Shown piece by piece: positions 1 through 64,000 of a DNA stretch of 64,000 nucleotides. Where the stretch lies: positions 660 through 64,659 of the IMG/VR virus record IMGVR_UViG_3300042296_000383, one strand, 5' to 3'. Positions within the stretch are counted from its first letter, which is position 1. Each line of letters begins with the position of its first letter. This DNA comes from a virus. Lineage: Duplodnaviria > Caudoviricetes. The position numbers and the translations under genes are program-made. Under the pieces are notes generated by a model. It did no database searches, was not told where the DNA came from, and saw only the letters and a program-made list of their open reading frames with translations.

Positions 1-264
1 AGGCATTACTATACAGTGTGTTACAAGGATATTTCGGGGAGTAGGATTCGGTATATAAGAATATACCCTAAGGACGAATCCATCGGGTACGAAAATACGC
101 ACGAACACCTACGCAAACAAGCACTTTAGCGTTTTTTAACGTTTACTCGTTTTGACACTTTTTTCGGGGAGCGATCGAGAACGTGCACACACAACACAAA
201 GAACGCGTTTTCCGGGACGGGGCCCGCTGGTTATGGGAGAGGCGTATGGCGGAGGGGGTGAGGT

Positions 265-545
265 ATCGTACACGCGCGCGACCCCGCCAATCGAAATCGC
301 TTTTTCCGCGACGGGCGGGGTGCTCTACGCGTGCGCGTTTACCGCGTGCGTGCGCGTATAATCCATCGCGTGCGTGCGCGTGGTAATCCCGCGTAAACAT
401 GTGCGCGTGTTGGTATCCCCGTGCACCGTGCGCGTCCCGCATGCGCGCGCCATGGTACTCCCCGCGTGCAGAATGCGTGCGCGAGGTGGGTATTCGTGCG
501 CGTATCGGGGTAAACGGGCGTGAACGTGCGCGTTCGTGGGGCGTG
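265..545. repeat. Non-coding tract of degenerate GTGCGCG repeats (alternating purine/pyrimidine)
   Basis: About 9 copies of (C)GTGCGCG(T) or close variants between 329 and 535; overlapping ORFs are low-complexity R/A/C/H/T artefacts. Confidence 0.7.
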
Positions 546-982
546 TGGACTCACCCCCATTCGCCATTTCCCGCACCTAAATTTCCCCGCTCCCGTCCCT
601 CTCTATGTGGCGCGCTAGATTACTTCGGGAGGGTGTCAACGCGGCACCTGATTGTGAACTTTTCGCGGCGATTATTTCACGGAATGTTCGCGACAGTCAA
701 CGTTAAGCATTTGTTAAAAACTGTGAGCTATCCTTACTCCCACGTGGGCTGTAGCGCTTTCCGCTCACTTTTTCGCTGCCGTTGTACTTTTGTGCAACTT
801 TGCCTGTGTTTCTCGGGCTTGGTCTTGCTTGCTGTGGTATTTTCGGTGTTTTGAATGGTCAGTGTTTGTTGGTGTTTGCGGCGCTTTCCCTTCTGCGTCT
901 CTAGGTTTTGCTCGGAAAATAAAAAAAGTGCCCGCATAAATTAGGGCCTGCAGAACTATTTCGTGAAATTTCATAAAATAAA

Positions 983-1015
983 TTTGGAATAAGCAAATCG
1001 ATGACCGTAGATTTG
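983..1015 (+). promoter_or_regulatory. Bacteroidota primary-sigma promoter driving the early region
   Basis: TTTG (983-986), 21-nt spacer, TAGATTTG (1008-1015); fits the -33 TTTG / -7 TAnnTTTG consensus. Confidence 0.8.
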
Positions 1016-1261
1016 CCTCCGTCAAACAATGACAAGGGAGATACAGAATGCGCCCCTAGTGTTTATGAGTCCGCGAGGCATGTCATACACACCGAAGCAA
1101 GACAACGTGCTAACACCTGCACACGGTAACTCAAGCAGGTCAGCCCTAAGGTAACAAGGGGACGGGAGGCAGCCCGATAATGTGTTCAACATAACACAGC
1201 GATTTAATTAGCTAAACTGCCCCGAGCCGCATAAATAGTGCGGGAGACGAGACAAGCAACA

Positions 1262-1323
1262 GGCTAGCTGCATAGGGCAGCACGCAACGGCGTAAGGTGG
1301 TTCGAGTCCACCGCTAGCTACTA
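1262..1323 (+). ncRNA. Minimal tRNA-like element (about 59 nt plus CTA)
   Basis: Acceptor GGCTAGC/GCTAGCT+A, T-arm GGTGG-TTCGAGT-CCACC, two mini-hairpins (TGC/GCA, ACGC/GCGT) replacing the D and anticodon arms. Confidence 0.7.
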
Positions 1324-1344
1324 ACCAATTTAAATTTCATTATC

Positions 1345-1617
1345 ATGGCAACAAAGCAATTAGTAAACGCTAACAGTCAATTCTTTACAGACATGACAAG
1401 CGCTGACAGGGTGATTAACGTTAACGGTGGCGACATGCCAATCGGTTACTACAACCTCCTCCTCACTATCAGAGACCTCGGACTCTACAAGGTAGGTCTG
1501 AAGCCTAACCGTCATTGGAAGATTACCGACGTCAAGAAGTACTTCGGTATCAAGGGGAGTGCGGAGTCCATGCTCGAGGAGCTAAACACTATCAAGGACT
1601 TTTTAAAAGCAAAGTAA
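1345..1617 (+). CDS. Early hypothetical protein (90 aa)
   Basis: ORF with A/T-rich leader; first gene of the operon. Confidence 0.8.
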   Translation: MATKQLVNANSQFFTDMTSADRVINVNGGDMPIGYYNLLLTIRDLGLYKVGLKPNRHWKITDVKKYFGIKGSAESMLEELNTIKDFLKAK

Positions 1618-1622
1618 TCTAC

Positions 1623-1661
1623 AGCCCCGCCACGAGAGTGAGCGGGGCTTTGGCGGTATAA
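1623..1661 (+). other. Intergenic hairpin-GCRGTA motif, copy A
   Basis: AGCCCCGC-CACgagaGTG-a-GCGGGGCT then TTGGCGGTATAA. Confidence 0.75.
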
Positions 1662-1681
1662 CCATTTAAATTTTCATTATC

Positions 1682-1972
1682 ATGAGCAACAAGCTATCAA
1701 TTCACGGCGAACTGAACAACTTCATTGACTACTACACGTCTGATGACGAACTGCGCCGCAAAATGCGCGACTGCGTTATTGACTACCTAGAAGAGGTGCG
1801 CGAAGAGCCGCCCACGGTTGTCTTTATCAAGACGGTGTACAAGGACGTTGAGGTGTACGAGAAACACTTTGTAGGCGATTTAGACCCGTGCAAAGAAAAG
1901 TTTCCTCTCACGGAACTGTCGGCGAAGGTGCACAAGTACCAAGCGCTAGGCTGCGTGGTTGAAATTCGTTAA
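1682..1972 (+). CDS. Early hypothetical protein (96 aa)
   Basis: ORF; leader nearly identical to that of 1345. Confidence 0.75.
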   Translation: MSNKLSIHGELNNFIDYYTSDDELRRKMRDCVIDYLEEVREEPPTVVFIKTVYKDVEVYEKHFVGDLDPCKEKFPLTELSAKVHKYQALGCVVEIR

Positions 1973-1977
1973 CTAAC

Positions 1978-2019
1978 AAGCCCCGCCACTACCAAGTGTG
2001 CGGGGCTTTCGCAGTATAA
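1978..2019 (+). other. Intergenic hairpin-GCRGTA motif, copy B
   Basis: AAGCCCCGC-CACTaccaAGTG-t-GCGGGGCTT then TCGCAGTATAA. Confidence 0.75.
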
Positions 2020-2039
2020 AACAATTAATTTATTTCATC

Positions 2040-2213
2040 ATGACAACTTACTTCATCTGCAACACCGACAGCTACGGGCAAAGAACGGGCACCTACAGCG
2101 CTATTCAACTGAGCGAAGGCGACGTGAATATAGACAGCTACGGTAACAAGATACACGGCGGCAAATTTCTCTACGACAGCGAGCTAGAAATTGCGCGAGC
2201 GTGTCAAGATTAA
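2040..2213 (+). CDS. Early hypothetical protein (57 aa; start MTTYFIC)
   Basis: ATG after an A/T-rich leader; the upstream GTG lies inside the hairpin. Confidence 0.7.
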   Translation: MTTYFICNTDSYGQRTGTYSAIQLSEGDVNIDSYGNKIHGGKFLYDSELEIARACQD

Positions 2214-2259
2214 CTGATGAGGCTTGAGTAGCCGAAACACCCTTCGGGGTGTCTTAATC
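2208..2259 (+). ncRNA. Type I hammerhead ribozyme HH1
   Basis: GATTAA-CTGATGA-GGCT/tgagt/AGCC-GAA-ACACCC/ttcg/GGGTGT-C^TTAATC; GUC site, cut after 2253. Confidence 0.95.
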
Positions 2260-2276
2260 AATAAATAATTTTCATC

Positions 2277-2657
2277 ATGAAAGTAGAACTAAACATTGGG
2301 CTTGGTAACAACCCCTTCGACGGCAGCGCAGCAGCGCTTTTAACCTTCAACGTGCTAACCAAGCACGGCGCCTCCAACACAGCCTTCAGACTATCGAAAG
2401 GCGAGTACGTGGGCAGCGGCGAAGATAACATTGTCGCAATCTTTGATTGGGACATCAACCACGACGGGCTATGGAAATTTAACAAGGTAGGATTTCAGAC
2501 CCTCCTAGAAGCCCTAGCGACAATTATGACGCAGGAGTGCATAGCCTTCTACGTGCAGGATTGGAACGACGGCGGGCTAACGTTTGCCCCCGAGTACGAC
2601 GGCGAACGTTATGACTTCGATATTCAATACTTCGAACGTTGGGAGGCACAAGGTTAA
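2277..2657 (+). CDS. Early hypothetical protein (126 aa)
   Basis: ORF lying between HH1 and HH2. Confidence 0.8.
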   Translation: MKVELNIGLGNNPFDGSAAALLTFNVLTKHGASNTAFRLSKGEYVGSGEDNIVAIFDWDINHDGLWKFNKVGFQTLLEALATIMTQECIAFYVQDWNDGGLTFAPEYDGERYDFDIQYFERWEAQG

Positions 2658-2701
2658 CTGATGAGTCCTAAGTGGACGAAACGCCGCGAGGCGTCTTAAC
2701 C
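2652..2701 (+). ncRNA. Type I hammerhead ribozyme HH2
   Basis: GGTTAA-CTGATGA-GTCC/taagt/GGAC-GAA-ACGCC/gcga/GGCGT-C^TTAACC; cut after 2695. Confidence 0.95.
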
Positions 2702-2714
2702 AACACAATCTACA

Positions 2715-2900
2715 ATGACGAAGATTATCATTCTATTCTACCTGTTCACCGGACAGGTTCAGCAGGTAGACGACCTGTACACCGTGCACACCGGCACCGG
2801 CACCTACGAGTATGCCTGCGAAGGCGAGGTGTTCAATTGGATAGAGACGGGCACATTCAGCTACGACGACAGCCTGTGTAACTGCGGCGAAATCAACTAA
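2715..2900 (+). CDS. Early small protein (61 aa), hydrophobic N-terminus
   Basis: ORF starting 19 nt after the HH2 cleavage site. Confidence 0.7.
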   Translation: MTKIIILFYLFTGQVQQVDDLYTVHTGTGTYEYACEGEVFNWIETGTFSYDDSLCNCGEIN

Positions 2901-2915
2901 AAAAACCATACAAAA

Positions 2916-3050
2916 ATGAAAACATTTGCTCTTATCGCGTCACTAGCATGCATGGTGACAAGCGCAGTAATCGCTGACCTGTTCCTGTTCGGGATATCCG
3001 TAGTGTCAGTGTTCAGTTCAATTCTATTAACCTTTCAAAAGACTAAGTAA
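2916..3050 (+). CDS. Small membrane protein (44 aa)
   Basis: MKTFALIASLACMVTSAVIADLFLFGISVVSVFSSILLTFQKTK, translated by hand; fills the gap between genes. Confidence 0.7.
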   Translation: MKTFALIASLACMVTSAVIADLFLFGISVVSVFSSILLTFQKTK

Positions 3051-3051
3051 C

Positions 3052-3330
3052 ATGGACAAATTTGCAAGAATCGACACGGCGACAGGTCGCGGCATGAACG
3101 AGGGCTACTGCGTCAACGACGGCGTGGCTTACTTCGAAAACGAGAGCGACCTTATCGCTTACCTACGCAACGAGTGCAACGTTGATGAGAACAACGAACT
3201 CAGCGACGAGTTCATCTTGAACGAGGCTTATAACGTCGAGACCTACTACTACACCGAGTGGGACGCGGACGATGAGGACACCTACTACATAGAGGTCGAG
3301 GGCAAGTGGCTCGAGGTCCTGCAAGGTTAA
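3052..3330 (+). CDS. Early acidic hypothetical protein (92 aa)
   Basis: ORF, very rich in D/E/Y. Confidence 0.8.
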   Translation: MDKFARIDTATGRGMNEGYCVNDGVAYFENESDLIAYLRNECNVDENNELSDEFILNEAYNVETYYYTEWDADDEDTYYIEVEGKWLEVLQG

Positions 3331-3383
3331 CTGATGAGGCTTAAATAGCCGAAACGTGAGGTTGTGCGCCTCACGTATTAACC
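3325..3383 (+). ncRNA. Type I hammerhead ribozyme HH3
   Basis: GGTTAA-CTGATGA-GGCT/taaat/AGCC-GAA-ACGTGAGG/loop/CCTCACGT-A^TTAACC; GUA site, cut after 3377. Confidence 0.93.
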
Positions 3384-3397
3384 AATATAATTCAATC

Positions 3398-3628
3398 ATG
3401 AATCAGCTAATTACAATCTACATTAACGGTTGTTGGGACGCGGACCATACGGACGCGACCGACACCTCACCTGTACGTATCTTCGAAAAGGGGACTGTTG
3501 TTCAAGTCATCGCAAGTCAGTACGACCAATACATTGAAGACCTCGAGGAGAGGGGATATGACTGCTACCTCTGCCCCGACATGTACGCCAATCCTAAATG
3601 GAACGGTGAAATAATTTTCATAAACTAA
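3398..3628 (+). CDS. Early hypothetical protein (76 aa; start MNQLIT)
   Basis: ATG 20 nt after the HH3 cut. Confidence 0.7.
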   Translation: MNQLITIYINGCWDADHTDATDTSPVRIFEKGTVVQVIASQYDQYIEDLEERGYDCYLCPDMYANPKWNGEIIFIN

Positions 3629-3642
3629 TACCATAAATCACA

Positions 3643-3771
3643 ATGAAAAAAGTTATCGCACTAGCAATCATCATCATCACGCTCGCGTCATGCAGCACCA
3701 AGAAACTTACCCACTCACACTACACCAAGGGGGTCACTAACGGGCAGGACGGCTGCGCTTGGCACCGATAG
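3643..3771 (+). CDS. Small lipoprotein (42 aa)
   Basis: MKKVIALAIIIITLAS-CSTKK...; LASC lipobox, translated by hand. Confidence 0.75.
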   Translation: MKKVIALAIIIITLASCSTKKLTHSHYTKGVTNGQDGCAWHR

Positions 3772-3828
3772 GTTAACTGATGAGGTCTGAGTGACCGAAA
3801 CCTAGGGCACGCGCTCTAGGTCTTAACC
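3771..3828 (+). ncRNA. Type I hammerhead ribozyme HH4
   Basis: GGTTAA-CTGATGA-GGTC/tgagt/GACC-GAA-ACCTAGGGC/acgc/GCTCTAGGT-C^TTAACC; cut after 3822. Confidence 0.95.
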
Positions 3829-3843
3829 AATAAATAATTTGTC

Positions 3844-4218
3844 ATGAGTACAACAACACGCGCTATAGGACAGCGCAATTCATTCACACCGCAGGTAGAG
3901 CCTGCACCATTCAAAGTTAACCGCTTCGAGGTAGCTAGACTAGTGAAAGCACAAACCGACGCCGTGACGAGCGGCGTATGGGACTTCCCCATGGAGCACA
4001 AGTTCGACAACAGCGGCGATATATGGGACGCGGTCAACGCAGGCAAGAGCGTGCAGATGTTCGTGAGACAGTGCATGGTCGAGTTCGGCACCATCACGGG
4101 AGCCTTGCTCGGGAGTCAGTTCAACCACGTGTCCCACAGCAGCAAGCACGCCATCAGAAAGGGTGTGCTGAGAGCGCAGCAGTACAAGCAAATCATCGAA
4201 CAACTAAAAGCAAAGTAA
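3844..4218 (+). CDS. Early hypothetical protein (124 aa)
   Basis: ORF starting 21 nt after the HH4 cut. Confidence 0.8.
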   Translation: MSTTTRAIGQRNSFTPQVEPAPFKVNRFEVARLVKAQTDAVTSGVWDFPMEHKFDNSGDIWDAVNAGKSVQMFVRQCMVEFGTITGALLGSQFNHVSHSSKHAIRKGVLRAQQYKQIIEQLKAK

Positions 4219-4225
4219 TTATACC

Positions 4226-4267
4226 AAGCCCCGCCGCTCCCAAGCGTGCGGGGCTTTGGCGGTAGAA
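4226..4267 (+). other. Intergenic hairpin-GCRGTA motif, copy C
   Basis: AAGCCCCGC-CGCTcccaAGCG-t-GCGGGGCTT then TGGCGGTAGAA. Confidence 0.75.
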
Positions 4268-4290
4268 ACAATTTAAAAAACAAACACAAT

Positions 4291-4665
4291 ATGGGACGTT
4301 CAGTAATGACGCTAAGCGGGGCGCAAATGACCGCATACATCGGAGGAAGCAAAGACTTCGAGTGGGACTATCTTATCGAGGAACTGCAGGAACTCGGGAT
4401 GGAACTCGGGATGAACAAGTCTAGCAGATGGGAGGACAGGGAGGTTCTGATCTTGCTCGAAGGCAACGGAGCCGAGGTTGGAATCGCGGAGTACGGCGAC
4501 GTGATATCTTTCGGCATACGAACCGAGATGGAGGATGACCCGAGCGCGGCACGCTGGATTGACAAGAACGGTCCCGACCTTGTGAAGCTATTCCATAGCT
4601 ACGGCGACCCGATACGCAGCGTCGGCACATTCAGCAACGGAGAAACTGTTTACGAAAAAAAATAA
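4291..4665 (+). CDS. Early hypothetical protein (124 aa; start MGRSVM)
   Basis: ATG after an A-rich leader. Confidence 0.75.
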   Translation: MGRSVMTLSGAQMTAYIGGSKDFEWDYLIEELQELGMELGMNKSSRWEDREVLILLEGNGAEVGIAEYGDVISFGIRTEMEDDPSAARWIDKNGPDLVKLFHSYGDPIRSVGTFSNGETVYEKK

Positions 4666-4669
4666 TACC

Positions 4670-4912
4670 ATGAACATTAACGTATTTATCACACCGAACA
4701 AGGTGTACGCAACGTACCGCAAAACAATCTGCCACAAAGAAGATTTCAATCCTAATGATTACGAGGCTAAGCAAGGGTCAATCACGCGGGCACAGTCAAT
4801 AGCCTTCAGTCATGGGACTCAACACGGTTTATGCTTATTAAAACGAATTGAGATTGAGGAAGAATGGGGAGACGATGAATTGTTTAATTATCTAGAAACT
4901 AATATCCATTAA
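4670..4912 (+). CDS. Hypothetical protein (80 aa), AT-rich
   Basis: ORF in operon. Confidence 0.7.
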   Translation: MNINVFITPNKVYATYRKTICHKEDFNPNDYEAKQGSITRAQSIAFSHGTQHGLCLLKRIEIEEEWGDDELFNYLETNIH

Positions 4913-4916
4913 CAAC

Positions 4917-5270
4917 ATGAGCGGAAAAAAGTTTTACAACAGCGGCAGGATTGCCAACGTGTTCAGTCATCAGGACAGGCAGCGCCTGCTACACCACCAC
5001 TCGATGACCTACAAGATTTTTATGGAGCTAAGCGAGACAGGCTACTGGATGAAGCCTTCACTTATCGCAGAGTTCGAGGCGTGGAGCGACGAGGTCGAGA
5101 TACGCATGGGCAAGAAGCCCGACAGCGACTACAGCTACAAGGTGCTAGAGAACTGCGCGGACTACGGACCGCTCACGCTGGCGGAATACTTCGAGGGCTG
5201 CGCTAGGCACACGCGAGCGCTGTGCGAGAGCCTTGGGGCGGAGTACAACGACCACCTCCCGAAGATTTAA
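4917..5270 (+). CDS. Hypothetical protein (117 aa)
   Basis: ORF in operon. Confidence 0.75.
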   Translation: MSGKKFYNSGRIANVFSHQDRQRLLHHHSMTYKIFMELSETGYWMKPSLIAEFEAWSDEVEIRMGKKPDSDYSYKVLENCADYGPLTLAEYFEGCARHTRALCESLGAEYNDHLPKI

Positions 5271-5280
5271 TTTATTTGGT

Positions 5281-5328
5281 TACGCCACCGCCTTCGCTGA
5301 GAAATCAGCGGGGGTTTTGGCGGTATAA
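5281..5328 (+). other. Intergenic hairpin-GCRGTA motif, copy D
   Basis: CCTTCGCTGAgaaaTCAGCGGGGG then TTTTGGCGGTATAA. Confidence 0.7.
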
Positions 5329-5340
5329 ACAAACACAGAC

Positions 5341-5838
5341 ATGAAAGAAATAAAAGCAAGCGACCTCAAGGTCGGCGTCGTGTATCACGACACACCGAAT
5401 GAAAACAAGATAGCGTTCGTCTTTGTAAAGAGAACAGAGGACGCGCTGTGGTTTGTCCCACTATCCCCTTTAGATGCTCTCAAGGCGGCGCTGTACCAGA
5501 CAGACGAGAGCGGCATGATTTCGTTTGTGGATTTAGACATCTCTAAATGGTACTATGACGAGGAGCGATGCAGCCCCGACAGGATGCCCAACGGACTGAA
5601 TGACTGGGCAGAGATTCACCATGAAATTGTCAGCGTAATTACAGAAACGCTTGAACGTCCAGAGAGTGAGTGGGGGGACAACCTGAGATGGTATATAGAC
5701 CAGAGCGGAACAGGCGGGATGTACGAGCTAGGTATTGACCTCACTTGGGCGTTCGCTTACATGCACCAAGACACCGTGTGGGGGGAAGACTTGGACTGGT
5801 CCGATACCCTAGAGGAGTTTATTAACTCAAGCCTTTAA
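5341..5838 (+). CDS. Hypothetical protein (165 aa)
   Basis: ORF in operon. Confidence 0.75.
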   Translation: MKEIKASDLKVGVVYHDTPNENKIAFVFVKRTEDALWFVPLSPLDALKAALYQTDESGMISFVDLDISKWYYDEERCSPDRMPNGLNDWAEIHHEIVSVITETLERPESEWGDNLRWYIDQSGTGGMYELGIDLTWAFAYMHQDTVWGEDLDWSDTLEEFINSSL

Positions 5839-5849
5839 CATTCAGTGAC

Positions 5850-5889
5850 GACCTCGCCCGCATCCACGGGCGGGGTTTTCGCGGTATAA
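5850..5889 (+). other. Intergenic hairpin-GCRGTA motif, copy E
   Basis: GACCTCGCCCGcatccaCGGGCGGGGTT then TTCGCGGTATAA. Confidence 0.7.
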
Positions 5890-5901
5890 ACAAATACAAA
5901 C

Positions 5902-6231
5902 ATGAAAAGATACTTCACGTACCAGAAACAGCGCATGACATTCGAGAGCGCCATGACCCACGTCATAATCGAGGAGACCAACAATCAGACTCAGTCACTG
6001 AAGCTAAGGAAGGGGGTGCACCTCTCGGACTGGATGATGACCAAGGAAGAAGGCGAGGCGAGGCTTCAAGAGATTGCCAAGTACGACTGCGACGGCGCCA
6101 CCATAGTAGACGGAGCCGTGTCCAACGAGGGCAGCAGATACCAACTGCACAGCATCGAGAATCTGAGCGAGATTGAATTGCTTAAAATGTCGCGCGTGCT
6201 ACCACTAACATTTAAAGTATACCAGCCATGA
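5902..6231 (+). CDS. Hypothetical protein (109 aa)
   Basis: ORF; ATGA overlap with the next gene. Confidence 0.75.
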   Translation: MKRYFTYQKQRMTFESAMTHVIIEETNNQTQSLKLRKGVHLSDWMMTKEEGEARLQEIAKYDCDGATIVDGAVSNEGSRYQLHSIENLSEIELLKMSRVLPLTFKVYQP

Positions 6232-6464
6232 ACTACGACGTAATCATACACACCGACGCAAGCGGGCACGCCGCCGTCATCGAGGGCGTGTCCCTCAAGG
6301 GGATAAGATGGCTCGAGGACATGGGCACCACCGAGAACGGTAACCGATACCTCATAGGCAAGACCACCCACAAGGACTGGGAGAGCAGGTGCCACAACAA
6401 CGAAATGCTTTACACAATAGCCCGCCACGAGGCGACGGCACTAGAGATAAGGGGGAGAATATGA
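6228..6464 (+). CDS. Hypothetical protein (78 aa)
   Basis: ATGA-coupled ORF. Confidence 0.7.
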   Translation: MNYDVIIHTDASGHAAVIEGVSLKGIRWLEDMGTTENGNRYLIGKTTHKDWESRCHNNEMLYTIARHEATALEIRGRI

Positions 6465-6688
6465 CAAGGAAAAAACAATGGACACCTATCACCATGACGA
6501 TAGGCAGGGGAGTCGTGGAGTGGGACGACAGCGAGTTCTTGAGCTGGTGCATCTACTACCAAGAAGAAGTGAGAAACTTTTACAAACTGTACCTGCGCGA
6601 GACCAACGACAGGGCCACCACCTACATGGAATTTGCCATGGACATATACACCGACCACAAGGACATGCTAACACCAACACTTAACTAA
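6461..6688 (+). CDS. Hypothetical protein (75 aa; start MTRKKQW)
   Basis: ATGA-coupled ORF. Confidence 0.7.
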   Translation: MTRKKQWTPITMTIGRGVVEWDDSEFLSWCIYYQEEVRNFYKLYLRETNDRATTYMEFAMDIYTDHKDMLTPTLN

Positions 6689-6689
6689 G

Positions 6690-6866
6690 ATGAGAGTAAT
6701 ATCAAAACAGGGGGAGTTCAAGACAACGAACTCCATAACCACGTTCGAGGGCGACGTAACGGTCCGAGAGGGCGACACGTACAAGACCATCAGCGGCACG
6801 CACTACCACCACAACTATCAGTGGGGAGCACACTGGAACATAAACGGAGGTCGGATATGGAAATAA
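6690..6866 (+). CDS. Hypothetical protein (58 aa, MRVISKQGEF...)
   Basis: Translated by hand; fills the gap between genes. Confidence 0.6.
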   Translation: MRVISKQGEFKTTNSITTFEGDVTVREGDTYKTISGTHYHHNYQWGAHWNINGGRIWK

Positions 6867-7036
6867 AGCACACCATACTTACCGTATTCCTGATGTACTA
6901 CGCGAGCCTGCTGTTGCTGGCAGCCCGATGGTCCAAGTCCAAGCCCGTCTGGAGGGGAATAATGATAGCCCTGCCTATCCTGCTGGGAATAGCGACGGCG
7001 TGCATAACATGGAGGTCGCTATGCGCTGGATTATAA
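6857..7036 (+). CDS. Small two-TM membrane protein (59 aa)
   Basis: Two hydrophobic stretches. Confidence 0.6.
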   Translation: MEIKHTILTVFLMYYASLLLLAARWSKSKPVWRGIMIALPILLGIATACITWRSLCAGL

Positions 7037-7188
7037 TAGTGCTGAGCATGACGCTGCCCGTGTTCATGCTGGTCCGATACCATCAGAGGGGTGGGAGGGC
7101 GGTGTTCTACGTGCTGATCCTGATCACGATGGTGGCTATCATACGCCCGCACATAAAGCGATCGCTTAACAGGGACACGTGGAGGTAA
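7021..7188 (+). CDS. Small two-TM membrane protein (55 aa; MRWIIIV...)
   Basis: Two hydrophobic stretches with a basic loop. Confidence 0.55.
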   Translation: MRWIIIVLSMTLPVFMLVRYHQRGGRAVFYVLILITMVAIIRPHIKRSLNRDTWR

Positions 7189-7384
7189 TATTATTTACAA
7201 CCATAAAGCACCGAGATATTAACAGGCTCTATAAGAAAGCGAGACCTCATTGATAATATCAATCGATGTTATTGCTCTTATGTGGCGCCTGTGCTGTAAC
7301 TTTCAGCAGACAAAGCCAACACTTGTTAAACAACGCAAGTGTATGTCATTCAATCAATTATTAATATTATATTAGCAAAAAATT

Positions 7385-7783
7385 ATGTACATTATACCGA
7401 CAACAGCACTTCAATGGCTCGACACACTGCCGAGCGAGGTGCGAGAGAAAGCCCTGAGACACTCAGTGTCCAGCTCATTACAGGAAGACTGCAACTCACT
7501 CTACGACGCGCTCGCCCTTGCGTTTGTGTGGGAGAACACCCCCGAGGGGGACGAGTACTGGAGGGGGATTGCCAACGAGTACACCCCGAACTTCTTGGGC
7601 TTCATCGTCAGGTTCAGGGACGCCATCAACCTGTCCTACGTGGCAAGGTTCGGTAACATAAAGCGGCAGACCTTGGAGGACGCGCTGAGGGATGAGGACA
7701 AGCAGACTCCCGAGATGAACCAGAAAGTAATGACGCTATTCTGCGAGATGCAGAGGGCGTTGAATGAAATAAACTCACTATAA
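7385..7783 (+). CDS. Hypothetical protein, possible C-terminal HTH regulator
   Basis: INLSYVARFGNIKRQTLEDAL resembles a Cro/Xre HTH; follows a non-coding gap with promoter-like TATATTAG. Confidence 0.55.
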   Translation: MYIIPTTALQWLDTLPSEVREKALRHSVSSSLQEDCNSLYDALALAFVWENTPEGDEYWRGIANEYTPNFLGFIVRFRDAINLSYVARFGNIKRQTLEDALRDEDKQTPEMNQKVMTLFCEMQRALNEINSL

Positions 7784-7793
7784 AACAAACACA

Positions 7794-8039
7794 ATGACAA
7801 AACAAACTGCGGTTGAATGGTTAGTTAAAAGTTTAGAACATGTTGGTCTAGACTATCCACTTGGACAACACACTGATATAATTGTCCAAGCCAAAGCAAT
7901 GGAGCGTGAGCAGATTATTGATACGGTATTTGAAATTTTATACAGTGAATTTGAGGGTCAAGTTGCTAAAAAAGATTTATTGTATAGTGCTGAACAATAC
8001 TACATCGAAACATACGGAGGAGATGACAAGGGAGTCTAG
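7794..8039 (+). CDS. Small phage protein (KQTAVEWL...AKAMEREQI type)
   Basis: ORF, AT-rich relative to neighbours. Confidence 0.7.
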   Translation: MTKQTAVEWLVKSLEHVGLDYPLGQHTDIIVQAKAMEREQIIDTVFEILYSEFEGQVAKKDLLYSAEQYYIETYGGDDKGV

Positions 8040-8247
8040 GGCACTGTCCATAATCCAGTTCTTCATCGACAACCCCATCCCGTACAGGAGGGCGGCTCGG
8101 GTGTTCAGACCACAACGGGAGGGCAGGCTCATGATGCGAGTCTTCAAACAGAACAACGACTACGAGATCGAGGACCTCGACGCGTGGGAGGAAATAATAA
8201 AACAGGTTAAAGAGTATGGCAAGAAAGTCAAGAAAGAGAAGGGCTAA
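8023..8247 (+). CDS. Hypothetical protein (74 aa; start MTRESRAL)
   Basis: ORF in operon. Confidence 0.6.
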   Translation: MTRESRALSIIQFFIDNPIPYRRAARVFRPQREGRLMMRVFKQNNDYEIEDLDAWEEIIKQVKEYGKKVKKEKG

Positions 8248-8644
8248 GTCGGGCAGGTACCGACTACCCAAGGAGAGCAGGTCCAGAGGCCCGTCGTTAC
8301 TGGCAAGGCTGAGGGAGGAGCAACGCGTGGCGCTGACCGTGAGGTTGAACAGCGCCAAGATAGAGCAGAGTCTGGTGCGTACCGCAAAGAAAATTATAGC
8401 ACGTGCAGACAACCCCTCGTACAGGACGCCGCTGAGAATGTCGGTGTACTTCGACCACCTGTTCGTCACCATCGAGCCAGACCCGCAGAGGCGGAGGCGA
8501 AAACTGGTGAGGATATTCAGGCTCAGGCCCACGATTAGTGACGTGATGTGGGTGAGGTTGATATGGAAAGAGCAGAGCGCCATGGCCGTGAGGTCGAGAA
8601 GGCTCGGCATAAAGACAGGTCTAATAAATAAACAAATAACATAG
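8216..8644 (+). CDS. Very basic hypothetical protein (142 aa)
   Basis: R/K-rich ORF filling the gap before Erf. Confidence 0.5.
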   Translation: MARKSRKRRAKSGRYRLPKESRSRGPSLLARLREEQRVALTVRLNSAKIEQSLVRTAKKIIARADNPSYRTPLRMSVYFDHLFVTIEPDPQRRRRKLVRIFRLRPTISDVMWVRLIWKEQSAMAVRSRRLGIKTGLINKQIT

Positions 8645-8645
8645 C

Positions 8646-9284
8646 ATGAATCTATTACAGAAACTACACGCGATACAGACCAAGGTGAGGGCTGTATCAA
8701 AAGACGAGACGACCAAGAGTCAGTACAACCCTAATGGTTTTAACTACGTGTCTGGCGACAAGATAATCGGCGTGATCCGTCCGCTTATGGACGAGATGGG
8801 CGTGATATTAAAGTCCGAGGTCATCGATATGCACAACAGTACCCAGCAGTACACCACGTCAAAGGGCGCCACAAAGAATGAGGTGCTCACCAATCTAAGG
8901 ATGAGGATGACTTGGATAGACACCGAGTCTGGAGAACGCGAGGAGTGCATGTGGGGGGCGAACGGGATGAACGACTGGGACAAGGGATTCGGCAGCGCCG
9001 TGACCTACGGAATCAGGTACTTCATACTCAAGTCATTCCTAGTATCAACCGACGCGGACGATGTCGACGGTATCATAAGGGACGTGGACACGAGACCATC
9101 AGACCAGCACAAGTCTGCCCCGCAGCCCGAGCCTATGGTCGAGAGGCCATGGCTGGAAGACGACGCCGAGGCGATGAAAAAGGTGACCGCCTTCATGAAA
9201 AATGGTGGGTCGATCGACGACGTGTACACCAAGTTCAGAATGAAGAACGCTACAAAGCAGGAGTTAATTAATCTAAACAAATAA
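8646..9284 (+). CDS. erf: ERF-family single-strand annealing recombinase
   Basis: N-terminal LLQKLHAIQ; signature DKGFGSAVTYGIRY...DADD. Confidence 0.85.
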   Translation: MNLLQKLHAIQTKVRAVSKDETTKSQYNPNGFNYVSGDKIIGVIRPLMDEMGVILKSEVIDMHNSTQQYTTSKGATKNEVLTNLRMRMTWIDTESGEREECMWGANGMNDWDKGFGSAVTYGIRYFILKSFLVSTDADDVDGIIRDVDTRPSDQHKSAPQPEPMVERPWLEDDAEAMKKVTAFMKNGGSIDDVYTKFRMKNATKQELINLNK

Positions 9285-9286
9285 AC

Positions 9287-9757
9287 ATGGAACAGGTACA
9301 ACTATTCAACCAAGGACTCCTAACCAAGGACGGTATCAAGGACCTATCAAACCAGATCATCAACTCCCTAGACGAGGGGAACTTCAACCCGCTAGACTTT
9401 AAACTTGCAGCCAAGGGCTTCGAGAAGTTGATCGAGTCTGTCAAGGAGCAGATAGACGAGGCGGCCATGACCGAGGCGGCCAAGTACGGGCAGAAGACGT
9501 TCTCATACAAGGGGTCAGAGATTCAGGTGGTGGACAACCTCGGCGTGTCTTACGACTACAGCGAGTGCAACCACCCGCAGTACAACGCGGTGATGGAAGA
9601 GTTCAACAGGATAAGCAAGCTCAAGAAGGACTTAGAGGGTGAGCTTCAGGCTACCAAGACATCCCGAACGATGATCGACGAGAGCACGGGCGAGGTGGTG
9701 ACGGTGTACCCCCCAAGGAAGCGGTCAAAGAGCGGCATCAAGATCACTATAAAATAA
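9287..9757 (+). CDS. Phage protein adjacent to the recombinase
   Basis: ORF in operon; DESTGEV motif. Confidence 0.75.
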   Translation: MEQVQLFNQGLLTKDGIKDLSNQIINSLDEGNFNPLDFKLAAKGFEKLIESVKEQIDEAAMTEAAKYGQKTFSYKGSEIQVVDNLGVSYDYSECNHPQYNAVMEEFNRISKLKKDLEGELQATKTSRTMIDESTGEVVTVYPPRKRSKSGIKITIK

Positions 9758-9766
9758 GGAGGCAAC

Positions 9767-10000
9767 ATGAGACTGATGAAAGGTAAAGTAAAGATCAAGC
9801 CTGTGCTGGAGAAAGCAAGCGAGCTGATCGATGTCGAGCAGAGACGCGTGACCAAGGCGGTCATCGTGGACACGGGCGAGTGCGAGGAGGTGGAGGTCGG
9901 ATGGACGGTGTACATTAAGCCGACAGGCTTGAAGATGTTCATGGCCAGCGAGGACTCCACACTCATAATGAACGAGTCCGATATACTGGCAAGGGTATGA
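9767..10000 (+). CDS. groES: GroES/Cpn10-like protein
   Basis: GKVKIKP...VEVGWTVY...LIMNESDILARV pattern. Confidence 0.7.
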   Translation: MRLMKGKVKIKPVLEKASELIDVEQRRVTKAVIVDTGECEEVEVGWTVYIKPTGLKMFMASEDSTLIMNESDILARV

Positions 10001-10311
10001 ACACATCACCGTGTAAGTTCTACAGGGCAGGCTCCATAGCGAGCCGCGCCCTTGACTTTGTCGACGCAGAGCTAGGCCAGCTGGTCTACACCTACCCCGC
10101 AGACAACAACGAGAACCTTGCGCTGGTAATTGACGAACGTGGAATGTTCGTCACTACCTTTGTGAGTTTCGTTAAGGTGACTGACGTGGGAAGGGAGGAG
10201 AGGATCGAGCGCATAGTTCACGACATACTAAAGATGTCCAAGGTGTATGTCCCTACCTTGTTGACGGACCAGTTCGAGAGGGACGTGATTAACATTAAAA
10301 GAAAGCCATGA
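9997..10311 (+). CDS. Hypothetical protein (104 aa)
   Basis: ATGA-coupled ORF. Confidence 0.7.
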   Translation: MNTSPCKFYRAGSIASRALDFVDAELGQLVYTYPADNNENLALVIDERGMFVTTFVSFVKVTDVGREERIERIVHDILKMSKVYVPTLLTDQFERDVINIKRKP

Positions 10312-10685
10312 AAAAGAAAACAGTTATCATACTATGCATCGTCGCCGTTATCTCTATAACAATCGCGGCGGTAATGAACGTGCCATGGGGCAGACCAAAG
10401 ATGTCGCCGACCGACCAGCTGATACAGGACGAGATCGACCACATCAAGCAGAGGGTGGAGATGAGAGACGCCGTGATCAAGGAGCTGATAATAGAGCTAC
10501 GGATGCGCGACTCCCTCATCGCCAACATACAGGCAGGTAAAACTTCTATAACAAATAAATACTACTACGATGAAAAGTTTATTCTCAGCTCTAGCGATAG
10601 CGCTAACCGTGTCCTTCGCGTCAACAACGAGCGCATGTTTATCTCAGACTACTTCGGCGGCAGATACGCTCCCCGATCTAAGTAA
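10308..10685 (+). CDS. N-terminal TM plus coiled-coil protein (i-spanin-like)
   Basis: KKK-hydrophobic anchor then heptad-rich segment; overlaps the next gene. Confidence 0.55.
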   Translation: MKKKTVIILCIVAVISITIAAVMNVPWGRPKMSPTDQLIQDEIDHIKQRVEMRDAVIKELIIELRMRDSLIANIQAGKTSITNKYYYDEKFILSSSDSANRVLRVNNERMFISDYFGGRYAPRSK

Positions 10686-11010
10686 CGACCAAGTATTCAA
10701 CCTGTGCTACAGCTCACTGAACTACTGGTGGGGGTACTCTACCGTGCAGGAACAGATGATCGAGCAGTACATCAAGAAGATACAGGCATACGAGAAGATC
10801 ACGGGCATACAGACACAGAGCGTCGAGGATCTGGAGAGGCTGTACAAGATCCGAGAGGCACAGATTGCCGAGAAGGATCGTCAGCTAGAGGAGATGAACT
10901 CGGCGTTAAAAAAAGCCAACAGGCGCAAGTCTACCATAAAAGTTGGTATGTTTGTCATCACACCTGCAGCCCTGTTAGCGGGGGTGTACATAGGAACCAA
11001 ACTAAAATAA
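10570..11010 (+). CDS. Signal peptide, coiled coil and C-terminal TM protein (spanin-like)
   Basis: Signal peptide with TSAC, coiled coil, hydrophobic C-terminus; starts inside the previous gene. Confidence 0.5.
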   Translation: MKSLFSALAIALTVSFASTTSACLSQTTSAADTLPDLSNDQVFNLCYSSLNYWWGYSTVQEQMIEQYIKKIQAYEKITGIQTQSVEDLERLYKIREAQIAEKDRQLEEMNSALKKANRRKSTIKVGMFVITPAALLAGVYIGTKLK

Positions 11011-11014
11011 AGTC

Positions 11015-11308
11015 ATGAACGTAGGACAAGAAGTTGTATGCATCAAGGATCACTCCCAAGGCATAGTCAGGGAGGGCGAGCTTTATACTGTGCAGGATGT
11101 AACGGAGACCCCATGCTGCGGCGCGGCGCTTATAGACATAGGCAAGAGACACAGCAGCATGGTCATCATGTGCACGTGCGGGAATAAGTTCCCAATCGAT
11201 GTGCCGATTCATTACCTAGCCGCTTACCTGTTCGCACCTCTGGATGACCTGTTCAACACGGAGATCTCGGAGCTGATGTCCGAGGTTGAGACGACAATAG
11301 AATTATAA
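11015..11308 (+). CDS. Hypothetical protein with Cys motifs
   Basis: VGQEVVCI, PCCG and CTCG motifs. Confidence 0.7.
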   Translation: MNVGQEVVCIKDHSQGIVREGELYTVQDVTETPCCGAALIDIGKRHSSMVIMCTCGNKFPIDVPIHYLAAYLFAPLDDLFNTEISELMSEVETTIEL

Positions 11309-11326
11309 ACCAACACATATACAACA

Positions 11327-11551
11327 ATGATAAATATTGAAAGCAAACCAAAGAAGACGGTCCAGTATTTTGACGGGTCGATCACACTAGACAAGACGTA
11401 CACGTTCACCGTGTCCAAGTGTATTAACGGCGAGGTCAAGTACACCGTCGAGCTGCACGATACCCTACCAGAAGTACTGGCCGAGGTTATCATAGGAGGG
11501 ATCCTTAACCACTGCACCACCATAGGGATAGGACAAGTTGAAAATAAATAA
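11327..11551 (+). CDS. Hypothetical protein (74 aa)
   Basis: ORF. Confidence 0.65.
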   Translation: MINIESKPKKTVQYFDGSITLDKTYTFTVSKCINGEVKYTVELHDTLPEVLAEVIIGGILNHCTTIGIGQVENK

Positions 11552-11559
11552 CAGACACA

Positions 11560-11970
11560 ATGGAAGAAAAGAAAGAGCTGACCCCAGAGGAGGCAAGAAG
11601 ACAGATGGAACGCAACAAGATCGTGTCGTTCCTCATGTACACCATAGTGATGGGGTACCTAGCAGATGAGCTGGCGGACAAGTACATCACCAAGGATGTG
11701 AAGATGACGTTCAACAGATTCTTTGACACGTTCATGAAGCGTAACAGGCATAACCTTGACCAGCTATTCAACATGTCGATCGATGAGATGCCCGACCGTG
11801 GCGCCGCGTTCCTTGAGACTCAGCAGGCGATAGAGATGTTAGCGGGTAGGGTGGCGATGCTTCCCGTGCACGCATACCCAGACATCGTCATGATCATAGA
11901 CGCTTACGTCGCTGGTCAGGTGGTGAGGGAAGGTGACATTGAAGAACAGAACGAGAAGCCATCCGAATAG
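11560..11970 (+). CDS. Hypothetical protein (136 aa), last + strand gene
   Basis: ORF. Confidence 0.75.
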   Translation: MEEKKELTPEEARRQMERNKIVSFLMYTIVMGYLADELADKYITKDVKMTFNRFFDTFMKRNRHNLDQLFNMSIDEMPDRGAAFLETQQAIEMLAGRVAMLPVHAYPDIVMIIDAYVAGQVVREGDIEEQNEKPSE

Positions 11971-11981
11971 GGTGGCTTTTT
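11956..11981. terminator. Terminator at the convergence of the + and - transcription blocks
   Basis: AAGCCATCC-gaata-GGGTGGCTT-TTT. Confidence 0.75.
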
Positions 11982-12570
11982 ATCTGTCAGCTACAAACTC
12001 CCTGCGTACTAGAGGCGCGGGCTTGTCCTTCACCTGTGTGCTGGACTCCTTGAATTTAATAGCGCTTGTCTTGCCGTGCGGGAAGAAGAAGTCCGCCATG
12101 CGGTCCTTAGTTATTCGCTTGCCTTGGTTGGACAGGTTCGTCTTGAAGGTCTCGTACTTGGACATGTCCACGCCCAGCGCGTACATCCTCATCTCGACAT
12201 CAGCCACCGTGTTACCCATCTCGTTGACTATTCCGTAGCGGGTGACACCCTCATACCCGGACACCGCCGGCTGATCCTCCACAACCTCGACGTTTAGGTC
12301 TAGTTTAATATCGCAGCTAAGCGCGGCGAACATTAGAGCCACCACCTCCGCGTGTATTGTAGGCACCAGACCCTTCTGGTCTAAGCCCGCGTACTGGCCA
12401 CGGAATACTGGCGTGTACTCACGAGTTGTTTTGTGGTATAACCTTACGGCTACCTCGACCACCGAGTTGTAGCTGGTCCTATCTACGCGCTCTACTATAT
12501 AGCCCGCCTCCAAGAACATGCTGTGTACCTTCAGTAGGTACGACTGCTCCGTCTTTAGTGTTACATTCAT
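11980..12570 (-). CDS. Hypothetical protein (196 aa)
   Basis: ORF. Confidence 0.75.
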   Translation of the reverse strand: MNVTLKTEQSYLLKVHSMFLEAGYIVERVDRTSYNSVVEVAVRLYHKTTREYTPVFRGQYAGLDQKGLVPTIHAEVVALMFAALSCDIKLDLNVEVVEDQPAVSGYEGVTRYGIVNEMGNTVADVEMRMYALGVDMSKYETFKTNLSNQGKRITKDRMADFFFPHGKTSAIKFKESSTQVKDKPAPLVRREFVADR

Positions 12571-13144
12571 TGTGTTTGTGATTACTGTACCTGCTCACTT
12601 GGTATATGGAAGACCTGAGCCGCTTCCTTCTCATGACCCGATCGCCAGAGTTACTGTCCCTTGACCCGCTGTCGTTGGTGTTACCCTCTATGGTGTCGAT
12701 CCACTTGCTTCCCCATGACTCTATGAATCCTGTGTGCCCTATCCTTTCTAGGTTGGGGTAGTACAGGGTGAACACGTCTCCAGATTCTGGAGTCGTCTTG
12801 TTCTTGTCTGGTTTTCTACGGTCGTATATCCTGTTGGTAGCTGTCGCAGATGGCGACCATGCTGTTATCTTGTGACTGATCCCGCATTTGTCGAGAACAA
12901 ACTTTACAAACGCTGCACACCATGGGGCGGGCGTTGTGATGTTGGCGTTGAGTAGGTACTCGGACACCCTCTTACCCTTGTTGTTTCCTCCCTCCTCCTG
13001 CACACCTATCTCCTCGATGGCCTTGTTTATTACACAAGGGCAAGCATAGCCAGAAGGAATCCAAGCAGATACAAGGACAGCAGCAATATATATTTTCTTG
13101 GGAACCTTACAGATCCAAGCACCCAGTCTTTGTACTCTTTCCAT
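12479..13144 (-). CDS. CHAP-domain endolysin with possible N-terminal signal/SAR segment
   Basis: PWCAAFV catalytic Cys, GHTGFI His, TIEGNT. Confidence 0.85.
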   Translation of the reverse strand: MERVQRLGAWICKVPKKIYIAAVLVSAWIPSGYACPCVINKAIEEIGVQEEGGNNKGKRVSEYLLNANITTPAPWCAAFVKFVLDKCGISHKITAWSPSATATNRIYDRRKPDKNKTTPESGDVFTLYYPNLERIGHTGFIESWGSKWIDTIEGNTNDSGSRDSNSGDRVMRRKRLRSSIYQVSRYSNHKHNECNTKDGAVVPTEGTQHVLGGGLYSRARR

Positions 13145-13383
13145 ACCGATGGTTGGTTATATTTTATAGCGCCGTGCGCCAAAGCGTTAGCAAACATTAC
13201 GGTGATAGCTGCCATGAACAGGAACTGTACCCAGTCGTCTGGTATAATATGGTTAGCGCCGACACCCTCGAGGTAGCCCTGCGCTTGGAACAAGACAAAC
13301 ACCACCACAGGGATGGTAATAAATTCTGGGAAGAACTTGAGGGTTCGTGCCAGAGAAAGTAACACGGGTTTAATTTTGTTCAT
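13030..13383 (-). CDS. Holin-like membrane protein (about 3 TM)
   Basis: Three hydrophobic segments; overlaps the endolysin. Confidence 0.6.
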   Translation of the reverse strand: MNKIKPVLLSLARTLKFFPEFITIPVVVFVLFQAQGYLEGVGANHIIPDDWVQFLFMAAITVMFANALAHGAIKYNQPSVWKEYKDWVLGSVRFPRKYILLLSLYLLGFLLAMLALV

Positions 13384-13630
13384 CTTTCTTTTTCTTAGCA
13401 AAGCGTTTCTTCATGAGGTCCACAAACTTGAACGTCATTATAACCAAACCAAGAAGAGCTGTCACACTACCCATAGACACGCTTATTAATCTAATCCACT
13501 GTTCTAGATCAGGCATGAACGACGGCACAGTAAGCACCGTTGTAGCGAAGACCCACTTCACACACACGAGAGCGTCGTCTTGGTTACTATGTAGCTGACT
13601 GATTACCTCCGTGAATATGGTGTGGCGCAT
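13370..13630 (-). CDS. Small membrane protein (holin/antiholin-like)
   Basis: TM segments and basic tail; TATTTTTG promoter element at 13653-13660. Confidence 0.55.
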   Translation of the reverse strand: MRHTIFTEVISQLHSNQDDALVCVKWVFATTVLTVPSFMPDLEQWIRLISVSMGSVTALLGLVIMTFKFVDLMKKRFAKKKKDEQN

Positions 13631-13701
13631 CTTACTGATCAATATATTTGTACAAAAATAAATCAAATTCTTGGTATTTTTACTCAGTACGGTTAGTAAT
13701 T

Positions 13702-16700
13702 TTACTCATTAATGGAGTTTGCTACTAAGTAATTGATATACTTCTCCTTAGCTGTGCTTGTCTCGTCGGAAACAAATCCCATCTCGTTGTATGCAGACTC
13801 TCCCATGTCGTAGATGTAGTACTCACCGCCGAATATATTGCCCAATTCAATAGCCTTCTTCACCTTGAAGCCTTGGTTCATCGTGATGTTCTGGCCGATG
13901 CTGTACTCGTACCTTGACATAATCTCCTCCACCACCTTCACCTGCTCATCGACAGGCAGCCCCTTGGTCGCCACCTTGATCAGCGAGTGTGCGTACTTGT
14001 TCATAGCAACCTGCTTGGTCACCATGTCTTGGTTCCTTGATATAGCGTGGTCCTTGATACCGTTCAAGATTTCTTCAACCTCGGCGTCTCTCTCTGCTTT
14101 AGTCTTCTTGCCAACACTCACCTCGTAGTCTAGCTTGTCGATCACCTGCTTCGCTTCATACTCCTTGTCCTTAAACTCTTGGATAAAGTCCTTCATGCTA
14201 GGGGCAAAGTCGTCGGCCACGTTCTTACCGAACGCCCTGATGACGTCGACAGATATCACGTTGGTACCTAGGAGATGGCGCACCAGCTCGTCGTTCACGT
14301 CTCTCTTGTAAGAGTCGCCCTCGTACTGCTTGTCTACATCTGTAGCCTTGGCTATATCCTGAACAGACCTTATAAAGCCTGGCTTCGATCTATCAAAGAC
14401 ATACAGTCCAACGTTCGCCGCATACTGTAACAGGTCGTCGTTCACGCTAGATATCTGGCCACCTCTAGAGTCCCTGTTAGTCAGAACATCTCTAGCCACG
14501 CTGAGTACAGCCTCCTCGCCGAAGAACGGCTGGAGCAGCTCGCCCATCGCGGCGCCAGCCTTAGACTCGTCTGGTCTGAACTCGCCGGTGCTAGAGTATG
14601 CGTTGTATGCCTTGGTCATAAAGTTGAATGGGTTCATCCAGTCAAGGTCGACCATCGAGTATCCGCGTGGTGTCTTCTTTACAATAATCTTTGTGTTATT
14701 TCTAGAGTACTTAGGTGAACCCTCGTATATCACGCGCTCATCGTCGTCGTCCTCCTCTGGCGCACCAAATGCTGAGGCTATAAGCTGGGTAATAGTGTTA
14801 ACCGCAACAACAGCGGCGCCATACGACACCAATCTCTTCATGCCTATAGCTGCCTGTCTCTTGTTCTTGGAGGCCGCGCCTTCGTTTATATCCTTTACCG
14901 CGCGCAGTGGTATGGTCACCGATATACGCATAGCCTCGGCTACGAATGTAGGGAACGTGCCCAGAAGCGGTGATGCGGATAGCCTCTTGACGATCTCAGG
15001 TGCGTTGTCGTACACGATGTTGGTCTCCTTAAATCTAGACACCGCTATGTCGCGCTGCTCTGCCTTTGACTTGGAAGGGAACATGAACTTGACGTCGGCA
15101 AGCTCAGCCTCGTACTGCACCACACGGTGGATATTATCCATCATCTCGTACCAACTAATAGCAAAAGACTTTGTTTTTGACAGTACTGCCTTTACCCTGT
15201 TGGTCATGTTCTTGCTGTTCTCCATCGGGTCTATAGTGATATCAACAGCGCCGTAAGCCTCCTCGATAACCTTCCTCATAACAGAAGCGTCCACGCCGGA
15301 TCCTATAACGCCGGCCTCAATAAGGTCTAGGAGGTACTGGTCGTCCGCCTTACCAAGCTCCTTGAACCCGTACTTGAAACCCTTGGGCATCTTAGTAAAC
15401 AGGCTGTACATGTGACCGTTAGCCAACGGCATCACGATGTTGGAGTAGAAGTTTCTAACATTAGCTCGTGGTGATAAGATAGTCTGACCCATCTTCCATG
15501 CCGCAGCAATCTTACGAAGCACGTCAAACTTTACAGTGGTATCAACCCTGCCAAGCATATCCGCGATCTCCGGCGTAGTGTACATACCCATCAACGGGTC
15601 GTACTGGTTCTTGTTACCCTTGATCTGCTCACCGAACTCGCTCGACTTGGTGTCAAAGAATATCTTGTCCTTACCCATAGCCGCAACGCCAGTCAAGAAC
15701 TTCTTGTTCTCGGCGAAGTGTATCATGTTGGCCATGGTGTTGTAGAAGTTCGTCATCGGGTCTGTGTACTCCCCGAGGAACGCCCTCAAAACATCTGGTA
15801 TATCCTTACGCTTCTTGAGCATGTCGTCCATAGCCTTGCCCATCTTGCCGCCAGTCTTTATAAACTCTGCGAGGTCAAGTCCCGTGTCAACCTTGGCCAT
15901 AGCAGCTAGCATGCTGTCGATGCTGCCTAGGTCTAAGTCAGGGTACTGAGACTGCAAGAAATTAAACGCCGCGTCATACAGCGCCTGCATCTTTGGTGAC
16001 CTGTCCGCCTGACCAGCCGCCGTGCTCAAACCCTTAGGGAACATGGCCTTGTTCCAGCTTCCATTACTGAAGGCCGCGTAGCTACGGTTCATGTACACCC
16101 CGAGATTGTTGCTGATAGCGCCGTATAGGTTAGATGTCGGGTCGACATATGCCTGTACCTCGCCGGACATGTAGTCGATGTCCTGACGCATGCCGAGGAC
16201 AATGTCCTGAAGATCGTCTGATATTATATTGGAAGTGCTAGGCTGTACCTTACCCGTAAGTAGGCCGTTGATGTGGTTGATTGCCGCATCTATCTCCGCC
16301 TGCGTCTTCCCTTTAAATTCTTTTTTAAACTGTGCACTGAATCTCTTAGCCGTACCCTGCATCTCACGCATCCTCTTCTTGATAGAGTTCTCGGTCACCT
16401 TGTTCATGTCACGGATCTCGCTATGAAATCCTTTACCAAACCAGTAACTAAGAAATGATTTCACAGAGCTAAATCTCTGGGGTACTAGCCAGTTCTTTGA
16501 GTTGCCGACGTACCTTGATCCTATACCTGTTGCGTTGAAGTCCATCACGCCGCCAGCTATGGATACCTTAGCCGCCTCGGTGTCTAGGTTATCTAGCTGA
16601 CTGCTGGTGATTGTGGATATCGGGAAGTTACCCTCCAGATCCTTTGCTATAACTTCAGCCAAGTCCTTCGCCTTCATCTTCATGAAGTCACGGTCTGATC

Positions 16701-17949
16701 CAAAGAGTGATCCAAGGAAGTCGCGGATCTTCTGGATCATGTTCCTGTTCTTACGGGCAAAGCTCGCGTCCTGAATCATGTTGGCCATCGCCTGATTGAT
16801 GACGTCCTCCATCTCAGTGAACCTGTTGGTGGCCTGCACCTCGTCTATGTAAGACTTGTTCTCTGGCTTCATGATCTCAGCCTTGAACGCCTTGTATATG
16901 GCAGGGTCAACCTTCTCTGCTATCTTCAACCATAGCGAAGACATCGCCGCTAGGGGTGTGCTGCTATTCATTGACGCAGGGTTGATGTATATGTTACCCG
17001 ACTCTATGACCGCGATGACGTTGTCGAACGTGTCGTACACATTAACCGCGTCAGGGTTAGATGCCGCCGCAGTATACTGCGCCTGGTTAACCGAGATTGA
17101 TAGGTCTGGGAATTTCTTTGACATCATATCAAACACCACACCCGACGCTCCCGCGCTTGAGGATGATCCCCTGCTTGACTTGGTCTTTATCTTTCTGTTC
17201 TGCTTGAGTGCTGTGTACTCTGGGTTGCTGAACACTACCGTGTTGCCGACAACCTTCTCTATAAGTATAGGCTTCTGTGGCTTGATAGACTCGGCACGTA
17301 ATGCCTTGCCGCTTCTTAGCTTCCAGTCAGCCACGACCATCTCAAATCCTTTGTCTGCCGCCACCTTGCCTACCCATCCGACCTGCTCGTTGAAGTCGAA
17401 CGATCTTGTAGGGTGCGCCTTCCTGAACTCCTTCTCTGCCTTTGGTAAAAGGTTTAGCGGGTCCTCGTTGAACGGGTACACCTTGTCCTTCGGCACGAGC
17501 ACCGCGTGCTTGAAGCCTCCGGTGAATGACTCTGCTATGTCCGGGTCGGTGTAGTACATGCTCGCCTTCATCGTGCGAGACGCCTCGTCCCTTCCTGTTG
17601 CCCTGTTCTTTCCTAAGAACTTAGGGTCTATCTTCTTTTTAGTAAGGTCCTGGTCGCTGTAGTGGTAGAACACATAGTTCCCCTTGCCATCCTCGACCAT
17701 CATGTTGTTCTTCTTGGTACCGAACACGTGGTTCTTGCTCGACTTAGCCTTGATAGGCGGGAGAGAAGACTTCTTAGGCGCGGCCTCCGTGACCGGCTGA
17801 GACTTTAACATCTCTGGCATCTCGCCTTTCATCTTGCTAGGGTCTAACACCCCGGCAGATATAAGGTTGACAACCTCGCCGTTGTGCAGCATGGTCGCAA
17901 ACTTTTCGAACGAGTGCTCCTCGCCTTTGTACTTTACCTTACAAGCCAT
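13702..17949 (-). CDS. Giant polyvalent, probably ejected virion protein C (1415 aa)
   Basis: N-terminal Cys module; possible ADP-ribosyltransferase-like segment (YVFYHYS); degenerate zincin-like segment; long helical C-terminal part. Confidence 0.7.
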   Translation of the reverse strand: MACKVKYKGEEHSFEKFATMLHNGEVVNLISAGVLDPSKMKGEMPEMLKSQPVTEAAPKKSSLPPIKAKSSKNHVFGTKKNNMMVEDGKGNYVFYHYSDQDLTKKKIDPKFLGKNRATGRDEASRTMKASMYYTDPDIAESFTGGFKHAVLVPKDKVYPFNEDPLNLLPKAEKEFRKAHPTRSFDFNEQVGWVGKVAADKGFEMVVADWKLRSGKALRAESIKPQKPILIEKVVGNTVVFSNPEYTALKQNRKIKTKSSRGSSSSAGASGVVFDMMSKKFPDLSISVNQAQYTAAASNPDAVNVYDTFDNVIAVIESGNIYINPASMNSSTPLAAMSSLWLKIAEKVDPAIYKAFKAEIMKPENKSYIDEVQATNRFTEMEDVINQAMANMIQDASFARKNRNMIQKIRDFLGSLFGSDRDFMKMKAKDLAEVIAKDLEGNFPISTITSSQLDNLDTEAAKVSIAGGVMDFNATGIGSRYVGNSKNWLVPQRFSSVKSFLSYWFGKGFHSEIRDMNKVTENSIKKRMREMQGTAKRFSAQFKKEFKGKTQAEIDAAINHINGLLTGKVQPSTSNIISDDLQDIVLGMRQDIDYMSGEVQAYVDPTSNLYGAISNNLGVYMNRSYAAFSNGSWNKAMFPKGLSTAAGQADRSPKMQALYDAAFNFLQSQYPDLDLGSIDSMLAAMAKVDTGLDLAEFIKTGGKMGKAMDDMLKKRKDIPDVLRAFLGEYTDPMTNFYNTMANMIHFAENKKFLTGVAAMGKDKIFFDTKSSEFGEQIKGNKNQYDPLMGMYTTPEIADMLGRVDTTVKFDVLRKIAAAWKMGQTILSPRANVRNFYSNIVMPLANGHMYSLFTKMPKGFKYGFKELGKADDQYLLDLIEAGVIGSGVDASVMRKVIEEAYGAVDITIDPMENSKNMTNRVKAVLSKTKSFAISWYEMMDNIHRVVQYEAELADVKFMFPSKSKAEQRDIAVSRFKETNIVYDNAPEIVKRLSASPLLGTFPTFVAEAMRISVTIPLRAVKDINEGAASKNKRQAAIGMKRLVSYGAAVVAVNTITQLIASAFGAPEEDDDDERVIYEGSPKYSRNNTKIIVKKTPRGYSMVDLDWMNPFNFMTKAYNAYSSTGEFRPDESKAGAAMGELLQPFFGEEAVLSVARDVLTNRDSRGGQISSVNDDLLQYAANVGLYVFDRSKPGFIRSVQDIAKATDVDKQYEGDSYKRDVNDELVRHLLGTNVISVDVIRAFGKNVADDFAPSMKDFIQEFKDKEYEAKQVIDKLDYEVSVGKKTKAERDAEVEEILNGIKDHAISRNQDMVTKQVAMNKYAHSLIKVATKGLPVDEQVKVVEEIMSRYEYSIGQNITMNQGFKVKKAIELGNIFGGEYYIYDMGESAYNEMGFVSDETSTAKEKYINYLVANSINE

Positions 17950-17952
17950 GTA

Positions 17953-18456
17953 TTATCCGAATAGGTTTTCTTCCAACATAAGTAACTCAAACTTGCTGCC
18001 GGTGTTCACACCGAGCAACTTGTTTATCATGTCGCTGTACTCAGCAACCGCCTCCTTCTGTTTAACTCTATAGTCCTGCAGGAAATCAAAGACGCACAGG
18101 TCGCCGATCTTAAATATCTTGGCGCTGGTGTCCTCGTAATCCTCGTACAGTGCGTACTCGATATCATAAGCCTTGCCTATGATGTCTGTCAATCCCATGA
18201 ACATTAGGGTAGGCTTCTCGATAACCGGCAAGTCTGGGATCACGTTCCAGTCCACGAGGTAGTCCTCGATCTTCTTGGCGTGAGCCAACTCGTCCGCGCT
18301 CTCCTTGGCAAAGAACTCGGCGGCCTTCATGAAGCCCACGTTCTTGCACCAGTTAGATGCTGATCGGTAGAAGTAGTAGGCTTTGAACTCGTCGCTTAGC
18401 CTTGGTAGTAGGAGACTGATGACCTCCTCTGGTAGTTGTACTGGGGTTGGTAGCAT
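17953..18456 (-). CDS. Ferritin-like protein
   Basis: DEFKAYYFY...FFAKESADELAHAKKI...IEYAL...QKE ferroxidase-centre pattern. Confidence 0.85.
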   Translation of the reverse strand: MLPTPVQLPEEVISLLLPRLSDEFKAYYFYRSASNWCKNVGFMKAAEFFAKESADELAHAKKIEDYLVDWNVIPDLPVIEKPTLMFMGLTDIIGKAYDIEYALYEDYEDTSAKIFKIGDLCVFDFLQDYRVKQKEAVAEYSDMINKLLGVNTGSKFELLMLEENLFG

Positions 18457-18463
18457 ATCTTTT

Positions 18464-20929
18464 TTATATTGGACACTGGTCGTTTTTAGACGCCAGCCCT
18501 TTGTCTTCTAATTGTTTGTAAATGTACGACATATTATCAATTATATATTTAGCGGACGGGCTGTCTGCTAATATATTTTTCAGGTCCTCGTTAGCCTTAC
18601 GCTTCTTTGCTCCCCCTTCTGCCGCCTTCATCTTGTTGTACCCCTTCTCGTACTGCTTGAACTTATCCTCCACGAGGGATTGTTGTCCTGCTTTATCATT
18701 GTTTTTGACATAGGCTTCTGCTTGTTTTTTTGACATATAAGCATAGTCTGCACCAGCATCTTCGTTCCACTCAGATTCAAACCCAAAATTATTTGTTAAA
18801 TTATTTAAAAGATTTTTATTTGTAACTTCTAACCTGATTTGTTCCAAATCACTCTTAACAAAATCTCTAATCATACCGTCTATCAACTTCTTAGATAGTC
18901 CTTTATTTCTTTCGGATTTGTCTACTGCCATATCTGCCTTGTATTCAAAATCACTATCTTCCAAAGTTAAAGCAGCAACAACTTTTCCTTTTTCAACTAT
19001 AACCAATCTTGGTTCCCCATAGGTAATTACGTTAGAAGAAACTAAATCTTTTGCTTCTTTGTAGTATTGCGATTTTTTATCTATGATCTCCACGTCTACC
19101 TTATCGGGTATAATCTGGCTAGCATCCTGCGTATCTGTACCCGCTTGGGTACCTTTCAGCATGCCCTCAATATCGGGTAGCTTACCCATAGAGAGATCCT
19201 CTGCAATAGAGGCAAGCTGCTCGGGCGTGAAGTTGATAGGGTTCTTACCGTCCGATCCCGTCTTTATATTCTCATAAGAGTCGAGATCAAATAAAGACTC
19301 CTGGCCTGCAAGCTTACCGAACTCTAGCGCCACGTCGCGGTGCTCTCTCGGGATCACGATGTTCAGATCGTATGACACCTCTGGGCGGTCCGGGAATTTG
19401 TATAGCCCTATCTTGAAGATGTCGCTGGAGATGTTGCCCTCGTTTTGTTTTAAGAAATCATACAGCCCCTCTGCGGTAACCTGTCCCTGTCCAACGTTCA
19501 CCGAGGTGGCCGGGACAACAAGCCCACCATCCTCGTACACTGTACCGTCAAGGTTGAGCGTCGCACCGTCCTCACTAGTCGCCGCCTTGATCTTATCAAT
19601 TGTCTCGGCAACGTTGCCAGAGAACTGCTCTGGACTTGCGGACACACGGCTCTTTGTTTTTATACCTGCTTTAATAAATGGCACTTGCCCGTGACCAGCC
19701 TTACCTAATGCAGATCTCTCTTCCATCTCTGATAGAGGTGTGCCTTTAGAGTCTGTCATAAAATCTAAAAAGTTCAGCCTGTCCTTAAGCATGTGTACTT
19801 TAACCCGCTGACCATCCTGTGTTTTCATAACGCCAGCGTAAGCAATGTGACGCCTTTCGCTAGGATCTTTAGACGACTCATCTTCTAGTTTTAACTTAGA
19901 AGGAATTTCAATAACCGCGTAAGCAGATTGAGACGGCACTTCAGAAATGAAACCCTCTTCTTGATTCTTACCAAAGCTGTCTATTATATCCTCTTTATTT
20001 TTAAGAGGGAATCCCAATTTATTACCTAACGATTCAAAGTTTATAAGATTTCCGTTTGATTTTTTATCAAATATATTCCTTATCAAGTTTGTAACAACTT
20101 GCTTTCTCTTTTCAAAAGATGAAAACTCAGCTTTCATGAACAAATCTTTAATCGATTTGTGCATATCTTTTCCGCTGATGTTCATTGGAAATAAATCCTT
20201 ACCAGTGTATCCACTTGTTTTAACAGCGCTTGACATCGCGTTCCTAAAAACGGATAACGGAATATCCCCGTCTTCCACCATGTAAGCTATTGTGTCTACA
20301 GTTGCAATCATTCCATCAACACTGCTGAGAACCTTCCTGTTAGACCCCTTGCTAACAACCACATACGCAGGAGATCCGTTCTTATCGATGGCATCATTTA
20401 TTTGTTTGATTATACTTCTGGCAATTTGAGGGGTGGATGCCCAAAAAGTACCGTCGTCATTAAATTTAACAGCGAAGTATATTCCGCCATTACCCTGAAG
20501 CACAACTCTGTCCTTGCTTTCTTTTGGCTGTTTAGTTTTCTCGTCGTAAACTATTTCTTTACCATAGGATAAATCGCCTACCATTTTATTGTCGGGAACC
20601 ATCGTAAAAACATTATCAGACCCAGCAAATGAAAACACATCAGCGTTATCTACAATGTAACCCTCTTCCCTTAACTTATCTAACTTAGTTTTACCTTGCT
20701 CATCGGTTAGATCAGCAAATAAGTTTACATTAAACTTACCGCCTACAGAGGATTTTGCTTTAAAAGTTTTTACAGTATTAACTACCTCCCTTCCTTCCTG
20801 CGCCTCAACCTTTGGAGTTTGGTCATACTCGGCAAGTATATTCCTGTACTCACCGCCCGCAAGCAAGGCCATGAACTCTTCTTTAGTGTAGGTCTTGTTG
20901 TTGTATATGTACTTACATCCCTTCGGCAT
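18464..20929 (-). CDS. Polyvalent protein B (821 aa) with C-terminal GNAT acetyltransferase
   Basis: MAVDKSERNKGLSKKLI motif A and LEV...FGF; Cys modules at both termini. Confidence 0.7.
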   Translation of the reverse strand: MPKGCKYIYNNKTYTKEEFMALLAGGEYRNILAEYDQTPKVEAQEGREVVNTVKTFKAKSSVGGKFNVNLFADLTDEQGKTKLDKLREEGYIVDNADVFSFAGSDNVFTMVPDNKMVGDLSYGKEIVYDEKTKQPKESKDRVVLQGNGGIYFAVKFNDDGTFWASTPQIARSIIKQINDAIDKNGSPAYVVVSKGSNRKVLSSVDGMIATVDTIAYMVEDGDIPLSVFRNAMSSAVKTSGYTGKDLFPMNISGKDMHKSIKDLFMKAEFSSFEKRKQVVTNLIRNIFDKKSNGNLINFESLGNKLGFPLKNKEDIIDSFGKNQEEGFISEVPSQSAYAVIEIPSKLKLEDESSKDPSERRHIAYAGVMKTQDGQRVKVHMLKDRLNFLDFMTDSKGTPLSEMEERSALGKAGHGQVPFIKAGIKTKSRVSASPEQFSGNVAETIDKIKAATSEDGATLNLDGTVYEDGGLVVPATSVNVGQGQVTAEGLYDFLKQNEGNISSDIFKIGLYKFPDRPEVSYDLNIVIPREHRDVALEFGKLAGQESLFDLDSYENIKTGSDGKNPINFTPEQLASIAEDLSMGKLPDIEGMLKGTQAGTDTQDASQIIPDKVDVEIIDKKSQYYKEAKDLVSSNVITYGEPRLVIVEKGKVVAALTLEDSDFEYKADMAVDKSERNKGLSKKLIDGMIRDFVKSDLEQIRLEVTNKNLLNNLTNNFGFESEWNEDAGADYAYMSKKQAEAYVKNNDKAGQQSLVEDKFKQYEKGYNKMKAAEGGAKKRKANEDLKNILADSPSAKYIIDNMSYIYKQLEDKGLASKNDQCPI

Positions 20930-20941
20930 ACTTGTATCTTT

Positions 20942-23900
20942 TTAGAGTTCGCAATTTACTTTTAATTTCCCTTCCTTCACCATAGCCCTCTCAATTTTAT
21001 CAAAGTTATCCATGATAAAGTCTAGGTCAGGGTTGGTCGCCGCGATCTGGTCGCGTAACCTGCCCGCCATGATCCTGTCGTCAACGCTCATAGCTGATGC
21101 CTGTGCCGCGTCGACGGCTGCTATCTGTGATGCAGACTTTCTAGACTGCTCCCTAACCTTGGCTCTGCTAACCGGCTTTGACTTTGCCAACTCCTTGGCG
21201 CGTTCCTTTGCCAATCTCTTGCCTGCCTGTAGGTCGATAGCTCTGCCGGCAGCTAGTCCAGACGCCATCGCGTTGATGAACTCTACCACGTCCTTCTTTG
21301 TGGCGCGGTCGCTGAACACGTTCATGCCGGTCACCGACTGGAACACGCTGTTCATTATGTCCTTGAATTTGTCGACAAGGGTGGTCGGAAGTTCAAGCTC
21401 TTTATCCGTCACCGCAAGCTGTGCGGTAAGCTCTGTTATGAACTCCTCGGGAGATGATTCTTCGTTGTAGCTTTCTTCTGCCCACTTCTTCAGTCTGTCG
21501 ATATTAGATCCCTTAAACATCTCAAGGATCTTGTCCCTAAACTTAATGTAAACCTCTGGGTCTTGGCCGAACACCTCGAGCAATACGTTGTGCACAAACT
21601 CGTGCGGTGCTGTGGCAGCGTCAGCGTTCTCCATGTTGAGGTATATACCGTTCACGTTCCCATCCTCGTCGTAAGCGAACGCCCCGTTCTCCCTTGGATC
21701 AAAGTCTTTGTTCCTGCCCTGAGCCACTAATGCGTCATGCATCTCTCTTGCTGTCTCGAACACAAACACTGGTGTGTCCTTGCTAAAAGTTTTTCTGAAT
21801 GCGCGTGCCGCCTTGTCTAGATATTCGAGCGTTGCCATTCCCGGCTTTCCCTTGTATTTATTTTTAAGTTCAGTCCTGCGAGATGGCGTATACTCACCCG
21901 GTCTAGTAGTCGTCGTCTCTACTACAATTTGCTGAGCTGGAGCTAAAGTTAAAGTTGTGGCTGGCTGAGACGCCTGCTCCATAGCCTCCTTCTCATCACG
22001 CACTATACGGACAGCCTCCTCTGGGGTGGCGCCTGACTGCACAAAGGCTGTAGCCGTGTCGAGGTCGTCGCCCTCAAGCGTGTCGTCAAACTCTACCACA
22101 GATGCCATGGCGTCATCGTATGCCGCCGCGTTGTCCGTCTCCTCCTCTATCGTGATGGCGGGTGCGCCGTCGAAGTCTACTTCTTGCGTGCCTTGAACCA
22201 CTCCACCTGTCGTAGCCGCTTCTGTGCCTGTTCCTTGGTTAGATTGGTCTTGGATAGGGGCTTGTTGTCCTCCGACACCACCTGGTACCCCTTGCTTGTT
22301 TTTCGTATCATCTGTCTTTAAATTTGGTTGTTCTACATTAAACTCTTTGCTTTCATACTTGAGGCCCATGTTACCGCTGAGGTTTTCGTCCATAATAGAC
22401 AGGGTGTCGCCGTTCGGTAGCTTCATGTTGGCTACGTTGTTCTGGTCAGGCGCCCATGATGGGTTGCTCTCTGTGTTAACGAACTCGGCATTAGAGTCGA
22501 TGTCCTCCTGAGATCCTACAACCACAATACCCTTGCGGCCTGCCCTGTTGTTGGTTCCCTTTGGGACAAACACGTAGTTACCTTCGGGTATAATGTCACC
22601 GACGTTGTCGACCATCTTACCATCAGACATCTTCATCGTGCCCTTCATCCCGTTGTAAGCTACATCTATTCCTTCTAAGGCTACTGTCCTTACTGGGCTG
22701 GATACTCGCTCATTTAGTACTTTATTTTCTTCTACAGAAAGAGCATCGGCTACGGTTTCAGTAATAGCCGCCTTATTTCCTCTTGTTAGAATCGGCAAGT
22801 CAATTTCAACCGTTCCATTCCTCCAATAAATATTTGAACTACTAAGACCTAAAGACTCCATATATGGGGTTAGTGCTTGTCTTACTATGTCAAACTCTTG
22901 GTTATTTTTAACTTCAATAACATCAAAATCCCCCGCTTTTACATCAATCCCTAACTCATTTACTATCGCGTCACCGTTAATAGCAACTCTATTTGTTTTT
23001 AATTTACCATTTTCATCATATTGCAAGTCGTACCCTCTACTTAATTGTTGTTCCCAAACTCTTAGTCCGTCAGTAGATATGCTAGTTTTTTCAGTATATT
23101 CGTGTCCTTCGGGAAGTCTTGCTTGAACTTCTGAAATCATTGTTTTGAAATTACCCTTATTCCTAGATTGATTTTCAAACTTTGAACTCCATTTATTTGT
23201 TGGCTTTCCATCTTCGTATAATCTATAAAACCCAACAAAATCGTGGTCTGAAACACCACTTGTTACAACATCAACAACACCCGTGTTAGGGTTTGAAAAC
23301 TCAACCACATCAATACCGTTTACAATATTATGATTTGATATGACGGAGTTTATGCCGCTACCACCTAATTCATTAGCAAAAACACCTACACCCTCAAACA
23401 AAGTAGGATTAAGCATTTGAGCCATAAAGTCGCGTTGCTCAACGGTATTGTTTTCGTTATTAATTATTTCGTTGCCTACAACCACTTCATTAACAACGCC
23501 ATTCTCAACTACAGCTCCCTCAGCTGACTCCTGAGTTGCGGTCTCCTTAATAATCTTATCCTCCTCGTATATAGACATCACCTCCTTGTCGATGTTGTCG
23601 ATATCTTCCTTGTCAAGGGGAAGCAACCCTGTCTCCTTGCGTGCGTCTACGATACTCTTTTTTAATTGGAGTAGGTTAAACACCCTGTCCTTGTTGTCCC
23701 CAGTAAGCTCTGCATATGACGGTATATTGTTTAGCTCCTTGGCTAGATTAGTAAGCTCTCCGAGATCCTTCATCTCCTCTACCGTGGCACCAGAGTTTGC
23801 CCAATCCACCTGAATATCGGCGCCGTTCTCCCCCATGTTTCTTAAGGTCGCCTGCTCCTGTGGTGTTCTGTAATTGATACCAAACTTCATCACGCCCAAG

Positions 23901-26788
23901 AACGCAGGAGGAAGTGATCCGGAAAATCCACTCTCAACAACAGCGCTCATGTTCCACCCCGCGTTGAGTACCTCCCTTCCTACAACACCGTTGACAGCGT
24001 TGTTCACCGTTTGGTTCAATAACTCGGATGCGGACTCTTCCAGAAATTCTGGGGCAGCCTCGTTGAATATACTCTTAACGTACTGTGGAGCCCAAGCGGT
24101 CAGCCCATCCTCAAACCCTTTCTCTCTGATCAGGCTGCCTAAGCTATACCTCTGCGTAGGCTTGAAGACATCTATCTCGTTGAATAAGCTCTCGCCTATT
24201 CCATTCATGACGCCCACTATGTTAGCTACCACGCCAGCTTCTTGAGTGCTCATGCCGCTCTTTAGTGCCTGCCTGTAGGCGTCGCCTTGACCCATAAGGT
24301 AACCCTGCATAAAGCCGGAGGTGACCTGAGCCGCCTTCATCATCTTCGCTCCGCCGCTCAATCCCTTCACGGCAAGGCCGCCCACGCCACCAAACAATAT
24401 GCTTGTCGCGTAAGCACCAAAAGCCTCAGCCGTCTTATTCATGAAATTAAAGGCTGAGCTACCCTCTGTTATGTCAGTGCCTCCCTTTGATAGCCTAGTA
24501 TTCACGTCAGTGCTCCAGTCGTATAAGCTCTCAGCAAAAGCGTCCGCGCCACCTAACGCCTCAAAGGTTACCTTTGGAGCCTGAGCTATACTAAAAATTG
24601 AAGTCGCTAGTGCCGTTCCCATGGTGTCAAACAATGCACCTGCCTTCTCCCCGTAAGTCCCTTCCTTTGCTATCCTGTTTCTTTCTGCCTTTGATTTCTC
24701 GTAGGCATCCTTTTCTATTTTAGATTTTAAATAGTCCTTATCTATAAACTCGTACGCCAGCTTAGACTGACCAAGGGAAGTGTAGGTATTATTTAAACTG
24801 TTTAGCTTGTCTTCGGTAACGCCTGTGGTCTGCTGTATCTTATCATAATCTTTTGTCAGCGTGTTGTACTGCTCGTAAAGCACTTGAAGTTTCTTACTGT
24901 TCACTCCCGGTATAACGTTACCGTTCTCGTCGAATATAGAAGAGTACCTTGACTGGATCTCTTTAGCTTTCTCTGATGCTATGTTGTACTGATCAATAAG
25001 TTCTTGAACCTTTACCGCCTCGGTCGGATTAAGGTCCTGCCTCATCGATCCGTCCTGCGCCATGAATGGTTTGAGTTGCGCCTCAATAGCTTGTAGCCCT
25101 TGATTCACAGGAGTCATCTCGTCCTTGTACTTGTTGTACTTGACTATGTTCTCGTCTCCAGAAATGTTCAACAGCTTTGACTGGTCCTTGATCTGCTTCT
25201 CCACATTCTTCATGTCGTATAGCGTACGCTGACCGTCGAGCTGGAATGTTCTCATGTCCATGCTAGACTCAATATCACGAGCCGCCTTTAAATCACTAAG
25301 CTGTCTAAACTGTAGCGCCTCTTTTGTAAAAGAACTTGCGAACTCTTCCTCCTCAAATGACAAAGGCTGGCCGTTGTTTCTCTTGTAATCTATCTCGTCC
25401 ATTCGACTCTTGTACTGAGAATATCTTGACGGGTTAGTCCCGTTAAGGTACATCATAAAGTCGCTCTCTAATATTCTGAACGCCCTGTCAACCTTGCCCT
25501 CTGCTCTTAGCTCAGATATAAGACCACCTCCCTTCTTCTCCGACTCAAGCAATAGCTCGTCGAGGTTTATATTTTTAAATGCATTGGGCGCATACTTTTG
25601 GTATTCGGCAACCTCCTGCATTTTTTTAGAGTGCATGTCACGCATAGCCTGAACAGACATGCCCCTAACTACTGGAGAGTCTGGGTTTAGATTTATTTCA
25701 GACGCCAGCTTAGACCTCTCCTGTATCTTTGCTATATCAAATTGAGAATACAAATCTTGAACGTCTACAAACTCTCCGGGTTTTTTAGGCGCATGATACA
25801 TGTCCTTACCAAAATCTGGTATGATTGTAGGTGAATAAGTACCCTCATTAATTTCTTTTAAACTTTTTTCAGCAAAATCTAATTCCTGTTTAGCTTCCGA
25901 CAAACGATCTTGTGCACCATCCTCACCAGCTTTCATCATAGACTCTGCAAGCGCAACCTTTTTTTCCGCTTCTGAAATCTTTTCCGAGAACACATACCTA
26001 CCTACCGCCTCTTGCTCAGGATCCATTCCTATTTTTCGCGCTTGACTTGGATCAATGTATGACATCTGCTTGTTAGCAAGTTCAAACATTTTTGAATACA
26101 TCTTATCTAGCTGATCCTTCTTTTGAAATAAAGGGATCTCGGACTCTTCAATCTTACGAATTTGAGATTGCAGCTTCATCAACTCCGGGTCGATAGAAGC
26201 TACCTTTGCAATTACATCACCTTTAACATTTTTTAATCCGTCAACTATTTTCTTATTCATCTCAAGGTACATGTCGCGCATTGACACTTTTGATCCTTGA
26301 CCATCGATAATTTCCGGCTGCTTCGTTACCTTGCTAGCACCTGTATTAGAAGAAGCGAAGTCTTTACTAGCACGGGCAACCGCCTGCTGAGACTTCTTTA
26401 ACTTTATTAGCTCCTGATTTTCTTGTGGAGTTAGAAAGTTACTGTTAGTCTTCAGCGCGCTCTCGTACTTAGACTGTAGTCGGTCGATCTCTTGCTGTAC
26501 AGGATCACTTGTTGCGCCACTCTTCTCTGAAGGCACGGGCTGCTGCGCTGATACTGCGCTTCCATCTTCCCCACCACTGCCCAAGGGTGAGGCGGTCTGC
26601 TTTCCCAAGCCTAGCAAAGCGGAGTAGTCATCAATACTGTCGGCGTACCCGTCCTTTTTAAACAGGCCGTAGCTGTAGTCAAGAGCTTTTTTATCTGTTG
26701 ATACTAGCGCCTTAAAATCATCAAGGCTACCATTATACCCGTCCTTGGTGAATAACCCGTGGGCATACTTTAACGCTTCTTCGTTCAT
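20942..26788 (-). CDS. Giant polyvalent protein A (1948 aa) with zincin metallopeptidase
   Basis: GIYLN...APHEFVH...EEF (HExxH); duplicated N-terminal motif ALxYxxGLFxKDGY; C-terminal Cys module. Confidence 0.75.
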   Translation of the reverse strand: MNEEALKYAHGLFTKDGYNGSLDDFKALVSTDKKALDYSYGLFKKDGYADSIDDYSALLGLGKQTASPLGSGGEDGSAVSAQQPVPSEKSGATSDPVQQEIDRLQSKYESALKTNSNFLTPQENQELIKLKKSQQAVARASKDFASSNTGASKVTKQPEIIDGQGSKVSMRDMYLEMNKKIVDGLKNVKGDVIAKVASIDPELMKLQSQIRKIEESEIPLFQKKDQLDKMYSKMFELANKQMSYIDPSQARKIGMDPEQEAVGRYVFSEKISEAEKKVALAESMMKAGEDGAQDRLSEAKQELDFAEKSLKEINEGTYSPTIIPDFGKDMYHAPKKPGEFVDVQDLYSQFDIAKIQERSKLASEINLNPDSPVVRGMSVQAMRDMHSKKMQEVAEYQKYAPNAFKNINLDELLLESEKKGGGLISELRAEGKVDRAFRILESDFMMYLNGTNPSRYSQYKSRMDEIDYKRNNGQPLSFEEEEFASSFTKEALQFRQLSDLKAARDIESSMDMRTFQLDGQRTLYDMKNVEKQIKDQSKLLNISGDENIVKYNKYKDEMTPVNQGLQAIEAQLKPFMAQDGSMRQDLNPTEAVKVQELIDQYNIASEKAKEIQSRYSSIFDENGNVIPGVNSKKLQVLYEQYNTLTKDYDKIQQTTGVTEDKLNSLNNTYTSLGQSKLAYEFIDKDYLKSKIEKDAYEKSKAERNRIAKEGTYGEKAGALFDTMGTALATSIFSIAQAPKVTFEALGGADAFAESLYDWSTDVNTRLSKGGTDITEGSSAFNFMNKTAEAFGAYATSILFGGVGGLAVKGLSGGAKMMKAAQVTSGFMQGYLMGQGDAYRQALKSGMSTQEAGVVANIVGVMNGIGESLFNEIDVFKPTQRYSLGSLIREKGFEDGLTAWAPQYVKSIFNEAAPEFLEESASELLNQTVNNAVNGVVGREVLNAGWNMSAVVESGFSGSLPPAFLGVMKFGINYRTPQEQATLRNMGENGADIQVDWANSGATVEEMKDLGELTNLAKELNNIPSYAELTGDNKDRVFNLLQLKKSIVDARKETGLLPLDKEDIDNIDKEVMSIYEEDKIIKETATQESAEGAVVENGVVNEVVVGNEIINNENNTVEQRDFMAQMLNPTLFEGVGVFANELGGSGINSVISNHNIVNGIDVVEFSNPNTGVVDVVTSGVSDHDFVGFYRLYEDGKPTNKWSSKFENQSRNKGNFKTMISEVQARLPEGHEYTEKTSISTDGLRVWEQQLSRGYDLQYDENGKLKTNRVAINGDAIVNELGIDVKAGDFDVIEVKNNQEFDIVRQALTPYMESLGLSSSNIYWRNGTVEIDLPILTRGNKAAITETVADALSVEENKVLNERVSSPVRTVALEGIDVAYNGMKGTMKMSDGKMVDNVGDIIPEGNYVFVPKGTNNRAGRKGIVVVGSQEDIDSNAEFVNTESNPSWAPDQNNVANMKLPNGDTLSIMDENLSGNMGLKYESKEFNVEQPNLKTDDTKNKQGVPGGVGGQQAPIQDQSNQGTGTEAATTGGVVQGTQEVDFDGAPAITIEEETDNAAAYDDAMASVVEFDDTLEGDDLDTATAFVQSGATPEEAVRIVRDEKEAMEQASQPATTLTLAPAQQIVVETTTTRPGEYTPSRRTELKNKYKGKPGMATLEYLDKAARAFRKTFSKDTPVFVFETAREMHDALVAQGRNKDFDPRENGAFAYDEDGNVNGIYLNMENADAATAPHEFVHNVLLEVFGQDPEVYIKFRDKILEMFKGSNIDRLKKWAEESYNEESSPEEFITELTAQLAVTDKELELPTTLVDKFKDIMNSVFQSVTGMNVFSDRATKKDVVEFINAMASGLAAGRAIDLQAGKRLAKERAKELAKSKPVSRAKVREQSRKSASQIAAVDAAQASAMSVDDRIMAGRLRDQIAATNPDLDFIMDNFDKIERAMVKEGKLKVNCEL

Positions 26789-26797
26789 TATAACCTG

Positions 26798-28177
26798 TTA
26801 TTTTTGTTTATTAAACGTTGATGCTCCACCAGTGGACGCGCCAAATGATGTGATCCACTTATCAAACTCTTGTTGAACAGACGCAGGGAACGCGACCTTG
26901 TTCTCTGGGGACATCGGCATGTATATGTCCTCGGCCTCGTGAAACTCCACAACGTACTGGCCGTTGTCTTCTTTCAACGACGCAGCAACGTCGCCTGCTT
27001 GCTTCTGACTTTCTAAAAATGCCGAAGCTCCTGACTCATCCTCTTTTTTAAATACTCTCTGGGTAGTCCTTGAGCTGAACTTCTTTGCCTTGATCCTTCC
27101 AAACACTTGCCCGTTAGGACCCTCTGCCGCGTAGAACCCTATCGGCACAACCTGTTCAGCCTGTCCCTTGTCTGGTTTCAAGGTGATAGGTGTGTAGTCC
27201 ACCTTCTTCTTGCCCACTATATTTTTAATACCCATAAAGTTCTTTGGAGAAACCTTAAGCCCCGGGTACGCGCCCTTATCGGTGATGTCAGCAAAGTCCC
27301 ATGTGGTGCCTTCCTCTGTGCCCTGACCGTAGTTAACGTAGGTGCTGCTTCCTTCTTTACCAGACTCTTTATTAGTTACCTGTCCAAATCCCATAGCCAC
27401 CTCGGTGTAGTAGTCGACAAACTTATCTGGGCTATCCCAAGCCCCTGCCTTGACCCCTTCCGCGTACACGTCGTCCCACTGGTTATCCTGTGGGTTGAGC
27501 AAGGTCTTCTCTATAAGGCCCTTTACATCACCACGGTTGAGCGCTCCCGTTTCTTGAAACGTACCGTTACCTGTCGCTACTTTGGTTATCTCTTCCTTTA
27601 ATCCAAGATCCTTGATATACTTAACAGGATCAAACAGCTCCTGGTAAGGGTTGTTGTTGTAGAAATAATTCTTTCTATCCTTCAATGTAGTCTGCTGCGC
27701 GTACCCCTTGTTGAACTCCACGAGGGCGTCCGGGTTGTACTTGGTAGGGTCGGCGGCCACCTTCGCTGTCATCTGCGAGTAGTTATCTTCTAGCTGCTTG
27801 CCCTCGTTTGATAGCATCTTCAGCTTCATTATGATCGGGGCTGCCTGCGCCTTGAACTCCGCGCTGTCGGGGTCTAGCCCGCGTGCTGCGGCGTCCGCCA
27901 TGATCTCGCTGAACGCCTCGACCTGCTCTGTGATCTCCGCCTGATTGGAGTAGTACACCTCAGCCGGCACGATATCCTCGAACTTGAACTTGGCCCACTT
28001 AGCCTTGTTCTCCAGCGCATCCTTCTTGGCGAGCGCGCGTTGCTGCTGCTCAAGGGTGATGAGGTTAGTCATGAACGCGTTCGGGTCGAACGTGCTCTGG
28101 TCTAACACCACCGCGTATCCGCTATTCCTTTCTGGGGCTATCCCTATGGCAGGGGCGTTTGGTATTCCTAGTTCCAT
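26798..28177 (-). CDS. Putative internal virion/ejection protein (459 aa)
   Basis: Position between the tail stabiliser and the giant proteins; helical N-terminal half. Confidence 0.55.
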   Translation of the reverse strand: MELGIPNAPAIGIAPERNSGYAVVLDQSTFDPNAFMTNLITLEQQQRALAKKDALENKAKWAKFKFEDIVPAEVYYSNQAEITEQVEAFSEIMADAAARGLDPDSAEFKAQAAPIIMKLKMLSNEGKQLEDNYSQMTAKVAADPTKYNPDALVEFNKGYAQQTTLKDRKNYFYNNNPYQELFDPVKYIKDLGLKEEITKVATGNGTFQETGALNRGDVKGLIEKTLLNPQDNQWDDVYAEGVKAGAWDSPDKFVDYYTEVAMGFGQVTNKESGKEGSSTYVNYGQGTEEGTTWDFADITDKGAYPGLKVSPKNFMGIKNIVGKKKVDYTPITLKPDKGQAEQVVPIGFYAAEGPNGQVFGRIKAKKFSSRTTQRVFKKEDESGASAFLESQKQAGDVAASLKEDNGQYVVEFHEAEDIYMPMSPENKVAFPASVQQEFDKWITSFGASTGGASTFNKQK

Positions 28178-30657
28178 TATTTATTACCTCCAATATAATT
28201 ACCTTCGTCGTCTACTATATCCGCGTACAAGTCGGGGTACTTTTCTTTCAACGCTTTAAGTTTAGGTTTCATTTTATTCTTAACACCTTGTAAACTACCC
28301 ACAGGATGAGTCGCCATTTCTAACCATTTCTTTTCGTCTTCACTTAGGTCTTCTTTGAGTAAAAATTCAATCGCATTCTTTTGGTCTTTAGGTGACAAGC
28401 TCGTTCCTCTCTTCTCGTTTAAATCATCAATATCTTTGAAATATCCGTCTTGGTCTATTAAATCACCCAACATAGGTATAGCAAACCACGCAGGGCTATG
28501 TGCAGACGTTGATGAATAACATTTACCTGCTTTACAATCTTCGGAGTTATTATAGTTATTTACAGCAGCACGCCAATCCACAACGCCATTTACCATAGGT
28601 AGGGGAACTTCTTTAGTGTATGGTTCAAAGCGTCTAGTTTGTCCCGGCGTGTTGCCTACCATCTGTTCTCCAATGTAAGTCATTGTCACCTCTCCATTTG
28701 CTGACCCCGAAGTATTCTCGGCAGATTTGTTTGTATTAAAGTATTCAGGAAACTCTTTGGCTAAAGTGTTTGTGTTTGTGTTTTTAGAACTCATTCTATC
28801 ATTACCAACTAATAACCTTCCCAACTCCTCTGTTGTGAAGCCTATCTTTTTTAACTTATCTAAAGCCTTTGTGTCTAACGAACCGTTTCTTTTCCAATTA
28901 CTATGATAAACACTTCCTAAATCTTCTAATACCCGAATAGGGTCTTCGGGATGTACAAGATTCCCATACTTGTCTGTATAAGCAATTTCACTTTCGCTTG
29001 CCTTTTTAGCTACTGTTGGGTCATAGTCTTGTACCGTCCATTTACCTTTAGAGTCTTTTACCCACTCGTACTTTTCATTACCATTATCATCTCTTTCTAT
29101 AGTCAACCCTGAAAAGTCGCGCAAAAGAAGAGGGTCGACAGGACCTTCTGATTTAAACTTGTCCATGTTTACTATCAAGTCGTGAAGCTCTTGGTATGCT
29201 AACTCTCTATTTTTCATAGGGTCTGTTGAGACAGCGTTTTGCTCCGCAAACTTTTGAAGTGATGGTGAAGACTTAATGATAGAGGCTGGCAGACGAGAGA
29301 TCATAAGACTTGTCGCCTCAAGCGGCGTGATCTTTTTAATCTCTGGTGCTGGAGGGACTGCTGGCGCTGTAGCCTCTGGGGCTACAACAGGCTCAGTGCT
29401 CGGAGCTGCCGCTGCTGCCGCCGCCACATCCTGTGCCTGCATCTGATCCTTGGTGTAATCACCAGCTTGTATAGCGCCGGCCTGAAAAGCCTGCATAGTC
29501 TGCTGTGCCTGAGCAAAGCCCGGGCTTACAATAGCTGGAGCGGGAGCTGCTGGAGCGGGTGCGGGAGCTGCTGGCGCTGGCTGAGACGGGATCACAGCCG
29601 TAGGCTGAACTTGCGCCGGTGTTGGCATAGCCGTAGGCTGAACTGGTGCTGTATTTGAAACGACAGGAGGCGTGACATTTAGTGCACCTACACCCCCGCT
29701 GTTAGTCGTTCCAACCATAAAAGAATTTCTGCCAGTTATCTGACTTACAACATTATTGAAAGGCTGCTGGTTAATCAACGGCGACTCGGTCAAGCCGTCG
29801 GTAACCCCCGGTATATTGTTAAACATGATGCCGGTATTCTCTCCGGTATTACTTATCACGTTAGCGTCTCCCATCATCGGGACAAATTGATTTGGCTTGC
29901 TTGTAATTCCCAAATTCGGAACAAACGAGCTGTATCTGCTGATCGAGTTGTTGAACTGTGGCTGGCCGTACTTATTAAACCCTTGAAAATTAGGATTAAG
30001 TTTACTTATAAAATTAGGATCAGCGTTTGTTGGACTTGTTGCTTGGGCTACCTTGTTAGTGCCCGTGCCCGTGCCCGTATCAAACATACCAAGACTCTTC
30101 ATCATGAGAGCGTTCGCGCCCACACCGGCAAGACCCTTGACCGCCTGATAGGCGTTAATCTTCCCAGCCTCCGCAAGAGCAGACGCTGCCTGTGCCTCCT
30201 CGGCATAGGGCTGGTACACGTTAGTCATCCACTGCTTCTCCTCGTAGGCGCCCTTGTTCATCAAGGCCTGTGATGCCATGGCGTTGCGCTGCTGGTAGTC
30301 CTGAGCTGCCGCTAACGCCATCTGATTCTGCGCGCCCATCTGGCTTCCGTAAACACCGGCCATTGCGGCTAGTGCCTCAGGACCCGACGTCGCGTTCTGG
30401 TTAATATTGTATAAGGCGTTCGATGACGCCTGGTCTATAGACTGCTGATAGGCGTCCTGCCCGGGCATCTGGAACGAGCTGGCCGCGTTGACCATTCTCT
30501 GCGTGCCCTGGAGTACACTCTGTGGAATCTCGTATGTTGGGCGCTCCAAACCGTCGAGCATCTGACGAGCTTTTCTGCCCTGTATGACACCCTGAACCCC
30601 TTGCACCACTGCGGGTACAGCAGACATTGCTGTTATTGCTGCTAATCCTACTGGCAT
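28177..30657 (-). CDS. Putative ejection/pilot protein (826 aa) with Pro/Ala linker and AT-rich C-terminal domain
   Basis: Hydrophobic N-terminus and A/Q/G-rich segment typical of podovirus pilot proteins. Confidence 0.55.
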   Translation of the reverse strand: MPVGLAAITAMSAVPAVVQGVQGVIQGRKARQMLDGLERPTYEIPQSVLQGTQRMVNAASSFQMPGQDAYQQSIDQASSNALYNINQNATSGPEALAAMAGVYGSQMGAQNQMALAAAQDYQQRNAMASQALMNKGAYEEKQWMTNVYQPYAEEAQAASALAEAGKINAYQAVKGLAGVGANALMMKSLGMFDTGTGTGTNKVAQATSPTNADPNFISKLNPNFQGFNKYGQPQFNNSISRYSSFVPNLGITSKPNQFVPMMGDANVISNTGENTGIMFNNIPGVTDGLTESPLINQQPFNNVVSQITGRNSFMVGTTNSGGVGALNVTPPVVSNTAPVQPTAMPTPAQVQPTAVIPSQPAPAAPAPAPAAPAPAIVSPGFAQAQQTMQAFQAGAIQAGDYTKDQMQAQDVAAAAAAAPSTEPVVAPEATAPAVPPAPEIKKITPLEATSLMISRLPASIIKSSPSLQKFAEQNAVSTDPMKNRELAYQELHDLIVNMDKFKSEGPVDPLLLRDFSGLTIERDDNGNEKYEWVKDSKGKWTVQDYDPTVAKKASESEIAYTDKYGNLVHPEDPIRVLEDLGSVYHSNWKRNGSLDTKALDKLKKIGFTTEELGRLLVGNDRMSSKNTNTNTLAKEFPEYFNTNKSAENTSGSANGEVTMTYIGEQMVGNTPGQTRRFEPYTKEVPLPMVNGVVDWRAAVNNYNNSEDCKAGKCYSSTSAHSPAWFAIPMLGDLIDQDGYFKDIDDLNEKRGTSLSPKDQKNAIEFLLKEDLSEDEKKWLEMATHPVGSLQGVKNKMKPKLKALKEKYPDLYADIVDDEGNYIGGNK

Positions 30658-30723
30658 AGTTAATATATTTAATTACAAATGTAGTAAAAACATATCAAAA
30701 GTAAGGGCAAGAACGCATCTCTT

Positions 30724-33700
30724 TTATTCAGTCGCCTCGCTCGGCACGTAGTTCACCCTGGCGCTGATCACCACCACCTTGTCGGCGGGTGAGTCGTAGC
30801 TTACCGTGTGCGCTGCCACGTACCCTCTCATCTCCTTGCCGTTAAGTCTCGCCAAGTCTACCGTTGCAAGGTATGGTATGTCGACGTTCTCGTCAAGCTC
30901 ATCCCTCTGGTACTCTGCCCACACGCCGTTCTCGTAATTCTCAAACAATGTCGAGTCAATAGTCGTCGCCATGGCCGAGTAGTTCAGACCAGTCGGGACG
31001 TTCACGTACACTGTAGGCACGGCGTTAGCGCGTAGTCCCATAGCAAGCGGTCTCTTGACCAATAACGGGGAGTGATTGAACATGAACTCAAAGTCAAACG
31101 GGTACTGAACGCCGAAGAAGTTACACTGAGGACCCTCATTGCACACGTACATGTCAGCGTCCGATGTGAACTCTACGCTGTAAGCTCCCAAGTTCTCCGC
31201 CCAGTCCGGCCTGTACTGAAGGAAAGACTTCCACCTCCCCTCGCCGTAGTTGAACGCCGCACCGAAAGAGGTCTCGCCGTCCGATATCCAGAACTTGTAC
31301 TCCGCGTTGAACTCGTCCACCGCGCTCACGGAACTCCATGCTGTAGGCCCGCCAAACGTGCCTATGAAATTAGTTAGGTTTGTGGTGTACTTGTTGAACT
31401 TAAACTTCTCCCCGGAAATGTCCTGCTGGCCGTTGTTGATCGACATCACAAACATGCCGGAGTTGTAGTCGTAGTAGAACAGCTGGCCATCCACCACCCT
31501 CACGCTGCCCGGGTGTACCGTCCCGTACAAGCTGTCGTAAGGGTTGACACCACCGAACGTGCGGTCGGTGTAGCTCACGTTCTGCCCGCCGTCACCGCCG
31601 ACTGCCATTGTCCTCTGTATGTAGACGCTGGTCTCCTTTCTAGCCTGTATAACCTTGAGGGTGTAGCCGTTGATTATGATACGGTATATCTGACCGAACT
31701 CCTCGCTCATGTCCTGCTTGTTCAGCAGGTTAAAGTCGAAGCTGCATATGTTATTGTTGTTGCTGTTGTCGATGTAAGCGCCCCCGTGTATAAGCGACAC
31801 AAGCTCCCTCCTCCTGAACTTAGTGTCCTGTATGCCCACCCTTCCGTAGTCGCTCCAGTTACTGATGTAGTAATCGGAGACCGACGGGTCCTCGACGTAG
31901 TACCTCCACAGCCAGAAGTTATCCGGCAGCTTGTTGGAGATCCTTGGTCGTACATACACGTCGCCAAAATCTAACTCCAAGGTAGCGGGCGTGTCCTCTG
32001 TCTGGTTAGTATTAAACGTGTAGACAAGGTATGTAAGTCCTGGTGACGGGTCAAATACAGTTATTGTACTCTCATCAGCGATAGGGTCATAAGCAACAAA
32101 GCTGACCTGCACTATAAATGATAGCCCAACAGCCGGTGTAAACGTTATGGTGTAGTTACTGCCCGAGTCGGTGAGAACTGATAGATCCCCGCCCACAACA
32201 AAATCAAAACCGCCAGGGGCTGGGCTAGATATAACATTCTTTTCTAGGTACAAGTCACCCTCGTGGTACCTGTTCGCTGTGTACGGGTTCAGGATGTTCT
32301 TAATCATCCCGATCTCAAACCAAGGCTCGTTGATTGCGTCCTTTCTCGGGGTGTATATTTCAATTAAAAAAGCCTGATAGTTACCTATCATTCCATATTC
32401 AAATTGAGTAACCCATATCGCTTCCGCTCCGTCTTGGCCACCTGCCGCATCATACGACTGGACCTCTACCTCTATATAATTATTTACATACGCGGGTAAT
32501 GTATCAATACCATCCACTGATGTATTAACAAATCTTACAATATCCCCCTTCTGCGGGGTGTGGTTGACGTTCGCTTGGAACGCGCTCTCGTAATAATTAT
32601 CAAGGCTCAGTTTCCATAACTGAGGATTCTGAACATCAAGCTCTAATAGGGTTACGGTCCGGTACTGGAAATTTAAAACTTCGGTAGTTTTCCTGGCTAG
32701 TATCTGGTAGTACCTAGCCCAGCTTGGAGGCTCATGCTTCACATACATGCGTGGAGATACCCAGTACGGTGAGTGTGTGTCTGCAAACTTTAAAGCGATC
32801 TCTGACCCGTCCTGTGATGGGTACGGCACATATATGGTTGCCGTGTCAGATGTTAAAACGCCACCGCTTCTCATTCCCCTGTCATAGTACTGTATTCCAA
32901 ATTCGTGAGTCGCCCCTTTCTTTAATGATTTTTTTGGATCAGTTAATGGAAGAGCGCTTATAGTTGTTATATCTTGCGTTCCAAGAGGAGGATCAGTTTG
33001 AAGACGATAATATGTAGGTCCAAGAACTATAGTACAAGTATATCCTAAGGGCGTTAAATAGGATGACAGTTCCGTACAAATAGCTAATGTTAAATTTATT
33101 TGTGCGTCTAATACTGATAGCCCAATTGTAGCTTGCAATATTTCCTCAGTGACTGTAAAATTAAAAGCAAACAAACTTCCGTTATTTATGGTAACGTCGT
33201 GAGTAAGATTAAAAGATAAAACATCATTTGGCTGAAATGGATAAATTACAGCTGAATCAAAACCAACTAAAAAAAGACTTGTTGTAGAAGCAGGAACAAA
33301 TACAACAGCATATTCAATAGTTGATTTTTTAATTGTAGTCCCCCTAATCTCATGAAGCACCCTAGCCCCGTCTAAGTTAATTTCGATGGGGTCGTAACCC
33401 TCAACGAACTGGCCGTAGCACAGCTGCTTTGTCGGCAGCAACTCCATCCAGTTTGCCACCTGCGGCACGCGGTCATAGTTCCTCAGCCCCTCAGCAAGTG
33501 TGATGGGTATGAGCGCGTTAAGCCCGTTGAACACCACCTCGTGTGTGGTGTCGTCGGCGATACCCTCGAGTGACTTGTCAAGCTCGGTGAATATACCGAA
33601 CTGTCCGATGTTCCCAGACCTCACAGCCACACGTAACTTCTTAACCATGAAGCTACCAGTCGGCACCTCAAGCGTTATGATGTTCTCCTCCAACGAGTCC

Positions 33701-34425
33701 AGGTAGTTCCTTCCGCTGATGAACTCCTGCCTTACAGGTACCGGGAGTTCAGATATAGGAGACCACACACTCTCCTCGTCGTTCTCGTACACCCACTGTG
33801 TGGCGAACTGGTAGAGCTGTCCGTATAATTTATTTGAGAATATGTTCGGGTCTGTGTCGTACCCTATAGTCTCCGCCGCGTATGGTGGCGGGTACTTGAT
33901 CACGTCGAGCACCTGCTCGTCGATAGACGGGTAGCCTGCTATAGCCGACGCGATGTTGATCATGCGTGGCGGGTTAAAGTCCCAGTAACCCTCAGCGTCC
34001 ACAAGGTAGCTGTTGAAGTAGCCGTCGGTCCAGTATAAAATATTGTTGGTAACCTTGGCGTCGTAGACCTTGCTAGACACTTTAAAGTTAAGTATCCCGT
34101 CCTGCAAGATAAGTGTAAACCCTTGAGTGGATATGCTGTACTGCCAGATGCTATGGTTAAGCTCGTCGTTGTGGACAAAGTAGATGATAGAGTCACCCTC
34201 CACCCACGGGCAGCTGCCCACTACCGTGTTGACTCCGGCCGCAAGCGACGGGTTATCATACAGGAGGTTGCCTGCCATAGACGTTATCGCGCCGTCGTTA
34301 CTGTCGCCAGCGTTACCGCCACGCGCGTGGTTAGCCGAGCGGTAGTCACCGTCTGGAATTAGTCTATCTTCATCATCGGTATTTAACCCTCCAAAAAAGA
34401 ACAGGTCCTGAGACTGCTTTGCCAT
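30724..34425 (-). CDS. Tail stabilisation/nozzle protein (P22 gp10/crAss muzzle-like)
   Basis: GGLNTD N-terminus, LYWTDG...PPRMINI, beta-rich; position after ring genes. Confidence 0.75.
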   Translation of the reverse strand: MAKQSQDLFFFGGLNTDDEDRLIPDGDYRSANHARGGNAGDSNDGAITSMAGNLLYDNPSLAAGVNTVVGSCPWVEGDSIIYFVHNDELNHSIWQYSISTQGFTLILQDGILNFKVSSKVYDAKVTNNILYWTDGYFNSYLVDAEGYWDFNPPRMINIASAIAGYPSIDEQVLDVIKYPPPYAAETIGYDTDPNIFSNKLYGQLYQFATQWVYENDEESVWSPISELPVPVRQEFISGRNYLDSLEENIITLEVPTGSFMVKKLRVAVRSGNIGQFGIFTELDKSLEGIADDTTHEVVFNGLNALIPITLAEGLRNYDRVPQVANWMELLPTKQLCYGQFVEGYDPIEINLDGARVLHEIRGTTIKKSTIEYAVVFVPASTTSLFLVGFDSAVIYPFQPNDVLSFNLTHDVTINNGSLFAFNFTVTEEILQATIGLSVLDAQINLTLAICTELSSYLTPLGYTCTIVLGPTYYRLQTDPPLGTQDITTISALPLTDPKKSLKKGATHEFGIQYYDRGMRSGGVLTSDTATIYVPYPSQDGSEIALKFADTHSPYWVSPRMYVKHEPPSWARYYQILARKTTEVLNFQYRTVTLLELDVQNPQLWKLSLDNYYESAFQANVNHTPQKGDIVRFVNTSVDGIDTLPAYVNNYIEVEVQSYDAAGGQDGAEAIWVTQFEYGMIGNYQAFLIEIYTPRKDAINEPWFEIGMIKNILNPYTANRYHEGDLYLEKNVISSPAPGGFDFVVGGDLSVLTDSGSNYTITFTPAVGLSFIVQVSFVAYDPIADESTITVFDPSPGLTYLVYTFNTNQTEDTPATLELDFGDVYVRPRISNKLPDNFWLWRYYVEDPSVSDYYISNWSDYGRVGIQDTKFRRRELVSLIHGGAYIDNSNNNNICSFDFNLLNKQDMSEEFGQIYRIIINGYTLKVIQARKETSVYIQRTMAVGGDGGQNVSYTDRTFGGVNPYDSLYGTVHPGSVRVVDGQLFYYDYNSGMFVMSINNGQQDISGEKFKFNKYTTNLTNFIGTFGGPTAWSSVSAVDEFNAEYKFWISDGETSFGAAFNYGEGRWKSFLQYRPDWAENLGAYSVEFTSDADMYVCNEGPQCNFFGVQYPFDFEFMFNHSPLLVKRPLAMGLRANAVPTVYVNVPTGLNYSAMATTIDSTLFENYENGVWAEYQRDELDENVDIPYLATVDLARLNGKEMRGYVAAHTVSYDSPADKVVVISARVNYVPSEATE

Positions 34426-34513
34426 TTAAAAGAAATTTGAACAAAGATAACAAAAAGACCCTCCAAGTGTGCATGAATCAGAGGCATGGAGGGTGTATTA
34501 TTTTTTAAAAATA

Positions 34514-35251
34514 TTATCTCAAGTTCAATCCGCTGCCCTTGTACAACTCGTCGAGCAACTCTCTGAGTGTTGGCGCCTTCGCAAGTATGTTGCTGTCCCA
34601 CATAGAGTCGCGGTACTGTCTCTCCTTGTCCTTGCTCCTCGCGTAAGCACGGTCAGAGTCGCTGTGCTCGTGCACCTGCCATATCAAATAGTTACGGAAG
34701 GCGTCCACGTAAGGCAGGGGTATAAAGGTTAACTCGTTTACATTCTTTCCTGAACTAAGGTACTCCACAACACCCCGCCCTACTGGGACGCTCTCCGAGA
34801 ATACTATGCGCCTGTTCTCGTTATCGACCCTGTAGTAGTTGACGTTCTTTCCGCCGCCCTCTCCGTACCTCACGTATGAGGCGTACCAGTAACCTGGCAG
34901 GAAGTACCCGTCGCCAGAGTCGCTTGGCTTAGCCGTCTCGCACAGCCCAGGGCCGTCGCTTAAGTCTATGGTGTTGTCAACCGTCAGGTCCCATAACCTT
35001 CCAGACTGCTTGTAGGCAACCCTACTGATAGCTATGAAGTCTGCAGGCATAGCCCACACACGGTTGGCTAGGTTAACCTCTATCTCCTCGGTCACAAGGG
35101 ATGGCATCTCAAAGCCTCTCAACTTTTCTTGGTAGAAGCTGACCGCTATCTCTAGCAGCCACATGTAGTCAGAGCTTGTGATGCCAAGGTTCTTGTTCCT
35201 TGATATGGTGCTGAGCACTAGGCTCCTTATGTTTTTTATTGGCTGGTCCAT
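34514..35251 (-). CDS. Tail ring/adaptor protein
   Basis: MPADF motif; one of three similar-sized genes before the stabiliser. Confidence 0.6.
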   Translation of the reverse strand: MDQPIKNIRSLVLSTISRNKNLGITSSDYMWLLEIAVSFYQEKLRGFEMPSLVTEEIEVNLANRVWAMPADFIAISRVAYKQSGRLWDLTVDNTIDLSDGPGLCETAKPSDSGDGYFLPGYWYASYVRYGEGGGKNVNYYRVDNENRRIVFSESVPVGRGVVEYLSSGKNVNELTFIPLPYVDAFRNYLIWQVHEHSDSDRAYARSKDKERQYRDSMWDSNILAKAPTLRELLDELYKGSGLNLR

Positions 35252-35844
35252 TACTTAGCTGGTTGGGTTGGCTTGTCCGTGTCAGGGACCCTGTTATTGT
35301 AAACCTCCTCGATCTGACTTGACTGCTCTCTCATCATCTGCATCACCATGGAGAACAGCTGAGCCTGCACGCCCTCGACGCACACGTTGTCGTTCTCGGA
35401 CAGGTTAACAAAGTCTGGTAGTATCTCCAGGTCTAGCGTGGTCTCGTTAGGGTTAGCCGAGAAGTATAGCTTGTTGCCCACAATCCTGTTCGCCGAACAG
35501 CTCACCATCGGGAGAAGGTAGGACATGATGTTCGCCTCCTCGATTCCCTGGCTAACTGGGAAGAACTTCTGCCCCTTGCTGATCCATACTATCCCGTTCA
35601 CCCCGTTGATAGGGCTAACAGGGAGCACGATGTAGTACTGACCGTTGGCCGTCATGACCGTGCACTCGTATGGCAGCGCCATGTTACGCACAGACTTCTT
35701 GTTCTGGGACGCCATGTCGGAATACACCATGCCTATGAGGCGTGATATAACCGGCTTTGGGTACTTACCCTGCAAGTCGCTTGGCACATCCCCACCAGCT
35801 AGGCGGTTCTGTACAAGCTCTATGAGCACTCTCTTTGTTATCAT
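35251..35844 (-). CDS. Tail ring/adaptor protein
   Basis: YIVLP motif; gene order. Confidence 0.55.
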   Translation of the reverse strand: MITKRVLIELVQNRLAGGDVPSDLQGKYPKPVISRLIGMVYSDMASQNKKSVRNMALPYECTVMTANGQYYIVLPVSPINGVNGIVWISKGQKFFPVSQGIEEANIMSYLLPMVSCSANRIVGNKLYFSANPNETTLDLEILPDFVNLSENDNVCVEGVQAQLFSMVMQMMREQSSQIEEVYNNRVPDTDKPTQPAK

Positions 35845-36563
35845 TGACCCTGCTTAGTTTGTGATGTCTGGTAATTGAACTCGTCACGAATCTTGATCGC
35901 GTACTCCCTCACTATAAGGTTGACGATATCCTCGTACACCGGCTCTGGGAACTCGAACTCTACACTGACGCTTGGCGTTCCAGCCGGGAGCACAGAGGAG
36001 TTGGTGTGCACAGACCCTGGCGGCAAGTAGATAGGACGACCGCCTATGATGTCGTAGTCAAACACCGGGGTGGCCGCTCTACGAACATAGGTAAATCCTA
36101 CACTTGTGATGCCTGTTGGTCTCACAAGGAATCGGTCGTTCTCGTCCACAGCTATGGGCTGCTCGAGCGTCGGGAACATAAGCTCGGTCGACATCCTGTA
36201 GCCAAAGTCTTGCTGGGTAAGGAACTCGACCATCCTAACATTCTCTGTATACGCGCCGCAAGAGTTCAGGTACTGGCTGTACGATGACCTCGCGGTGTAG
36301 TAGTAGTCGCTTGGGTACTCGCCGTACCCGTAACTATCAAGCTCGATAGGGGCAGAGTCTGGGCTGCCCACCGTGACGATGAAAGGGTAGAGATCCCTTG
36401 AGATCTCCTGCTTCTCCTCGAACACCTTGAGTAGCTCGTTCATCTTGTACACGCATATCCAGGGGAGCATGGCGTTGAAGTTGTTCGGGGTCACATAACC
36501 ACCGAACTGGTCCTTGCCTAGCTTCTCTAAAGCACGCGCGTATATGTCTCCTAAGTTGAGCAT
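35841..36563 (-). CDS. Tail ring/adaptor protein
   Basis: KDQFGGYVTPNNFN, YPSDY, FEFPE; gene order. Confidence 0.6.
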   Translation of the reverse strand: MLNLGDIYARALEKLGKDQFGGYVTPNNFNAMLPWICVYKMNELLKVFEEKQEISRDLYPFIVTVGSPDSAPIELDSYGYGEYPSDYYYTARSSYSQYLNSCGAYTENVRMVEFLTQQDFGYRMSTELMFPTLEQPIAVDENDRFLVRPTGITSVGFTYVRRAATPVFDYDIIGGRPIYLPPGSVHTNSSVLPAGTPSVSVEFEFPEPVYEDIVNLIVREYAIKIRDEFNYQTSQTKQGQ

Positions 36564-36582
36564 TATCTTTAGTCTTTATTTT

Positions 36583-38853
36583 TTACTGTCTGTAAGCAAA
36601 ACCATCCACAGCGTAGAAGGTGTTAGTAAGGGCAACCCCTGAACCTACAACGTTAATGACGGTCGGGATGTTAAACGGAAGCAAGGTAGTTGGGTCAATA
36701 GTAAAGTCTCCTATCACCGCTAACGAGCCGCCAATATTAACTGTGCCCCCTATCTTCCAAGTCAAATCGGCTGGGACGTAGACCATGTTAAGCTGTATGT
36801 CATAGGCGTTATTGCCAACAGCCACACCGAATATAGTCGTGGCAATATTTGTGTTGACCAACTTAATTACATCTGCTGGGTCTGTAGATGTTCCCTTTAT
36901 ATTAAACTTGTAAACTATTTTTTCACCTAGCCAGTCAGCTGGAATAAATAAATTTACAGCGGCGGGAGCGGACTCATCAACATAGAAGCCCAGTATCAAA
37001 AGCTTATTCAGCCCATTAACCACGGCCGTCAACGTGTCTATTTCAAACTGTAAAGAAGTGTTTTGTTCTATTAAACTAGCTAAAGTAACTTGTATACTTT
37101 CAATAGAGGCTAACGCAATGCCAACTTGTTGAGCAAGTAATGAAAAATAAATTTGCAAACTTTCAATAGCGTCCCAAATTTCCTCTATTTCATCGTTATA
37201 TGTTGAAGGCGTTAATGTGGCTAGTGACGCTTGAAGCTGGTCTATAACCGCTTGAATTGTGACGCTTGTCTCGGCTGACGCTTGTAATTGCTCATACAAT
37301 GTTATTGTGTACGAAGCAAATTCAGGATAGTCTTCATTAAACGCAACAACCTCAACAAGCAAATCATTCAGCTGATCGTTTAACAAAAAAAAGTTAGTCT
37401 CTATCGTATCTACGTTAGCAATTAAAACATCAACGTCTGCTTCAAAAGAAGGGCTGCTTGGGTTTAAAGCTAGCGCCGCCGCCTGTACAACATTAAGTTC
37501 TGCTAGTATGGTTAGCAAGTCAGTGTTGTAAGTATTTATATTACCTATTAACGTATTGTACGCCGCCAGAGCTGAAGCATTATTCTGCACCGCATTCTCT
37601 AGCCCACCCACCTGTAAGTTTAAGGCATCAATCTCAGACTGTAGCTGAGCTATAATAGATGTCGCGTCTAGGTTGCTGTTGTCTACCCAGTAAGGGACGT
37701 CCTGACTCTCGTCGCAGCATCCGCAGCTGCACTCTCCGCTGTTGTCAAGTACTGACTGTAGCTGAGCTACGGTAGCCGCGTACATTGCGGTATTGCCACA
37801 GGTCTTGTACTCCTTAGCAAGGGCATACAGCTGCAGTATCATGAGTATCGCCGGCTCAAGACCAGAAGCCTGGCCTCTAACAAACGACGCGTAGTACTTA
37901 TCTTTAATGCTTTCAATGCAAGGTGTAAGCCCACACAAAGTTCCAACGCAAGTAACCAGAGTCTCCCCTGTGTCCCTTACAGTGTAAGTGTAAACAAGCC
38001 CGTCGTCCTGAGTCACGCTCATGTTAAGCACGAGAACGTGAGTCCATGTGCCCACGGCTAGGTTTGTAAACGTGAGGCTGGAGGTTGTTGTCGTCTCCGG
38101 GTTTGTCTCAGGCTCTGGATAGAGACCGTTCGGGTAGTACCCGCTCAGAGATCTGCTCACCAGGATCTGTCCTGATGGTATCACGCTAGTGTCCGAGAAT
38201 ATGATCTGACCAAACTGTGTGCTCTCGCAGTCGTAAGTTGTGGTGACCGCAGGCGTAGCAAAGTTACAGCCGTTCCATGTGTACGTGCTGCCAGCAAAGG
38301 CTGCGCGGGTAACGTCAAAGGAATAAGTTCCTGTAGCAAGCGCCTCATTCACCAAAGTTGTTTGTGTCACTACAATGGTTGAATTGTCAAGACCTTCATC
38401 AAACGCCGCAGTAGACACGGTGAATGTACCGTTATTCGCCGCAATTGTGTTTGCTGTAGTTACCAGGCTATCACCCGCAACAAGCACCCTTCCCGCCTGT
38501 GTAAACTCTAGTTCAAAAGTAGAAGGAGCTGATACCGAATTAACAACACCCGCCGTGATGGCGTAGCGCAACGAGTAGGTGAACGAGTAAGTCCCGTTCA
38601 AGATCTCACCGTTAGAATCAAGCGGTAGGTTAAACCACACACTGTTCGTGGTAGCCGACAGGTTGATGAGCGGCGATCCCACTGTAGTTCCAGTGAAGAT
38701 AGCCACACCTGTAGGTCCGGTGACAACACCGAGTCCTCTAGCGGACAATGCGGACAGGCTGATACCCTCAGCTGTATAGTTTGACGCGTCTACGATCCTA
38801 CCTTTCTTGGTCACCGCGTTGATTTCAAGATACACGTTAGCTGTAAGGGCCAT
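36583..38853 (-). CDS. Structural protein with Cys cluster and long coiled coil (756 aa)
   Basis: T/S-rich beta region, CSCGCC, heptad region. Confidence 0.6.
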   Translation of the reverse strand: MALTANVYLEINAVTKKGRIVDASNYTAEGISLSALSARGLGVVTGPTGVAIFTGTTVGSPLINLSATTNSVWFNLPLDSNGEILNGTYSFTYSLRYAITAGVVNSVSAPSTFELEFTQAGRVLVAGDSLVTTANTIAANNGTFTVSTAAFDEGLDNSTIVVTQTTLVNEALATGTYSFDVTRAAFAGSTYTWNGCNFATPAVTTTYDCESTQFGQIIFSDTSVIPSGQILVSRSLSGYYPNGLYPEPETNPETTTTSSLTFTNLAVGTWTHVLVLNMSVTQDDGLVYTYTVRDTGETLVTCVGTLCGLTPCIESIKDKYYASFVRGQASGLEPAILMILQLYALAKEYKTCGNTAMYAATVAQLQSVLDNSGECSCGCCDESQDVPYWVDNSNLDATSIIAQLQSEIDALNLQVGGLENAVQNNASALAAYNTLIGNINTYNTDLLTILAELNVVQAAALALNPSSPSFEADVDVLIANVDTIETNFFLLNDQLNDLLVEVVAFNEDYPEFASYTITLYEQLQASAETSVTIQAVIDQLQASLATLTPSTYNDEIEEIWDAIESLQIYFSLLAQQVGIALASIESIQVTLASLIEQNTSLQFEIDTLTAVVNGLNKLLILGFYVDESAPAAVNLFIPADWLGEKIVYKFNIKGTSTDPADVIKLVNTNIATTIFGVAVGNNAYDIQLNMVYVPADLTWKIGGTVNIGGSLAVIGDFTIDPTTLLPFNIPTVINVVGSGVALTNTFYAVDGFAYRQ

Positions 38854-38909
38854 GGTCTTTAATATATTTTAGACAAAAATACAAAAACAGTGCGATCCTA
38901 CAACGAATA

Positions 38910-38984
38910 AAAAAGAAATTCCCCTCACATGGAGGGGAATAACTAAACCAATTAATCAATAACAACAATTACTATGAATTATCT
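38910..38984 (-). ncRNA. Candidate sRNA 1
   Basis: TATATTTG at 38989-38996, U-rich body, terminator hairpin at 38918-38940. Confidence 0.5.
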
Positions 38985-38997
38985 GGGTCAAATATAG

Positions 38998-40062
38998 CTA
39001 CCCTCTAAGGGTCTGGCAAATCTCTCCTGTTAAAATATTATAATAACCGCTGTATGAGTCGTTCTTTCCTTGAGCCGGCATGAACTCAATGTACAGTTCA
39101 AGTATAGCCTGGTCCTTGTCAGGGTTGTACGTGAGGGTGTGAGACTCCACGTCGTAGGCAGGCTTAAGGTCTGACGGGATCAGGGTGATCGTCTTAGACT
39201 TAGGGTCAGACTTGAGGAACCTTCTCTTGAAGCTCTCACCGAAATTACCAGACGACAAGCTCGTGGTGTCGCCCACCTCGCCTGCGTTGTAAAGTCTCCA
39301 CTCTACCACATAGTCACGGCCCTTCATGTTGTACGAAGTAGTCAAGGATCCTATATCATAGAAGTCAGAGATGAGGCCGTTAATAAAGATGTCCCCGTTG
39401 TACACGCCGCTTCCTACACTTGTTATCTGAGGGAAGATGTTCGTGAAGTACAACGCAGGGTCGCGCTCTTCAATTAGCCAGAGGTCTCCAAACGAAGATA
39501 GCAACTCTTCTGTGGTCTTGCCAAGTCTCTTGGCTAGATCTTCCTGCTCTATGTAGGTAGCCTTTCCGTTTACCGTGCACAGCACAGGCATGTTATTCTC
39601 ACGAGTCAGCGAGTATCCCGTTGTCATCAGTGACGGATTAATTCTCAACACCTCCTCGAAGATGTCGTATGTCTTCTTGTTGGCGTGAAGCCAGTTCTCT
39701 CTCTGCATGTGGAACACGTAAGAGTCGTCCTGCTTTCCTACATACTCGTACCCGTACTCGTGAATAAGGGCGTGCACGTAGTTCAGCAGGTATATACCGA
39801 ACGGTGACTCAAACTTAGTGTCTACAGACACCTGGTCCTTCCACTCGTAGAACGATGGCGCGACAGGCTTAGTGCCCCCGTTTGTTCTGAACGCCAGAAG
39901 GTCGGCCTTGTACTTAGCCTGCAACTCGGCAATAACCGTCTGAGATTTTCGAACGAAGCTGGTCGAGATAACAGGACGGCGCGATTGCTTGGCCACCACC
40001 ACCGCGTCTTTCAATTCTAATAACTCGGCCGGTAGCTCGAGCGTGTTGAAGTCTAGTGTCAT
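38998..40062 (-). CDS. Hypothetical protein (354 aa)
   Basis: ORF. Confidence 0.7.
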   Translation of the reverse strand: MTLDFNTLELPAELLELKDAVVVAKQSRRPVISTSFVRKSQTVIAELQAKYKADLLAFRTNGGTKPVAPSFYEWKDQVSVDTKFESPFGIYLLNYVHALIHEYGYEYVGKQDDSYVFHMQRENWLHANKKTYDIFEEVLRINPSLMTTGYSLTRENNMPVLCTVNGKATYIEQEDLAKRLGKTTEELLSSFGDLWLIEERDPALYFTNIFPQITSVGSGVYNGDIFINGLISDFYDIGSLTTSYNMKGRDYVVEWRLYNAGEVGDTTSLSSGNFGESFKRRFLKSDPKSKTITLIPSDLKPAYDVESHTLTYNPDKDQAILELYIEFMPAQGKNDSYSGYYNILTGEICQTLRG

Positions 40063-40098
40063 ACTATTCTGTGTTTAATTATTAATGCTTATCAAAAG

Positions 40099-40374
40099 TT
40101 AAATTTCATTTGGTGGTATTTCCAAGTCAGGTATAGGCTCTAAAATATCTACACCCTTTACAATCGCGTTGTACTGGGTAAGGGTAAGCGTTGTGGTGTC
40201 TTCCGTGCCAGCAAAAGTTTTGGAGTAGATTAAGTACATTTGTTGTTGTACTATCAACTTAGTATCTTGCAAACTTGCGGCATAGTCAACGTCCTCACAT
40301 TTTTGAGTGATGGATATAACCGCTTTCTTAGAGTCGTCGTCGTTAAACGTGTATGTGTACTTATAGTATATCAT
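40099..40374 (-). CDS. Small protein after the tail fibre (possible chaperone)
   Basis: ATGA-coupled to the fibre gene. Confidence 0.55.
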   Translation of the reverse strand: MIYYKYTYTFNDDDSKKAVISITQKCEDVDYAASLQDTKLIVQQQMYLIYSKTFAGTEDTTTLTLTQYNAIVKGVDILEPIPDLEIPPNEI

Positions 40375-41744
40375 CGTTTCAAGTTAAAGGATTCACCACA
40401 CCAGTCAACTGACGCAGACCTAGAGGCTAAAAGCCCAACACTTCCCGCTAACCTATAAAAAGGTAATCCCCCATAGTTACCCGACACCCTTGTAAACCTA
40501 TAAGCAAAAGAGTAGGTTATACCGTCTGTTGAGTAGAAGAAAATAGCATCACCACTATTTGATGAGGTAATAAATATTCCTAGATATATGTAAGTAGCGG
40601 CGGTAATAGGTACCGAGGTTGTTGTTAGTATAGTTAAAGAGTTAGTAACGTTTGTGATTCTAATATTCCAAAAGGCAGGGGTCACCCCTCCCGAAGCAAA
40701 TGTTGGCATCTCCCACATTAATCCCGTCTGCCCATTTGTTGCTACCGTAGAACTTGAGGCGTTTAGTCCCGCGTTAAAATTCCAATCTTGCAAAGCGGTA
40801 GGTATTGTGTCGATTTTTACTTTTGTTACCCATAATTGGGGACATAAGCCGTTAAGCCCAAATATAGTGTTCCCTCCAAACCTTCTATAGTCCACACTCG
40901 CATATATAAACCCTGTTAATGTAGTTCCCGCAGTCAATCTCATTACTCCCCAATCAGTAGTATTTTCAGCCCCCGACGCTAAGCCCGACCCCGTTCCCGA
41001 AGTCACCCCATAAAACATTTTAGTTGACTGTGATGCCGCGGTAGGATTTAAATTTGTAAAGTCATCATAGAAATCAAAACCACCTTGATTTGGATGAGTA
41101 TTAAACTGACTCCATCTTGTTCCCGTGTAAAGAAATGTTATCTCTCTTTCGGGCATTAAGAAGTATGGAGACTTTTGAGCCAACTTAAATCTATTAGCAG
41201 CTGTTGAAGTTGTAGCTTCATTTTCAATAATAACTACATTGTTTGTTGAGCTGTTTACTATAGTAACTATTCTTCCACCAGCAGGATTAGAAAGGCCTCC
41301 TAAACTTATAATGTTGTTTACATTGTTTGGGGTGAAATCAATAACCTTAACAATATCAGTAGTACCGGGCCATCCGGTAGGTGTCCAGTTATCTTCTCTA
41401 GCATTAGTAGATGTAACAGATATAACAGCTAGATCAATATTACCAACATTCAGAGTTGTGGCAGATAAATCTAAACCAGTTCCTAATGTAATCTCCTCCA
41501 TAACTCCTGTACCTGCAGTACCTCTACCGATGAGTTTGTCTGTACTCATTGATGTGGATATGTCAGGATTCGGTCCACCAGAAGAAGTTAACGGGGCGGT
41601 TGCTGTCACATCTGCTACAAGCAACGCGTCCTGATTATCTACATAAGCCTTGATAGCTTTCTGTGATGGAACAACAAGATCACTATCCAACGATAACGTT
41701 GGGTCTGTATCTATGGGTACTCCTCTTGTGAATCCTTGGCTCAT
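40371..41744 (-). CDS. Tail fibre/receptor-binding protein
   Basis: VPSQKAIKAYVD, GRGTAGTG.MEEI fibre-type motifs; AT-rich. Confidence 0.7.
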   Translation of the reverse strand: MSQGFTRGVPIDTDPTLSLDSDLVVPSQKAIKAYVDNQDALLVADVTATAPLTSSGGPNPDISTSMSTDKLIGRGTAGTGVMEEITLGTGLDLSATTLNVGNIDLAVISVTSTNAREDNWTPTGWPGTTDIVKVIDFTPNNVNNIISLGGLSNPAGGRIVTIVNSSTNNVVIIENEATTSTAANRFKLAQKSPYFLMPEREITFLYTGTRWSQFNTHPNQGGFDFYDDFTNLNPTAASQSTKMFYGVTSGTGSGLASGAENTTDWGVMRLTAGTTLTGFIYASVDYRRFGGNTIFGLNGLCPQLWVTKVKIDTIPTALQDWNFNAGLNASSSTVATNGQTGLMWEMPTFASGGVTPAFWNIRITNVTNSLTILTTTSVPITAATYIYLGIFITSSNSGDAIFFYSTDGITYSFAYRFTRVSGNYGGLPFYRLAGSVGLLASRSASVDWCGESFNLKR

Positions 41745-41745
41745 A

Positions 41746-42987
41746 TTATCTGCTTATTTCTTCCCAGTCCATTGACGCAACAACGGTATCACTAGCCCCA
41801 TCAGAGGCGATTACCATTGTAAGCTCAAACGGTGTTGAGGTTAATGAATTTCTTTCTAATTGGAATTTAAACAATGCCTCTTTCAAGATGTCAACCTGAC
41901 CAGCCCCTTGATTTGTAGCGTTAAAAAATCCACTTGCCAGTATCCTACCTCCTGCAAACGAGGTCCCTGTTATGTTATACTCTACAGAAGAATTTGTTCC
42001 TGCACTTACCCATGCCCCGCCCGTGGTAGTTCCTGTGGCTATTATCTGCCAGTTAAAATTACCCGTGGTGATTGGCATTATAGAAAGTGCAGTAAGGATT
42101 ACCACACCATCTAAACGCGTTGACTTAAGACGCAGACTTATTACTGGGTAGAACGTACCTGCCGTGCCTAATGTTCTAGGAGAGTTGATAGGAATACCAA
42201 CCGCTTGTTGTAAACCATTAAGCTCATACCCTCCCTCAGACATTACGGTAGAGCATATCTGCTTTAATCTACTTGAACTAGCTGTAGCTCCTGTGTTAGT
42301 TATCTCATATCTTAGTGGCAATGACGCCGTTGTAATATAGGTAGAGGTAATCAAGTTTGCGTGATGAAACTTATGGCATACATAGAAGTTTCCGTTTATC
42401 ACAAACCCTATCCTTACAGTCCCCACACCTAACCACTCCAAGTCCATGAATAGGATCTGAGCTTTTGTTAGATCAAGAGTGATACCACTAGGTCCTGAAC
42501 CATCCATCTTATCAACATTCCAATTTGATTGGACCACCTGATTGTTTACTAATGAACCTGAAACAGAAGTTCTTTCATAAAAACTTACTATAGTATTATT
42601 CAGTTCTAGATAATAACCATTAGCTGCTCCATAGTACCCAACCCTTTGTCTGAGGTTAGTCTTAGCAACATTCATTACAAATGTAGATAGTACCAACAAA
42701 CTCTTACCAGGCTGATATGAGAAGACCTTAGTAGTCTCCCTAACAACCTCAGAGCCTGATGCAGTGGTTACACCCAAGTTCATCAGACCTTCATTAGCAT
42801 CAAATGTAGCAGTACCACCTGTAGCGGTAGCTGTAGACCATAACCCATTATCATCAAACCTGTGGCTCGAGTCAAATAGTGTAAACGGGCTGCTTACCCT
42901 TAGTCTTCCAAAGGCATCTATGTTAGGAGTATTTGCAAATGAAATCTCACTACTAATTATATTGTATGACGAGTATCCTTGTGACAT
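41746..42987 (-). CDS. Beta-rich (lectin-like) virion protein
   Basis: DAFGRLRVS, YQPGKS, WLGVG motifs. Confidence 0.65.
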   Translation of the reverse strand: MSQGYSSYNIISSEISFANTPNIDAFGRLRVSSPFTLFDSSHRFDDNGLWSTATATGGTATFDANEGLMNLGVTTASGSEVVRETTKVFSYQPGKSLLVLSTFVMNVAKTNLRQRVGYYGAANGYYLELNNTIVSFYERTSVSGSLVNNQVVQSNWNVDKMDGSGPSGITLDLTKAQILFMDLEWLGVGTVRIGFVINGNFYVCHKFHHANLITSTYITTASLPLRYEITNTGATASSSRLKQICSTVMSEGGYELNGLQQAVGIPINSPRTLGTAGTFYPVISLRLKSTRLDGVVILTALSIMPITTGNFNWQIIATGTTTGGAWVSAGTNSSVEYNITGTSFAGGRILASGFFNATNQGAGQVDILKEALFKFQLERNSLTSTPFELTMVIASDGASDTVVASMDWEEISR

Positions 42988-42988
42988 G

Positions 42989-43318
42989 TTAGCTTATTTC
43001 AGATCCGTAAAGTGAGAATGACAGGTTAGTGTTCGAGGCGTACACCTTCACCTTGTCCGTCGTTGCCAAGGTTACACCAATTGTAGCAATGAATGTATCG
43101 TTTGCGCCTAAGGGAAGGTCGTAGTAAATGTAGTCCTTATTAGCCGTCGCCCCACCACCAACAGCTATTGATATTCTAAAGGTGGCCACAGACGTGCCCC
43201 TGTTGCATACAATAACAGAGCTTGCCACAGCTGATGTAGCTGCTGGCACAGTGTAAAGTGTTGTCTCTGTTGTCGCTGCGGGACTTGACTGTCCCAGTGT
43301 TTTATATATTGTTGGCAT
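42989..43318 (-). CDS. Small virion/fibre-associated protein
   Basis: TLYTVPA...VCNR...GSEI. Confidence 0.65.
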   Translation of the reverse strand: MPTIYKTLGQSSPAATTETTLYTVPAATSAVASSVIVCNRGTSVATFRISIAVGGGATANKDYIYYDLPLGANDTFIATIGVTLATTDKVKVYASNTNLSFSLYGSEIS

Positions 43319-43319
43319 A

Positions 43320-43832
43320 TTATCCTCCCATTAACATTAAAGGTGATATAGTATCTGATGAACCGGATGATCCACCCACCTGAACATACGCGGCGCCGTC
43401 CCAACGATAGAGGTAGTTTGTATCCTCTGCTATGTAGATGACGTCCACAACCCCGGTGGCTGGGAATGACGCAAGGTCTGCGTAAGACTGCACGCTCAGC
43501 GTTCCGAGATCCGTACAGCATCCTATAAATATTGTAGAGTTGAGGTACTCATAAACATCGCGCACCTTTGTGATGTACGTGTTGACGTCAAAGTTAGGCT
43601 GCACCAGAGCGGTGTATGGTTTGCCGTCTATGTCCACTAGACCAATAACAGTGAAGGTGTACATGGACTCGCCGTTCACTATAGCGAACAGTTTGCTGGT
43701 GGCCATGTTGATCTCGACCTGGTCGGTCAGCTTGAGTGAAAGGACAACAACGTCGTTAGTGTTAATGAACAGCACACGACCCGTGGCGGTCTTCACTATA
43801 GATTTTAAGTCAGCCTCGATGCTATATACCAT
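43320..43832 (-). CDS. Virion protein (170 aa)
   Basis: FPATG...YIAEDTN.LYRWDG motif; promoter element at 43837-43844. Confidence 0.65.
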   Translation of the reverse strand: MVYSIEADLKSIVKTATGRVLFINTNDVVVLSLKLTDQVEINMATSKLFAIVNGESMYTFTVIGLVDIDGKPYTALVQPNFDVNTYITKVRDVYEYLNSTIFIGCCTDLGTLSVQSYADLASFPATGVVDVIYIAEDTNYLYRWDGAAYVQVGGSSGSSDTISPLMLMGG

Positions 43833-43893
43833 AGTACAAAAATAAATAAAGGTGACCAATTAGCCACCTTTATTATTATTAATTTTCAGTTCC

Positions 43894-44820
43894 TTACTTC
43901 GCCAACCCCTGCAAGAGTTCCGCGTCCTTAGGACTAACGTTCAAGTATTCTAAAAGAGATAGCTCCTTCTCCATCTTGTTCTTACCCTTAGACTCCACGA
44001 TAGTTACCAGCTCTGCGCCGTTCTTAACTATCCAAAACCCTTCCTTGTCCTGCAAAAGCTCTGACTTAATCAAAGACTTCACGGTAGTAGATAGGCTCTG
44101 ACTGTCCTTGCTCGTGTTGGCCATAGCCTCCACGTTTGCGATGGAACGGTCTAGGCGCTCACGGAAGCCATTACGGTCTGCAATAGCCTGGTCGTATAGC
44201 TGAGTTCTGTCGTCGTCCTCAACACCGGTAGGTGTCATGGCAAGCAGGATCATCACGTTGTTTAGTTTAGATGAACTCATACGTGTATCCTCTACCAACA
44301 GTAACGACATGTACTTGTGCTGAACGCTCACGTTTGCAATTCGAGACTTAGCCTCGGCAGCCGGGATCAAGAAGTTAAACTTGCCAGCCGGGTTAGCCTT
44401 CACGTTATTTGTAAAGTTTGAGCTGTAAAAATATAGAGCCACCAGCTTCTCAAGATTTGCGACCGGGTCGATAGGCATGCCGTTAGAGACTGGGATGTGT
44501 CTAGCATTAAACACTGGATCGCCAGTCTTGCTGTATGTTGGCTGAGACTCGGTGTACATCCACTGGTGCATCATGCTGTCCTCTCCAAGGAAACGACCAG
44601 ATGATTTCAAGTATGTAGGCAGTGTCTGGATAGGTCTGTTACCAAGCGGAACGTCGGTCACGCCAGCTCTAAACGTTGTAACAGAACCAAGTCCTGCCTT
44701 GTTCAAATGAATAATAATTGGCGCTCGATTTTTACCTGTGAACGAGTTTGGGAAAATTTCTTTTAAGACTTCCAACTCCTTAGAGAAGTCGGTCTGTCTC
44801 TTTCCGTCGATGTATAGCAT
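43894..44820 (-). CDS. Hypothetical protein downstream of the capsid gene
   Basis: ORF with its own promoter element (44841-44848) and downstream hairpin. Confidence 0.7.
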   Translation of the reverse strand: MLYIDGKRQTDFSKELEVLKEIFPNSFTGKNRAPIIIHLNKAGLGSVTTFRAGVTDVPLGNRPIQTLPTYLKSSGRFLGEDSMMHQWMYTESQPTYSKTGDPVFNARHIPVSNGMPIDPVANLEKLVALYFYSSNFTNNVKANPAGKFNFLIPAAEAKSRIANVSVQHKYMSLLLVEDTRMSSSKLNNVMILLAMTPTGVEDDDRTQLYDQAIADRNGFRERLDRSIANVEAMANTSKDSQSLSTTVKSLIKSELLQDKEGFWIVKNGAELVTIVESKGKNKMEKELSLLEYLNVSPKDAELLQGLAK

Positions 44821-44852
44821 TGTGTATAATATTTATAAGGCAAATATAAAAC

Positions 44853-44883
44853 AAAAAAAAGGACAACCGAGGCTGTCCTTTTA
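44853..44883 (-). terminator. Terminator after the major capsid gene
   Basis: AAAAGGACA...TGTCCTTTT hairpin followed by a long T run on the - strand. Confidence 0.7.
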
Positions 44884-44904
44884 AAATATAATTCCTTTTT
44901 ATGA

Positions 44905-46314
44905 TTACAAAGACGAGTCGAACATGTAACCACACTGCTTCAATGAGAAGAAGTCTAGTCCAAAGTGAGACAAGTAGTGAGTAAGACGGTTGTCGATGTC
45001 GTTCGTTGGAACAGGCGCGTTAGCTCCAGTCTCCCAAATCTTCAACATACGATCCTGTCCGTTGTCACCGTTCACACCGTAAGCAAGCTCCATGTGACGG
45101 CGGGTCATACCCTGTGCGTCAACACCTGAACCTGAAGGCATGAAGTATGCCGTGTTAGCAAACAAGTTACCAGACACACCACCTAGACCGAACACTTGTG
45201 GGTCGTAAGACAAGTCAAACGAGCGCAAGTTGAACACCATACCCTCCTTAACAACACACTCAAAGTCGAATGTTGCGTACATGCTCTCAACGTTCTCACC
45301 TGCACCGAAGATCATCTCAGCTGACTGACGACGAACCGCAGAGATGTTAGCGTTCTGGAACTCTGTAGCCAAAGCGTCCTGAAGTGGTCGGTTGATACCG
45401 CGACACAACCAACCCATAAAGTTGTTGTCAGGGTTGTTAGGCTTCAAAGCGTCGATCAACGCGTTCAAGTCCTCAATACCTACACCTGTGCCTGTAGTGT
45501 CAACGTTGACGCTGTTAGCTAGTGTAGAGAAACGGTCCATCATACCGTGAGTTGTCTGTGACACGCCTGATGCGTCAGACTCAATACCCAAGATAAGCTG
45601 TCCGATAGTAGACTTAAGGTGACGGAACTCAGCCTGCGTGCGCTGAACACCACCCCAGTTACCTACGAAGTTTCCGTTCTCGTCAGTCTCAGGGAATAGC
45701 TGGTCGATTGCCGCGTTACCTGTGATCAAGGCAGAAGTCTTCAAGGTCTGTAGCTTGAATGAGAACTTGTCCCATGAGCTAGACTTTGCGTTAGGCTGTC
45801 CGCTGTTCTCGTTGTATGCGTTTGAGTAGATAGCGTATCTCTTGCCAGCTGTTGGTGTAGTCCATGTAGTTCCTGTCAAAGACTCAGCCTCAACTGTAAC
45901 GTCACCAGATGATGGGATATCCACTCTGACAACCTGACCACGAGTGTTTGTCGCCATGTCCATGATAAGGTCACCTACTGTAACGTACACTGTACGTGTA
46001 GAACCAACGGTCTCAATCTGATCGTTAGCCACAGTGAATGTAAGAGTACTTAAAGCTGAAGAAGCATTTGCTTTAACTTCAACGTAAGTGTCGTAGAAGC
46101 TCTCCTCAAAGTGGAAACCGCCCGATGCGTTACGGATAGGACGTGTAGCTTGCATACGCTTCAAGAGCAACAAGTCGTCCATGAACTGACCGTACTGCTT
46201 GAATAGTTTTGTTTGAAAGTCTGGACGTACAAAGTCAGACACCGCAAGGATGCTCGACTGCTGATAGCCAGAGGTGTTAGGGGCCACCGAGTTCGGTGAA
46301 TATTCTAATGCCAT
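44905..46314 (-). CDS. Major capsid protein
   Basis: 469 aa, follows portal and scaffold-like genes, biased codon usage, strong terminator. Confidence 0.75.
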   Translation of the reverse strand: MALEYSPNSVAPNTSGYQQSSILAVSDFVRPDFQTKLFKQYGQFMDDLLLLKRMQATRPIRNASGGFHFEESFYDTYVEVKANASSALSTLTFTVANDQIETVGSTRTVYVTVGDLIMDMATNTRGQVVRVDIPSSGDVTVEAESLTGTTWTTPTAGKRYAIYSNAYNENSGQPNAKSSSWDKFSFKLQTLKTSALITGNAAIDQLFPETDENGNFVGNWGGVQRTQAEFRHLKSTIGQLILGIESDASGVSQTTHGMMDRFSTLANSVNVDTTGTGVGIEDLNALIDALKPNNPDNNFMGWLCRGINRPLQDALATEFQNANISAVRRQSAEMIFGAGENVESMYATFDFECVVKEGMVFNLRSFDLSYDPQVFGLGGVSGNLFANTAYFMPSGSGVDAQGMTRRHMELAYGVNGDNGQDRMLKIWETGANAPVPTNDIDNRLTHYLSHFGLDFFSLKQCGYMFDSSL

Positions 46315-46341
46315 TTTTTTATAGTTTTAATTACTGGTTGG

Positions 46342-47496
46342 TTATTTATTCTGCTTCCAGCTCTCCATAGCCTGTTCTGCCGGGCTGATCACCTTTCCTT
46401 GTTGACTCGGTGCGGCTATTCTTCCATTTGTTATCGGGCCGAGATTGTGTTGTTCTCGCACAATTTGTTCTCTTATCTTGCCCTCAGCTGCCTTTACAGA
46501 CTCGCGGATAATGTCGCCCATCTTTGCCAACCGCAAATTGGTCTCTACCGCCTGTCGTACAGCCACCATCCCTTCATCATCCGGGTTGGCATAGTTGAAT
46601 ATTCCAACGTCCATCAGGTTTTTAAGCTCACGTCCGACCTCGTCGTTGCTAACCGCAACACTAACCTCGACCGAACCAACGCCTTCAATACCTGTGTCAA
46701 CAACTGTGCTAATCGCCTTTATAGGGGTGCCTATTGTTGGGACTAAAGCGTCCCATTTCGCCTGGCGCTCCGCATAATTTTGCTCTTGAGCCTTCGCTTG
46801 TTGTTGCAAATTTACAAAATAATTGTCATTTGATACATACTCCCCACGTTTTTTTCCGATAGACTCCAACGCGGTGGTCGCGTCTATCTTGAGTAGTGCA
46901 GGGAACTTAGTGTCCTCGTCAATGTAGTTGAGGTCCACGTTGTACTTCTGGGCAACACCCTCCATCAACTCGTCAAGACCAACCGTTGAAAGTTTTGGGT
47001 TGGCAAGCAACATATCAATAGCTATTGCCTTGATAGGGTTCTTGGTCAAGTCCTCGTCCGTGGTGTTGATGACGGTGGTCGCAAGGTTAAAGTCGTTGAT
47101 GCCCGTAGCCTTGCTGAAGTTATTGATCTGTCTGATAGCGTCGTTAGCGAACGGGTCCTTGACCATGTTCAGCACCTTCATCTCTTCCTGAACTTGGCTG
47201 TACTGTGTGGCGATACCCTCAAGCTCGTTGAACCTGTTCATTCTCTGCTGCAAGTCGTCCTCTCCTGACAGCCCGAACTTTGCAAAGTCAAAAGACCCTG
47301 GGGTTGGTTCAGCCGCCGGAGTTGGTTCAGCCGCCGGTGCGAAATTGTCCGCTGGCGATGCATTCTGTGCCGCTGGCTCTTGAGCCGCTGGTGTAGGATT
47401 CTGTGCGCTGTATGCGGCGGCCATATCCTCTGCGCTGGCGCTAGGGTTGCTAGAGCTGTAGCTCATGGCAAACTCTGCTGGTACTTGTGTGTTCAT
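46342..47496 (-). CDS. Scaffold-like protein
   Basis: Low-complexity N-terminus (PAAEPT twice), helical; lies between portal and capsid. Confidence 0.6.
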   Translation of the reverse strand: MNTQVPAEFAMSYSSSNPSASAEDMAAAYSAQNPTPAAQEPAAQNASPADNFAPAAEPTPAAEPTPGSFDFAKFGLSGEDDLQQRMNRFNELEGIATQYSQVQEEMKVLNMVKDPFANDAIRQINNFSKATGINDFNLATTVINTTDEDLTKNPIKAIAIDMLLANPKLSTVGLDELMEGVAQKYNVDLNYIDEDTKFPALLKIDATTALESIGKKRGEYVSNDNYFVNLQQQAKAQEQNYAERQAKWDALVPTIGTPIKAISTVVDTGIEGVGSVEVSVAVSNDEVGRELKNLMDVGIFNYANPDDEGMVAVRQAVETNLRLAKMGDIIRESVKAAEGKIREQIVREQHNLGPITNGRIAAPSQQGKVISPAEQAMESWKQNK

Positions 47497-47511
47497 CTAT
47501 ACTTTGTTTGT

Positions 47512-49851
47512 TTATATTTTTCCTGTTATTTCTCTGCCCTGTGCCGCCTGAAGTTTCCCCTCAAGGGTCATCGTCTCAAGGTCGGCGAGCTTCTGTGCCT
47601 CAATCTCCGCAAGCTTAGCCTGTAGCTTGTCGGCGATCTCCTTGCTGTTCTCGTTAGTTCTTAACGACGATAGCATCTGCTCTACCTCCGCGCGGAATTG
47701 CTGTGCCGCCTGTGCAGACTTCGTGCTATTCTCCGCATTAATTGCAGACATACGCTCCTGATTCTGCTGTATCTTGTCGTCAGCTCTTTGCTCTGCAAGC
47801 GCCAGGTACCAAGCCGCCAGCTCGTCGTTCCCTTCCTCTAGGGTCTTCTCAACATACAGCGCGTCTGCGGTGTTGATACCCTTCATCCCGTTCCTTCCTG
47901 CGGCAAGGCTTGCCTCTATCAACGACATGATGTAAGCCTTACGCTGTGCGGTGGTTGTGGCTTTTAATTTGATACCGATCTGGTTAAGGCTAATATCCTT
48001 CAGGCTGCTGACAGCCTTGTAGTATATAGGTCCAAGGTAAGCCTCGTAGTAATTAGCGCAGGTCTTGTCGCCTGCAATATTCACACGAGCCTTCTGTATA
48101 ATCTTGCGTGCTGCCTTCTCTTTAATTCTTATGATAGCCTGTCTGATGTTGAATAGCGCGTTGTTCGTGCTATCAAGTTCCATCTGCCCGATACCCACGA
48201 GCTTCTCTGGTGAAGAGTTTGGCGACGCAGACGCGGTGTCTGTGATCCCAGCGATTCTCTTCATCTGACTCTCGACAAACATCTGGTAGTTGATCCACTC
48301 GTCGAGCTGTCTACCTACACCGTTCTCTAACTCCATCACGGCGTTAGCCCCGTTGTACTTCTGCCCAACCTCTAGTCGTGTGGCAAAGAACTGGTTACCC
48401 GTCTCTCTGCGGATACGTGCGATCTCTAGTGCGCTCACCTTGCCAAGTCCCAGGTCCATGTTGGCAAGGAGTCCCACGTCTATAGCGAGACCCTTTGGTG
48501 CGGCAGCTAGTATAGCCGCGCGTAACTTTAGTGTGGCGATCTGCTGGTCGTCAAGTAAGCTCTGCCATCTCTCGACAACAGACTTGCCCGCGATCCTCTC
48601 GCTGAAGTAAGACAGCGCGCAGGTGCCGTCAGCGTTCTTGATCATGTTGGTCTGGAGTCCGTAGTCGTAAGCGTAGTTAGAGCCTATAATCCAGCAACCC
48701 TCGTATATGTTCTGTTGGTAGACCTTGTCTGTCTTGCGCTCCCTTCCGTCGGCGTACTGCTTCTTTGGTCGGTCCTCCTTCTTGTAGACGTAGTTTCCGT
48801 TGCCTGCCCTTCTGCCGATGTAGAAGTTGACGTCGTCGGTCTTGTACTCAAAGTCGAGCACGTCCACCAAGAAGTCATACCATGTGTACCTCTGAGTCAC
48901 AGGGTCCTTAGACGTCCACGCGTAGTTCGTGGGATCGCTCACGTTGTTAGACGTGCTGTACATTCTAGCCAGGCCCTCTAACTGTTTAGTCGTCAGGTTA
49001 GGTAACTTCTCCTTGAGCACGTGGATAGGGACACGCTTTATGTATCCGGCAAACGGAGGCTCAGCCTCGGGGTTGTCGTCGTCCCATACCGTTATGTACA
49101 TGGCCGGGTTGATGTACTTGACACCAACGCTCCCGTCTCTTCTAGTCTCTATCTTGCCACAAATAAACGAGGTCTGCAGTGCAGAGTCGATCATCTTATC
49201 ACGAACCTTGTCCCAGTCGCTCACGTTAAATCCGTGCTCCGCGATCATGGACAGTGACATCTCTATCGGAAGTCTTATACCGTGATACTTCTCGTACAGC
49301 TCAGCCTCAGCCTTTGACTGTGGCTCCCAGTCTGGTTTTGTAAATGGTATGCCAAGCTCTTCCTTTAGGGGGTTGACAATCTTGGCGTCGATGTACATCT
49401 TCCACTTGATCTTGTCCTTAAGGTAGTTGTCAGCCTTCGATGTTGAGGACACCACGACCTTGTAGTCGCTCTGCGTGAGCAGACCCTTTATCACACTGAT
49501 AAGTAATGGGGCAGAACTCACGATACTGTTCTGGTCGAACCCGATGTTGTTGTATCCCTTACGGGTGTTCTCGTTGTAGCTGTCGTGCCCCGAAGAGTTC
49601 GGCTTGGATATCTCGCCACGGTACAACTTCTTGTACTTGAGTGTGCTCTGTCTACCCTCTGAGTAGCTCTTGAGCATATTAAAATAACCAAGGTTACCAT
49701 ACACGGTACCTCCTGATCCGTATGGGATCGGGGCTGAGTACCAACGCCCGTAAATTGCCTGAGCTGCTGAGACTCCCCACGCCGTGTCCTTCTTGTCGTC
49801 GGATGGGAGTGAGTCTGCTGGGAATGGTGAAATCTTTCCGGTAGGTATCAT
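47512..49851 (-). CDS. Portal protein
   Basis: 779 aa after TerL; FP...K N-terminus, G.Q...KY, coiled-coil C-terminus as in crAss-like portals. Confidence 0.8.
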   Translation of the reverse strand: MIPTGKISPFPADSLPSDDKKDTAWGVSAAQAIYGRWYSAPIPYGSGGTVYGNLGYFNMLKSYSEGRQSTLKYKKLYRGEISKPNSSGHDSYNENTRKGYNNIGFDQNSIVSSAPLLISVIKGLLTQSDYKVVVSSTSKADNYLKDKIKWKMYIDAKIVNPLKEELGIPFTKPDWEPQSKAEAELYEKYHGIRLPIEMSLSMIAEHGFNVSDWDKVRDKMIDSALQTSFICGKIETRRDGSVGVKYINPAMYITVWDDDNPEAEPPFAGYIKRVPIHVLKEKLPNLTTKQLEGLARMYSTSNNVSDPTNYAWTSKDPVTQRYTWYDFLVDVLDFEYKTDDVNFYIGRRAGNGNYVYKKEDRPKKQYADGRERKTDKVYQQNIYEGCWIIGSNYAYDYGLQTNMIKNADGTCALSYFSERIAGKSVVERWQSLLDDQQIATLKLRAAILAAAPKGLAIDVGLLANMDLGLGKVSALEIARIRRETGNQFFATRLEVGQKYNGANAVMELENGVGRQLDEWINYQMFVESQMKRIAGITDTASASPNSSPEKLVGIGQMELDSTNNALFNIRQAIIRIKEKAARKIIQKARVNIAGDKTCANYYEAYLGPIYYKAVSSLKDISLNQIGIKLKATTTAQRKAYIMSLIEASLAAGRNGMKGINTADALYVEKTLEEGNDELAAWYLALAEQRADDKIQQNQERMSAINAENSTKSAQAAQQFRAEVEQMLSSLRTNENSKEIADKLQAKLAEIEAQKLADLETMTLEGKLQAAQGREITGKI

Positions 49852-49929
49852 GTATATGCGATTACGGCAAAATTACTATAATTTGTTTTAAAGATACAAA
49901 ATTAGTTAATTTTATCTACACAAGGCATA

Positions 49930-50020
49930 AATACAAAAGACCCCTCACGTTAGAGGGGTCTAATTGCTTAACTAATTTAAAACTGAACCAAACATGAAAA
50001 CTCAATATCTTTCTTTTCTG
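49930..50020 (-). ncRNA. Candidate sRNA 2
   Basis: TATATTTG at 50024-50031, U-rich body, terminator GACCCCTC-taacgt-GAGGGGTC-TTTT. Confidence 0.5.
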
Positions 50021-50065
50021 TGACAAATATATGCAGTATCCTGCAAAACAATAACACAAAAAAAG

Positions 50066-52456
50066 TTAATCGTACATCTCGATGACGTCCGAGAAGTCTG
50101 TGGTGGTGTTGTCCTTCCTTATCATGTCAGGGTACGCGCTCTCCGCACCAAGCAGCGCCATGCCACAAGCCGCGAACAAGTCGAGGTCGGTCATGTCGCT
50201 GAAGCTCTGTGCACTCTCGATCTCCTCTAAGAGTTCAAGGTGACGGGCGCGGTGCCCCACGTTCTTCACGTAGTCGCCGAACTTGGCGAATATCTTTTCC
50301 TGGACGTTGGTGCCTGTCCGCACCCCAGGTATAGGGTCGATCTTCCCTGTGGTCGGGTCGATCATGTGCATGAGGTAACCCTCTGCGTGGTGGTCACGGA
50401 AGTATTTGATCACGTGCGACACGTTACGCTCGGTGTTAACCATCGAACCAAAGTACACGGCAGCGAGGAGCATGTCGTCGCAGTACTCGTCGGTGGTGTC
50501 CACCCTGTTGCTGTATGTCATAACAAAGTCTCCGGTCACGTGCTCGATCGGGTTCTTGTCCTGCCCGTCCACGAGCGGGTCGTTCTTCATGTACATGCCG
50601 CCACCTCCGTTAGACTTCTTCTTCCCGCTGACGTCCTTGGTGTCATAGCTGAACGGGTCACAACCCAGTATGTAACGGCCGATAATGTCGGGGTTAGGTC
50701 TGTAGGTCTGCGCGCGGTCGTCGTATATAAACCTGTTGGTGGTCTCGGGTATAGGGCGCAGGCTTATAACCCACCTGCCCGGTTTTGCTGGGGTGGCGTC
50801 GACCATCCTCACCGTACTCCACGGCCCGTCCACCCACTCCAAATTAACCTCCTTGGTAAGCTTGTCGCCGAACTTGTGGGCGCTGATCCTGTTCTTGAGG
50901 ATCGACATGTCCCAGTAGTTAGACCGGTTAGCCCTACGGCCAGCCTCTCGTAACGTCCACGGGTTGTTCCTTATCTCGTTGTTCAGCGAGTTCCAGTCCT
51001 TCATCTCCTCGTAAAAAGATCTTGTCTTCTTGAGCGTGGACTTGGCCCCGTCCTCCTTCATCACACCCTCAAGGTTGACGAACGGGGCGTCGGGGTCTTC
51101 TATGATAGACTCGCCGTAGCGGTCGACATACCCGTCGTACCCGTCGTATGCAGGGATGAACAGGGTAACCATGCCCGATGCTGTGATTCCGTTGTCGTTT
51201 CTTTTGTGTGAGTATGACTTCACGCACAGCTCAAAGTACTCCCTACCACCGCCACTCTCGAACTCTCCGAAGGTTGATGTGTACAGGGCAAAGCCGTGTA
51301 TGTTCTGTCCCTGCGCGAGCGAGTTCTTTATCGTGTCGGTGAACTCGTGGAAGACGTTCCCGTTCACCTTCTTTCCGGACTCGTCGTTCAGGTAAGCGTG
51401 CAGCTTGTTACCGTCGAACGCCTTGTTGGCCGACGATCGTGGACGTATCCACCCGCCGTGCTCCACGGTGTCCCCGGAGAAGTTTACGCTTGAACGCTTT
51501 GTGAACACCAGCGCGTTAGTGTCTGCCGTCGACGCGCAAGGTTTAAGGAACCACGGGTAGTGTCGCCACGAGGCGAGCACCTTCTTCTGGTACACGTCCT
51601 CTATGGCCGTGTCCTCCGTGAGCGCCTGTATCGCAAACGTGCCGAGCGAGTTATCCGTCGCTATCCTCATGCCCACGTGCGCGCCCATGAACGTGGCGCC
51701 GACACGTCGACGTTTAGGGAACACCACGCCGAACACGGTGCGATAGCCCATGTCCACGTAGTAGCCCTCGTCGTCAATGAAGTAGGAATCTATAGCCTCT
51801 GACCGTACAAACTGTGCGGCTGTCGACTTGTTGTTGAAGTATTTCTGGCGGACGTTGTTGTTCTTCCTGTAAGTCAAGACGTACTTGAACTTTGCCCAAG
51901 TCGTCGTGTAGGCCCAGCGGAAGAACAGGAATATCCTGCGGTCAACGTCACGGTAACCTGGGAGCCTGTCCCTGCGGTTGTCGTTATCGATCGGTGTGTA
52001 GTTGAGGTATGTGTAGTGCCAGCCGTCTATGTAAGTGGGGCGCCCCTTGATGAAGCACCAGTAACCCTGCTTGGCCCTGTTGTTAGTCATCCTGATAAAG
52101 CTGATCTCCTCCTTGTAGAAGAGAGGGTCAGACTCCACCTCGTCGAAGAAGTCTTCGGGGTACAGCTTGTCCTTTGGCTTTATGTTTCTCTTGCGCCGTA
52201 CAATCTCCTCTATGCTCTTGAGCTTTGCCGGCAGCGCGAATAGCTTGCCGTCCCTGTACAGGTCAAAGGTCTGATCCTCTGGTGCCACGCCGTACCCGTC
52301 GATCTCCTTGATGGCCTCATCCCACGGCTTGCCGAAGAATGACTCGACCGTCGGTAGGTCCACGCGTATGGCGTTGTCTCCGCCCAGGTCAGGGTCTGAC
52401 TCGTTGTACAGGATAAACTCCTGCTCTCTCTTGTACTGGTCGTGGTACTCTGACAT
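50066..52456 (-). CDS. terL: Terminase large subunit (start MSEYHDQY)
   Basis: KRRRVGAT Walker A-like, YLNDESGK Walker B, TST, GCDP nuclease, terminal D.D. Confidence 0.9.
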   Translation of the reverse strand: MSEYHDQYKREQEFILYNESDPDLGGDNAIRVDLPTVESFFGKPWDEAIKEIDGYGVAPEDQTFDLYRDGKLFALPAKLKSIEEIVRRKRNIKPKDKLYPEDFFDEVESDPLFYKEEISFIRMTNNRAKQGYWCFIKGRPTYIDGWHYTYLNYTPIDNDNRRDRLPGYRDVDRRIFLFFRWAYTTTWAKFKYVLTYRKNNNVRQKYFNNKSTAAQFVRSEAIDSYFIDDEGYYVDMGYRTVFGVVFPKRRRVGATFMGAHVGMRIATDNSLGTFAIQALTEDTAIEDVYQKKVLASWRHYPWFLKPCASTADTNALVFTKRSSVNFSGDTVEHGGWIRPRSSANKAFDGNKLHAYLNDESGKKVNGNVFHEFTDTIKNSLAQGQNIHGFALYTSTFGEFESGGGREYFELCVKSYSHKRNDNGITASGMVTLFIPAYDGYDGYVDRYGESIIEDPDAPFVNLEGVMKEDGAKSTLKKTRSFYEEMKDWNSLNNEIRNNPWTLREAGRRANRSNYWDMSILKNRISAHKFGDKLTKEVNLEWVDGPWSTVRMVDATPAKPGRWVISLRPIPETTNRFIYDDRAQTYRPNPDIIGRYILGCDPFSYDTKDVSGKKKSNGGGGMYMKNDPLVDGQDKNPIEHVTGDFVMTYSNRVDTTDEYCDDMLLAAVYFGSMVNTERNVSHVIKYFRDHHAEGYLMHMIDPTTGKIDPIPGVRTGTNVQEKIFAKFGDYVKNVGHRARHLELLEEIESAQSFSDMTDLDLFAACGMALLGAESAYPDMIRKDNTTTDFSDVIEMYD

Positions 52457-53181
52457 TAGCTCTTTGATTCTGGGAACACCGAGCCTGCCTTGGCAAGACT
52501 TGGGGCTACCGATTTTATATCCATCATCACGATCTCCTCGGGCCTGATACCCAGGGAGGTGTGCGCCATGAACTCGTCGACGTCTGACTCTATAATCTTT
52601 GAGGTCTCGCTGTCCATGATCCTTGTCCTTGAGTCGCTGATCGCCTGCCTGAGAAGCTCTACCGTCTTCACCCTGTGGCTCTGCTTGAGCGGGTCCTCCG
52701 GCATCGGGGTGCCCAGAACCTCTTGCAAATCCTCCTGACTCTTGAGCATGATAGCCCAGTCGGCTGGCTGCTGTAGTGTGAGGAACGTTGACAGCTTGCG
52801 GAGTATCAGCCTGTTCTGGTTGAGCAGCAAATCCAAATACTTTGAAGGGTACTTGTTGTTCTCGTCCGTCTTCACCCCTAGCTCGTCCAGCACCCACGTC
52901 TTGCGCTTGCCTATCTGCGGGTACTTCTCTATGGCAGGGCTGTTCGCCGAGTACATCAGTATGATATACTTCATCACGAACTCGTTGTCCAGGTCGCCCA
53001 GGTCTACCGTTATAGTGCGCCTTACAGGCTTGCCCTTCTCGTCCTCCTCGGTCACGATGAACGGGTGCCTGGTGGCGTGGAATATGGGCACGGCGTTAAG
53101 GTCGGGGAAAGACTCCACGACACTCTCGGACTCGTCCAGCCTGTGGAAGGGGTACCTTATGTTTCCGTAATTCTTAGTCAT
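52456..53181 (-). CDS. Hypothetical protein upstream of TerL (possible small terminase)
   Basis: Stop overlaps the terL start. Confidence 0.6.
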   Translation of the reverse strand: MTKNYGNIRYPFHRLDESESVVESFPDLNAVPIFHATRHPFIVTEEDEKGKPVRRTITVDLGDLDNEFVMKYIILMYSANSPAIEKYPQIGKRKTWVLDELGVKTDENNKYPSKYLDLLLNQNRLILRKLSTFLTLQQPADWAIMLKSQEDLQEVLGTPMPEDPLKQSHRVKTVELLRQAISDSRTRIMDSETSKIIESDVDEFMAHTSLGIRPEEIVMMDIKSVAPSLAKAGSVFPESKS

Positions 53182-53863
53182 GTATTGCTGTTATGTCTGC
53201 AGATCGGAAGTACACGTACTCCTCCTCCAACTTCATGTTGTATCTGTCCTCTAGCTCCCCGACGGTACGGCCACCACCGAGCACCATCACCTGGTCGCCA
53301 GGCTCGCACCTGTTCACAAACCTTTCGTTGTTGTAGTGACCGCTGAATGACGGGGTGTGAACCACCTCGTACCTGTCCTTGACGGGGGCGCCAAGTGACG
53401 TGAAGCTGAGGTCAAGGAACGCGTGAGCTTTCGGCATGACCTTCTTGGCTATCACCCTGTCGTTGAGGGCAAGGGTGGTGTCGCTCCTTCTTCTCAATAG
53501 CAACTCCGCGTATGGTATCATGATCAGCCTGTCGCCCTCACACTCAAACATCGCCTCCTCCTTGCCGTTGTTTTTTAATATCTTTCCTATAGCGGACTGG
53601 CTCCACCACACCTCGTCACCGTCCTCGATCTCGTGGTCAGACTTGAAGGAGTAGTTGAGGTAGGGGATGTCTGTCTTTGCCGACGACTTGATTACCGTCC
53701 CGTGCCTTGCGGACATCTCTGCTATTGACGTTGTTGCGATAGTCTTAATTGCAATCTCGTGCCCGGAAAGGTTGACGCTCTCCGTTGTCAGCTCGGCTAT
53801 ACGCACAAGCACACGGCCCTCACGCATGACCATACGATCAAGTTGTTGTCTTGTAATTTGCAT
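53174..53863 (-). CDS. Tandem two-domain GroES-like protein
   Basis: GRVLVR...HGTVI...IEDGDEV, then NDRVIAK...EPGDQV...DITA. Confidence 0.6.
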   Translation of the reverse strand: MQITRQQLDRMVMREGRVLVRIAELTTESVNLSGHEIAIKTIATTSIAEMSARHGTVIKSSAKTDIPYLNYSFKSDHEIEDGDEVWWSQSAIGKILKNNGKEEAMFECEGDRLIMIPYAELLLRRRSDTTLALNDRVIAKKVMPKAHAFLDLSFTSLGAPVKDRYEVVHTPSFSGHYNNERFVNRCEPGDQVMVLGGGRTVGELEDRYNMKLEEEYVYFRSADITAIHD

Positions 53864-53879
53864 ACGGCAAATATATAAA

Positions 53880-53964
53880 AAAAACAAACCCCCTCACGTT
53901 AGAGGGGGCCTGTATAAACAAAACACAAAACACGTATAAGAATGCAAGGTGTTATGAACACCTT
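53880..53964 (-). ncRNA. Candidate sRNA 3
   Basis: TACTTTTG at 53968-53975, 5' hairpin, GU-rich body, terminator CCCCCTC-taacgt-GAGGGGG. Confidence 0.45.
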
Positions 53965-53994
53965 CTGCAAAAGTACATTACTATTGCGTATACC

Positions 53995-54525
53995 TTACGT
54001 GTTTTTTAATTTCTTAATTTGTTGCTTATAATGTGAAATTCTTTCCTTTGTTTCAGGAATTGTGAAATTGAGTGGAAGGCTCGAGATGGCGTCAAGCTCG
54101 TTCAGCCTGTCCAGGCCAATCCTTGTTATCAGCCCCTCCCTGTAAGCTATAAGGTTTCCGTGCTTGTCCCTGTTACAGTACACGCACTGTCCGTGAACGT
54201 TGTGCTCGTGGTACCGAAGGTTCGGGTAGCTGCCCACGCTGTAGTAGTGACCGGCGTCGTACTTCTTTCCTAGATCCCTGCCGCAGCTTATGCACGCCAG
54301 GCCACGGTCTCTCATCCGGATGTAGGTGTTGAACACTACCTGCAACTCACGCCTCCAGTCAGAGGCTGGCTTGATCCTCTCGGACCATTCCTTTTTCTCT
54401 TTAGCCCACTCCTTACTCTTTATCTTCTTCGAGTACTCTATTATGCATGCGGGCGACTCGCAGGTCGACTGTAGCGTGCTGAACCTTGGCTCGAACTTGT
54501 TGCCGCATACCTTACACTTTCTCAA
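53995..54525 (-). CDS. ninG: NinG/Rap-family endonuclease
   Basis: RKCKVC, FNTYIRMRD, CISCG, DAGHY, HGQCVYCN. Confidence 0.9.
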   Translation of the reverse strand: MRKCKVCGNKFEPRFSTLQSTCESPACIIEYSKKIKSKEWAKEKKEWSERIKPASDWRRELQVVFNTYIRMRDRGLACISCGRDLGKKYDAGHYYSVGSYPNLRYHEHNVHGQCVYCNRDKHGNLIAYREGLITRIGLDRLNELDAISSLPLNFTIPETKERISHYKQQIKKLKNT

Positions 54526-54726
54526 TTGATTCCTCTTTTTGAGGACAACTCGCAGTTGTCGTATCCATAAATAATCTCATAAAAAAAGAACCGTGCACCC
54601 TTCGTTCTTGGGGACTTCAAGTCCTCCACCATCACGTACCTTGACGTTCCGGGGTGGGACTCTATCCATCTCAACGAATGATGCACGGTCTTTTTCACAT
54701 CACTTAATTTATTGATTTACAATAAG

Positions 54727-55059
54727 TTAAAAAGGGAGATCTTGATCATCATTACTAGCAACTTGCTGCGCTGGTCTAGCCGGCGTCGCAGGCGTACCGC
54801 CCAGAACTTCAACCTTCCATGCCGAAGCCGAGGTGAACCATTTCCCGTTCCACTCGCGGCTCTGCACGTTTATGCTTACCTGCACGTCGTCGCCAACTCT
54901 GACGCCGTCAGCAAGGGCTACCTTCTGGTTCATCAGCTCGAGCGCTAGGTTGTCCTTGTACTGCCCGTTCTGCATCTCGATGACAAAGATCATCTTTGTT
55001 AGCTTATCAGATACCGCCTCTGGCGTCCCGATGTGTACCACCTTTCCTTTAACTTCCAT
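54727..55059 (-). CDS. DUF3127-like OB-fold ssDNA-binding protein
   Basis: REWNGKWFTSASAWK and acidic DDQDLPF tail. Confidence 0.8.
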   Translation of the reverse strand: MEVKGKVVHIGTPEAVSDKLTKMIFVIEMQNGQYKDNLALELMNQKVALADGVRVGDDVQVSINVQSREWNGKWFTSASAWKVEVLGGTPATPARPAQQVASNDDQDLPF

Positions 55060-55069
55060 GTTTTTTGTT

Positions 55070-55324
55070 TTATTGTTTATTAAATATTATGCTCGCATTT
55101 TCCTCATTAAGCATGAGGAGCACCTCGCCGTTGTATTCGATCTCGACGAAAGACCACTTGTCAAACACCACCGTGTCCCCTGGCTTTGCCTCGGACTCCT
55201 TGCCTGCAAAGATCACCTCTCCTGTGTACGGCTTCTTCTCAAATGATTCGGGGGCAGCAATCATCGACGACTCTTGTGCGGCGCTGTCTTGCCTTACTAT
55301 TATGTTGTTGCCTATAGGTATCAT
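55070..55324 (-). CDS. groES: GroES/Cpn10 co-chaperonin
   Basis: PIGNNIIV...EKKPYTGEVIFAG...KPGDTVVF...YNGE. Confidence 0.85.
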   Translation of the reverse strand: MIPIGNNIIVRQDSAAQESSMIAAPESFEKKPYTGEVIFAGKESEAKPGDTVVFDKWSFVEIEYNGEVLLMLNEENASIIFNKQ

Positions 55325-55734
55325 GTTGTCAAATTTATAATGGTGTGAACTATAAGATACAAGACAAATATAATAGACATTCTCTTATTAAAAACTGACT
55401 GGCTTGCAAAAAAACTTTCAGCCCACGAACCCTGAGTGTCTATAAGGGTGTAAAGGTTTTCGATGATGTCTGCCTTGACTATTATCTGATCCTTTAAAAT
55501 GTCAACTTTATTATGCATGCCCTTGAGTTCAAACTCGAGCGCACGTATCGTCATGTCCTGTTGCTGTGCGTACTCCGGGAGGTTCTGGATACGGTCGGCG
55601 ATCTCCTCGTAGTGCTTCTTGTTTTTTTCAAGCGGGAGGTTCTTAGGCTCCCCGTCCTGCTGCTTGATCAGGGTGTACTTGACACGGAGCGGCGCGTTGC
55701 CTGCTGTGGTGTCTATGATGTCGTGATACTTCAT
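55321..55734 (-). CDS. Coiled-coil protein with C-terminal TM
   Basis: ORF. Confidence 0.6.
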   Translation of the reverse strand: MKYHDIIDTTAGNAPLRVKYTLIKQQDGEPKNLPLEKNKKHYEEIADRIQNLPEYAQQQDMTIRALEFELKGMHNKVDILKDQIIVKADIIENLYTLIDTQGSWAESFFASQSVFNKRMSIIFVLYLIVHTIINLTT

Positions 55735-55773
55735 TGTCTTTTTTTTTACAAACGTAATACAAACTTTGAGACC

Positions 55774-56316
55774 TCATGCCTCGTTAACAAAAATTGTACT
55801 TATCCCGTCGCAGGTCTTTTTTGTCACGTCAACCAAAGACTGGCAGAGCTTATGGTGTGCAAGCCTTTTACCCATCACAAGCTCTGGGACATAGCCCTCC
55901 ATGCGCGTGTACTCGTAATCTGTGAGCCTGCTCATCTCGAAAGAGTTGGTGCTGAATGATGCCGTGATCACGTTCCACACGTCGTCATAGTCTATGTAGT
56001 ATGACCCGTTGCCGGATATCATGTATGAACGAGACAGGAGCCTTCGCCCTACAAAGTAGCTGACCGTGACCAGCAGCTTGCTCGAGACGCCAAAGTCCGC
56101 ATACCCGTCGACCTGGTCGTGCTCAACCCTCAGCTTCTTCATAGCGTATTGCGCCTGCCTCTCGCTGTTACAGTTTTTGCACAGACAGTCGAAATCATCC
56201 TTGAACACCTTGGATATTCTGTCGGAGTAGAACGTGTCCTTCTTGCACACGACACATCTCTTCACGATATACTTAGAATGGGGGTTTATCTGATACTGCG
56301 GATCCGTCTTGCTCAT
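55774..56316 (-). CDS. Zn-finger hypothetical protein
   Basis: CVVC...CKNC. Confidence 0.6.
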   Translation of the reverse strand: MSKTDPQYQINPHSKYIVKRCVVCKKDTFYSDRISKVFKDDFDCLCKNCNSERQAQYAMKKLRVEHDQVDGYADFGVSSKLLVTVSYFVGRRLLSRSYMISGNGSYYIDYDDVWNVITASFSTNSFEMSRLTDYEYTRMEGYVPELVMGKRLAHHKLCQSLVDVTKKTCDGISTIFVNEA

Positions 56317-58216
56317 AATCTCCTGGGTAAACGTTACTTAAAAAACTGCTGTTGGGTTGGATGTTGTACTTCTCGACATCAAGTGTGACCTTCTGAGACT
56401 CGGGCTTTGGAATCTCGATAGAGGACTGCTTCGGTGTGAGATGACGATCGATGGCGACTTGCATCTCGTCGACCCCGGCGAACAAGAACCTCCTTATCTT
56501 GAAGTCGTACTCTATCGTTATAGTGCCCTTGGTGCCCGTTATCTTCTGCTTCTTGATCTTAAGGAATGCCACCTCTGCGGTCGGGTCTGTCGGGTCCTCC
56601 TGGTGGTTAGGCCGGTGGTACATCATTATGTTGTCCACCTTGTTGTTCCACATCGCACCCCCAGCCAAGTCGAACACTCCGGGCATCGGGTAGTTCTGGC
56701 TGCCCTCCTTCCTCATGGTCTTGGGGTGGGCTACGATGTCCATGTAGACGTTGTTGATCTGGGCGAACCTCTGTATGTCGCTGAGGAAGGTCTCGAGGTA
56801 CTTGTCGTCCCTGCCGCCGGTGCTCGAGTAGTCGTTAGCCATCTGATTGAACGGGTCGATCACGCAGCCGTCGACGCTCTCCTTGATGATCAGCTCCAAG
56901 AACTTCTCCTTGATGTATGCAGGCGTCGGGGTTATGGACACGGGGTCCAAGAAGAAGAAGTGCTTCGATACCCAGTCGTACGCCCACTCGTACCTTGCCC
57001 TGCTCGCGCGGGTAGGGTTTGCAATGTCGATGCTTCCGCCGAGCATCATCTCCACCAGGTCGATGTAGAACTCCTCGGCGGGGTTATCCTCCGGGGCAAA
57101 TATCGCCCACTTCTCCCCGAACATTATAGAACGGAGAAGCATGAGATACTTCGACCACAGACCCTTGCCGTAGTTTCCTATACCGGACAGCAGGGTGATC
57201 TCCTTCTTCCTGCGCTTGAAGTGCTTGTCGAGCATCGGTATGCCCCAAGGCTTCACCGCCTCACGCCCTGAGTCGTATATCTGCATGGCGCTCTCCTTCA
57301 CGTCCTCGCCGTACAGCACATCCTTGGCCTTGACGCTCGGGTCGTAGAAGTCGTCGCTCCTTGAGATCACGACCTCGTCACGTGACTTAGAATCGACTAA
57401 CACCCCGTTGGTCATAGTAGCAGACCCGAAAATGTTTTGAGGCGATTTATAGGCACTCTTAATAGCTGACACACACTCCTGCTCACTGAACGATGAGTTG
57501 TTGATCGCGTAGCTTCCTACAATCAGGTACACCGCGTTGCCCTCTGGGATGCCGTACCTGCAGCACGCAGACGCCAGCTTGTAGATGTACGAGTTACGCT
57601 CCCCTGTACGGAACGCGTCGTTGCGGTTAGCCAGCCACTTGATGATGGTCTGGTAGATCGACGTGTAGTCGGTCACCACCTCGTCGGCCTTCACCCTTGT
57701 CACGCTCACCAGCTTCGTGAACACCTCTGCCCTTTCTCGGACAAGTATGTGCGGGTCGTAAGACTCGTAGCACACACGGCTCACGTTCACGCCCGACCGG
57801 TCGATAGACGGGAACACCTCCCTGAGCGCGTCGAAGTGCTCGCGGTGTTTGGAACCGTCGGCCACACGGACTAGCGCCTTGACGCCGTTGCCGCCCGGGC
57901 TTACCCAGCAGGCGTACACGAAGCTTGTGGAGAACACGTTAGTCTTGAACAGCTCCACGTCGTCCACGTCGTCAAAGTCTAGGACGATGTAGCCGCTGTG
58001 CTCTATCAGCCCGCTGTCCACACGCTCGCTGAACTTGCCACTGAAGCATACACTTGGCAGGTTCTTCTTTAAATTGTTTGCACGCTCCTTGTCGATCTGG
58101 CTTCTGATCTCGTCTATGCGTGCCGCGCTCTTTCCGTTTCGTATACGCTCGATGGCAGACTCCACGGTTATGTAGTGGGGCTGCTTGTCGAATATGTTTG
58201 AGAATATTGTTATCAT
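56273..58216 (-). CDS. Primase-helicase (VirE-N/BT4734-like N-domain plus DnaB-like SF4 helicase)
   Basis: KKNLP..CFSG.F, DFDD, SPGGNGVK; GERN; GIGNYGK Walker A; VIDPFN; VAHP. Confidence 0.85.
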   Translation of the reverse strand: MITIFSNIFDKQPHYITVESAIERIRNGKSAARIDEIRSQIDKERANNLKKNLPSVCFSGKFSERVDSGLIEHSGYIVLDFDDVDDVELFKTNVFSTSFVYACWVSPGGNGVKALVRVADGSKHREHFDALREVFPSIDRSGVNVSRVCYESYDPHILVRERAEVFTKLVSVTRVKADEVVTDYTSIYQTIIKWLANRNDAFRTGERNSYIYKLASACCRYGIPEGNAVYLIVGSYAINNSSFSEQECVSAIKSAYKSPQNIFGSATMTNGVLVDSKSRDEVVISRSDDFYDPSVKAKDVLYGEDVKESAMQIYDSGREAVKPWGIPMLDKHFKRRKKEITLLSGIGNYGKGLWSKYLMLLRSIMFGEKWAIFAPEDNPAEEFYIDLVEMMLGGSIDIANPTRASRARYEWAYDWVSKHFFFLDPVSITPTPAYIKEKFLELIIKESVDGCVIDPFNQMANDYSSTGGRDDKYLETFLSDIQRFAQINNVYMDIVAHPKTMRKEGSQNYPMPGVFDLAGGAMWNNKVDNIMMYHRPNHQEDPTDPTAEVAFLKIKKQKITGTKGTITIEYDFKIRRFLFAGVDEMQVAIDRHLTPKQSSIEIPKPESQKVTLDVEKYNIQPNSSFLSNVYPGDYEQDGSAVSDKPPF

Positions 58217-59025
58217 CCTGTGTATGGTATCTTGTTAATGTTATCGTCTGTCTTGAACTCCCCGTGCTGCCAGCACTCGTACCGCTGACCGTCCTTTGAC
58301 CATACCTTCCAGTACACCCCGGCGGTCGGGTCGTAGAACACCCCGGGCGAACCCTTCTTCACGGACCCTGTCTTCGCGTCGAGTCGGTACTTGTCGTTCT
58401 GCTCACGGCTGATCCATGACTGCATCTTGTTCTTCCAGTTCTTGACCTTCTTGTTCTCGGCGTCCGTCCACTCGCATCTGCTATAGTAGTCAAAGAATAC
58501 CTTGGCGAAGGCGGAGTCGAACCCATTCTGTTTTGCATACAGCTCGACCGCCGATAAATCTGGTATGACAAACATTTTTGTTTTTTCCTTACTATCATAT
58601 ATCTTACTATTAGTATTAATATTACTATATGTCGGATTCCCATCCGACCCTAATTCGGATCCCAATCCGAGTTTGCTCGGATCCCCATCCGAGTTATCCG
58701 GATTCAAATCCGAGTTTTTTCTAGAGTTCCACTCGTTGCAGACCGGCAACATTTTGTACAAATCCTTGTTGTCTTTTTTAATATACTCAATAAGCCCAAG
58801 ATCTTTTAGCCTCGTAAACCATCTATATACCGTGTCTGGTTTACTCGTAATGTATGGTATGTCAGAGACTACCTTGCCCCTGCTTACCCACTTGTATACC
58901 TTGTCGTCAACTAGAACGTCCTGCGCCCAAGTCAAAGACTCACGCAAGTAGCTGAGAAAGGCAGACTGTTCAATTGTGAGTTTGTGTTTGATCATAAACT
59001 CAGCATCTATGTTAATGTATTTCAT
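58213..59025 (-). CDS. Replication initiator (lambda O-like architecture)
   Basis: wHTH N-terminus, iteron-encoded linker, C-terminal FFDYY...W...KNWK; directly upstream of the helicase. Confidence 0.75.
   Translation of the reverse strand: MKYINIDAEFMIKHKLTIEQSAFLSYLRESLTWAQDVLVDDKVYKWVSRGKVVSDIPYITSKPDTVYRWFTRLKDLGLIEYIKKDNKDLYKMLPVCNEWNSRKNSDLNPDNSDGDPSKLGLGSELGSDGNPTYSNINTNSKIYDSKEKTKMFVIPDLSAVELYAKQNGFDSAFAKVFFDYYSRCEWTDAENKKVKNWKNKMQSWISREQNDKYRLDAKTGSVKKGSPGVFYDPTAGVYWKVWSKDGQRYECWQHGEFKTDDNINKIPYTG
58575..58713. repeat. Putative replication origin: four palindromic iterons plus an AT-rich tract
   Basis: (T/C)CGGAT-N4-ATCCGA at 58632, 58655, 58677 and 58698; AT-rich 58575-58630. Confidence 0.8.
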
Positions 59026-59040
59026 ATTGTTAAATAAAAA

Positions 59041-59133
59041 AACCCCTAGGTACGAGCTAGGGGTTGAGTTAGGCAAGGTTTTTAATCTTACCCGCCCAAA
59101 CCCTAGAAGGCTCGTACTTCTTCTAGGGGTTGG
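59041..59133 (-). promoter_or_regulatory. Two-hairpin leader with complementary loops upstream of the initiator
   Basis: Loops contain GTACGAG and CTCGTAC; promoter element at 59152-59159. Confidence 0.65.
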
Positions 59134-59227
59134 TATGTAGTATATCCAATGCAAATATATAAAAAATGCTCGTCTTTCCGAGCCGTCATCAGCTTTTTCT
59201 TTCCATGTTTCGGGCTGACACCTTCTG

Positions 59228-59329
59228 TAATCAGGACAGGATTCGAACCTGTACGGTATCTTTTGGATTTACATCAGCTTTAGGCTGGAATGCGAATACC
59301 ACCTGCGTCTACCATTCCGCCACCTGACT
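59228..59329 (-). ncRNA. tRNA-like RNA lacking a canonical anticodon arm
   Basis: AGTCAGG/CCTGATT acceptor, GCGGAATGGTAGACGC D-arm, ACAGG-TTCGAAT-CCTGT T-arm. Confidence 0.75.
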
Positions 59330-59454
59330 ATGTCGCTCGTCTTTCCGAGCCGTCAACAAAACTTAAATCTTACCTACGAGAGCGAGGTATTTTGTGTGGT
59401 TGTTCCCATTGCCTAGGCAGTGTCTAGTATGCCTTCGGGTGCCTCTCGTGTCAG

Positions 59455-59567
59455 TAGCCAGGACAGGATTCGAACCTGTAAATTATGTTACTGTGGTTCA
59501 CTAAGATTACCCACACATTCACATAACATTATTGTCTTAAGCGTGTCTACCATTCCACCACCTGACT
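59455..59567 (-). ncRNA. tRNA-like RNA lacking a canonical anticodon arm (paralogue)
   Basis: AGTCAGG/CCTGGCT acceptor, GTGGAATGGTAGACAC D-arm, identical T-arm. Confidence 0.75.
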
Positions 59568-59672
59568 ATGTATACCGTTCCCACCTGCTTTATGAACATA
59601 CGGTATCAGATGCTTCCTCATAACCTTCGGATGGGTAAGTTAAAAATTAATCTATGTCTCAAAGAACTTTAG

Positions 59673-59703
59673 CAAAAGTAAGGCAAGTGCATAACACAAC
59701 AAA
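59673..59703 (-). promoter_or_regulatory. Promoter for the tRNA-like RNA locus
   Basis: TTTG-N19-TACTTTTG followed by boxA-like GTTCTTTGA. Confidence 0.7.
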
Positions 59704-59714
59704 GCTAACAAAAG

Positions 59715-60002
59715 TTAAACGTGCTGCCTAATGGTGGTGTGGTACTTCCCGTCCTTGTTAATAGTAGTCCGGATAGTGGGCAGCGGGTGCAGGTCATGGC
59801 AGACCCTCATCTCCACCACCTCGCCGTACACGTCAACCTTCTTATTCCTGACCACGGACGAGCTGATCAGGTACCTGTCCCCGACCTTGTACTTGGAGTG
59901 CTCTGCTATAAAATCCTCCTCCAGCTTTGTCATGGCCCTCCTTATCTCCATGTGCTTGGCGTGGGATCGCTCGCGCAGACCCTTCAGTTCACTCGCGTTC
60001 AT
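59715..60002 (-). CDS. Hypothetical protein (95 aa)
   Basis: ORF. Confidence 0.65.
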   Translation of the reverse strand: MNASELKGLRERSHAKHMEIRRAMTKLEEDFIAEHSKYKVGDRYLISSSVVRNKKVDVYGEVVEMRVCHDLHPLPTIRTTINKDGKYHTTIRQHV

Positions 60003-60284
60003 AGTTCCTGGAATTGGTTTTTATTGTAAGGCGCCTTCACCCCCGTGTCGTCAACGACCAGGTAGTGGGGGCTATTTAATTCAGCTACAACTATATACGA
60101 CTTCCCGTGCGTAAGGCGACGGGAGGTCGGGCTGTGAGCTATCACAGCAAAGGGTTTAAAGAAGATGTCCATTTATTTAATTAGGTGAGCACGTTAGTTA
60201 AAGAAAGAATAAACTTCTTTAATTAAGTGGTGGCACAGTACAACTCGTCCATGACCATGATCATACAGTAGATGTAGGCCACGA

Positions 60285-61310
60285 TCATTTCTTCAGCCAT
60301 TCAGACACCGACCAGTACGGGGTGATTTCGTGCCTGTTAGGGTCTAGAGAAAAGCAAGGGAAGTGGTCCTGGTGCTTCAGAGAGAACAGACGCTTTCCGT
60401 ACCCGCTGTTCTGCAAGCTGCCGCTGTTAAGGGCTATCCTTGTGGTGCCCCCCTCCTTGTACTTGATCAGCCCGGCGACGTGGCTGTCACCTGCCGCGCA
60501 GATCTCCCGGTCGTTAGCTTCGAATCGCATGTACCTCATCTGCCCGTGCACAGGGTTCAGCATCGTGCGACCCCTGAAGAAATGGGCAACCGCCACCTTG
60601 TAGACTTCCTTACCAACCTTAATATCCACGTGACCAATACCGCTATGGTAAATGGTGTGGCGTTTAAATATTTCAGCGTATGTAGAGTAGCCGACAGCGT
60701 TCTCCTCTCTCATCACAGAGTGGTTGTCCCATGTTGAGCAGATGACCTTGTGCTTTACAGACATAAGCCAGCTCTCTAAAAAACGGATCTGCCAGTAAGG
60801 AGGCAACGCGTTGTCGGAAACTTCCAGCACACCGCGTAGTTTTATGGACATCTGAAGCAAATCCCCGACAAGGATCACATACAGGTTGGGCGTGTTTATG
60901 ATCTCGTCAGTAATAGCAATAAGCTTGTCGTAGTCGGTAGCCCATGAACCCATGTGTGTGTCGCCGAGCACCAGGACACAGATAGGTTTTTTTGTTTTGA
61001 TCTCCCAGCTCGCAAAGTCCTGAGACCCCTTGTGCGCCTTGAATATATTCTGGAACTCTTTGAGCGGTCTGATAGCGTCTCTCCAGTCAAACTCCCCCAT
61101 CTCCACCTTGTCGGTCTTGATGTCCTCCGTGTTGTACTGGACAAGGTCACGGCTGAGACCTTTCTTGGTCACGTTCTCGTTGTACTTGTTCGCAATGTTT
61201 GCAGGGGTTGTGCTGTACTTGGGAGCAATCCTCCTGGAGTAAGCCCTGATAGCCTCGCCCTCTTGACGTGGGTCGTTTGTGAAGATCTCTAACCATCGTT
61301 GTTTTGCCAT
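60285..61310 (-). CDS. Calcineurin-like metallophosphoesterase
   Basis: GDTHMG, GDLL, DNH, AH, GDSH motifs. Confidence 0.85.
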   Translation of the reverse strand: MAKQRWLEIFTNDPRQEGEAIRAYSRRIAPKYSTTPANIANKYNENVTKKGLSRDLVQYNTEDIKTDKVEMGEFDWRDAIRPLKEFQNIFKAHKGSQDFASWEIKTKKPICVLVLGDTHMGSWATDYDKLIAITDEIINTPNLYVILVGDLLQMSIKLRGVLEVSDNALPPYWQIRFLESWLMSVKHKVICSTWDNHSVMREENAVGYSTYAEIFKRHTIYHSGIGHVDIKVGKEVYKVAVAHFFRGRTMLNPVHGQMRYMRFEANDREICAAGDSHVAGLIKYKEGGTTRIALNSGSLQNSGYGKRLFSLKHQDHFPCFSLDPNRHEITPYWSVSEWLKK

Positions 61311-61316
61311 GTGATT

Positions 61317-61646
61317 TTATTTTTGCTCGCCCTCAGCGAGTATGAATGAATCTACTCCGTACTTCTGGACCGACCACTCCTTGATGAAGGACGTGTAGTC
61401 CACGTCGATTATAAACTCTGTGCCGGTGCGGGTTGTTATCTGTGCTATGTCCCTCTGCTTCTTGCCCACCTCATAGGTGATGCACTTCGCGGACTCGATC
61501 GACTCTATGTCAATCGCTATAAGGTACCAGCACTCCTCGATGTTGTCGTCATTGACCGGGAGTCCCAGGCGCATAGCCTCCTCCTCAATCTCGCTGATGT
61601 TCGACCACAGGTAGTGGGTTAACAGTATCTTAGCTTTGTCCGACAT
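61317..61646 (-). CDS. Hypothetical protein (109 aa; start MSDKAK)
   Basis: Promoter element at 61665-61672. Confidence 0.65.
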   Translation of the reverse strand: MSDKAKILLTHYLWSNISEIEEEAMRLGLPVNDDNIEECWYLIAIDIESIESAKCITYEVGKKQRDIAQITTRTGTEFIIDVDYTSFIKEWSVQKYGVDSFILAEGEQK

Positions 61647-61705
61647 AGTTGAGAATGTTAGCCACAAAAATAGATAACATTCTACATGATAACACAATTC
61701 ATGTG

Positions 61706-62134
61706 TTAAAAAATATCAAGCTGCTCGTTAGGGTAGGGGACCTGAACATCCAGGGTCTCCGCCGAGAACCTTATTATATCATCAATGTACCGGTTGAACT
61801 CTACCGTGTCCATGCCCTTGGTCTCCTTGATCACGCTGAACACCTCTCCCGTGTCCGGGGAGATGTACTCCCGCCTGTTGAAGCGGTCCTTCAGGAACTC
61901 GTGCGTCTCCTCCTGGGTAACGTCCCAGCCAAACTCTACAAGCCTCTCGTGTATGATCGAGACCACCACGCCCCAGTAGTAACTGTTCTGGCGTGATGAC
62001 CTGCGGCTGTACCTCTTCTCTATCGTGACCTTGATCGGGACGTCGCCCATGCTGGCGAGGTGGCGGCGCATGTCCTCGCGGCGGTAGACCACCAGCTGGC
62101 CGGCCCTGGTCTCGGCAAAGAACACCGCCCTCAT
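61706..62134 (-). CDS. NinB-like phage protein
   Basis: RSSRQNSYYW...T..M...EF..YI...P motif. Confidence 0.65.
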   Translation of the reverse strand: MRAVFFAETRAGQLVVYRREDMRRHLASMGDVPIKVTIEKRYSRRSSRQNSYYWGVVVSIIHERLVEFGWDVTQEETHEFLKDRFNRREYISPDTGEVFSVIKETKGMDTVEFNRYIDDIIRFSAETLDVQVPYPNEQLDIF

Positions 62135-62406
62135 TCCTTGATCCTCCAGACGTGCTCGTTCTTTCCGTACAACCCCATACTCTTTTTCTCAGTCTTGATG
62201 AGATAGCCTTCGCTCGTCAGGTTTGTGAGCGAGCGGCGGACAGAGGTGATGGGGTAGTAGTGATTAAGGGCGACGTAGATCTGGGAAGGCTGCCACTCCA
62301 GCCTGTCTTTAAACAGCTGCAAAATAACAGCCTCTTGCTTCTCGGACTTTTTAATGCTTTTTATCAGCTCGTTTCCGTACTCGTTTAGTGTGTTGTAGTA
62401 GCTCAT
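62131..62406 (-). CDS. Winged-helix DNA-binding protein
   Basis: PITSVRRSLTNLT..GYL.KT...W. Confidence 0.7.
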   Translation of the reverse strand: MSYYNTLNEYGNELIKSIKKSEKQEAVILQLFKDRLEWQPSQIYVALNHYYPITSVRRSLTNLTSEGYLIKTEKKSMGLYGKNEHVWRIKE

Positions 62407-62627
62407 TTGTCACCTCCTTTCTTTTTGTTCTGTTCAAACCATATATCTAAATCCGCTCTTAAAAATATACCTGTTTTCATTAAGACACCTTTAACCTCCT
62501 CCTCACTATACATTCTCTCCTCTTGCCATTTAGCGCCAAATTGAACACCCTCTCTCCATATTTTATCATAATCTGATTCGAAATACCCATCTTTCATCAT
62601 TGCTTCTTCAAGCGTTTCTTGTTTCAT
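62403..62627 (-). CDS. Small protein, MKQETLEEA...GAKWQ.ERMYS family
   Basis: Paralogue of its neighbour. Confidence 0.7.
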   Translation of the reverse strand: MKQETLEEAMMKDGYFESDYDKIWREGVQFGAKWQEERMYSEEEVKGVLMKTGIFLRADLDIWFEQNKKKGGDK

Positions 62628-62628
62628 T

Positions 62629-62862
62629 TTATTTCTTTTTAAATTGTTCACGATAAAGTTTCATTCCTTCTATAACCCATTGTCTTTTAATATCATTGTA
62701 TAGTACATAATCATACGCAATTTTTGTTATTTCTTCATCACTATACATTCTTTCAGATTGCCATTTAGCACCAGCTATAAAAAATGACCTTTGTGAAAAT
62801 GTAGATAAATCATCTCCTTTAATATAATCTCTTGCAGCCTCTTCAAGTGTTTCTTGTTTCAT
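62629..62862 (-). CDS. Small protein, MKQETLEEA...GAKWQ.ERMYS family
   Basis: Paralogue of its neighbour. Confidence 0.7.
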   Translation of the reverse strand: MKQETLEEAARDYIKGDDLSTFSQRSFFIAGAKWQSERMYSDEEITKIAYDYVLYNDIKRQWVIEGMKLYREQFKKK

Positions 62863-62887
62863 TTTGTCTGTGTTTTATTTATACTGG

Positions 62888-63388
62888 TTATTCATTTGGC
62901 AATCCATAGTAGTCATTCCAAATGTGACGGTCAACTTCGAGCGAATGGTCACGGGCTGCTTTGTCAAGAAAGGCTATTTGCGTGTAAAATTTTGTAGACC
63001 AATTTATTTGTAATTCATTTCTTTCTCTATCTACAAAATATTTCATTTGCTCATAATCCTCCCACTCCACCACCCTCCCTCCGTTGCATCGTCTTGCCAC
63101 TTCACTAAGATAGGCAAGGGCGTTGAGGTGTTTGTTTAATCGGTACAAAGAAACATCTTGATTCATACTGCCAATACTATAGTTGGTTACTATCCTTATG
63201 TTTGAATCATAACGCCACATAAGCTCACGGCACGTTTCCCAAATTGGTTTAGTAGCGGGGTTGGGCGGGAGTGGTTTGCCCGTTCCCATTTTCACATACG
63301 TCTCCCCGTTCAACACGATTTCAGTTGACACGTTCTTGATTTCTTTGCCGTCGTTGTCGTAGACGGTGATTACTGTTGCTTTTTTCAT
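62888..63388 (-). CDS. Hypothetical protein (166 aa)
   Basis: ORF. Confidence 0.7.
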   Translation of the reverse strand: MKKATVITVYDNDGKEIKNVSTEIVLNGETYVKMGTGKPLPPNPATKPIWETCRELMWRYDSNIRIVTNYSIGSMNQDVSLYRLNKHLNALAYLSEVARRCNGGRVVEWEDYEQMKYFVDRERNELQINWSTKFYTQIAFLDKAARDHSLEVDRHIWNDYYGLPNE

Positions 63389-63465
63389 TTTGTTATTTGT
63401 TTTGTTTATATAGTAAAGTGATAGCCTTACCCTCCGCTCTGAAAGTAAGGCGATAGCTTGACGCC

Positions 63466-63849
63466 CTAGTCCTTGTAGCTGACAACCGTCTGGGTGCTCA
63501 CTATCTCGTAACAGGATCGCATCTTGTCGTGATCGTCAAGGAACATCAGAAGGATCATCATCTGCTGCGCGACCGACGCGTCCATGTAGTCGGCGCTCAT
63601 AGGGTTTACCGTCCAGGTGTACCCGTCGCCGGAGTCCATCACCTGCGCCACCAGCGTCCCGTCCACGTCGTCAGACCATTGTGCATTATCTGCACAATAC
63701 ATCGTGACCACCTTGCCGTCAGTCTCCTTTAAGCCGATCACCTCGATCGTGTACTCCACGCAGTGGCGACCCTGTGTCGTGTCTAAAACGAAGTAGGTCC
63801 TAGCGGTGCTGAGGTCTACAGCGTGTGGTGTCTTGTTCTTCTTTGCCAT
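63466..63849 (-). CDS. Hypothetical protein (127 aa)
   Basis: ORF. Confidence 0.7.
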   Translation of the reverse strand: MAKKNKTPHAVDLSTARTYFVLDTTQGRHCVEYTIEVIGLKETDGKVVTMYCADNAQWSDDVDGTLVAQVMDSGDGYTWTVNPMSADYMDASVAQQMMILLMFLDDHDKMRSCYEIVSTQTVVSYKD

Positions 63850-63870
63850 GTTATATATTTAAAAGATTGT

Positions 63871-63964
63871 TAGCCCCCCTGTGCGGGATTCGAACCCGCA
63901 TCCGCCGCGTACACGTCGATGCTTACCGTTCCCAGTATTTATTCCTGGTTACACCAACAGGGGA
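63871..63964 (-). ncRNA. Aberrant tRNA-like element
   Basis: TCCCCTG/CAGGGGG+G-CTA acceptor, GCGGG-TTCGAAT-CCCGC T-arm, hairpin inserted in the D-loop, degenerate anticodon arm. Confidence 0.6.
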
Positions 63965-64000
63965 GACAAACATACAAACAAGATCAGTAACTCAAAACCA

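Follow-up and report, generated by a model that had tools for sequence, protein, structure and literature searches.

The window analysed here is a 64,000-nucleotide stretch of a Caudoviricetes virus (IMG/VR record IMGVR_UViG_3300042296_000383, positions 660 to 64,659). It contains three consecutive giant genes, A, B and C, all on the minus strand where a sequence-only reading of this DNA had placed them, and a single ferritin-like gene separates B from C (Table 1). Two further genes lie upstream in the block, and neither of their products matched any family. The N-terminus of the 826-aa product is rich in Gly, Ala and Val (MPVGLAAITAMSAVPAVVQGVQG..), and the 459-aa product has no Cys. This layout seems to be the same as that before the giant internal proteins of phi18:3, phage Y3 and A-4L. 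Gene A gave no match in Pfam at E ≤ 0.1 or in PHROG at E ≤ 0.01, and the Pfam matches in B and C are limited to GNAT (PF00583), which is weak in B (21.2 bits against a cut-off of 20.7), and one family at chance level.

Table 1. Genes of the A-B-C block and their terminal modules in the window.
Feature	Coordinates	Strand	Description
Gene A	20942..26788	−	1948-aa giant protein; sole Cys is residue 1946; HEFVH at 1729-1733
C-terminal module of A	20945..21091	−	residues 1900-1948, ..NPDLDFIMDNFDKIERAMVKEGKLKVNCEL; Cys1946 codon 20951-20953; leave-out profile E 0.21
Gene B	18464..20929	−	821 aa; middle unit with both modules; weak GNAT match at 637-719
N-terminal module of B	20813..20929	−	residues 1-39, MPKGCKYIYNNKTYTKEEFMALLAGGEY..; Cys5 codon 20915-20917; profile match
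C-terminal module of B	18467..18616	−	residues 772-821, ..SPSAKYIIDNMSYIYKQLEDKGLASKNDQCPI; Cys819 codon 18473-18475
Ferritin-like gene	17953..18456	−	167 aa; between genes B and C; Pfam Ferritin E 7.5e-20
Gene C	13702..17949	−	1415 aa; sole Cys is residue 3; 512-1220 match the core of podophage giant virion proteins
N-terminal module of C	17830..17949	−	residues 1-40, MACKVKYKGEEHSFEKFATMLHNGEVVNL..; Cys3 codon 17941-17943
Two genes upstream in the block	26798..30657	−	826-aa and 459-aa proteins; synteny and N-terminal likeness only

The single Cys of A is the third residue from its end (..KVNCEL), the two of B are residues 5 and 819 of 821 (MPKGCK.. and ..NDQCPI), and that of C stands close to its start (MACK..). 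The three proteins together have four Cys in 4184 residues, each within five residues of the protein end that faces another protein, which bears out an earlier by-eye claim that the module cysteines are the only ones in about 4200 residues. Across the 62 remaining non-nested ORFs of the window, 174 of 15,139 residues are Cys (1.15%), and at this rate about 48 Cys would be expected in A, B and C (Poisson P(≤4) = 3e-16). As had also been claimed, A carries only the C-terminal module, B carries both and C carries only the N-terminal module, in gene order. The window holds exactly two modules of each kind, and module models that include these copies found no further one in it.

The N-terminal module is common to B and C, in agreement with the earlier claim: 9 of 29 residues are identical without gaps, and BLASTP aligns the two at E 1e-5 in a single comparison. 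In a profile search among 1.84 billion representatives, 174 clusters matched at E ≤ 1e-3, and the module of B, itself part of the profile, scored E 3.1e-13. Among the 150 matches listed of these 174, 141 lie at the very N-terminus with a Cys at position 2‒5, and nine are internal repeats without that Cys. Judged by its sequences, the N-terminal module is a real and wide family. Cys is also rare in the remainder of these proteins. The 135 new N-module proteins among the matches listed (111,100 aa) have 26 internal Cys (0.023%), and 60 of the 69 that are at least 600 aa long have none. Some B-type proteins have an unrelated N-terminal sequence, in which the Cys alone is kept. The family includes a cultured phage, Leptolyngbya phage Lbo-JY46, in which the sole Cys of a 1552-aa protein is its last residue and the sole Cys of the 2748-aa product of the following gene is at position 4 (MSNCVFSYNGKTYSEAEF). 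At least four loci were found in a metagenome scan; there was no match in cellular genomes scanned with the N-module, in IMG/VR scanned with profile P0035 or in GenBank phages scanned with the N-module of locus L034. Phage_XkdX was rejected as a family for the N-module, with a Pfam match (E 0.09) below the cut-off. The motif [IF]K[AT]KS[SR], present at positions 56 and 423 of B and 66 and 254 of C, was rejected as a general cleavage site after the module, since none of 101 representatives of at least 150 aa has it within its first 130 residues.

The pattern that the earlier reading had written for a C-terminal module common to A and B is present in both proteins, but their pairwise likeness is weak on its own, since BLASTP finds no alignment at E ≤ 100 and a profile built without A-type sequences reaches the C-terminus of A (residues 1912‒1942) at just E 0.21, albeit as the best non-self match among the 543 ORFs of the window. 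Although the modules diverge strongly in sequence, they retain the Cys and also its spacing from the end. The 90 C-module proteins (75,209 aa) have 115 terminal Cys and 0 internal ones, and therefore selection acts on the protein rather than on the DNA. Since the C-module of A is only weakly like that of B, and since some B-type N-termini are unrelated, one single docking fold is in doubt. A Pfam match of one C-module to MCM4_WHD (E 0.008) was below the cut-off and was rejected.

The link to the virion comes from C. Its residues 512‒1220 match phrog_22602 (E 1.9e-25), the conserved core of podophage giant virion proteins, and residues 602‒1228 align with gp123 of Cellulophaga phage phi18:3, which is annotated from MS/MS as a virion protein. 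Judged by the homology of this core, A, B and C are probably packed in the head and injected by the phage. gp123 and the giant proteins of Pseudoalteromonas phage vB_Pun_Y3 are homologous to the C core at 24‒26% identity and, as in A, B and C, have no internal Cys. Unlike A, B and C, they have neither a terminal Cys nor modules. There is one giant gene in phi18:3, and in Y3 there are two adjacent ones (3421 and 1027 aa) with zero Cys, so a break between giant proteins is not always clasped by cysteines. The fused relatives sought by the earlier reading exist as well: 27 longer proteins (78,581 aa) contain the domains of B, and their internal junctions are free of modules and of the junction cysteines. 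Eleven of them have no Cys, 14 have one Cys located 1‒2 residues from the C-end, and two have one internal Cys.

An end-to-end bond of this kind has a precedent. In the cryo-EM structure of cyanophage A4 (Anabaena phage A-4L), as described in the article text, Cys1715 of gp27 forms a disulfide with Cys5 of gp26, and the C-terminal helix of gp27 is inserted into gp26 (PNAS 2025, PMC12002296). In record KF356198, that Cys is the only one of gp27 (1717 aa), and the same holds for gp26 (1114 aa), whose gene comes next. The likeness to the window lies in the adjacent giant ejection genes and in the sole Cys third from the C-end of one protein and at position 5 of the other; the junctions of A, B and C likewise have a lone terminal Cys on both sides. 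The block layout is also similar, with a protein with a Gly-rich N-terminus further upstream in A4. A4 has one junction, whereas the window has a three-protein chain with a double-ended middle unit. A4 gp25‒gp29 score below 0 bits against the module profiles, their BLASTP comparison with A, B and C stays at E ≥ 0.5, and no PDB chain of A4 is among the module profile hits at E ≤ 10. Since no sequence likeness is detectable, the precedent is positional, and A4 is an analogue rather than a relative. The A4 article, SI Appendix aside, contains nothing on Cys conservation, a module family, cassette exchange or Cys-less continuous relatives (PMC12002296). In literature searches, supplements (such as Figs S8 and S9 of that article) aside, it was the one work found to describe adaptors with terminal cysteines on polyvalent proteins or on phage ejection proteins.

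Polyvalent proteins are described, in the main text of the paper on them, as giant multi-domain proteins that are encoded beside virion genes and are thought to be packaged and delivered, with many domains per polypeptide that are freed by an embedded metallopeptidase (Iyer et al. 2017, PMC5512222). The words 'cysteine', 'disulfide' and 'split' do not occur in that main text. We consider it fairly probable that A, B and C are polyvalent-type internal virion (ejection) proteins and correspond to one giant Cys-free polypeptide in three disulfide-clasped pieces. They differ from the described polyvalent proteins in that the array is split into separate genes, which would be joined by cysteine-tipped adaptors. 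In the window itself, the only candidates for polyvalent-type effector domains are the weak GNAT match in B and the HEFVH motif in A.

In this mechanism, each break between A, B and C would have a pair of short adaptors, one on either side. The upstream protein would end in a C-terminal module of about 45 aa, in which helices precede G-x-L-K-x-x-C with 0‒2 residues beyond the Cys, and the downstream protein would begin with an N-terminal module of about 35‒40 aa, composed of M-x(1-4)-C, a β-hairpin and then a helix. The adaptors would dock, probably through the last strand of one protein and the first hairpin of the next, and would thereby juxtapose the two lone cysteines, which would form a disulfide once the particle reaches an oxidising medium. 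With the pieces joined by disulfides, A-S-S-B-S-S-C may act as one pre-ejectosome unit, like the continuous protein of the relatives. Since Cys is located only at the extreme ends, the chain could neither branch nor mispair, and A, B and C could come apart in the reducing cytoplasm of the host with no protease involved. For this phage, the docking step, the disulfide together with its function and the reductive release are inferences; in the analogous pair of A4, the bond itself is visible. Against a disulfide clasp count the need for it to form or survive during assembly in a reducing cytoplasm, the Y3 break without Cys, the ferritin-like gene inside the B|C junction, and two exceptional loci, L018 and L037.

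These exceptions emerged from the gene order in relatives. A paired junction was defined as a giant gene with an N-terminal Cys whose upstream partner has a Cys within five residues of its C-end. Such an upstream gene precedes 31 of 33 N-Cys genes (26 distinct contigs), directly in 10 junctions, across a ferritin-like gene in 16 and across a GIY-YIG homing endonuclease gene in five. Since the loci were retrieved via one module only, the partner module is an independent observation. The ordered chain proposed by the sequence-only reading thus holds in part. C-module genes precede N-module genes as it expected, and, besides the fused relatives, some loci have no B, with an A-type gene followed directly by a C-type gene (L016, L017, L039 and L050); the reading had overlooked the ferritin-like gene at B|C, and two junctions deviate. 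In L018 and L037, the N-module gene follows a gene for a 629‒730-aa protein with CxxC..Cx4-6C and no terminal Cys, and the 96-kb record of L018, which is rated complete, has no C-module anywhere. Read-through of the A stop codon into B was rejected: A and B share a frame in the window and in L007, but in L011 the two genes overlap in different frames.

The N-module genes of L018 and L037, with the CxxC protein just upstream in place of a C-terminal-Cys partner, favour another explanation, in which the modules are independent signals. Each would bind some shared component of the virion, be it the portal, the core or DNA, in the course of packaging or ejection, and the Cys would have another chemical task, for instance in metal binding or in a link to a third partner such as this CxxC protein. 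N-only proteins also far outnumber double-ended ones, with about 31 of the 135 representatives among the matches listed also ending in Cys, and the first giant proteins of the blocks carry a Cys-free S/T-[YF]-[ED]-[ED]-F, which is like the N-module helix. Independent signals are nevertheless unlikely, considering that a C-end Cys is paired with an N-end Cys in gene order at almost every junction, that C-modules and N-modules number exactly two each in the window, that continuous relatives have neither of the junction cysteines, and that the equivalent A4 pair is bonded to each other according to the article text (PMC12002296).

The ferritin-like ORF contains a four-helix ferritin-like domain (PF00210), and its closest solved relative is the bacterial non-haem ferritin 5c6f (E 3.4e-16). 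In nine phage copies, E23, Y30, E56, H59, E100 and Q133 are invariant, and, on our reading of the alignment, one position that would correspond to a ferroxidase ligand is A or S. The ORF has two Cys. A role of its product as a two-Cys adaptor was rejected, since the Helicobacter-type ferritin 5c6f shares one of its two conserved Cys (NWC) and some junctions lack the gene; the gene occupies the same junction in about half of the paired cases.

The middle protein B varies in a particular manner. All 12 full-length B homologues (664‒1009 aa in total length) have exactly two Cys, at position 5 and third from the end. Their ends are common, and 26‒80% of the middle is replaced, with Kinase-PolyVal (E 5.8e-32), DUF7178, RadC, ART-PolyVal or GNAT domains, so that proteins with the ends of B carry the domains of polyvalent proteins. 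On this sequence comparison, B is a cassette with constant ends and an exchangeable effector middle, and the earlier suggestion of an insertable cargo unit gains support. GenBank phages scanned with B gave no match, and the GenBank phage collection has no relatives of A and B except for one 90-aa match of A.

The kept ends and replaced middles of the B homologues, together with the GIY-YIG gene exactly at the junction in five contigs and the ferritin-like gene in 16, would also fit conserved ends that are mainly DNA-level cassette boundaries, providing homology for recombination or homing, effector swap and the entry of ferritin or endonuclease genes, with the Cys being incidental. We regard this as very unlikely to be the main reason, since strongly divergent modules keep the Cys and its end distance and the complete lack of internal Cys in the C-module proteins indicates protein-level selection. 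Such boundaries may exist in addition to the disulfide-clasped chain, and they leave the Cys pattern unexplained. Free-standing homing endonucleases reportedly split genes, as mobE does with Aeh1 nrdA, and the halves come together again. The position of the GIY-YIG gene exactly between C-module and N-module genes is like that of such genes; here, however, the same adaptor pair is found again at several junctions, across hundreds of proteins rather than in one split enzyme. The window's own junctions have no homing endonuclease genes.

It is highly improbable that the terminal cysteines are nucleophiles for non-disulfide covalent processing, by splicing-like thioester ligation or end-trimming self-cleavage: their location 0‒2 residues from the C-end and 1‒4 after the start Met, so near to it that trimming a short leader would uncover them, and the zincin-like HEFVH about 215 residues before the C-end of A would suit such chemistry, but A, B and C match no intein or Hint family at E ≤ 0.1, the modules (35‒50 aa) are far shorter than split inteins, whose Hint halves flank the break, the Cys is at the extreme chain end and thus at the outer, not the inner, module edge, and the A4 density described in the article text is a disulfide, not a peptide bond (PMC12002296). 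No Pfam peptidase family matches the HExxH part of A at E ≤ 1.

Structure prediction gives a weak hint for the docking of the adaptors. The AlphaFold2 model of a natural 139-aa mini-B has a mean pLDDT of 55, with about 78 at the ends, and its only predicted strands are an N-terminal hairpin (3‒7, 10‒12) and a C-terminal strand (134‒138), which would have to pair together because there are no other strands. The model of full-length B (14 homologues) has a mean pLDDT of 43.8 and a pTM of 0.26 and is therefore unfit for a fold search; its agreement with the mini-B model is limited to the N-terminal hairpin plus helix. A wide VIA-align search with the mini-B model gave a best Z of 4.0, with none reaching 5, and the several winged-helix domains among the hits had Z 2.4‒3.1, far under a meaningful level. 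Complex prediction with the last 60 aa of A and the first 45 aa of B, in which each chain had its own alignment (37 rows, 34 of them used, and 45 rows), gave scores of 0.13 and 0.13 against a mark of 0.32 with these unpaired alignments, which speaks neither for nor against binding.

Little is understood of the way in which podophages retain their giant injected proteins, keep them in order and let them go. What is already known is a single end-to-end disulfide between two ejection proteins, in one cryo-EM paper (PMC12002296, article text). Our analysis suggests that this disulfide is no curiosity but the rule of a large adaptor-ended family, which is tied to the breaks of giant polyvalent proteins, and that the double-ended middle unit swaps anti-host effector domains. 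As a tentative and rather doubtful extension, the adaptors could be a general plug-in coupling: any cassette with both ends would join a disulfide-linked train that is packed on the portal, injected as an unbranched thread and dismantled by the reducing cytoplasm instead of a protease, and the junction DNA would double as an entry site for cassettes, ferritin genes and homing endonucleases. If so, uncultured phages by the hundred, with hosts from at least two phyla, would share a redox-switched cargo-loading device, which would be usable for loading chosen proteins into phage heads. Leptolyngbya phage Lbo-JY46, a cultured carrier of the module family, makes the idea directly testable. If true, the disulfide-clasped chain would offer a simple reason for the Cys-free nature of these proteins, a testable redox step in infection and a handle for cargo loading.

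The giant proteins A, B and C are encoded in this order on the minus strand, and the open reading frames found agree with the positions assigned in the sequence-only reading. That reading had also placed the only cysteines of the three proteins in short terminal modules, the C-module of A and B and the N-module of B and C, and no Cys was found elsewhere in them. Across the window's other 62 non-nested ORFs, Cys makes up 1.15% of residues (174 in 15,139 aa), a rate at which ~48 Cys are expected in A, B and C together versus the 4 observed (Poisson P(≤4) = 3e-16). The sequence-only reading overlooked a ferritin-like gene at the border of B and C. The virus record comprises 64,659 bases, 64,000 of which lie in the window.

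Giant genes, the inserted gene and associated sequence features (nucleotide positions of the window)
Feature	Positions	Strand	Length	Characteristics
Gene A	20942-26788	minus	1948 aa	One Cys, residue 1946 (..KVNCEL)
Start of A	26600-26788	minus		AL.Y..GLF.KDGY..S.DD[FY].AL in two copies
A residues 1729-1733	21590-21604	minus		HEFVH zincin-type motif, ~215 residues from C-end
Gene B	18464-20929	minus	821 aa	Two Cys, residues 5 and 819 (MPKGCK.., ..NDQCPI)
Ferritin-like gene, B/C junction	17953-18456	minus	167 aa	Pfam Ferritin, E 7.5e-20
Gene C	13702-17949	minus	1415 aa	One Cys, residue 3 (MACK..)
C residues 295-323	16981-17067	minus		AASNPDAVNVYDTFDNVIAVIESGNIYIN; Cys-free, resembles A's C-module
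C residues 316-469	16543-17004	minus		AAMSS where A has HEFVH

Of the two proposed modules, the N-module holds, since B and C can be aligned gap-free at their N-termini (9/29 identical, BLASTP E 1e-5). The C-module pattern is present in A and B, but the likeness is weak: BLASTP gave no alignment, and A's C-terminus ranked first among 543 window ORFs with an E-value of only 0.21 against a profile without A-type sequences. Neither module was found elsewhere in the window's ORFs, and neither corresponds to a Pfam family. A 10-sequence N-module profile searched against 1.84 billion representatives retrieved 174 clusters at E ≤ 1e-3; a separate N-module scan of cellular genomes found no match. Among the matches listed, the module sits at the very start of the protein and its Cys at position 2-5 in 141/150; this Cys is missing from the remaining nine, which are internal repeats or chance matches. 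Since the sequences are unrelated beyond ~35-40 residues, the N-module is a discrete unit. The 135 new N-module proteins (111,100 aa) contain 26 internal Cys (0.023%), 60 of the 69 N-module proteins of at least 600 aa have none, and ~31 of the 135 also have Cys at the C-end. A profile of 11 C-modules retrieved 92 protein clusters at E ≤ 3.2e-5; in 90 of them (75,209 aa, fragments included, one protein cut before its end), all 115 Cys lie ≤6 residues from the N-end or ≤3 from the C-end, and none is internal. Some B-type proteins have very different N-termini (MACPNINLD.., MHCTNISNQ.., MAKGCVYIPKTGKD..) and still place Cys at position 3-5.

Each of the 12 full-length B homologues recovered from metagenomes has exactly two Cys, its fifth and its third-last residue; their total lengths are 664-1009 aa, and just 20-74% of B is covered. 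Proteins with B's ends contain Kinase-PolyVal (E 5.8e-32), DUF7178, RadC, ART-PolyVal and GNAT domains, which excerpts of Iyer et al. 2017 (PMC5512222) present as domain types of "polyvalent proteins", proposed there to be released by an embedded metallopeptidase; "cysteine", "disulfide" and "split" are absent from its main text. Small double-ended proteins of 139-421 aa (P0046, P0093-P0096, P0239 and one at 5033-6295 of contig L040) share a core, NLTVPGGTNYTE..IKGHAQFSTDNGIGWFRSD..KTRRILEVQSD, for which there is no Pfam family. An AlphaFold2 model of a natural mini-B (13-row alignment) has a poor overall pLDDT of 55, with ~78 at both ends. The predicted N-module consists of a hairpin (3-7, 10-12) and two helices, and the predicted C-module of a helix (118-131) and a last strand (134-138). 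Since the model contains no other strands, this C-terminal strand must pair there with the N-terminal hairpin. Fold searches and weak Pfam matches gave a vague winged-helix-like hint, all below thresholds, and the full-length B model was too low in quality for use.

Neither A nor B could be assigned to a Pfam or PHROG family, apart from a weak GNAT match in B, and GenBank phages contain no relatives of them beyond a single 90-aa match of A. C matches PHROG 22602 "virion structural protein" (residues 512-1220, E 1.9e-25) and aligns with gp123 of Cellulophaga phage phi18:3, an MS/MS-supported virion protein (residues 602-1228), and, over residues 564-1223, with a giant protein from Pseudoalteromonas phage vB_Pun_Y3 (Y3). 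These phi18:3 and Y3 relatives contain no Cys in 1935, 3421 and 1027 aa. A is preceded by genes for an 826-aa protein whose N-terminus is rich in Gly, Ala and Val and for a 459-aa protein without Cys; the same gene layout is found ahead of the giant proteins of phi18:3, Y3 and Anabaena phage A-4L.

C residues 316-469 align weakly with A's HEFVH region (BLASTP E 0.035) and look like a degenerate copy of it; neither region matches a Pfam peptidase family. The stretch of C resembling A's C-module (BLASTP E 0.002, single comparison) leads directly into this zincin-like region, and the C-module may have originated as a linker preceding zincin-like domains. A Cys-free ..(S/T)[YF][ED][ED]F.. motif, similar to the repeated motif at A's start and like the N-module helix, opens the first giant protein in many related blocks (P0242, P0248, P0261, P0263, phi18:3 gp122). 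The motif [IF]K[AT]KS[SR] occurs at apparent domain borders of B (56-61, 423-428) and C (66-71, 254-259) and not in A; it is local to the window's clade, since it is missing from the first 130 residues of all 101 N-module representatives.

Loci of related phages were retrieved via one module alone, on the N or the C side, and thus the Cys state of the neighbouring gene is an independent observation. Merging near-identical contigs left 26 distinct contigs carrying 33 giant genes with an N-terminal Cys; upstream of 31 of these lies a partner with Cys ≤5 residues from its C-end, bearing out the proposed order of C-module before N-module genes. The partners are directly adjacent at 10 junctions, separated by a ferritin-like gene (~165 aa) at 16 and by a GIY-YIG homing-endonuclease-like gene (218-246 aa) at five (L019, L034, L035, L037, L040). 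Relatives lacking B, with A then C, were also found (L016, L017, L039); several phages have the order A-B-endonuclease-C, and in L019 two GIY-YIG-like genes flank a 139-aa mini-B. In the cultured Leptolyngbya phage Lbo-JY46, for which a literature search found no paper, a 1552-aa protein whose sole Cys is the last residue is followed by a 2748-aa protein beginning MSNCVFSYNGKTYSEAEF, whose sole Cys is at position 4. The ferritin-like gene lies exactly between C-module and N-module genes in divergent phages (the window, L007, L023-L033, L052, L053, L056). E23, Y30, E56, H59, E100 and Q133 are invariant across nine copies, with A or S at what we take to be the last ferroxidase ligand; Cys37 (NWC) also occurs in a bacterial ferritin, and Cys121 is confined to phage copies. 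Since middles are mosaic and genes are inserted at junctions, the protein ends are likely DNA-level cassette boundaries in addition to any role in the proteins.

The modules might instead be independent packaging signals, with the Cys used otherwise, a reading favoured by the two junctions that break the rule, in L018 and L037. L018 is a 96-kb record rated complete, and the C-module occurs nowhere in it. At both junctions, the gene ahead of the N-module gene (L018, 4808-7000; L037, 1630-3519) encodes a protein of 629-730 aa that has CxxC..Cx4-6C and lacks a terminal Cys. This protein might act as a substitute partner of the N-terminal Cys. Splicing-like chemistry of the terminal Cys is disfavoured, as intein features were not found.

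A search for longer proteins holding B's domains gave 28 matches, 27 of them new (78,581 aa), so the fused relatives that the sequence-only reading had suggested looking for do exist. Eleven of the 27, of up to 4015 aa, have no Cys and embed B's domains (e.g., at residues 1435-2275), 14 are A-type proteins of 2108-2771 aa that include B's domains and whose only Cys lies 1-2 residues from the C-end, and two have one internal Cys. None carries an N- or C-module at an internal position. Taken together, Cys and adaptors occur where the polypeptide is broken and are missing where it is continuous. Phage Y3 is a counter-case: its adjacent giant proteins of 3421 and 1027 aa (L002, 4020-17394) are entirely free of Cys, also where the break lies.

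For one phage, the cyanopodophage A-4L (A4), a disulfide that joins two ejection proteins at their facing ends (gp27 Cys1715 to gp26 Cys5) has already been published. Excerpts of the cryo-EM study (PMC12002296) describe an alternating gp27/gp26 ring as the outer layer of the A4 pre-ejectosome and do not discuss conservation of the terminal cysteines. In KF356198, the gene for gp26 (1114 aa) comes directly after that for gp27 (1717 aa), and the sole Cys of each protein is the disulfide-forming one. The positional Cys rule is the same as in the window and is physically seen in A4; no sequence similarity was detected between the A4 proteins and A, B, C or the modules. Searches of the published literature found no widespread adaptor family, no chain of three proteins whose middle unit is double-ended and exchangeable, no link of terminal-Cys adaptors to polyvalent-protein fission, and no ferritin and endonuclease insertions at the junction.

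In the reading we favour, A, B and C represent pieces of one giant Cys-free ejection/effector protein, with a docking pair at each break and the lone Cys of facing ends bonded end to end within the particle. These Cys lie at the extreme termini, with 0-2 residues beyond the Cys at the C-end and 1-4 preceding it at the N-end, a placement that fits an unbranched link, and removal of all other Cys would keep wrong pairs from forming. In the host, the reducing cytoplasm could release the pieces, and the chain may have a role in ordered ejection.
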